A DNA stretch of 41,641 bases from Diploschistes diacapsis (taxonomy: Eukaryota). The stretch covers positions 1 to 41,641 of the forward strand of contig JALAIB010000046.1 in NCBI GenBank assembly GCA_023645945.1. Direction: 5' to 3'. Made by a program: the position numbers and the translations under genes. Below, one piece after another: positions 1-41,641 of this stretch (position 1 is the stretch's first letter; the number at the start of each line of letters is the position of its first letter). Below the pieces are notes generated by a model, which made no database searches, was not told the origin of the DNA, and worked only from the letters and a program-made list of their open reading frames with translations.

Positions 1-300
1 CGATAATATTCTTTAATTTTAAATAATAGAATATTATTAATTAAGCGTTCTTCCACGTGACGTAATCGTTACTCCGACTCAATAATTTCGAAAAATTATC
101 GATCTTAAAATTAATTCGAGAAACGTTATTTATTTTTATAACAAATATCTTATCCTCGATAAGCTTATTGAGAGTAATTATAAATTATCTTTAAATTCTT
201 AAAAAAGAATAATAAAAAATTAGTTTTAAAAGAACTAAGATGCTAGTATAAAGAAGAAGATATTTAATGGTTTTAAGGAATCATTCCAAAAAGGAAATCT
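1..300. other. AT-rich, RIP-like degraded sequence (probable transposon relic), open at the window edge
   Basis: Very AT-rich, with abundant TpA and few CpA/TpG while CpG is retained (cgata, ttcg, atcg). No ORF. Confidence 0.55.
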
Positions 301-928
301 AGTACCCAAAAGTATCTCAACAAAGAACAAAAGCAAAAGCAAAGTACGGCTAGAGCGCCGGGCTCATAACCTGTCAGTTATATGTTGGTGGAGAAGAAGG
401 ATTGTATTGCTCTGCAAGAGATGTCTGTAAGCGGATTATATACATTCTGTATGACTAATCATGTCCCCCTGCTCCTGCTCCTTCTCACAGAGCGTCCTGC
501 CGCGGACAGGGATGAGCATGGTTCTAGATGCAGTAGGGATTGCATAAGCTGATGGTGATTTCCCCTGACGACGAACGGCAGTTCTGATTACAAGGCTGTA
601 AGGAGAAAGCGCTGCAGTCTTACCCTTCATCTACTATATCCACGTCGGTGCGGCTTTATCGTGTAGTGACCACAAAAGCTGATGGCTGGCTTCAGGTACA
701 TGGGGCGGCACCAACTGAACCTTACTGTAACGGGGGACTTCCTCCATGGGTCAGCATTCCTCCGACCTGTATTCTCCCGTGGTCTACCATGTTAATCGTT
801 AACCTGGTAAGCTGATAACCTGCCTAGACTTTAGCGCCATGATTTTCCTACCGAAAACGCTAACGGTTGATTCGTCGGATTTTACAGCCCATATGAGAGA
901 ACTGAGACTTGTAAGAATTAAACGTAGG

Positions 929-1535
929 CAATTGAGGCGTGTATGCCGCCCCTTGCTCCGTGCTTTGCGCACCGGTCCAAGTAAACAGCTGCAAGTTCCC
1001 ATCACTCGGCAATTAAGGTGTGCATACCGTTAAACGTAATTAAGGCGTGTATACCATTAAACCTAAATAATTAAAGCGTGTATACCACTTTTTGCTCCGT
1101 GCTTACGCTTCGGTTTAAACAAATAACTATAAGTTCCTATTACCCGGTAATTAAGGCGTATATAACCGTTCTTTATTTCGTGTTTACGTATCGGTCTAAA
1201 TAAATGACTATAAGTTCTTATTATTCGATAATCAAGGCGTGTATACCGTTTCTTATTCCGTTTTTACTCGTCGGTTTAAATAAATAACTATAAGTTCCTA
1301 TTATTCGGTAATTAAGGCGTGTATGCCGTTAAACGTAAAACAATTGACGCGTGTATGTCGCTTCTTGCTCCGTGTTTGCGCACCGGTCCAAGCAAACAGC
1401 TGTAAGTTCCCATTACTCGGTAATTAAGGCGTGTATGCCGTTAAACGTAAAACAATTGACGCGTGTATGTCGCTTCTTGCTCCGTGCTTGCGCACCGGCC
1501 CAAGCAAACAGCTGCAAGTTCCCATCACTCGGCAA
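929..1535. repeat. Composite tandem repeat: six ~80-bp units interspersed with four ~30-bp units sharing the same 5' ~20 bp; RIP-mutated
   Basis: Long unit approximates caattga(g/c)gcgtgtatg(c/t)cgcttcttgctccgtgcttgcgcaccggtccaagcaaacagctgcaagttcccatcactcgg, starting at ~929, 1068, 1148, 1229, 1341 and 1453. Short unit (c/t)aattaaggcgtgtatgccgttaaacgt(aaaa) at ~1010, 1038, 1309 and 1421. Segments 1309-1420 and 1421-1532 differ by only four C/T changes. Confidence 0.95.
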
Positions 1536-2287
1536 TAGAACAATCGGCGATCAAATATCAAGCCAGCCCCATGTTTTGAGGGCGCAGCATTGATGTGGCG
1601 CTGACTTATCTGGCTTTTATAGGACAGCCTGGATGTCACAAGGCCCAAGTTGAGAAAATGCACATATGTTTTCTCTCGTCCCTTTTCTAGATTCAGGTCT
1701 GTATTCCCGCGTGTAACCCCACCAGAACTGATCTTTCGCTGTATGCGCGAGTTCGGGAAAACAGAGTGCAGATAGGAGCCTTAGTCTTCTTCGCTGCAAT
1801 GATGCTCGCAAGTGAGGTCATGTTTTGTTTCCGAAGCTGGATCATGTCTCGATATTATTGGGCGCTGGCTCCTATCTTGAGATTGGTGACCCTGCATGTA
1901 CTGTACAAACGAGGTCATACTATTCCGAGCAAGGGAGCTTTGATATGTGGCAGGGCTTCGTGATTACCAGGCCATGGATATGCGAGCATCCAGACGAAGC
2001 TCCAATAGGGGTTTCGGGGTTCACTGAAAATGACTAACCATATTTAGAAACTCAATGAGTTGGCTTTTGAGCGGCACTCCGACGGTTTGTTTAACTCCAG
2101 ATAAGCTATCTAACTATACGTAGGAGATACAATCAATATAAACCTATCAAATCATAAGTGTGGGAGAAACCCCCACTTTCATACCTTCCCCTCCGTTCAA
2201 TAAGCACCGTAGCATGAGGGAGATATCTTGATAAAAATGTATAATTACCGTGGGGCCTTGTGACGGTAAAGGCCTTCCGTTTTCCAC

Positions 2288-3695
2288 TTAGCGGCCAGAG
2301 TACTCCAGTGCAATTGTGTTCGAAACGTGGACTCCCTTCGGACTAGAGTTAGGAAGCTCAATATTATCGGTGAAAACTCTGGTGCTTGACTTCGCATCCT
2401 CGTCGGAGCGTTCCCAACCGCAAAATTCCTGAGGCTTTGAGCGGAGAGCCTCTGTATAATAGATATCTGTGCTGCCATCGAGCTTCGACGGCCGAGAAGG
2501 CGTCGAGAATACCCTTGAGAAAGCGGTGAAAAAAGAAGATGTCCACTTGGTAAAGCGTGCTAGAAGAGCATTGTCACGGATCAATGGACCATATGTAGGT
2601 AAGCAAGCGACTATAACAGAGACACAGGGTTCGATGCGGTCCCATAGATAAACGGAAGTGACAACCGCTATCATCAGGATTAGAGACTCCTATAACTTCA
2701 TACAGTATAACAGGGAAGTAGAGCTTACAATAGCGGGCGTCACCAGTGGAATCGATAGCGCTGTTGATCTCTTCATAACCTTTTGGCCACACTAGCTGTT
2801 GCTTTGCGCCTGTATGCACGAAGTTTTACCTCCAACCTCAGCCAACGGCTCGCAGCTGGTGATTACACGATTCTGGCTTCTCTCGTACGGCATCATCACT
2901 CTAAGTCTCTGTTCCTTGCTAATCTTTTTAGGCGTTCGTCTGGGGTCAGCTTGTTATCGCCATAATCTGTGGTGCTGTTTGAGGAGTTGATAATTCGGCC
3001 TTGGATCCATACACTGCCGCCTCTTGGTTTGTCAAGGTCAACAACTTATTGGATCTTGTTCTGGCGGTGATGTTGAGAGCTTACTTTTACCTAGATTCTG
3101 TGGTGCGAGCCGTTTCTTCTTACACCAGCTCTTGTACTGGTGAAGGTCTCCATTGTGCTGTTTTACCGTCGCATCTTCACAGGAAATGGAACCCTGCTGT
3201 GGTTTCGTACCTTGTGCTATATCACAATTACTCTGATCAGTCTATGGGGCTTTACAAATCTCCTTGTACGTCGGGGGAAACCAGAGAGAACCTGCTTTCC
3301 AAGGATCAACTAATGTCTGCCGTGCTAGGTCCAAGTTAATATGGCTCGACCTATCTGGAAAGTCTGGGACATTAGCGGAAACTACGTTACAATGGATTAT
3401 AGCACATTTGCGCTCGTCTCGGTAGGCTTCAGTATGCTATTCGACGTTCTGACCTTCTCCCTGCCTCTCCCGGTAGTCCAGAGACTCAGGCTGAAAACAA
3501 AACAAAAGTTCTTAATTATCGCTGTCTTTTGGCTTGGTTTCTTGTGAGTCTCGTTCTCTATGGTTTCGATACCCGTCGGACTAAAGACTGCTTCAGTTGT
3601 TGTGTTACCAGTGCCATTCGATTCTATTATACCACCAAGATAGAAGTAACGACAAGAATAGTGGCGGTGATCATAGAAGGATCTGGATAATTCAT
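2288..3695 (-). pseudogene. PTH11-like (rhodopsin-domain) integral membrane protein gene, disrupted by an internal inversion (~2779-3626) and a premature stop
   Basis: N-terminus MNYPDPSMITATILVVTSILVV on the - strand from ATG 3695. Middle exons on the + strand (LATLAVALRLYAR, LVKVSIVLFYRRIF, FDVLTFSLPLPVV, CCVTSAIRFYY) with GT-AG introns. C-terminus on the - strand (EEINSAID...WDRIEPCVSVIVACLPTYGPL...) to stop 2288. In-frame TGA at 2980-2982. Confidence 0.9.
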
Positions 3696-4379
3696 CGCAG
3701 CGCTCGAGCCACTTCCTGACCCAGAGGACCCGGATGAAGAAGATCCGGGGGACATGATCGAACAATATCAGCCCAGCCAAGACACCGTGAGAAAGTATGA
3801 GATTGAAGTGAAACTCGATCTCCTCGATGAGCCTCTGGGGACGGAGTTGTGAAGAGAGTAAGCGACTTATCAAGGCTTGCTCTTTAAACGGTCTCTGATC
3901 TCGATCTGATATACCAACTGTAAGAAAACGAATGAAGGGGGCGTAGAAGTCGACATGTGTATCTTCCAGCAAGCCACGGCAAGTAAAAAGCACAAGAAAA
4001 GTATGCAATGACACCCATCTTCTACGCCACGCACGGCAGTAAGAGATATATATATTTTCAGCCCCGATGATAGGCACATCGCGATTGGTTGTTGTCGAAT
4101 GTCCGAGCTTATCCCTTCGCTTACCGCCCAGCTTTGAGACATAAGTTGTTTGCTTATTATGCACATCCAGTTACTGTCTGAACTCATCACTTCATTTTCT
4201 TTCGTTCTAATAAAGGCTTTGGCTTTCTAGGCGTGTCCACTGACCGTTGCACTGCCTTTTGACGGTAGCATACGTCTTCGAACCTCGGATAAGCGGAGAA
4301 TAGGCTTAACGTCCCAGGAGGTGCGACATCCTGCTCAACTTTTATTCTTCGGATTGAGCGAAGCAAAATTCCGTTCAGC

Positions 4380-6335
4380 ATGCCATTCATCTTGCCTGTT
4401 ACTATCATAGCCTCAGTTTGTGTCTACTCGATTCTTCAACTTTTTCGTCTGAGGCGAAACATCCGCAAGGCCAAATCCACGGGATTCAGATATGTAGTGC
4501 TTCCAGTGCATATGCTCAGTATTCCATGGGCCATCACTCGAAAACTCCTTCTTCCGGTATTAGATCTCCTTCCTAGATCCTGGACAGAGGGATGGGTTCC
4601 GTACGTAATCCTTGGCCATCTTTCACACTAGATACTAAGAGTTACAAAGCTTGATAGTGCTGGAACGTGGATGGAGCGAGGGACACAACCCCTTCAAGAA
4701 GATCGGATCTGATATATTCGTCGCAGTGTCTCCTTCTCAAAATATTTTGTTCTCCAGTAACGCTGAAGCATCACACCAATTTCTAATGAAGACGAACCAA
4801 TTTTCCAAGCCGGTGGACCTTCTCCAGATCTTGAACATCTTCGGGCCCACGATAACGGGAACAGATGGCCCAGAAACGCAGCTCTATCGTCGAGTAACTT
4901 CGCCGTTCTTCAATAACGGCACCATGTCAACCGTATGGACAAAGAGCATTGAGAGTACCGCCTCGTTACTGGAAGTGCTCGAAGAGATGGATACCCCTAT
5001 GGATAAGCAGATGAGACCGATCTTGGCAAGGTTGACTCTCCATATTTTAAACGCAGCATCTTTCGAGGACAGCTTCAGATTGTCGTGACGAACTCAGATT
5101 TATAGAAAAACCAGCTCAGGGGTTTGAACTTAGCTATCCCAGCGCTATTCATTCTGTCTTGGATAACTTTGCAACGATCTTTTTAACTCCGTCGCTTGTA
5201 TTGAGTGTGTATCCCAGTTCTGGTTCTTGATTTGCTGTTAATCGGTACTCAAAGAAAATTCCTTTATCGAGTCCCACAAAGCAGCACGAACCTGTTACAA
5301 CGACCTTTCTAAATACCTAAGCAACCTTCGGCAGATGAAGCAATCTCAGTTACAAAGACAAAAGATACCCTCTCAGGCTTCTTCTCTATTAGGTGAGTAG
5401 GGCCTGTAACGACGTTCGAGGTACCTTGTTGTTGACTTGCTCCTTTCCTAGACCATATAGTCCGGGCTGGGGAACCGAATACATCGGGAACTGCCGCCAT
5501 TCTTTCGGAACAAGCTGTAATGGGTAACATGTTCATTTTCATGTCCGGCGAACATGAAGCTTCGGCAAACACAATCCAATTCATCTTCCTACTGCTTGCA
5601 TGCCTTCCGTCTGTGCAGAGGTCTGTGCAAGCTGATATTGATCGAATCCTTGCTAGGAGTTCCAAAACTGCAGACCAGACGTCGTTCGAACAACAATACG
5701 AGGATTTCTTTGAGAGCATGGTGGGCGCTGTTGTCAACGAGGCTCTACGTCTCTTTACCGTGCTGCCTTTCATTTTGAAAGCAACACCGAGAAAGGAGTC
5801 TCAGACAATCACAGTCGATGGCAGAAGCCACGTCATTCCACCCGATACCGTTATACTAATGAATACTTCCGCAACACACCGTAATCCAAGATACTGGGTT
5901 GAGCCCTCCACTAAAGATCTGATGGGTCCGGCTCCCCATGTTCTTGCGGCCTTTAACCCATGGATGTGGTTAGACGGCCGTAGATGTCCAGGTAACGAAG
6001 ATCGGAAGTCTGGCTTTCTCAAGCCCCAGCCCGGAACCTTTCTCCCCTTCTCGGACGGATCAAGGGGATGCCTGGGTACCAAGTTCAGCCTTGTAGAACT
6101 CTGTGCAGTAGTCGTGCGGGTATTTGCTACGCATAGCGTTGAGTTGTCTGTGCGACCCAGCGACATTGAAGATGACTCCAGGGAGAGCTTTCTTAAAGGA
6201 TGGGAAAAGGCTCGGCAGCGAGCCATGCGCCAACTAGGCACCGACGGTGTAAAGTTCGAAATGAGCTTAAGGATGGAGGGAAGTGTGCCGTTGAGCTTCA
6301 CAAGGAGAGGAGAGGAGAAAGTGGTTGATGCTTGA
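4380..6335 (+). pseudogene. Cytochrome P450, probable pseudogene (one frameshift near 5070-5076)
   Basis: Exons 4380-4600, 4650-5204, 5255-5392 and 5452-6335. N-terminal membrane anchor, ExxR motif (EALR) and heme motif FSDGSRGCLG present. Exon 2 changes frame (FEDS / SDCRDELRFIEKPAQGFELSY). The I-helix reads FMSGEHEASANT rather than the usual AGHET-type motif. Confidence 0.85.
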
Positions 6336-6698
6336 CTAGTGGTCAAAGCGGAGCCTTTTCTCAGTCCGAGTCAATTAAACTGGACTTGTGAATGATGTCC
6401 TCCACGACTGTGCCATGCGGCATATTATGAAATCGCCTGAAGATACCGTACACACTCTTTTAAACGAAGATTCATAGATAAATATGCATTTGAAGGTTTT
6501 AAGAAAGGGGACTGGGCTATTGTGCGGGCTACTCGTTTTCCTAGATCGGAGATCGTGAGTGAAAACAAGAGCTCTCTTTAACACGGTATTGCTAAACAAT
6601 GAGAGCTTCTCACAACTTGGCTTACAATCCCCGTGCTGCACGATGCTCGTTCGCAGAGCACGCACATACATTTGTATAGTTTAGACTTAAGATCAGTA

Positions 6699-6836
6699 CG
6701 AGCTGCAGCAGCCAATCTCTCCCTCCGCCCCACCATGCCTTTCAATGCCATCGGTCACATCCTCCAAGAAGGCACGCTCTTCGCCATCCTATACCTCACC
6801 ATCCTCCTCCTTGCACCTGACCTGGCTGCCCTCCCT
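6699..6836 (+). repeat. Diverged duplicate of the 5'UTR and first ~30 codons of the SDR gene (other copy at 10073-10210)
   Basis: cgagctgcagcagccaa..ctccctccgcc.caccatgcct... occurs at both sites. Translations: MPFNAIGHILQEGTLFAILYLT (ATG 6735) versus MPLHAIGHIIREGSLSAIPYLT (ATG 10110). Confidence 0.9.
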
Positions 6837-7094
6837 CGATCACGCGCCAGGCTCAAAAAGCTTGAGTAGCCCGGGGATGAGGCGACTATGGGAAAGAACA
6901 GAGTCCACTGAGTTGGAGCTACTAACCATTGTCTACTAGGGGTTTCACTATCTATACAAGCTTTACTAGTTCCTTCCGCAATGCATCCCATCGTCACATC
7001 TGTATGAAATACTAACTGCTATAGTCAAGGTATCTTGCGAGCATCGGCGGGTAGAATCAGCGACGGTTCTTAAGTTATCGATCGAACTCTTCCA

Positions 7095-9882
7095 TTAGAT
7101 GCCTCTCGCCGCCATCGCCCCTTTCGAAGCCTGGTGAAACGAGACAACATGCTCCGGGCCCAGCATCAACGAGTGGAAGCCATCACACTCACGAAAACGA
7201 GGGGCCTCTCCGACAAACTCAGACCACCGACTCAGGTGCTTATCCATCCATTCCCGTCTGGTGCGTGCAACTTGCTGGAGCGGCGTGACCTAGAAAATAT
7301 CCACTTTTTTTGACCGTTCCCTTGGGACTCCACTCCTTTCCCGCTCGTCTAAAAGCATCCGTGACCTCCACCAGCTTCTGTAGACGTGTCATGTTAAGTT
7401 CTAACTGTCGAAGCTTGTCTTGCGGCGCGCCTGCGAGAATGAAATCCACCGCTTCTTCATGCGATTACTTACGCAGATCGGTTTGCAGCACCATGGAATA
7501 ATTTTCGTTAATCAGCTCGAGGAAATAAGCGACATTGACTAGGAGGACATCCACCCAGTCGAGATGCTGGATCAGCTCTGCGATGTAGGGTGGGGAATCA
7601 AAGAGGCCTAGGAATGCTACTTCATTTTGGTTGGCTTCTGGGCGCTTGGCGATCTCGAAGGCAACGGTCGTTCCTAGAGAGTAACCTGCGATTGTGTAGG
7701 GCCGTTGCGGTTGGTACGCTTTGATATGATTTACGTAACATTCGGCCATCTCCTCGACTGTGGTGAAGTAGTCGATTTCATTCAAACCAGTGTCCAGTCC
7801 TTTCATTCTGAGGCCGTAAACGGTACGTTGCATGAAGAGTTCAGCAAGAGGAATAAATATAAGCACATCGTCCGAACCAGGGTGAATAAGCCATAGCGGA
7901 GCTTTCCGGCTGTCTGGATTATGTTGTAGAGGCACGACTGGATGACATTGCTCATGAGAATTCTGGCCAAGCTTTTCTATCTCGTGGGCAATCCCAAGTA
8001 TTATCGGACTAGTCAGCAAGATGCCAATTGGAATCGGTTTGTCGATGCCAAAATCCCGCTCGATGCGATGCTTGAAAGCAAATAATTCCACAGAGGTCAC
8101 TCCGAAGTCGAACACGCTATCATTGACTCCAAGCCCTTCTTCGGCTATTCCTACTACCTCTTGTAAAGCAGAAAATATCTTGCGCTCAGTCGAAGTTGCC
8201 GCAGATGCACGTGGTTGGGATTTTATCTCCTTAATCGAAGGGTTCTTTGAATCCTCGTCTTGCTCATACTTTACTTGCTCGAATGATGCCTTAACAACTG
8301 CTCTGGAAATCTTACCAATGATAACTTGTTAAGCAGCTGGTCCGGTAAGGGATAATGTGCTTCGGCCTTGCGAATATGACAGCACCAGCCACGAGAGTGA
8401 TCGATCTGGCTCTCTTGATTGGGGTTGTCACCTGCTCCAGCGCAAAGGTCGGAAGATACACGACGCAGGGTTCTTCCGTGGGAGCATGGTTCAGCCTAGA
8501 GGAGAAGACAACCGTCCATGATGAAGTCGGTCCGGTGATGTTCGCAATATCTAGGGCTGATTCGATGTTGTTTGGAGAACATTGCACACAATTCAAGTTG
8601 ATTGATCCCTACTCCCGTCCTGCAATATTCATGTTTCATTGTGCATCGAAAAATGCTCTATCACCAGTCTTGAACCAACTATCGTGTGTGAAAGCCGACG
8701 GGGCCGCCTTTTGGTTGTTGAAGTAGCCTTAAAAGACTTGATCACCAGCAAGCTGCAGCTCTCCGATCTCCCAGTAGCTGCTGGTTTGACTTCTGAGTTC
8801 ATCACTCGCAACTGCATACCAGCTATTGGCCTGCCTAGAGAAGCGAATACATATCTTTGAGTCACGTCGTAAAATGGACACTCTTTCCTATAGATGCAGC
8901 CCGCATAGGTCTCGGTCATGCCAAACCCGGGACGAACGACGTTCTGGAGATTATGCAGAGGAAAAATTCCGGACAATCATACTATAGTCTCCACCAGATT
9001 AGATTCGCCACCTGATATGAGATGTCTTAGGCAGCGAATATTAAACACAGCGTTGGTTTGATCCAAACTTCGAACACTGCGTAGCAGTTTCGCCAAATAG
9101 AACTGTGGTGCGAAGCTGTAGGTGACACGATGGAGCTCGATAAGTCGGAAAAGTCTCAGGGGATCCGCAATCAATGGTAAGGCCGGTATATGAACCATCG
9201 GGGCACAAAGATACATGGCGTGAATATGGAGTTCCATTAGACTGGCAATATGACCGAATCCGATCCAGCTGAGAAAAACATTCCCGGAGCCTGGACCGAA
9301 GTACGCACTCTTACTCCGAACAGAAGCAATCATCTGTCTTTAGAGCTCCCTGAGCTTCCTGATGTCAGCATTAGTATTGCAGGCTCAGACTTGCTTGTGT
9401 TTCGATCGGGAAATTTGAGGTCTTTTCTGCTAATGCTCGATAGGTCCACGTCTTCCACAAACATCAACGCGGCGTTCTCAACTCCATCAAAATCGCTTGC
9501 TTGAGTCCTTGATGGAAGAACGATTGGCTGATAGAGGGTATGCAGAACATGATTAAAATGAATACGTCGCCAGTCCAGATCGGATGGCAATGGTACAAAT
9601 ATAGCAGGCAACAGACCAGCTAAAATAGTAGCCCAGAACCGTTCAACTTTCTCTTGAAAAGATCTAAAGTATAAAGGCACGACACGCCTGGGCGTGGACA
9701 GATCCGGTAGGTGTGCAGCCTTTCCTGCGCAGTTTTGAAGAGCTCACTATAGGATAGATAGAAGTAGGGGTCTCTGATACCTCACTATACAGAGAAATTT
9801 CGCTTGAGGATGCAGCTGCACCTTCAAGAACATCAGTCTAAGTTGCTGGTTGGGGATGGTGTTCTGAATCAAGAGAACGCAT
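7095..9882 (-). pseudogene. NRPS-like A-T-TE enzyme (atromentin/aspulvinone/microperfuranone synthetase class) pseudogene
   Basis: A-domain motifs LMLTSGSSGSSK and GFGMTETYAGCIY. T-domain VFDFGVTSVELF. Thioesterase PLWLIHPG...AGYSLGTTVAFEIAK. Family-typical end AMAARGI* at 7095. The ~2.8 kb gene is split over at least six ORFs by stops and frameshifts. Confidence 0.9.
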
Positions 9883-10109
9883 CTCTCTTGTGCCTACATA
9901 ATCCGGCTTTTGAGTCGAAAACTTGAGTAAGTCTGTTCGATCAAGATCAAGGTTGGTTTGCTTAACGTTACTGGGATGTACTTTGTCTTCACTCGATGAC
10001 TAAGCATAAAGCTCGCCAATGAAATCCGACGCCATCCCAATAGCATTGTAGACATTGACTGCGAAGCTCTACGCGAGCTGCAGCAGCCAACTTCTCCCTC
10101 CGCCTCACC

Positions 10110-11497
10110 ATGCCTCTACATGCCATCGGCCACATCATCCGAGAAGGCAGCCTCTCCGCCATCCCATATCTGACGACAATTCTCCGCACCCTCCCCTGGC
10201 TCGCCTTCCTCGCCCTTCTCAAATGGTATTTCTCCGGCCGGCGCAACAAGTCCGAGCGACTGATGCGCTCCAAAGTCATCATGATAACTGTACAGCCCCC
10301 CGCCCAGTCCATTAGTCCTCCGCTCTCTCCCTATTCCCAAGCATTTCCACCAACAAGAACCCCCCCACTAAACCCTCCTCTCTCCTCTAGGGCGGCACAT
10401 CCGGCATCGGCGCCTCCCTCACTCACTCCCTCGCCGCACGGGGCGCACAGCTCATCCTGCTCACCTCGCAGCCGCCCAGCGACCCCTTTGTGGCAGACTA
10501 CATCGCCGACCTGCGCAGCTCAACGGGCAACGCCCTGATCTGGGCCGAGCACGTCGACCTGTCCTCGCTGCACAGCATCCGCCTCTTCGCCACCAAATGG
10601 ATCGACAACGCCCCGCCGCGCCGCCTGGACATGCTCGTGCTCTGTGCCGCCACCATGACGCCGCGCTTCGCGCCCGGCCCGATCCCCACGGCCGACGGCC
10701 TCGAGCCGTGCTGGGGCGTCAACTATCTCGCCAACTTCCACCTCCTCTCGATACTGAGTCCCGCGCTGCGCGCCCAGCCGGCGGACAGGGACGTCAGGGT
10801 CGTGTTCGCGACGTGCGGCGCCTATGTGGGTGGTGATGTGAGGGGCATGCGGGACGCCAAGGCGCCGCTGCCGCGGGGCCGCGAGTACGCGACGAGTAAG
10901 CTGGCGCTGATGGTGTTTGCACGGGCCTTCCAGCGGCATCTGGACGCCTACGTGCGGCCGGACAAGCAGCCGAATAATGCGCGCGTGGTGCTGGTTGATC
11001 CGGGCTTGTGCCGGACCGCGGGGATGAGGAGGTGGTTGAGCGGTGGGGGGTTGTTGGGGCTGTTGGTATATTTGGTGCTGTGGCCGCTGTGGTGGTTGGG
11101 TTTGAAGAGTGCGGAGATGGGGGCCGAGGGGTTTTTGTATGCGGCGATGGAGGCCGAACTGGGGAAGGGGGAGGGGGGCAGGTTGGTGAGGGAGTGCAGG
11201 GAGGTGCGGTGCACGAAGGCCGAGGTGGGGGATGAGAGGGTTGAGGAGGAGCTGTGGAAGTTTAGCGAGGGGCAGATTAAGGCGTTGGAGAAGGAGGGGG
11301 CGGTTAAGAGGGCGTTGGCGAAGAAGAAGGGGGAGCAGGAGACGATGAAGGGGAACGAGGAACAGGTTGGGAAGGTGCTGGGGGAGGTTCATGAGACAGC
11401 GACCAATAGGACGGAGGAGAAAGGGACTAACGGGGCAGTGGTCACAGGGAAAGAGCAAAGAGACAAAGGATCAAGAAGAAGTAGGAAGGCACGCTGA
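10110..11497 (+). CDS. Short-chain dehydrogenase/reductase, PBR1/YNL181W-like; exons 10110-10289 and 10391-11497
   Basis: Splicing restores the Rossmann motif VIMITGGTSGIGA. Other conserved segments: VDLSSLHSIRLFATKWIDNAPPRRLDM, NYLANFHLLSILSPALRAQP and YxxxK (YATSK). Frame intact. Confidence 0.9.
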
Positions 11498-11771
11498 GTT
11501 GACGTATAATTAAGCTGCATAGCGTGGCGTTTGAGGAATACTCTACGTAGCAGACCCGGACTACTAAACAAAGCAAGAATCTGGGAATCGATAACTGGGG
11601 GTTTTATTTGAGGGAGGCTTGGGCGGCCCCTTTGCATGCTCCGATGAGCTTTAATGTATATAACATAACTTTTGGTGGACTTGTGCAAAGTCATGAAAGG
11701 CTTGCAGCATCTATGTTGAAGCTCACGCAATCATGCCCACAACCAGCCAACTTGATCACCTCCAACCCACA

Positions 11772-12612
11772 CTACTTTCCTCCAGCAAGCGCATACTCAA
11801 CTGCCGCCCTAGCGACAATATCATGCACTTTCACCTCCTCCTCGTTCCTGGGCGCGTAAACCATAACAAAATTTGCTGGAAGAAGCTTTTTCAGTCCAAA
11901 CATGACCTGCCCACTGAGTGGATGCCTAATACCCCAGCCGCGGTCAAGAAGCAGCCTGGCATCAGCCGGCGAGAGGGTAGTATGGGCGCTGCCGTCGTAA
12001 TCATGGAAATGGTAGAGTTCAGCCTTATCCGGACCGTCAGAGCTGGAGGAGGCGATGGCGGAAGTCCGGATCCACAGGGCGTCACACCCACCACCCTCTT
12101 GCGCAGAGGGGGCTCGGAGGCAGGCGGAGGGGTAGGCGGAGACGGTGGATGCTATAAGGGAGTCGAGGGTCTGGGAGCGGTTAGCTGCTGTGTGTACAAG
12201 AATAGAATAAGGGGCTATGGCATGCCTTGACTTCTTTTCGCGCCGCGTGGCTACTAATCTGACGGACGGGAACGCACCACTTGGAAATGACAGGGGCGAT
12301 ACCGGCTCGGATGGGAAGTTCTTCTGAAAAGTAACTCCTAGATTTGATGGAATCGGTCATCATCTTGAGGTAGAGACTCGTACCAAGGCGGTCAGGGGAG
12401 CTCTGAGTGTCTGCTATTAGAGCCATCATGTAACCATATAAATTAGAAGGGACGCCGCCGGCTTCTATGTCGAGCCACGCTGCATAGTCTTTGGACACCC
12501 ATCGAGTTAAGAAGACTGTAAGAGCAGTTGCGCCTGCAGTGTAAGGATGGTCCGCCACGAAGCTTCGCAGGAGCTTGGTCTGATTCTCGAGGTTTTGCAA
12601 TAAGAGAGCCAT
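11772..12612 (-). CDS. Fungal luciferase-family (Luz-like) domain protein, 261 aa; exons 12612-12226 and 12170-11772 with a GC-AG intron
   Basis: Exon 1 has DYAAWLDIEAGGVPSN and LPIRAGIAPVISKWCVPVRQ. Exon 2 has ELYHFHDYDGSAHTTLSPADA, GWGIRHPLSG and FVMVYAPRNEEE. The 55-nt intron AAG|GCATGC...GCTAAC...CAG joins the exons in frame. Confidence 0.85.
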
Positions 12613-13340
12613 GGTAGATTCGTTCGTAAGTTTGGAGATATCAACGTTTTTGTAGGCTTGAAGGCAGATGTGAGAATGGGCACTTTTTCCAAATTATATC
12701 CAGAATCTTTGTATCTACTCGACGCTATCTACAAGCACCGCACAATGCAGCGTCGTATCTCGGCAGGCACTAACTAGAAAACCGACCCTTTCTGTTCTGG
12801 TGCTGATGATGCTAAGAGGTAAATTCTTGAAGGATAGAATGGCTTTAGAGGCCGGCTTTCATAGCGACCATGTCACCTGCAATCATTCTTTTCTAGAACG
12901 AAACCGAGTCATGTTGCACAGGCCTGGCTGGCTGGGAACGATGCCGTGATTCCCGGGTTACTACCGTTCGAACTATGTTCGGATGTTTTGCTCATGAAGC
13001 CCAATGAACTCGCAACATGAGTCGAGAGCTCGAGAATCTATATCAAGGACGACAAGCAAAGATTATAACACAGTAGATTCGAACAGTCCTTTACATAGCA
13101 ATGCACTACAGAGGTTAGTGATTCAAAAAAGCGTAGCACCTTGTAGAGAAGACCGAAAACCTCGGCTGGCGACGGCATAATCCGCTTACTCACGCATTCG
13201 GTAATGACGATTAAAACGGTCACCGTTATCCTGTACAACGTTCATCTCTATTCATTTCACGACAACCCAGGCATGCTTCAATCGGCTAGAAGATTTAAAA
13301 CCTCGCTTCAAATCGACAGTGTCGCTCTGAGCTAGGTGGA

Positions 13341-14540
13341 ATGCCACCTCGCTTCCAGAACGATGCTCCACCTTTGTCAAACACTAGAGCATTGTGGGAG
13401 ATGGAGGTGGAGCAAAGGGCGAGACATGAGCGCGCAAACAGGGAGGAGGATCGGACGAAACAGAAGAAGAACAAACAGAGCATCGATTATGCGATGAGAA
13501 CTGGCATAGCTGGGGGACTAGCCGGTTGCGCCGTAAGTAACTTCTAGCATGAGCACGGAAGAAGTGTCAGCTGCTAACTTGCCAAACAGGCCAAAACCCT
13601 CGTTGGCCCCCTCGACCGCGTCAAGATCCTCTTCCAGGCTTCAAATCCACAATTCGCAAAGTACAGTGGATCATGGACGGGCCTGATAGCTGCAATGCGG
13701 CAGATAAACCAGCAAGACGGTCTGCGCGGGCTCTTCCGTGGTCACTCCGCGACGCTGCTGCGCATCTTCCCCTACGCCGGCATCAAATTTCTTGCCTACG
13801 AGCAGTTTCGGGCTATCATCATCACGGACCCAGCACGAGAGACACCTCTGCGCCGTCTGCTGAGCGGCTCCTTGGCCGGCGTGACCTCCGTCTTCTTCAC
13901 CTACCCGCTCGAGATTATCCGAGTACGTCTCGCCTTCGAAACCCGAGGCGACACAAAAGCTAGCTTCAGCCGGATATGCGACCAGATATACCACGAGCGC
14001 CCACCAAAGCCCCACACTTCTGCCACCACAGCATCCTCGGCGCCCCTCGTAGCCGCTGCGACACAGACCCTCGAGAAAGCAACCCCCCGCTCCGGCCTTG
14101 CCAACTTCTACCGCGGCTTCTCGCCCACGGTCGTCGGCATGCTGCCGTACGCGGGTATGTCGTTTCTAACGCACGACACGGTGGGCGACTGGCTTCGTGG
14201 TCCCTCGCTCGCACCCTACACCACAATTCCGGAAAAGCAGCATTCTTCCTCACGTCCTCGCCTCAACAACCCTGCTCAACTCACGGCGGGCGCGTTGGCC
14301 GGCCTCGTCTCGCAGACAGCGTCCTACCCCCTCGAAGTGATCCGGCGGCGCATGCAAGTCAGCGGTGCAGCGGGAGACGGTAAGATGCTGAGTATGCGGG
14401 AGACGGCTGCGCGGATCTTGGCGGAGAGAGGCGTTGGCGGCTTTTTCGTTGGGCTGGGGATCGGGTATTTGAAGGTCATGCCCATGGTGGCCGTGAGCTT
14501 TTGGGTGTATGAGAGGGCGAAGGGGTGGCTTGGGATATAG
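13341..14540 (+). CDS. LEU5: Mitochondrial carrier, coenzyme A transporter; exons 13341-13532 and 13590-14540
   Basis: Three carrier repeats with Px[DE]xx[KR] signatures (PLDRVK, PLEIIRVR, PLEVIRRR). LEU5-typical segments GIAGGLAGCAAKT, ILFQASNPQFAKY and GHSATLLRIFPYAGIKFLAYEQ. Confidence 0.9.
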
Positions 14541-14819
14541 GCATTCTGCTGCATGGCGTTGGGGCGGGGGGGACCTTTGAGCTGTTTGTGACACATGGTA
14601 GAGAGAGCGATGCTGTTCGCTGCGACGGCGGCTGCATCAATTATTTTTCCAGAGCAATTTGTTTGCACCACGCGGACAGCAATCTACATAAACAGAGGCT
14701 CGAGTTTCTCTGATGTTGTATTTTTGGCTTGAAAACGTACTATGATGTTCCGCTATACAATTGGCGCAACTACAAAAGCTTGCAAATAGAGTGTGCTCTG
14801 ATAGAATCGACGAACGAGT

Positions 14820-15800
14820 ACCAAACCAGTCTCATTTCAAGTTTTACCTTTACTAGCAGCATATCTTCTCCGGTGGCAACAACGGCAACACGGCAACACC
14901 CGGTACTAAACGTTCATCGAGGCTAGCGCCAGGCTATTCAGCTGTCGCGAGAGAAAGCCACCAAGCCATCGGAGCTGTATCCAAGGAGAAGTTCCTACGA
15001 ACGATATGCGGTCCCAAGTAAATGCCGTTCTTTCTTTGCAGCGTCTGTTGTAGCTAGTGGAAGCTTTGCTGGATTCTTGATGTTGTCTATTTTCGTATGT
15101 CTTTAGAGACAGGTCCTGTCTTCCGAGTTCCAGCCTCTGCAGAAAGTGGCTGGATCGACCGTGCTGGACCATAATAGCCCCCCTGTTCAAAGGACCAGAG
15201 GCTGGAAACCAGCCCCGTCCGCCACACGAAGCCATGAGAACTCTTTGATCCTGGAATGCCATTGTCACCAGAACCAGAGATAGTGTCCCGTATTGAGGAA
15301 GCAGCTGAATCCCTTTCGGTCGATTGGCCAGTCCAACATCTTTACTGCGCTGCTGAACGAAGCGTTGCACAGGTAGAGGCAACTATACGCCAGAGTCATA
15401 TTTCATCCACACTCTGTCCGCATCGTATGCTAGTATATTTGGAGGATTTGGCGCTGCCAGTTGAGGAAAGCCGTGGAGCTGGATGCTGTCTGGGATAGCG
15501 AACAAATGGCGCAGACCAGTGGTCGACTTGAAATTTCACCTCCCTTGCCCTGCCTAACGCGAAGGTAGGCGGAATCTTTAGAAACAGTTTGTTGTATGTA
15601 AGTGTAGAAGGCTTCGTTCTCGAGCTTGAAACAGCTGCCTGATAAGAGTACTTCGTCGGCGCTGGAAGCTACCACGATAATTCTTCGACAGTTGTCCTTG
15701 TCGACGTGAGAGTCATTATCGCAGACAGCATGACGAGGAGAAACAAGACAGCAGGGCCTACTTTAGTGAATTTGGTACGAGGATTCCGACGTGAGAGAGA
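14820..15800 (-). pseudogene. Tyrosinase (type-3 copper protein) pseudogene, heavily decayed
   Basis: The - strand reads AFLNWQRQILQIY*HTMRTECG*NMTLAY, matching FLxWHRxxxxxYExxLRxECGYxGxxPYWDW. It is followed by AASSIRDTISGSGDNG (cf. SPIWDxxxGFGGNG) and a CVADG-like segment. Many stops and frameshifts; boundaries approximate. Confidence 0.55.
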
Positions 15801-16556
15801 CCGAAGTGGTAACTTGTTTGTTTTGAAGCGATCTCGCTTTTTGAGAGAAGGTGTTTGAGAGCACCCTAGATATCGATAGAAACAAGGTGTTAGACTCAAA
15901 GTCCGCCAAAGACAAATGACCAGGAGTTTCCGGTCAAAGGCGATTTCCGAAAGGGGTAAAAAGCAAAGGTATGGGAGAATAATAGAAGGTTGCTCAGCTG
16001 CTGCGCAAACCCGCGTGTAAGCTGAGGCTTCAGAGGCTCAAGGATCAGTAACTGGCTTGGTGGAACTCCGCAAAACGTCACAATCGAACACAGTCCCAAA
16101 CGACGCCGGGCCCTTTGAGCATGGCAAATCCAAATCCTTAAAGCGTTGATAGTATTAAGATTCAGCTGACACCGCTTTTGATTCAAGAGGCGCATCGCTG
16201 CGCTCATAGCTGTTGGCATAACCCTACGTCTCGAAGGGGGCAATCAGCCGCGGCCACAAAGTATCAGCCATGCGTTGTTTGATAGGGAATGATTCGACAC
16301 AAGACACGCCGCAGCAGCGATCACACTAATGATGTAAAAGGAATCGTTTGCCAGCTTAGCTAGAGAGGCCCTGAGCTTCGAGTCCGCCGTCAGTCTTGCA
16401 ACCGGAAGAGCCCGATTTGTGCATCTATAGTTCCGAGTCGAGAGCTTGTTTAAACTTACTAAAGGCATTTTGCCGCTATCCTGGGCGCGCAGCATTCGCC
16501 AGACCAGACCCGGTTGATGAAGTGACCTCGGCTGCGTGCTGCGTCGCTCTGTGAAG

Positions 16557-17815
16557 ATGTTGACGAATTGGATTTTGGAGCTTATCCAGGCCATTCAGAG
16601 CAGGACAGCAGAAGTTGATGCCTGCCCTCGCAAACACGATCCTCCACTTCCCTCTTTGAAGATGAACCTTAGACTTTGGTACCAAGTCGTTCGAGGCTGA
16701 AAACACCCGTATGGCTGCTATTGGAACAAATCCAGAGCTCCATGATCTGTTCATAGGACCCACAATGCACATACATCCTGTGGTGAGCTTTCGTGCGCGA
16801 GCCTCTGGGTATGCATTGTCTCGTGAGTGATAGCTTAACGGTATGCCACTGCAAACCATCTGGAAGTATGACACCCTAGCCAAAGATCTTGTCCACGGCG
16901 AACTGTCGTTTGAGGAGTTTGTGAAATTATGTAGTCTGCATGAGGTAAATGTTCGCCATCTTTTGAAATTTGCCATGGTTTATCACCGCTCATTCCAAGA
17001 GAAGAGGCCTAGCTTTGTCTCGCATTCGGCGGTGTCTTACAAGCTGGTGGATGACCCTTCAGGCTATGATGGGACTGGGGGTTATGTTCAATGAAGCCTA
17101 CCAGAGCTTTGTTCACGTTGAATCTTCCCACTTTTGCGTCATATACAATGTAAACCAAAGTTGGGGAACTTGGAGGCATTGGGCAAGTACAAGAACTGTG
17201 AATTTATAGGAAACCTAAGCTCTCCATTATCACGGCTTTCGCGGTCAATGTGCTGTAGGGTTGGAACATGGTAACACTCACGCTGAAATGGGAAGCGGTT
17301 CAGCGGAGCAATAATAGTCACATACTACCCGAACCACTCATCCAAGGGTAATTAAAGATGGCAAAGGTATAATACAGTAAATGATCTCGGATGATCAAGC
17401 GGCCATATAATTATGACTATCGTTAGAGCGGTTCCCCGCCTTCATTTCGTCGCGCAAGATTTATCTAGCCTAATAGACAATTTTTAACGATATGATATCA
17501 TTAGATGGTCTCACGGATTGGGATGAGTATTTGGCATCCGACTTTTATCAACCGACAGTTCGTCGGGGCGAGCGTCTGTTCTTTCGACAGATCTTCCACA
17601 GCTGGCCGGACCCATCCTGCGTGGAGATCCTCAAGGTGCTCATCCCGGCCCTGAAGACTGGAGCGAAGGTTGTTGTGAATGACCACCTAGCGCCTCCGCC
17701 CAACACGATACCCCTGCTATAAGAAAGAGCCATCCGGTAAGTGGCTAAGATCTCATTGCGATAAGATAGCTGCTGATAGTTTGAGCGATATGGATTTACT
17801 CATAATAACCTCAAG
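16557..17815 (+). pseudogene. SAM-dependent O-methyltransferase (fungal secondary-metabolism type) pseudogene
   Basis: N-terminus MLTNWILELIQAIQSRTAEVDA. Dimerisation region ELSFEEFVKLCSLHEVNVRHLLKFAMVYHRSFQEKRPSFVSHSAVS. Decayed SAM motif DLG*SSGH followed by PRLHFVAQDL. C-terminal FFRQIFHSWPDPSCVEILKVLIPALKTGAKVVVND. Multiple stops and frameshifts. Confidence 0.8.
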
Positions 17816-18147
17816 GACCAGCTCTGTTCATTGTGGAGGCAGGTTGGGTTGGTTAACGGAGAGAACAAGACACTTAGTTAGAACAAGACGTTTTATTATT
17901 TGAAACCAACAGCTGGGTTAGAGTGCGCCGAGGCAACTTTACTATTAGCATCTATAGCATCTAGCCGTTGGGAACGTGAGCCACGAACTGTGAAGCTCCT
18001 GTGCAGGGATCGGGCTCTCTCCATGTCAATATCCAATACCCGCTGCCGATACGAGTGATGTTAACCTTGTCCAGATAATCTACCAGACTTCACCAGTTAA
18101 TGGCTGATGTTCACTTTGTGGGGGCGCCATCTTATCAGCCAGTAGTC

Positions 18148-18153
18148 AAAAAA
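18148..18153 (-). terminator. RNA polymerase III terminator (T run) of the tRNA gene
   Basis: A run on the + strand, read as a T run on the - strand, directly after the discriminator base. Confidence 0.8.
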
Positions 18154-18256
18154 TGAGCCCGGTGGGGATTGAACCCACGACCTCCGCATGGCAGGTCATA
18201 CCAATACCTCAGCATTAATATAAGAGCGGCGCGCTAGACCGCTGCGCTACGGGCTC
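18154..18256 (-). tRNA. tRNA-Ile(UAU) with a 29-nt intron (18190-18218)
   Basis: Cloverleaf: acceptor GAGCCCG/CGGGCTC-A, D arm GCGC-AGCGGTCTA-GCGC, anticodon arm CCGCT-CT TAT A^A-TGCGG, T arm GTGGG-TTCAATC-CCCAC. Intron at the canonical 37/38 position. Confidence 0.9.
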
Positions 18257-19283
18257 TGTTTGAGCTCAAAATTTTGTGTTATTACAAATATATCGCTAAT
18301 GGGTGTGATAACCACTGGCTTAACTTTTCAAAGTCCTCCCTGACGGCTGATACAAGTCTAGAGAACATAAATCTTCGATGGTCTTTATTGTCTCAAAAAT
18401 TCTGCATCGGGGCTGCGGCTATGGGAGCCTCATGGAGCCCGATATCGAGAGACTACTGATTACCGATATGTCAGTTGACCACAACACCGAGAGAGAGTAT
18501 ACTAGCACTCATTACCAAAGAAGCTATCGTCTAGTCATGAGAGGCAACAACTCCATAACCTCTAGCCTTGATGCCGGGACTATTTAAACCTCTACCGCTA
18601 CGCGCAGCGGATAAACATCGCAGCGCCTTACTGTACGCTGGTTCCACTAACAGAGGTTCCCCTAGAACGCTGCTCAATCCCACGGTAAGTCTTTCTATTT
18701 ACCGGGGTATAAATGTAGGAGGAGTGCTACAGCGTCGATCTTTCTGTGCACTAGGGTCTGTTGGCTAGTGGTCCAAGGGCTTTTTGCGATAAAGGTTTGA
18801 TTGGTGTAGGAGGTGGAGACAATGGCCTCTGTCTTCCAAGACACTCGAGAAGGCAAAATGGGCATTCTAAGGAAACTCAATATGTAATTGTCAAAGTAGC
18901 AGGTGTACATTCAGCGGTAAAAAGAGATAGGAATCAAATTGGTTTTCCGCTTGGCATAATATCCCGAGATATTTCCTGTAGACAAAACCAGAAGATTAGA
19001 GCGGCTCAAACTAACCTGATATCCCTCTAGCATGCTGGGGCTTCCGAGGGTCTAAGACTGTCAATGATGCTGAGCCGTTGCAAGAGAAGAGGGGCAGACA
19101 TTTATGAAGAATCACTCCCTGGTAAATATCTCTCTATAGCAAATCCTGTAAAGATACTTTACCTACCTGATCGAGTACAGCGTTCGATTCAATCGAACAC
19201 GCTTGAGGGGTACCTCGCATTGTCACAGTTCAATTAATGCTAAAGCAAAGCGAATGCTCCAACTATAGCCTGTGCTCGCCACA

Positions 19284-20432
19284 ATGACCGGCCTTTCCGA
19301 GGCCATTGGTTTCGGACTCGCAGTCGCGGGTAGCATAGATTTAGCCCCAAAGTATGGGCAGCAGCTCTCGAAGCGGATATCGGAGTTGAAAAGAAGCACC
19401 GAGCTGACGCGCCATCTACGAGCGTTCGAAATAGAGCCCGAGAGGCGGTTGTTGGCGTCTCGCCTCGAGCGCGGCCGTGCCATCTGCAATGATCCCCATG
19501 CCGATCCTGCCATCAAGGAGGAACTGGATCGCACGTTCGTGGAGATGGGCAACTTGGTATATCAGATTGGTAAAGTCTCGTCGAGGAGTGGCTACTTCGC
19601 GGTAGAAACTTGGCCGTATACCGCACGGAACAGGGCTCACTTAGAAGGCGATATCAAATATCTCGCTCAACTTCTGATATTCCCAGGGGTTTGGTCTACC
19701 AAACGACGCTGCAGAGCTTGCTGGGAGAACCTGCGCTGTCGCTTGACGTTCGCATTGATGTATGCAACCAGCTTGCCGAGGCGGTGCTCCACATCCATCA
19801 GCTGAGATTGGTGCACAAGAACTTCAGTGCTGCAAACACCATCATTATGCAAAATCCTCTAACTCAGTCTGGTTCCAATGGCGCGGGGGTTGATTTCGGT
19901 GTATGTGACGAATTGGAGACTTGCCAGGATCGCCAGCGCAGCAACGAAGATGGCCGATGAAAACTCGTGGTGGAAGGGGATCTACTTGCATCCCAAGCGG
20001 CAGGTCCATCTAGGAAAAGACAAGTATAATATGGGTCATGATATCTATAGCCTGGGGGTCTGCATGTTCGAAGTCCTCCTCTCTCATCCCCTTGTACAAT
20101 TCACTACTGGCAACACAGGGATCTCATCGGAGTTCAAGAGGCGCGCTGATGCTTTGGGAGTTACGGACAGAAACCGTGCAATTGCGCTACAGGGAATATC
20201 GAAGCCAGAGATCTATACACTTGATAAATCAGCAGTACAGGATGTTTTGATAAGCTTAGCGACCACAGAGCTTCCCGTGGCCGTGGGTACGAGACTAACC
20301 GATCTCGTAGTGTCGTGCCTTTGTTGCCTTGAAGGGGGTTCGAGGGGATATCATTTGCGGGTAAATGATGTCGAGGTTGGCATGAGCTTTATTCATTTGA
20401 TCAAAACCACGTTGAGACAGGTGTCTTTGTAG
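19284..20432 (+). pseudogene. HeLo-like N-terminal domain plus kinase-like (pseudokinase) domain; frameshifted, probably with an internal deletion
   Basis: N-terminal helix MTGLSEAIGFGLAVAGSIDLAPKYGQQL. Kinase C-lobe in two further ORFs: LSLDVRIDVCNQLAEAVLHIHQLRLVHKNFSAANTI, then VYVTNWRLAR...IYLHPKRQ...YNMGHDIYSLGVCMFEV. HRD is replaced by HKN and DFG by NWR. No N-lobe is recognisable. Confidence 0.75.
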
Positions 20433-20699
20433 GGTATCTCTGCACAGTTGTCGCTGGTAAAATGGGCCGCTTCGATTCAATCTCACTAGCTTCTTACACC
20501 ATCTCAAATGCCGGTCCTTCCAGGCAAATGTATACTGGATACGCCGTTCAGAGTAATTATAGGCAGAAATTGCTCTTTACAACTTAGTGTTGAGTGCTGT
20601 TGATGGACATCTGGAGTTAATTCGGTATCGGAGAAGCGGCTTGGTTTTCTTAATCAATCTTCCCCATCGGCCAAGGTTCGGTCTCTCTGCTTTTCGCTT

Positions 20700-23600
20700 A
20701 ACGAGTGTTAGCGAAGCGTCCAAGTGCTCTTCCTGTCTCACCAGGTGACGCTTTTCCTGGATGTCTACGTTTGCTCAGCAAGCCAGGCCGCCAGTGCTTG
20801 ATGTCCGTTTGCTCTCGCGTATTGCTCTGGCGTAAAGCCTTCCTTATCAGTCGCCGGGCTGTCCGCTCCACCTGCAAGTAGTAATAGAATGATGTCTTTA
20901 CGATTGTGCGCTGCAGCCCGTTGTAAAGGTGTAGCATCCTCGCAGTCGCTGATATCGCACCGAACCTGGGGTTGATGAGCAACTGCACTATGGCTTTGTG
21001 GTCCATGTCGGCGGCAATGTGGATGGATGTGTATCCTTGATCGTTTTTTGTCGTGGTTAGGATCTCGTCGCTCAGAAGGACCTCACATATTGCGACTTGG
21101 TTAGCTGAAACGGCCCAATGTAGCGGCGTCGATGAGTCGGCGTCGTTAGAGATCAAGTCCATCCCAAGCTTTATACAAGCTTGCACAATCTCTTTCGAGC
21201 CTTTCAATACAAGCAATATAAAGGACAGTGACTCTCTAAGTATTTCCAAGAAGAAGACTGTCGTCCTCGGTTTCGAGTATGAGGTTCTTTGCTCGCTGAT
21301 GGTAACCAAGGATGAACGTAGCTATTACCGAGTTCCACACGCGATTGCCCTTCACCGTTAGCGGCTCACTGCTCTCTCCATCATGAATGAGTTTCCTGAA
21401 CGCGATCTATCATTTCGTGGATTTTTTCTTTTGTCGTCAGGAAATAAGAGTCGATAACCCTATCTAGCGATTTAATGATCGCTCGAAAGAGAAGCCTGCC
21501 TTCGGTTGCGGAGCTATGCAGGAATTTTAAAGCCCCAGCTTGGTAGCCAAGCTTGTCCAGCTGCATGCCAGCCTCTTCAAGAATGCTGAGACTGCACGGA
21601 CGATCGCCTGGGTTATCTTCGGTCATGCGGCGTGATAGCAGCTGATCGAATTGAGCATCTTTGAAATCATAATTCAAGTCGTTCATTGTTGCTTACAACG
21701 TGAGTCACGGCTGCTCATATGTGGCTCTAATGCTTACTCCGAGGCTGTAGATATCCTTTGATTGTTGCAGCTTCTCCCTCGTTGATTCCTAGGCTTGTCA
21801 ATCTCATTTATCCCCACGTGGAATCATCAAAGCTGACCGGCGCCCCGTTCCAACATGAGTAGTATGATACGCTTTCAGACGTTTCCAGGTCTTAGCTAGG
21901 CCTAAATCACAAAACTTTGCGACTCGAACCCCAGAATTGCATCCATTGAGGACGACTACACGGTTAGTAGATTCAGGCTGCTGTTGTACTCACCATTGGC
22001 AGGTTTGATATCTCGATGCAATATTGTGGTCCAGTTGTGCTTCAGGAAATAAGAGTTCTCTTCGTTCTTATCCAACCCATGGTGGCAGTATGTAAGATCT
22101 GAAGCGAGATCCCATAGCAGCTTCCATGTCTCGAACGCCTTTAGGTTATATGAATATCCAATGACTTGCAATATTCTACAAGATCTTCTCCGCAGCAGTA
22201 CTCAGTATAGATGATGCACGAAATCGCTTGCAATCTCTGGTTGTTCTTCATATTTAAGATATTGTACAGTGCTCTAGTTGAGATTTTGAGGAGCTCATAT
22301 TCCTGCACGAGCCGTTTTTGATGCTAGTCGATTACTCCTCTGTTACGTGCTAGCAAGGAAAACGTCATCTTAATGACGTCCTCATAGTTCTCCTATATCA
22401 ATCTGGTTAGCGAGAACATCTTCTGAAGAAGCGCTGAATCATTATCCGCTAATAGAAACAGTAGCTGTTTGGGGAGATACAGGTGCAATGTGAACTCAAT
22501 GATGTGAGGTTGCAATTATTTCTCCGTGGCAGCAGAGCCTTGCGGCTTGCATTGTGCTACTCTCTGAAGGAGATTTGAAATCAAACACCATGGTGTACGA
22601 AAGAAGGGAAGCCACAACAGCGACCAGATGAAGCTGAAAGAAAAGCGGTTGCTGTAAATAGAACGCTTGTGGCTGTGTCCCATAATATCAAAGGTAAAGC
22701 GGTCTCGTTCTGTATCCCTTGCGGGAGCGACTTGATCGGGTTAAAGAGTAACCTAAATGCTTCTGTGCTATCCTTTTGATGAAAAACACTAATGAATTGT
22801 GCTTGCACTCCCGGCCAAGATCCTCTGAAAGCTCCTCATCTCGCTCAACATTCTTCGGATCGATCTTCTCAATACTATCCAAAGCTATTTGGGCCTGGGT
22901 TTTTCGAGCGTCATTCATCACATCCAGTCTTGCATCTTTGTCAATCAAATATCTGGCTGCAGCTTGCCGGTGCCGTTCTCAGGCCAGGTGTAGTGGAGTT
23001 GACTGCTGAGAGTCAACGGCGATGATGTTAGCTCCTTTCTCCGCCAGCAAAATGACAGTATCGAGGTGACCATTCCAAGCCGCAACAGCAAGTGGAGTCC
23101 GGCCATAGCTGCCGTCTCGCATATCAAATTTAGCACCTTTTTCCAGAAGGATATTAAGGATACCGATATCTCCGTGGGCTGCTGCGCGGTGCAGAGCTGT
23201 GCGCCCCCATCCCCGCTTGGCATCGATGTGAGCACCACGGTCAATGAGTCTCTTGATGATGGCTTCATGCTTCTCGAACGTTGCCGCTTGTAATGCAATA
23301 TCGAAGGTGCCGCCCAGGATATTCAGATGAACTTTTGGATCCTTATGGTTCAAAAGGAATTCTACTATGGACTTGCGGCCTCCGTAAGGAGCTGCTTGTA
23401 ATGCTGTGCAATACTGCCCTGGCTGAGCGTTGATATTTGCACCCCAAGCCAGTAATAGCTGCACGACGTTAAGATGATCATTTAAAGCCACAGTCTGCAA
23501 GGGAGTCCCGTACAGTTCGCTTTCTGGATCGGAATCATCTGAGTACACAAGCAGTTCACGGCAGGCTTCAATCGAACCAAAGACAGCGACAATATGCAGA

Positions 23601-24898
23601 CCCCTCACGTCCCTTGGATAGCCCTGACTATATCCGGGATATAAGATGTCTGGTTTATGCATGATCTGCACGATTTTTCCAAGTTGCACCTCATTTCGAA
23701 GCCGTCTTACAATTAGTCTGGATATGAGATGGAGTAGATCGATTCACATGCCGAGGCTAGTATCTTGCGGCATAATCTAGAAACGGATTACCCTTCACAC
23801 GTTCCTTAAGATCTGTATCGTTTGAGCATGGTCTAAAGGAGAATGCGTCCTGGTATGCTAGGCAGGTCAAACATTTTTTAAGAATACGATTGCTGGCGTT
23901 CGGAAATAGATCTACTGATGTTGCTCAAGATACTACTGCGCAGAGTAATGCACCAATCGAACAGTCTCGTGTGACCCATTGATCAATAATAGAGGACTAC
24001 ATATGTTGATCATTGCTTCATCGCCATAGCTGCAATAAATAAAAGCCAAGGCGCCTTGTATCTGGCCTTGTTCAATGCCAGTTTTGAATGTTGCTAATGA
24101 CTTTTGAAGCAAGTACTGTCTTGCCATATCCCGGCGAACCAGTACACCAGAGCACTCTGGAGTCCTTTCTGAGCCAAGATTGGTACTGCGGGCTTTCTAG
24201 GAGCCAGGGGCCGGTTTCGAGGCTGCACTCACCATATATATCATTTTGTCGAAATTGGAAGTCCAAATGAAAGAGCCATCCTGCAATCTGGTCTTTCACA
24301 CTTTCTAATACACAATTTTAGCATATCTCAAACAGCGCCTGCTGGCGGGGCTACTTACCAGAGCTATTCTTGAAAGTCTCTTCCAGAGGAGTCCGGGATT
24401 CTTGACGAAGCTGGGTCACGAGCGTTGAAAGACGCTGATTGAGCTGTGCTTTCTTCGCGTTCAGTTGATGCTTATCTCCGGCCTCGGACTCAGTTGCTCC
24501 CAACACAAGCAATAAATGGAAACGGACAACTCCAAGCATCTGACCTAGAATTCTGTTTCCAGAGAATAGTTTTGACGATTTCATACGACGCTGAGGCTGT
24601 ACCGACAATTGAATCGTTCTTTTTATGCCCGCAAGCACCAGTTCGAGGCACGACAAGGCTGGTAGCAGTTGCTCCACTCGACCCCGAGTCCGCCACGAGG
24701 CTCATCGCTTCACATCCGCAAGGTGTGTAAATTATTCCAAACGGCTTTGAGCTCGTTTGATTCATCAGACAAGGCTTTCAAACCAGGATCTGGCCTTCCA
24801 TTGGGGATGGAAGCTTGGTACTCTTGTATGGACTCTGTAATCTCGTTTACCAAGACGGTTCGTGCCAGAATAGGTGCAGCTATATTGAGTGGATCCAT
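20700..24898 (-). pseudogene. NLR-type gene: N-terminal helical (SesA/HeLo-like) domain - NACHT - ankyrin repeats - Ser/Thr kinase - ankyrin repeats; decayed
   Basis: Start MDPLNIAAPILA (ATG 24898). NACHT entry WL..LDF..RQ..TGPWLLES..YQSW..LWCTGSPGYGKT (~24120). Post-NACHT TCLAY...PFLDYAA. About six ankyrin repeats (22979-23600). Kinase motifs IYTEYC, ILHRDIKPAN (~22010), KFCDLGLAK and DIYSLG. Further ankyrins TPLHWAV, TSIHIAAD and TPLQRAAA (20770-21200). Many stops and frameshifts; most of the NACHT core appears deleted. Confidence 0.8.
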
Positions 24899-25649
24899 TG
24901 AATAAGTATTAAACTTCAAGGGAATAAACTAATTCTGTACCATAGTGCAGATATTCTCGACAACCCCGCAACCAAAGAAGCTTCGAGAGCCAGCTTTTAG
25001 CTAGCCTTATATCGCTAGGAACACATTGTTCCGTCATCCTCAGCATTTGAAGCATAACCAAGCTTGGTAATCTTACCGGCATCGGGATAGGTATCACCCT
25101 GATAGTTTATGCAAAGGGCTGAAACCTAGGCAGCCCCTGTCTCCAGAAGTATTGCCTATACTGTATAACGTTTATTAAGCCACAACGTTTCCGAATATAG
25201 AAATTAATTCAAATTGCTGGATTTAGCGGAGTTAAGTTTTACTTTTCAGATTTAAGTGTGATATTACAAAGCGCCAGTTTAGTACCGCTAGGCCACATAG
25301 CCAAAAGACCAACAATACTGGATTCTGCCAGTATTGAACTAAACTGATATATATAGCGAAACCACATAAGTAAGCATTTTTTAACCAAGCTTTGCTATTT
25401 AAATGCATTTATCTGAATGTTGCGAAACCGCGCTCCTTCTTTATTATACCTGAAAGAAGTGGATGGTTAGCTTTATGTTCTTCTCGTTTTTCTCGAACAC
25501 CCCTGTACCTTTTGTTCCTGCCGCAAGCTAAAAGGAGCTTCCCGGACCCCATACTTCTTGCATCCTTTTCAAGAAAGCGAAATTAGGGATTGGCTGCATT
25601 CGTTTAGTCGTCATTGATTCCGTACATATAGATTACGTTGGCATTCCAA

Positions 25650-28600
25650 TTCGCTCTTAAGAGCTCCAAGTTACTTAGAGGCCTGAATTATTCGAAGCTA
25701 AAGAGACTGCTTCCATAGCATTTTAGTGCCCAAGGCTAGACTCCCCCTCTGTATCATCTCCCTCTTCTACCGTACCTGTATCTTCATCTAGCATCAGAAC
25801 ATACTTTCCCGTACTCCAATACTCACAGCACTTCTCCTCCATGACTCCGAAGAAGCTTTTGTTCTTTCGATGAAAGCTTGAACACTCTCCTTATCGTAGA
25901 GTCAGATCGTAGTCCCAAAAGTTTTCGTGGCTTCCTCAATCCATCTTGTGCTTGGGTCGACAATCCTGAACTGTTCATGTATGGTTGCTGCGTCAGTCCA
26001 TCCCTTACATTCAACCAAAGTGTCGGAAATTTCGCCTGGGCCCAGTTTCTGGGTCCCTGCGGCCAAAATATAGAAGAATTCCTACGTATTCCATGAAGTC
26101 CTGGAGGAAAGAATCTAGGTATCCTTCGAATATCCCTCACGTTCATCCTCTTCGTCCCAAAAGACGTCTGTTCCTATGCTCCCGACCTCTATTTCTTCTG
26201 TATTACACGATCGCCAAGAACCGCCCTTCTCCAGATTATTTTGCAGTCCTCGGTATTGTCCAAAAGTCATCACAGACATTTTTATTTATTGATTATTAAT
26301 ACTCTTCTTTATCTGCCCATGCGTTTCTCGCCTTCCGCAACCGGCTTGGGAGTCCTCATTAGTACTGTCTAAGAATGCAATGTTTAGCAACGGCGTAACT
26401 CTTTTCGATTATTTGTCTCTGCTGGCGACTATCTAGATCATGATCGTAATGTCCATCTTGTTCTGTTAGCAGCCAGCCGCAGCATCCTGAATGTCCTTTC
26501 TCATCGACCGTTGGTGCCAGTATTAACGATGCTCTTCCTAATGTGAAAACCTTTTGGAAACATGCAGCAAGGGCATGGGTTATTTGAGATAGGATTATTT
26601 TAATTCCTAGTAGACCGCTTCATTTGTTAGCTTGTCCAGTCTCTGATCTGCTGCTAACACGTCACGTCACATCCTGTCCCAATATCTTCTGAAGCTTGTT
26701 CAACGTCTAAGTAAGCTAGATACTGGGGTCAGGTTTCCTAGCATCGGGCTTGAGCAAGGAAAACTTCAAAGTACCTGAAGTTTTTTGATCTCGGCAATAT
26801 CCAAGATCAGCACTCCTGGAATCTCCCTCTGGGTGCGTCATGCCGGAGTCCTAGTTTGATCTATTCCTGAAGTACTAAGAGCCCATAATCATTCCAATAT
26901 TTCTCACAGTAGAGCTTTTACGGAAATGTCACACCTTTCATACAGCCCCCACAAAAGTCTACCTTTTAGAGTCACTTTCTGGAGGAAATGTAAAGTTCTG
27001 AGGGTCGACCATGAACATTTCAAGATTATGCTGTCAACAATGCTCTCCCTCTGTTCGCTATGTTGCAGAAAAGGCTCGACTATCGGCCCTAACAACTTTC
27101 ACGCTATCTTGGCTTGGACCCTGCAGAATTGTGTTTTCCTGTATATGACCTGGGCATCGGGCTTCTGAAGGTAAGATCCAGATAGTTCCATAACTGAAGA
27201 TACGTTCAGGAGATGGATAGAGGTCTTAGCTCAGAGGTAAGGTTGATGCACGGCATAGTTGGTCAGCGGCCATCTTTCATATTTAAGCACGAATATCCAA
27301 ACAGGCGGAAATTCCACATCGGACCTGGACTTTAGCGTTCTGTGACTCAACGGTAGCTTTTCTCTAGGCCGGAACGACTGGATTGACCTGGGTTCGAAAT
27401 CAGCGTCATCTTGTACTTCAACAATCAATAAGAACGATCGGAGGATGTTGGCCAAAGTGGGACGATCGGGATCCTCCGAGAAGACACCATCCACCTGTGA
27501 GAGGTTTAAACCGCTAGACTCGCAGGAACAGCAGATCCACACCTTGGAGCAGAAGCTCCAGACGTTAGCGGAGCAAGATGATGAGTAACTGCCTTTTTAA
27601 TATCTGCCGGGTGGGAGATCAGCATGAAAGCCACAACCGGAATATCCTCGGTGTGTGTGTGTGCGTGAGAATATTCTATTAACAACCGCCTATTGGGTGT
27701 CTGCAAACCCTTGCTCGGTAGTAGTTTTGGAGTCCGATCCCAAAGCTCAATCTTATTGAGGAGTACCAATCTAGGGCCAAGTCAAGAAGGTCAAACAAGC
27801 CCGCCAAGAGCCGCACAAGCTGGACTCAGGTGGTTGCCCTTTTCACTTTCTTTTCTTTTCTTCAGTAATTCGTTCTAATATGGTCCTGTCCTGCGTATCG
27901 CCGTCCTGCTTGTCGTATTTTACCCTTTTACACAATCTGTAGAAGTTTGTTATAACAGTCACCTCAACTAGAAATTCCGGCAATTGCATTGAAAAAAATA
28001 CCTCATTATATGTCGATGGTGGGAAAGTCCTGTTGAGCTCCGGCTAAGAACCCCTTGGTAGGTTCAGCTCGCGAATGTTGCAAAATCCACAAGTGCCTAT
28101 CCTAACCGCATCTTGATTTGAGGAGAAAAGTTACCGGAGCTCGTTTTCTCCGTTTCGTAGACCAAAGCTCTCCCTCAAGTCCTATGCGCCTTGTCCTTGT
28201 GGTATCTTGACTTTATTTCTTCAGATTGTTGAATCATGCCTGTCAACTGCAAGCGGATCTTTTAAGTATTCTCAAGCTTTCGTCCTGAAATGGATATGTC
28301 ATTAAGGACCCACGCTTCCAATTCTCCCAAAACCAGCCGCTTTTTATGTTAACTTTCTGTGCTCTCGTTTAAGTCGAACCTGTTGGATCATCAGGCATGG
28401 ACTGAAGAATCTAAACCTCTGGCGCTGTTTAAGACCCTTGCGATAGATCTAAAGAGATTTTATCAGTTTAGGTGCAGTTATAGAGGGACAGAAAATTTAT
28501 CTCTGTATCCTCTTCGGCTATTGCCATCTTTCATTCCTTGAGATGCTTTGTGATTCCATCATAATCAAGCAACAGCGGCGTTGCGCGAACCTCGGCTTGA

Positions 28601-31600
28601 GTGCAAACTTCTAAATGAGAAGCCCATAGCTTTAAATTCCGGAAGTTCTATAACACCTCGCCTGAGCTGCGTAATGACGCTATTTTGCACTGTACAGGGG
28701 TGTCCCTAAGTCCTCTTTCCATAAGTTGTATATCGCGTCTAAGTTGCCTGGCCATACTGATAGGCCATGAGCATCTGTGATCATTTATCCCGCGAATATC
28801 TGGGTGCATTATTAGATCCCTGAAGTCAGATGGTACTCAAGAACGTTCTTTCTATTCCGAATTCCATCGCTCAGAAGCTTGAGCCTTTTAGGATCAGTGA
28901 GTTCGGGTTAACAAGACGCCTAAATCAGTCTCAAGTAGCTTTGTCCTAATTGCTGTTTTTAGTGAATCTTAATCTGATCTCCCTAGTAACCAATGTCTAA
29001 TTCCTCAATATACTATCCATAAGTAGTACTCAGGAAGTAGTCATTCATTTTCTGTACGACATACTAGGTTCGCCCTGCTCCTGTCTGTCTCAGCTATCCA
29101 GGATTTTCCTGCCGCTCTGTTTTGGATCTCTTGGGCAGTGTTCCAGACCCTATCCTTTCTTCCATTACGATTGATAAAGTATGGTTGACTTGTAAGATTC
29201 GTTATCACCAGAAACAGGCGCAATGCTCTATCTAATTTCACTCTCCTTGTTTCTTTTCTGTTGATGAAGCGTTACCAATATAGAGACGATCTTTTGTTTT
29301 CTCGTCAACAATCAAGACGCTGTGGGGATTTTCCAGCGTGGCTCCCTGGAGCGATATTTCAACAAATAGTCCAATAGTACCCAAGAAGATCACGATACTT
29401 CAGCCTCAAAATCAGGTACTTCTTCTGCTCCTCTTGTATCAAAAGTTCAGTTGGCCTCACAGGTCCATAGAACATATACTGATCCTATAGAGATTTGCAC
29501 GTTCCGTGGCACTCCCGGCATATTATTGTTTAGGTTTATTGCGTCCCTGTGTAGAAGGTCTGGATTCTCTTCCTATAAACTTCCTTGTGTCGTTCAAACC
29601 CATCTATTGCAAGTATCACCGGCTTTGATCCTGAGATCATCGTTTGTTCGCTTTGCTCAGGCTCCATCGGAACTTCGTAGCCAGCCATGTGGCCCAGTCT
29701 TGTATCGGGTTGACAGCCAGATCCTATTTCCACTTCGCGTTGAGACAGCTGTTTTACTTCGGCCGAATATGTGATCGTGAGTCGAGACCGAGGTTTATGC
29801 CTCGGCCAAAAAAAAAGTCACGATCATCCAGTTCAAACCCTTTTCTGGGCCTCGTAAGGGCCATAAAGGTTACAAAATTGAGCGATACTATTAGTTTCTG
29901 CTGACCTAGATGAGTTCAGCCAATTCAAGATCTTCACGAAATACTATTAGATTCGTCCGAGTCTTTTGAAAAGCTCACAGATATTATAGACATATATCAT
30001 GCGGGAAAGAGATCGTCAAAAGGGCTCCTGTATTGAACGTCTCCTAGAACCTTTTGAAAGTCACATTACCCTGTTGAAGAACAACTAGCTTTTTGCAGCT
30101 ATGCGCACTCAGGCCTAATCCTGCTTTCTGATTGCCTATCGTGAGTATTTGAACCCTTCTTAAGTCCAATATGTCCTTTGAAGTATCTCTCCATCGAATG
30201 TCCACCCCGTTTTCTTTACACTGGTTGTGAGGGAAGGTCTTTATGTCAAAAGCGTTCTGTCTTGGCATACAAGCTCGGCTTGTAGTTTTATCTCGATCCA
30301 TTTCCTGTATGAGTAAATCGTTATTTTTACACGACGATATCATGCAGTCGCCCTGATCAGGAGGCTCTAGAGATCCGGAGATGACCGTTTAATTCTCCTG
30401 ATACCGATATAACATGGCCTTGTAGCTCTTGCATTGCGGGCTTGATATGGCTTGGCAACCTTGCGGGCTGCAGCACGACCTAGAACTCTTTAAGACCGAG
30501 TTTGTTCAGACTACTACCTTTCTTCCCAAAGACATCGGCTTGGGTTAGTATGCCCATGAGCCGCAGGTGCAATACAAGTAAATTATCTTTCCCTGTCCCT
30601 AGACATCGCCTTTTATGAGCTAATTAGCTTTGCCCTCTTTGCAGGTCTTTCCTCCTGTCCCTCTCTTGGCGTACGAGAAGCAGAGCCCTGTGGGTAAACG
30701 AGCCTGTCTACAATGGGCGACGACGTATGCATCGCGGTGGCAACAGGCGTCTCGAAACGCCGCGCAGTGATAGGACGTTCGTAAGGGCGCTCCCGAGTCT
30801 GCAACGACTTGGCAATAGATTTCAAGCTGCTGGATATGTCCTCTTGGATTTCAAGCATGACCTGGCCTTATTTCTTTCAGGTTCTATCATGCTCCGGAAT
30901 ATAGGGTTAAAATAACCCGTTCAAGTACTTTAGTATATGCCCTTTCCCAAGCTCTTCTAGTTGAGTTATGAAGTCAATCGAGTATTCGCGCCATCTTCCT
31001 CATTTAGGGTCTCATCACGATATGGTTTCAATGCTGGCTCTAACTCAATTTCTTTCATCTAGATCGGGATGGCAGCTACTAAACGGCAATACTGAAAGGG
31101 CTAGGGGAGAGCCTCGCAATGTGTCATCGGAACGCTGCAACCTTTGTCTCTCCAGTGGTCGTGGTGGTCGCAGGCTTGACAGAGGAAGTGGAGGTGGGAT
31201 GGCTTCCTTTTTCTGCAACATTCTCTTCATTTTCCACCTCACCTTCCTATGAAGGTAGAATATCAGAAGTTGTGGCCTTAGTAACTGAGAGCAGGCCATC
31301 GGAGTACCTACAAACGATCTGTGTACCGATTGACTTCTTGTGCTCTCTGAACTAGCTGGATGCGTATAATTAATTCCTCTTGGCGGCTGTTTATCGACTT
31401 TCCTTATTTGAACATCCTACCATACCATCTAGTGCATGGAGCTAGTATAAGGACCCATATAATATTGGTCTTCGTTCAGTACTTCTAAATTTTCTGCTCC
31501 ACCCTAGTTCCTCTCCCAGGTGCACTGTTTCCTTTATTCTCTTTATCCGCATCTTGATTCCAGCTGGTTGTGAAGCTACTCCCTGTGGGTGTCCGCCTAT

Positions 31601-34600
31601 CTGATCCCAATCATTCACTCGCTTCTTGTTCTCATATTATACTGACGACGCTGCAACACCTCTCAATATGCTTCAATATTCTTCAGTTGTGCAAGGCTTG
31701 GTGTCCCCTGTCTTGCAAAGTCTGCGGCTTGAGTATTAAACTTCTGGAATCCGGCAACACTTTTTCCTACTAGAGTCAACCCAATTCTTACACCAGAAAT
31801 CGTCCATGACGGCCCTACAGAGGCTAAGGTGTCCTATTGAGCTCCATCGTGCCTTAAAAGATCCCTCAGACTCAGACGTAAACTTGTGTAACCCTGTAAC
31901 CTGCGGCATTCGTTCCACATCTCGACCTACTCCTGCGACCTTTCACTATTTTCCTCGACGAAGACCACCCCAGCTGCGTTGAAGCCAGTACATCACCAGC
32001 ATAACGAACTCGTTAGTTCAGCGAGGGCTAAGAACGCTGAATCTGCAGTGAAAATCGTGAAGCTTTATCACAAGGTCCTGTGTAAATCTGATTATCTAGT
32101 GCGCGAAGTATACATCCTTGGCTTTCAGGAGTGCTTGACTCAATCTAGGAGCGCACGCGGAGAGGCTCTGAATTTGTTACATGCTAGCTTGACTATCAGC
32201 AACTGCAGTCCTGGGTTCCCAACAACTTGGAACGTGTGCTTTCCACTGTTCCAGGCTTCTCCTCAACTATTTCACTGCATGTCGACTCTTCGGGATATGA
32301 TCCAAAATGCAAGAACCTTCTCTCTTCCTGATGGAGAGACCTGTTGGTTACATTGCGAGTCTTATTACCCATCTAACCGGTAACGCCTAGGATCTAGTCA
32401 ACTGGCTCGTGGAACGCACATCACTATATGGTGGGTATTTCCCTTTCTGATTTGTTTGAGTCTTTGTTTCGTTATACCAGTTGTCTTGGCTTATGGTAGC
32501 TGTGGTTTCCAAACGCCGTGGATGCTGAAAAAGGAGATATGAAAAGTGTCCGGTAGATGCAGTTTTCCAATTTTAAGACGGTAGAAGCGTTGGAGCGCAT
32601 TGCGAGTCTTTCTCAGATGGATCCAAACCTACCATCAAGCCATGTGCGTTGATCCATCCTTTACTTCCAGGTACCTCGCATGGTCACTGTAGTCTATCTA
32701 GAGAAATCCCCCTTCCCTGGAACGTTGCGTCCAGTACTTGAGTACATTCAAGCTTATTATCGCTTGTTAACCAAGTTCCGATATTGTACCTGGAAGTCAA
32801 TCTCGACGAATCCAAAATCTGCCGCAAATTCTAAACATATCGTATCGACCAGCAAGATAAGTAGAGATATTCTCCCAATTCGCCACTTGTTCGAGCTTTC
32901 TGTGTTGTAGTAGCAATATTATGCAACGTCTGTCAGTCTTGAATGTTCTGCCTGTTTTTCTCTTTGAAGGTTCTGCCTGTTTTACTCGAGCTAGAATCGC
33001 TCGTACTTAGAATTAAGACGCCGTCAAATTCAAGGCACTTATAGCAACCGCATGGCCTAGGATCTGCCAAGATTATGCAGTATGTTGTACCGTTGCGCCC
33101 TAATTGCGACTTACCAAAGTTGCAATGTCTGTCGCTAATCCTATAGATTTATTGGAACATTTCTCCATATATACTCCGCTGTACCGATGATACTCAGGTA
33201 GATGTGGTACCCAGTGCCGAAGAGAGGTATCGGAGTAAAATCTGGTTGATCAGTTCAACCTCACTGTGCTTGACCAACTGTTTCCCTTACAATCTCGTTG
33301 GTATGACTCGGCCCGCTGACCAGGCTAGCCGGATCACCTGAAACAGATCAGTTGACTCTGACTCAGAAGACATCCTCAAGCGTTGTCTAAAAAGAAGCCA
33401 AACTATGTTATTAAGCATGTTGTAGCGGTTAAGGCGTTGGCCGTGGAGGTTGGCGCCGAGACTTAATATCTGGTTTAGCGTTTCCAACAACTCCGAGAAG
33501 CTTAGGCAAAAGAGGCCGGATTATCAAATCGGCAACAAGATAAACCTGCTTTTTTCTATGTACAATGGAAACCAAAACACTAATAAAGGCCGGTTCTCTG
33601 AACGCTTGCGAGGTCGCTGATGCTCTCATTGAGCTTCTGGTAGTCGAGATGGCCCTTCGGACTAGGCAGAGTTGTGGCGATCCTGGTAAGCTTTTATAAA
33701 CCTTTCTGTGGCAATTCCATATGTGTATACACCCTTTCCAGACAGTACACAAAGAAAATATCCAGGGCTAAATATGCATCAAGGTACTGGCTAGTGTGTT
33801 CGTTCTGCTCGCTAGTACCCCTATTCTAGTGTGTTCACCTTGCTCTTGGCTATGACTGGTAGTTCGTGCGTTTCAAGGCTGGGACGCCCACAGAGGCCCT
33901 CAAACTACCTTTCTAATTGTAGCGCAGAAGATAGATTCCTGATTCTGTAAGCTGATGGATCACTATTTTAAATCCACCGAGAGAACTCCGAGTCCTCCAA
34001 CGATTTGTAACCTTGTAGTCCCTCCAGTGTTTGACACTATGGCTAGACCTCCCATAGTAGCATGTAAAACGTTCAAACACCTAGATAAAATATCTCAATG
34101 TCAGATTCCTGTATTTGGATCCATTTATATACTGCTTTCAAGGTTCTTCAGTCCCAATGTTGTTCAATTTTAGGGTAGCTTGAATTGCCGTTCTAGCTCC
34201 TACACTATCTCGGAGTCCTCCAGAGTGTCATCCGTTCTAACTTGTTTCAATATGCTAGTCCAGTTCGAGTTTTGCGCCTTTGCTTTTGTCAATTAGAGGA
34301 CCAAGATAAGCAAAGAGCTTTAAAGAACGGGAACCAACTATTTACCACGCCGAGCATGGCCTGCAGTTTCCTGTATGCAGATATAGAATGATGCCTTGGG
34401 TATTGTGCTTGGCTAGCAAAGGTCACCTGTTGGTTCCGTTGAAGTCCTAAATTCCCGAATGATGGCTAAGCATTGAAGCCTGATCTCTATTGCATAAGGG
34501 TAGACGTCCTGGTCTGAGCTCACTTTGTACAGTGAGGGACAATTTTAACCCTTTTGAGCTTATCCCTTGGCGCAAGGCTATGTAGTGCTCTTCAAACCCC

Positions 34601-34700
34601 TTTGAGGCTTTTGCCACCCACTCCTTAAAGTAGGCATCTCTGGTGCTTGGATTGAAGATCTGCACCTGCTCTCTCATCACAGCTGGATCAGTCCAGCGAC
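25650..34700 (-). pseudogene. Long tract of decayed, unidentified minus-strand coding sequence (one or several genes)
   Basis: Long - strand frames broken only by scattered TAA/TAG/TGA. ORFs 27231-27542 and 26904-27095 share one frame; similar frames at ~32400-32910 and ~33930-34290. No family motif recognised. Confidence 0.45.
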
Positions 34701-34779
34701 GACGTCCTACTAATGCATCCGAAATAGCTCCCAGACCAGTAATCTGTGTGGCTCCTGCAAAAGCGTACGGAATACCTCC

Positions 34780-35050
34780 ATGCCGTCTACGGATGCAAGG
34801 CCAGAATTACCTCCAGTACAGACCCAGAATGTTTTGACTCCGGCTACGAGCATGGGTATTCCTCCTTATTGGCATCCAGCCCCTGAGCCAGGCACAACGG
34901 GAGCTCCTTTCTTTACTGGTAGGGATGTGTCCAAGTTCGTTACCCAATGGGAAGGGTTTTGTAGGAAGTACCTTATGACGGCAGAAGAGTTCTTTGTCCG
35001 CTTGACTGACTACAGTGAGGAGTCCATTGGTGTACTAATTGAAGCTTCCA
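34780..35050 (+). mobile_element. Probable N-terminal gag fragment of a fungal LTR retrotransposon
   Basis: PEPGTTGAPFFTGRDVSKFVTQWEGFCRKY...RLTDY...IG resembles the PxPGxxGAPxFxGxNVTxFLxxYxxxC start of fungal Gypsy-like gag proteins. No pol or LTR pair found. Confidence 0.5.
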
Positions 35051-37263
35051 AGTTCCCGCTTCTCATTCAGCCAGGCCAGCTGTTGCCTCAACAGAAAAGG
35101 ATACCGCCCAGGGCTATAGCTTTTTGTGTTCCCAAGGTTACCTGCGTCGCTTGATCTCCCTACTTAGATTCTGGATTTGAGGGGTTGTGATGTGAGTTCC
35201 TAGGTCCATTCATGTTCTCGTCTGAGGAGAGAATATGCAGCTGATCCAATCAAGTTGGGTCAGTTGCTAGTTTCGACCAAATCATACTGTCTTACCAACA
35301 TGAAGACAACCGGTTTTCACCCGCGAGAAGAGAAATACAAACAGGTTTCCCTGAAGCATTCTCCTTATCTTGAGGTGAAGTAACATAGAACTAGAGAAGG
35401 CTCTAAGCCTCTCATTATAGCGAGCTGCGTCCGACAGTCCTTATTCACAGGGATGTAGGCTAAGCAAGCAGCGATGTGCCTATAATATAATTTCCCCAGC
35501 ACTTCCTTTGGCGTCTCGATTATGTCTCTCAGATGTAAGCGGATATTCTATTAGCGGTCCCTGCCTGGTGATTCAAGATGCATCGTTGTATCCGTTGTTG
35601 TTGTGACAAGCTAATAGCTCGCATGCTTCTCGCCAGCTAGTAACATCATAATATACTTACATAGGGCTCAAGCGGTCCTTGGGTAGAAATGTGACTGGTG
35701 TTCTGAAAGATAGTCGGACAATATCCATCAGCCACCTGTATGTTCCTATAATATTTACCAATAGCAGCTAGGCCCAGGAATTCACATAGGCCAACACGAA
35801 GTACGTGTACAGAGAGATAATCAAAGCATTCGTACTTGGGTCTACCGTAACTGGAACTTTAATATGCCTGTCTGGAAGGACCAGATCCGGTTATTTCTCC
35901 AGAGCAAGCAGCTGAGGTTCAATGTCAAACTCTGGAAGGGACGGACTGTGTGGATGATAGAATAATGGAAAACGGCTGAGAAGTTAGGTCGATATATATA
36001 GTTGAAAAGACGTATTGAATTCGAAACGTGGTGAATCGTAGTTATGTCATGCTAAGCGAGTACCTCACGCACGATAATTGACAGATACATGAATTTGTTT
36101 GCTCTAGCTGGGCTGCCACCGTTTGTATAACCTACCTGTATCGATCTTTGACATTCAATACACTCTCTTGTTTGCCTTGCTGTGCTGTCACCTGTACGTG
36201 GTGCGTGTACGACGACGCTTGCCAATCTCGCAGCAGCATTGGCGTGTATTCTCATAGTGTCGATAACGGTCATGGAGGTTGTTGGAAGTGGACCAAAGCA
36301 ATTACCAGGCTATCGTCAAGAGCAGAGTCTTGGAAGCAAAGCCCAGGTGGGCGGCACACATCACGATGCAAGCAGAACGTGAAGGACAGCAGAAGGGGCT
36401 ATAGTCTACACTGCTTACGATCAATACGCAGTGCAAGATCAAAAAGAACACAAATCGTTTTATACTGCTTCAACCTTTGGTCCTAACAATCTAACACGGC
36501 CTGGACGTGACTGTGAATGATGAGATACCTTAATGCCGCTGGCAAAGATCCGACCGCTTTCGCCATAGCCTTGTCATACTTGTGCACAGAGCCTTGTGAA
36601 CTTCTAGCATGACTGACTATGTGCAACAACTCAACCCGATATTAATATTTGGAAGTTTGCTCGAGGAAGGAATAACTTTTTAACTGATTGCTTTCTGGTG
36701 TTCCCGAGATCACGACTGACTCCTCACAGAGCTACAAGTCACAGTATTAGTTAATCCTACCTGCAGTTAGCCAACAGCACAGCCAATCACACAGTCCACA
36801 ACACACCAACGGAAGAAAAGAGCAAGGACATGGGCAGGACAAGTTGACACGATGAAGAAAGCAAACAAAATGATCTCAACCGAACAACTCGCGCCGGTTG
36901 AATCCGATGACGCTGTGATTTTACACCACCATACGATTGTTGTTGGCAGGAACGGCGACAGCCACCGACGCTGCACTTTCCTTCTCTTGCGATACTGTAT
37001 CTTAGCTTTCTGATTAGAGCAACATATCATGAATGTTGAAGATGTTTGCTGCTGCAAATAGGTTGCCATGTCAAGTCAGAGTCCATTGTCGCTTACGGCT
37101 GGAAGCGAACTGAACTGCCGGCGCATGTAACGTGGATCAGGCAGAAGTTTATGAGCTTTCCTTCAAATATCAAACATCATGTGTTGCGCATTTGAATAAT
37201 CCACTTTCATTTAATGCCCTCTAATACTCATTGTTCTTGGCTACATTTAATTGACGTATCGTC

Positions 37264-40200
37264 ATGGCCACGACAACGCAAGACTCGATTCCCGTATCGG
37301 GTGGCGTACATGGTGTCCCTGGCGATGAAGTGGTGGCAGCCAAAGAGACGGTTCCAGCCGCGGCCGCGTTAATCATGGAGTCTGAACGACCCTCGACCGA
37401 GGACGGGGAGGATTATAGTAGCCAATCCGAGGATAAAGCTGGTCTTGGAAACTTCTGGGTATATCCAGCTCAACGTTCTGACACTGCAATTGTGGTTCTG
37501 ACTGCTGCAACCTAGAAAATCTTGTCTTACGGTACCCGCCTTGATCAGTTACTGATGGTTGCCGCTACCGTATGCGCTGCTGGCGCTGGAGTGGTAGGTT
37601 TGGGGAGGCCTCCGGCGCAGTGTGCTAGTTGACGTTTCCGCTAGACGTTGCCGCTCATGAACGTTGTCTTCGGTAACGGTTTCAGAGCAATCATTCTGTG
37701 CCCTTGCTAACCTATTCTAGGGAACCTCGTTGGCAGTTTCAATGGCTTCTTTATTCCTGGATCTGAAGTCTCCGAAGCGTCATTTCTGCAAGGGGTGAAC
37801 CAGAATGCGTAAGACATCATCTCGATGGTTACATGACAAGTTTCTATGTCATTGGCCGGTTGGGCTTTCTATCAACAGATACTGACACCAATGAAGGCTG
37901 TATATCGTCTACCTATTCATCGCCAAGTTTGCTCTTGCTTACGTCTCGATGGTGACAAACCAAGCGCTCTTCAAGATTACGATCGGGCTAATCGTCAAAG
38001 TTCTCCTTTCGTATGATAGGTATTCGTGTCTCGGCCGCGGTGAGACTAGCCTACCTTGATGCTCTTTTCTCGCAGCCGATCAGTGTCCTCGACAAGATGC
38101 CCAAGGGCAAGCCTACCGACCTCATTACCAATTCCGCAAACACGATTCAGCTAGGTGTATCGGATAAGCTGTCGCTCTTGGTTCAGTCTGTGGCGCTCGT
38201 CGTCGGAGCTTACGTTGTTGCCTTTAAATATTCGTGGCAGTTGACTCTCGTCTCGAGTTCGTGTATGCTGTTCATATTGCTGGTCTACGGATTTTTGGTG
38301 CCGGTTTTCATTAAATTGCAGCACAGCGTTGATCATGCGGATGAAAAGGCTTCCGCGGTCGCCAGCGATGTCTTCGGCTCGATTCGCACTGTGCTGTCCC
38401 TAGGCGCAGAAAACCAGTTGACACAGAAGTATGCTGGATGGGTCACAGAGTCCAGGAGGCGGGGCTTGAAGATGTCGCCGCTGGTGGCTTTTCATTTCTC
38501 TCCGGTCTTCTTCGCCATGTACTGCAACTTCGCCATCACCTTTTGGTTCGGTCTCAAGCTATATAGAGACGGAATCATAGATAGCGTCAGTACTGTGGTC
38601 ATTGCTTTCTTTTCTGTGATGTTGGTCGTCACGGCTCTTGGAAATATTGCAAGTCCGGTAATCGGCATCTCGAAAGCGTCGAGTGCGTCGGCAGGTTTCT
38701 TTGCCGTCATCGACTCGCCGAGGCTACCCAAGGGCGGTTTGCGGGATCCGGAGGTCTCCTCTAATGATAACATACGGTTTGACAAAGTTACTTTCGCCTA
38801 CCCCAGCCGCCCCAAAGTTGCTGTCCTGAAAGGTTTAAGTCTCGAGTTCGAAGCCGGTAAGACGACTGCCATCGTTGGCCCTTCAGGCTGTGGCAAGAGT
38901 ACCATTGTTGCCTTGCTGGAACGCTGGTACCGATTATCCGAAGCAAATGTGCTTCCACCCGCGCCGAAACCAACGAAACTGAAAAAAGGTGACAAGGCTG
39001 AGATAAAGACCCTTGAAGCGAAAGAAGATCTGAGCGATGGGCCAGTGATCTCGAACGAAGGATCTGTAAGAATTGGAAAGACAGAGCTTGAGGAGACGGA
39101 ATCAAAGTGGTGGAGGTCCCAGATTGGCCTCGTTCAACAAGAGCCGTTCCTGTTCAACGACACCCTGTATCGTAATGTCGCGTTTGGGCTTATCGGCTCA
39201 GAGTGGGAAGACGCAGAAGAGAAGACCAAGCGCTTGTTGGTCGAGGAAGCCTGCAAGGAGGCATTTGCGGATGAGTTCATACAACGGCTTCCTCAGGTAA
39301 GTCGTCTTTTGTTGCAAAAGATCAGCTATGTTAACTTCGGTAGAGGTACGAAACCAAAGTTGGGGAGAATGGCATCAAATTAAGTGGGGGTCAACGCCAG
39401 CGAATCGCCATTGCAAGAAGCATAGTCAAGAAGCCTCGAATCTTGATCCTTGACGAAGCTACCAGTTCCATTGATGTACGGGGCGAACGCATAGTGCAAG
39501 CGGCCCTGGACCGTGTTTCCCAGGGGCGGACAACAATCATGATCGCCCACAGGCTGTCTACCATCAAGAAGGCAGATCGCATTGTGGTTCTGAAAGATGG
39601 TGCAATGATAGAACACGGTACCCACCAGAGTCTTCTTGTGGACCGCAATAGCGTGTACTATAACCTTGTCAACGCTCAGCATCTGGATATTGCTACTGGA
39701 GATGACGACCAAGCTGCGGAGAAGGGCATGCCTGAAGAGACTGGGTTTGCTCCGGAAGATCTGCAGATTGATACAGCTTCAGAAGACTTCGAGGAGACGG
39801 ATGCCCCAGTTTACAAGCCAAAAGGCTTGATAGCATCTGTCGGCTTCTTCTTGTATGAACAGCGTCGCCATTACCTACTGTACCTCGTAATCTTTTTCGG
39901 TGCCATGGTTGCAGGCGGTAGGTTCTCTTGTATAATCATCTCACGTCTAGCTGACAACAATAGCTGCTTTCCCTCTGCAAAGTTACGTCTTCGCGAAGAT
40001 CATTGTTGTGTTCCAAGATACAGGGCAGGAGCTTATAGATGCCGGAAATTTCTGGGCGTTGATGTTTTTTGTCATCGCTCTTTGCGTCGCAGTTGCTTAT
40101 ACTTTTATTGGGTTTGGCCTGAACCACATGGCGACCGTAAGTGAGTTCTTGCTCTCGATGATCGCCTTTGACAAGTCATTAGTATGTCTCGACGACATAT

Positions 40201-41641
40201 CGACAAGAATACTATGAGAATATGCTTCAGAAGCCAGTCGCGTTCTACGACCATGAAGATAATTCCTCAGGCTCGTTGACGTCTCGCTTATCTATCGACT
40301 CGAAGCAGCTACAAGATCTCCTGGGACCAAATCTCGCGTTTCCACTAATAGCGATATTCAACGTTGTTGGAAGCATTGCGATATCATTTGCCTTTGGCTG
40401 GAAACTCACTCTAGTCATAGCGTGTTCGGCAACGCCAATCATCATCGCGGCACATTTTGTCCGGTTGAGATTCGAGATTCAGTTCGTCAAACTTAATAAC
40501 AAGGTCTTTGCCGAGAGTTCTCAGTTTGCAGCCGAGACTATCAAGGCATTTCGTACCGTTACCTCGCTTACATTGGAGGACACCATACTCAGCCGGTACA
40601 GGGAACTGCTTGACGAACACGTTTCGAAGGCTTTCATGACAGCATGGAAGGCAGCTTTCGTCTTTGCTTTAGCCGACAGCATAGAGCTGCCCTGCATGGC
40701 TCTCGCATTCTGGTACGGCGGCCAATTGATGGGCTCACGAGAATATGGAGCCGTGCAGTTTCTTATCATTTATTCGGCCATCGTCCAAGGCGGTCAAGCC
40801 GCGGGTCAATTCTTTGGCATAGCACCCAACATGGCCCAGGCGACCGCCGCAGCGAACCGAATTCTCAGTCTACGGCCTCCAGTATCCGACACGAAAGACT
40901 CCGATTCTAGACATGAAAGTGGTTCTGCGTCCCCTTCATCCGAAAAATCCGCCGCCACAATCGACTTCGACTCAATCTCCTTCAGATACCCTACGCGTCC
41001 TACGCCGGTGCTCACCTCCCTCTCGCTCACCATTCCAGCAGGCTCCTTCACCGCCTTCGTCGGCCCCTCCGGCTGCGGTAAGACAACCGTAATCTCCCTC
41101 CTCGAGCGCTTCTACACCCCTCAAGCCGGAAACATCCTCTTCAACCACACCCTCCTCTCCTCCGTTCCCGAGCGAAAATACAGGAAAAATCTCTCCCTCG
41201 TCTCACAGGAACCGCACCTCTTCGAGGGCACCGTCAGAAGCAACCTCCTCCTCGGACTCGACCCAAAGGGCATCTCGGACGCGGACATCGAGTCCGCCTG
41301 CGCCGCCGCCGAAATCCACGCCTTCATCACCTCGCTGCCGGACTCCTACGCCACGCCTCTCAGCGGCGGCGGCGGCTCGAACCTGAGCGGCGGGCAGAAG
41401 CAGCGGCTGTGTATCGCGCGCGCGCTGCTGCGCAAGCCGAAACTCTTGTTGCTAGACGAGGCGACGAGTAGCCTGGACAGCCAGAGCGAGGGGCTGGTGC
41501 AGGGCGCGATCGAGAGGCTGGCGGCGGGGAGGGAGATGACGATCGTGGTGGTGGCGCATCGGCTGGCGACGGTGCAGAAGGCGGACGAGATTGTGGTTAT
41601 GGGGGAAGGGGGACGCGTGCTGGAGAGGGGGAGCCATGGGG
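37264..41641 (+). CDS. Full-size ABCB (MDR/P-glycoprotein-type) transporter, TMD-NBD-TMD-NBD; 3' end beyond the window
   Basis: Short 5' exons splice in frame (KILSYG...AGAGV / [10 protein letters not shown] / NLVGSF / [11 protein letters not shown]). NBD1 has [17 protein letters not shown] and ILDEATS. NBD2 has [16 protein letters not shown] and LLDEATS. No disablement seen. Confidence 0.95.

Follow-up and report, generated by a model that had tools for sequence, protein, structure and literature searches.

The closest animal parallel to the fungal gene pair described here is RIPK3–MLKL, in which a sensor complex acting upstream recruits an active kinase and the executioner joins an N-terminal helical bundle to a pseudokinase without the catalytic Asp and DFG. 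Our pair has the same layout, and a Ser/Thr in the activation segment of its pseudokinase is, as in MLKL, the likely switch. The two systems nevertheless have no relation at the sequence level, and the fungal partner kinase is nearest to NEK2 rather than to the RIP kinases. Whereas recruitment in animals uses RHIM amyloids, the fungal kinase is fused directly to an NLR or lectin sensor; the fungal genes are also physically linked.

Among fungal systems, the NWD2/HET-S and PNT1/HELLP clusters likewise place an NLR gene beside the gene for a helical-bundle executioner, a two-gene logic set out in passages of PMC12881547 for NLRs with HeLo or HeLo-like executioners. Receptor and executioner have a homologous module in common in both cases, an amyloid motif there and a kinase fold here. 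The relay here would instead run from kinase to pseudokinase, and the N-terminal domain, unlike theirs, is unrecognised by the HeLo and HeLo-like Pfam models. A figure legend in PMC12881547 also places some HELL domains in kinase or pseudokinase proteins, reminiscent of MLKL and of the same general architecture as our pseudokinase family; the passages of that paper on such proteins mention neither a kinase that would activate them nor a neighbouring gene, and our family differs from them in not being detected by Pfam as HeLo-like.

Kinases within fungal NLRs have been described as well. PKinase appears in the list of N-terminal domain classes given in part of PMC4986451, and a passage of PMC12258605 counts 12 Sordariales NLRs with a kinase, 9 of which have it C-terminally, where it is CHK2/PRD-4-like and read as a decoy. 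Compared with the kinases of that passage, the one described here appears to belong to a different family (it has a CHHG insert, and NEK2 is its closest solved kinase), and a pseudokinase gene is its consistent partner. In plants, MLKLs and the CC and CC-R domains of NLRs share a helical-bundle executioner fold with our modelled N-terminal domain, for which the best-covering matches are the Rx CC, NRG1.1 CC-R and MLA13 CC domains; the resemblance is at the level of fold and its Z range is not decisive.

Anatomy and decay of the two genes

The window, by which we mean the whole 41,641-nucleotide stretch of Diploschistes diacapsis DNA that was analysed, holds the two genes in convergent orientation, their 3' ends 332 bp apart (20432 to 20765). 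A preliminary description of the locus had put them roughly 300 bp apart and called both copies dead, and on both counts it was right: deletions and frame changes are found in both genes, and in-frame stops in the − strand gene.

The + strand gene (19284..20432, from an ATG at 19284 to a TAG at 20430-20432) is a pseudogene of a helical-bundle-plus-pseudokinase family and, in its retained parts, is 76% identical to the 497-aa homologue P0001. Alignment to P0001 shows that residues 1-88 of an N-terminal bundle of about 150 residues persist (19284..19547), and that residues 89-178, about 90 codons, have gone in frame, leaving a junction between TFVEM and GNL at 19545-19550. The remnant of the pseudokinase N-lobe (19545..19688) gives way near 19680 to a deletion of about 24 codons (about residues 227-250 of P0001) with a frame change; a second frame change falls within 19879..19899, and the related contigs X2 and X3 have one base fewer at 19885. 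HKN replaces the catalytic-loop HRD (19814..19822, within LVHKNF at 19808-19825) and NWR replaces DFG (19911..19919), which places on the sequence both substitutions from which a pseudokinase had been proposed; Pfam kinase matches on the fragments are weak. The activation segment contains ASAATKMAD (19932..19958), whose Thr aligns with the invariant Ser/Thr of the family (T336 in P0001).

The − strand gene (20765..24898, from an ATG at 24898 to a stop at 20767-20765) is a pseudogene with the order N-terminal helical region, NACHT, ANK, kinase, ANK. Its N-terminal region (24320..24898, beginning MDPLNIAAP) gave no significant family match in the window copy. The NACHT/NPHP3_N domain (NPHP3_N, E 4e-15) retains the Walker A motif GSPGYGKT (24140-24117); compared with the 969-aa homologue P0108, it has lost the equivalent of residues 287-544, from Walker B to the winged helix, at a junction at 24017..24021, a deletion of 258 codons that removes most of the domain. 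Frame changes lie near 24080, 23910 and 23720, and in-frame stops interrupt the winged-helix region and, at 22981-22979, the first ankyrin-repeat block (23743-22772). The kinase domain (21700..22356), of the 'CHHG-insert' type, is broken by additional frame changes and at least six stops and includes the motifs YCHHGL (22090-22073), HRDIKPAN (22018-21995) and CDLGLAK (21911-21891), so that the HRD and DLG of the canonical-looking kinase first reported are both present. A second, C-terminal ankyrin block follows (21321-20768). The frame change at 21993-21956, directly 3' of HRDIKPAN, is no lesion: it is a real short intron (GTGAGT..CTAAC..TAG), and the ORFs of related kinases end at the same point.

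A search for a RIP signature in the region found none, and no second copy of the region was found within the window. The contig of a second assembler, from what is probably the same source run and not an independent sample, has 0 differences from this stretch. Both genes are pseudogenes in this lichen-fungus assembly, and the module therefore does nothing here.

Recurrent adjacency and the partner kinases

A metagenome scan returned 188 relatives of the + strand gene, the best 80 of which were examined; the loci are metagenome contigs, and lineages were counted at 95% identity, some of which may be close kin. With intact genes, the arrangement of the window recurs at five loci (L001, L002, L003, L005 and L009), where the relative of the + strand gene is followed by kinase, ANK and NACHT on the opposite strand, and in 11 additional lineages a kinase gene adjoins in a different arrangement. 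The kinase family lies head-to-head upstream at L006, L010, L020, L052, L055, L059, L061, L062 and L064, fused there to DUF7779 and TPR (L020, L064), NACHT (L062) or a fucose lectin (L010); the adjoining gene is an FB_lectin-kinase at L011 and carries two kinase domains at L074. Relatives of the two genes are thus recurrently adjacent, as the preliminary description had supposed they might be.

This adjacency is concentrated in clade A, which contains the relatives of the window: 16 lineages there have an adjacent kinase, 3 informative ones lack it and 3 are uninformative, compared with 2, 13 and 23, respectively, in sister clade B (16/19 versus 2/15 informative lineages; Fisher p = 7e-5). A strict count, with both flanks of at least 2.5 kb, gives 7/10 versus 1/14 (p = 0.002). 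Scanning the 80 loci (~800 kb) for a general kinase catalytic-loop motif yielded 26 matches, 23 of them within 2.6 kb of the + strand gene. The three clade A exceptions have damaged + strand genes, with two stops at L051, a frameshift and two stops at L075, and about 160 N-terminal residues missing at L056. P0108, the closest homologue of the NLR, and P0003, a close homologue of the + strand gene, appear to lie on one ENA contig (13,537 bp), judging from their equal contig size.

The hallmark of the kinase family is A-x-x-Y-C-H-H-G, an insert of 15-60 residues and then HRDIKPxN. HRD is kept in all clade A partner kinases and in the window, and is accompanied by CDLG in the convergent and GDFG in the divergent partners; judged from these motifs, the partner kinases look active. 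Their Pfam matches begin at profile positions 21-42. The family is always fused to a sensor, be it a NACHT-ANK NLR, as in the window, or elsewhere an NB-ARC-TPR or NACHT NLR or a lectin. ANK and Pkinase share one uninterrupted ORF at L002 and L003, the NLR-kinase architecture is present in P0049, P0054, P0059 and P0066, and annotated Arthroderma, Fusarium and Truncatella proteins have the domain order of the window NLR, all of which bears out the fusion proposed from the broken copy. Pfam models of the HET-s prion domain and other amyloid families matched neither partner.

Sequence and fold of the pseudokinase family

The family of the + strand gene comprises 18 database proteins of ~500 aa, in which VHK, Y-HP-R and H-D-Y-S-L-G (within YNMGHDIYSLG) are invariant. 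Within its NW-L-R motif, W326 is nearly invariant (31/32 clade A sequences) and R330 invariant (32/32); all 32 also have Ser or Thr in the activation-segment column of P0001 T336. The N-terminal helix is conserved and hydrophobic, with the consensus GLxLAxPGxIDL, and we take it to resemble the first helix of HeLo-type domains, which inserts into membranes.

A model of the N-terminal domain of an intact homologue is a helical bundle (pLDDT 82). VIA-align matches it to the CC domain of Rx (Z 9.3), the CC-R domain of NRG1.1 (7.6), the CC domain of MLA13 (7.0) and MLKL (7.1 and 6.8), and unrelated helical bundles (IncA, Z 10.1; the FAK FAT domain; designed proteins) are also among the top structural matches; according to the tool, helical bundles can attain Z values of 7-10 by chance. 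The first 32 of 48,161 chains include several from the MLKL/CC/RPW8 group, and the longest structural alignment of the full-length model is to MLKL (4btf, 533 columns). A protein atlas ranks HeLo (PF14479) clusters first, with scores of 0.89 and 0.88, which we treat as a lead only. The Pfam HeLo and HeLo-like models matched neither the N-terminal domain of 13 family proteins (E<=1) nor any of 19 locus ORFs (E<=0.01); a profile search of PDB sequences gave no match, nor did Foldseek at E<=0.001. HeLo/4HB homology of the modelled domain is weakly supported, because the scores lie within the chance range and the Pfam HeLo models are unmatched. Of the HeLo-like N-terminus first proposed, it is the helical bundle that the model bears out.

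A candidate kinase-to-pseudokinase module

On balance, we lean towards reading the two genes in the window as what decay has left of a conserved fungal module, itself a pair of genes, that follows RIPK3–MLKL logic without an amyloid relay, an analogy already drawn in the preliminary description and now favoured by the adjacency and motif states. Gene 1 would be the likely executioner, its pseudokinase fused to an N-terminal helical bundle whose first helix is hydrophobic, and gene 2 an active-looking kinase fused to a sensor. Ligand-driven oligomerisation of the sensor would gather and activate the kinase domains, which would bind the neighbour's pseudokinase and phosphorylate the invariant activation-segment Ser/Thr; the N-terminal bundle, once released, would attack the membrane and kill the cell. 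We infer that this mechanism is the best reading of the pair. The pair, which many other fungi keep together, looks like their equivalent of the RIPK3–MLKL cell-death switch of animals.

The pairing is not incidental. Fungal genomes do have clusters of NLR and death-related genes (at L020 and L056, HET-domain genes are close by), so that the two genes might simply travel together in NLR-rich, fast-evolving islands with no functional link, and Fusarium decemcellulare has one family member (NM208_g1486) that, by locus tag, is not a neighbour of an NLR-kinase (NM208_g1376 / g2470) in that species. This already disfavoured reading is highly improbable given that adjacency persists among lineages that share only 25-35% identity, whichever of two orientations the genes take and whichever of four sensor fusions the kinase carries, together with the contrast between clades and the clustering of catalytic-loop motifs beside the + strand gene. 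A guard or decoy arrangement is a more serious rival, although we think it unlikely. The receptor's kinase would be bait, or the neighbouring pseudokinase a guarded adaptor (compare plant ZAR1-RKS1 and NLR integrated domains), and modification of either by a pathogen effector would be sensed and signalled through the NLR to its own N-terminal effector domain. Convergent NLRs do own such domains (PNP_UDP_1 at L005, a weak PigL_N/HeLo-like match at L001), because of which the kinase is not their sole possible output; a position after ANK sensor repeats is unusual for a signalling domain, and the C-terminal kinases of Sordariales NLRs are proposed, in the passage of PMC12258605 cited above, to be CHK2/PRD-4 integrated decoys. 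The kinase family is, however, also N-terminal in NB-ARC-TPR and NACHT receptors, the usual effector or signalling position, and is lectin-fused without a NOD module, with the pseudokinase gene adjoining each time. Retention of HRD and D(F/L)G, the kinase's proximity to NEK2 among solved kinases and the match of the neighbour's bundle to executioner-type domains also speak against bait.

Kinase–pseudokinase pairs are commonly allosteric, which counts in favour of a pair that does not kill, its pseudokinase modulating the sensor-kinase allosterically or serving it as a scaffold, much as STRAD does LKB1, and its N-terminal helices a regulatory or coiled-coil module rather than a pore former. The unestablished HeLo/4HB homology and the unrelated bundles among the top structural matches point the same way. 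We nonetheless regard this as improbable and prefer an executioner: sensors of the NLR and lectin kinds are typically found in fungal modules for non-self recognition and death, the MLKL/CC/RPW8 group recurs among the highest-ranking chains, and the conserved hydrophobic first helix presumably resembles that of HeLo-type domains. The repeated decay of the + strand gene, in the window and at L051 and L075, would likewise fit a costly immune or death gene.

Two dead genes facing each other

The two genes of this locus run towards each other with stop codons 332 bp apart, so the preliminary description was right to place a convergent pair about 300 bp apart; it was also right that both copies are dead, as deletions, frameshifts and stops interrupt them. 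The + gene, encoding a helical bundle followed by a pseudokinase, translates as three pieces. A protein search with the C-terminal piece retrieved 18 proteins of about 500 aa, led by P0001 (a 497-aa homologue, 76% identity); those with a named source belong to Lignoscripta atroalba, Fusarium decemcellulare and Cudoniella acicularis. The anatomy of the gene on the + strand emerged when P0001 was aligned piecewise to the window by tblastn. Residues 1-88 lie at 19284-19547, residues 89-178 are absent in frame (TFVEM is joined directly to GNL) and residues 179-226 reach about 19688. Residues from about 227 to 250 are then absent and the frame changes, residues 251-318 follow in the second frame, the frame reverts between 19879 and 19899, and residues 321-497 run to the stop at 20430-20432. 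With segments missing and frames changed relative to P0001, the + gene is, by its sequence, a pseudogene, with half of the N-terminal domain gone and the kinase N-lobe incomplete.

For the - gene, three-frame translation and Pfam matches gave the order MDPLNIAAP start, Walker A/NPHP3_N, post-NACHT helical region, ankyrin repeats, kinase and again ankyrin repeats. Its P-loop lies in an NPHP3_N match at 24317-24072 (E 4e-15), with the Walker A motif GSPGYGKT at 24140-24117 (-), and its repeats are those of a NACHT-ANK NLR (Ank_2 at 23743-22979, E 1e-47), with a second Pfam ankyrin block at 21321-20768 (-). The intervening kinase carries the motifs YCHHGL, HRDIKPAN and CDLGLAK, the latter two bearing out the earlier impression of a canonical-looking kinase within an NLR. 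The closest homologue found, P0108 (969 aa, 59% identity over the ankyrin piece), has an intact NACHT-WHD-ANK arrangement, and the equivalent of its residues 287-544 is absent from the window. The NLR part of the window gene holds at least three frameshifts and several in-frame stops. A complete NOD module (Walker B, winged helix) is present in the intact relatives P0108 and metagenome loci L002, L003 and L005 and is not found in an open frame in the window copy, which is a relic. Additional frameshifts and stops affect the kinase part, where one frame change is a genuine short intron immediately 3' of HRDIKPAN; the ORFs of related kinases from other sources stop at the same point, just after this motif.

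A pseudokinase family with a helical N-terminal domain

Alignment of the + gene family shows a kinase-fold domain without catalytic residues, as in MLKL. The HRD position is an invariant VHK, the DFG position reads NW-L-R with a nearly invariant Trp (W326), and two further motifs stand out: Y-HP-R-Q, with Q355 nearly invariant, and YNMGHDIYSLG, in which Y-MGHD-YSLG is invariant. Pfam recognizes a weak kinase domain alone (Pkinase/PK_Tyr) in these proteins, with no match in their first 200 residues. A tree of 66 non-redundant family members resolves two clades (SH-aLRT 100). The 18 database relatives of the window gene all fall in clade A, as do every locus with a convergent gene pair and nearly all divergent loci; clade B has just the pseudokinase part in common. 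None of 32 clade A sequences retains the catalytic Asp, for which N, S, A, G, H or R stands after VHK; x-W takes the place of DFG (W in 31 of 32), and R330 is invariant. The activation-segment column that corresponds to P0001 T336, ten residues past this Trp, holds Thr in 21 of these sequences and Ser in the other 11, and the window retains the Thr (ASAATKMAD, 19932-19958). The uncharacterized Pfam family DUF7580 matches the pseudokinase part of the clade B locus L047:9392-11080 at 30.9 bits, above the cut-off, and that of L035:9470-10921 (+), also clade B, at 23.8 bits, below it; DUF7580 therefore seems to cover this type of pseudokinase.

The N-terminal domain was described beforehand as a HeLo-like helix fused to a pseudokinase. 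The pseudokinase stands (VHK, x-W), and the N-terminal domain is modelled as a helical bundle, which Pfam does not identify as HeLo: the HeLo (PF14479) and HeLo-like N (PF17111) models gave no match at E≤1 in 13 family proteins, and HeLo-type models none at E≤0.01 in 19 locus ORFs. In the full-length model of P0001 (pLDDT 81), five helices precede the kinase fold. Its Foldseek matches are dominated by kinase domains, and MLKL (4btf), at rank 36, provides the longest alignment (533 columns). Residues 1-152 modelled alone are all helical (pLDDT 82) and have no Foldseek match at E≤0.001; the MLKL executioner domain (6zvo) ranks fourth at E 0.16, within the chance range for helical bundles. VIA-align comparison of the N-terminal model with 48,161 chains ranked IncA (Z 10.1), the Sw-5b N-terminal domain (9.4), Rx CC (9.3), NRG1.1 CC-R (7.6), MLKL 4btf residues 2-117 (7.1), MLA13 CC (7.0) and the MLKL N-terminal domain 6ux8 (6.8), all of them scores that, as the tool warns, helical bundles reach by chance. 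A profile search of PDB sequences with this domain returned nothing meaningful (best E 0.076, a syntaxin). In a protein atlas the top two entries were HeLo (PF14479) clusters, which scored 0.89 and 0.88, below its 0.9 line; we treat this as a lead only. The models therefore predict a helical bundle that is compatible with membership of the MLKL/CC/HeLo group.

A kinase gene adjoins the pseudokinase gene

Scanning JGI metagenome contigs with the family alignment identified 188 relatives. We took the best 80 of the 188 with up to 10 kb of flank and typed their neighbours by tblastn with NACHT, ANK and kinase pieces, by Pfam on adjoining ORFs and by motif scans, counting lineages at 95% identity. 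A kinase gene adjoins the pseudokinase gene in 16 clade A lineages and 2 clade B lineages; 3 and 13 lineages, respectively, are informative and have no kinase, and 3 and 23 have flanks that are too short (Fisher p = 7e-5 for adjacency in clade A versus clade B). Counting strictly, with at least 2.5 kb on both sides, the figures are 7/10 for clade A and 1/14 for clade B (p = 0.002). The recurrent adjacency that the preliminary description had set as a test is borne out by relatives in clade A. In about 800 kb of loci, a search for a general kinase catalytic-loop pattern gave 26 occurrences, 23 of them within 2.6 kb of the pseudokinase gene and the other three in one lineage. In each of the three partner-less clade A lineages the pseudokinase gene itself is damaged, by two in-frame stops in L051, by a frameshift plus two stops in L075 and by loss of the first ~160 residues in L056. 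Three clade B loci (L023, L042 and L043) have an ordinary upstream Pkinase gene without the CHHG hallmark of the partner kinases and were left out of the partner-family count.

Five loci (L001, L002, L003, L005 and L009) are convergent as in the window, with the pseudokinase gene tail-to-tail with an intact NACHT, ANK, kinase, ANK gene and opposing reading frames whose ends are separated by about 60-190 bp. These convergent NLRs differ in their N-terminal domain: L005 has PNP_UDP_1, and L001 a PigL_N/HeLo-like match below threshold. Elsewhere the pseudokinase gene lies head-to-head with an upstream kinase gene (L006, L010, L020, L052, L055, L059, L061, L062 and L064; the L010 lineage includes L012 and L013, and that of L064 includes L066 and L069). 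The kinase precedes DUF7779 and TPR in L020 and L064, which makes it the N-terminal domain of an NB-ARC-type NLR, and it precedes NACHT in L062. In two head-to-head partners the kinase is joined to a sugar-binding lectin, in L010:5569-6766 (-) to a fungal fucose lectin that follows it and in L011:3527-5164 (-) to a fruit-body lectin, and glycans may therefore be their triggers. L074 is a third arrangement, in which the pseudokinase gene is followed directly, on its own strand, by a gene with two kinase domains (11822-14775, +), whose catalytic loops read NLD in the first domain and HKD in the second.

Among the loci examined, one kinase family combines with four kinds of sensor and two gene orientations, and every time the pseudokinase gene is its neighbour, which indicates that kinase plus pseudokinase is the constant functional unit and the sensor is exchangeable. 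Close to the lineage of the window, P0003 (61% identity to the window gene) and P0108 are each on a single 13,537-bp ENA contig, which we take to be the same one. Counter to this pattern, a family member and an NLR-kinase of F. decemcellulare are not neighbours by locus tag; that family member sits in the L011 subclade, where the partner is a lectin-kinase, not an NLR-kinase.

Some loci carry further genes near the module. In L006 the partner kinase is followed by a 539-aa ORF (6357-7973, -) of repeated Cys/His-rich units (FYCSD-NCPYS...GHIRSYH) that has no Pfam match and may be another sensor type, and then by a WD40 ORF (3789-5219). A HET-domain gene lies near the module in L020:2771-4678 (-), by Pfam match, and a HET-like motif was recognized by eye close to it in L056:4415-6286 (-), which suggests islands of non-self-recognition or death genes.

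The partner kinase family

Annotated proteins and metagenome loci establish the kinase-bearing NLR as a real architecture. An exhaustive search with the HRD fragment returned 74 proteins, mostly short ORFs on small contigs. Of the long ones, P0049 (Arthroderma uncinatum) and P0059 (Truncatella angustata) combine NPHP3_N, ANK and Pkinase; P0054 (F. decemcellulare) and P0066 (F. albosuccineum) have ANK, Pkinase and a second ANK block with no NACHT-type match listed, P0066 being annotated 'NACHT and Ankyrin domain'; and P0040 (Rhizina undulata) is TPR-Pkinase-ANK. A single uninterrupted ORF spans ANK and Pkinase in L002 and L003. The window kinase and the partner kinases have a common hallmark, A-x-x-Y-C-H-H-G, an insert of 15-60 residues and HRDIKPxN. 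The catalytic loop (HRDxKxxN) and a DFG-type motif are present in the window as HRDIKPAN and CDLGLAK, and HRD is present in all clade A partners, followed by CDLG in convergent and GDFG in divergent ones; DLG for DFG is a conservative change. Positions resembling the beta3 Lys and alphaC Glu are visible in partner kinase ORFs, and Pfam matches of these kinases begin at profile positions 21-42, with no glycine-rich loop identified. Typical partner kinases carry several introns, and L074 is the sole neighbour pair with an uninterrupted kinase domain. In a sequence search of the PDB, P0020 (75% identity to the window fragment) matched NEK2 best (E 2.7e-7), followed by ULK, IKK-like and NEK7 entries.

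A candidate kinase-to-pseudokinase death pathway

The simplest reading of these loci resembles RIPK3-MLKL: a sensor would drive activation of its kinase, which would then phosphorylate the neighbouring pseudokinase at the invariant activation-segment Ser/Thr and so switch on a helical-bundle pseudokinase executioner without an amyloid relay. The partner kinases keep HRD and D(F/L)G, and the clade A pseudokinases keep the activation-segment Ser/Thr. Indirect evidence for activation by phosphorylation consists of that residue (32 of 32 sequences) and the kinase gene next door. Pfam scans of family proteins and P0108 contained no prion-domain family of an NWD2/HET-S-type amyloid relay. The preliminary description had imagined such a receptor-kinase and pseudokinase-executioner system, and its idea, as a proposed mechanism, came through the computational tests set for it.

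The strongest competing explanation is that of a guard or decoy, in which the kinase would serve as bait, as one report proposes for CHK2-like kinases in Sordariales NLRs (PMC12258605). Arguing against an integrated decoy, the same kinase family also takes the N-terminal signalling position of receptors and occurs in lectin fusions. PKinase figures among the N-terminal domain classes listed for fungal NLRs (PMC4986451), and a 2025 review describes fungal death pathways as often two- or three-gene clusters and some HeLo-like domains as sitting in kinase- or pseudokinase-domain proteins, reminiscent of MLKL (PMC12881547).

Returning to kinase-to-pseudokinase signalling, we propose, with slightly less than even confidence, that filamentous ascomycetes possess a widespread, genomically linked and phosphorylation-driven necroptosis-like pathway, in which exchangeable sensors (NACHT-ANK, NB-ARC-TPR and NACHT NLRs and two kinds of lectin) act through a dedicated kinase on the adjoining bundle-pseudokinase via its invariant Ser/Thr. 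If true, this would be a fungal counterpart of RIPK3-MLKL that needs no amyloid relay, and a third mode of fungal NLR signalling beside all-in-one proteins and amyloid-templated effectors. To our knowledge, signalling from fungal NLRs to executioners has so far been through amyloid templating or direct fusion. Our search of openly accessible full-text articles found no description of the gene pair, and the conserved kinase/bundle-pseudokinase pairing appears to be new. The pair offers a concrete, testable activation route that names a kinase and a likely phospho-site, suggests natural sensors (NLRs and sugar-binding lectins) and hence possible triggers, and touches on the question of whether death switching from kinase to pseudokinase predates animals or had several origins.

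Decay and surroundings of the window locus

RIP was ruled out as the cause of decay because its indices are normal and the window holds no duplicate copy. An exact match to the stretch comes from a contig of the probable source run, which is not an independent sample. X2 and X3, contigs of two other runs, match the window at 88-99% and show many one-base insertions or deletions (12 among those listed and 23 more). Some of the contigs skip window sequence, namely 178 bases (20108-20287) and 275 (21942-22218) in X2 and 628 (23209-23838) in X3. Both X2 and X3 are one base short at 19885, a position within the second frame change of the window. Among the pieces listed for X2 and X3, none spans the 19547 junction of the + gene with 31 letters to either side. 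With these indels and skipped stretches, the locus looks free of selection in several related samples; a dead window copy with extra lesions in related samples is consistent with the rapid birth-and-death turnover that characterizes immune genes.

The window is a contig of 41,641 bp, whose annotated protein, P0019, is named as a hypothetical protein of a metagenome-assembled genome of the lichen-forming fungus Diploschistes diacapsis. Its 292 aa combine the kinase C-terminal tail (21381-21692) and the second ankyrin block (20698-21321, -), joined by predicted introns, and it is a pseudogene fragment of the dead NLR-kinase; it was also the sole match when the tail (21692-21381) was compared with longer proteins. 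The approximately 12 kb adjoining the dead NLR (25000-37000) hold just four ORFs of at least 130 codons, none with a Pfam match, and may be further decayed sequence. Other ORFs are ordinary fungal genes: a P450, the tail of a polyketide synthase (carrier and thioesterase domains), a short-chain dehydrogenase, a mitochondrial carrier and an ABC transporter. At 10000-12700 the window is G+C-rich (0.64 at 10-11 kb), with a sharp GC-skew reversal and long ORFs overlapping on both strands, and Pfam matches there are the short-chain dehydrogenase (10391-11494, +) and a 'luciferase domain' ORF (11775-12356, -). The cytochrome P450 ORF (5436-6332, +) lies near the carrier-protein/thioesterase ORF (7468-8328, -), and together these ORFs (5436-8328) look like part of a polyketide-type secondary-metabolite cluster.
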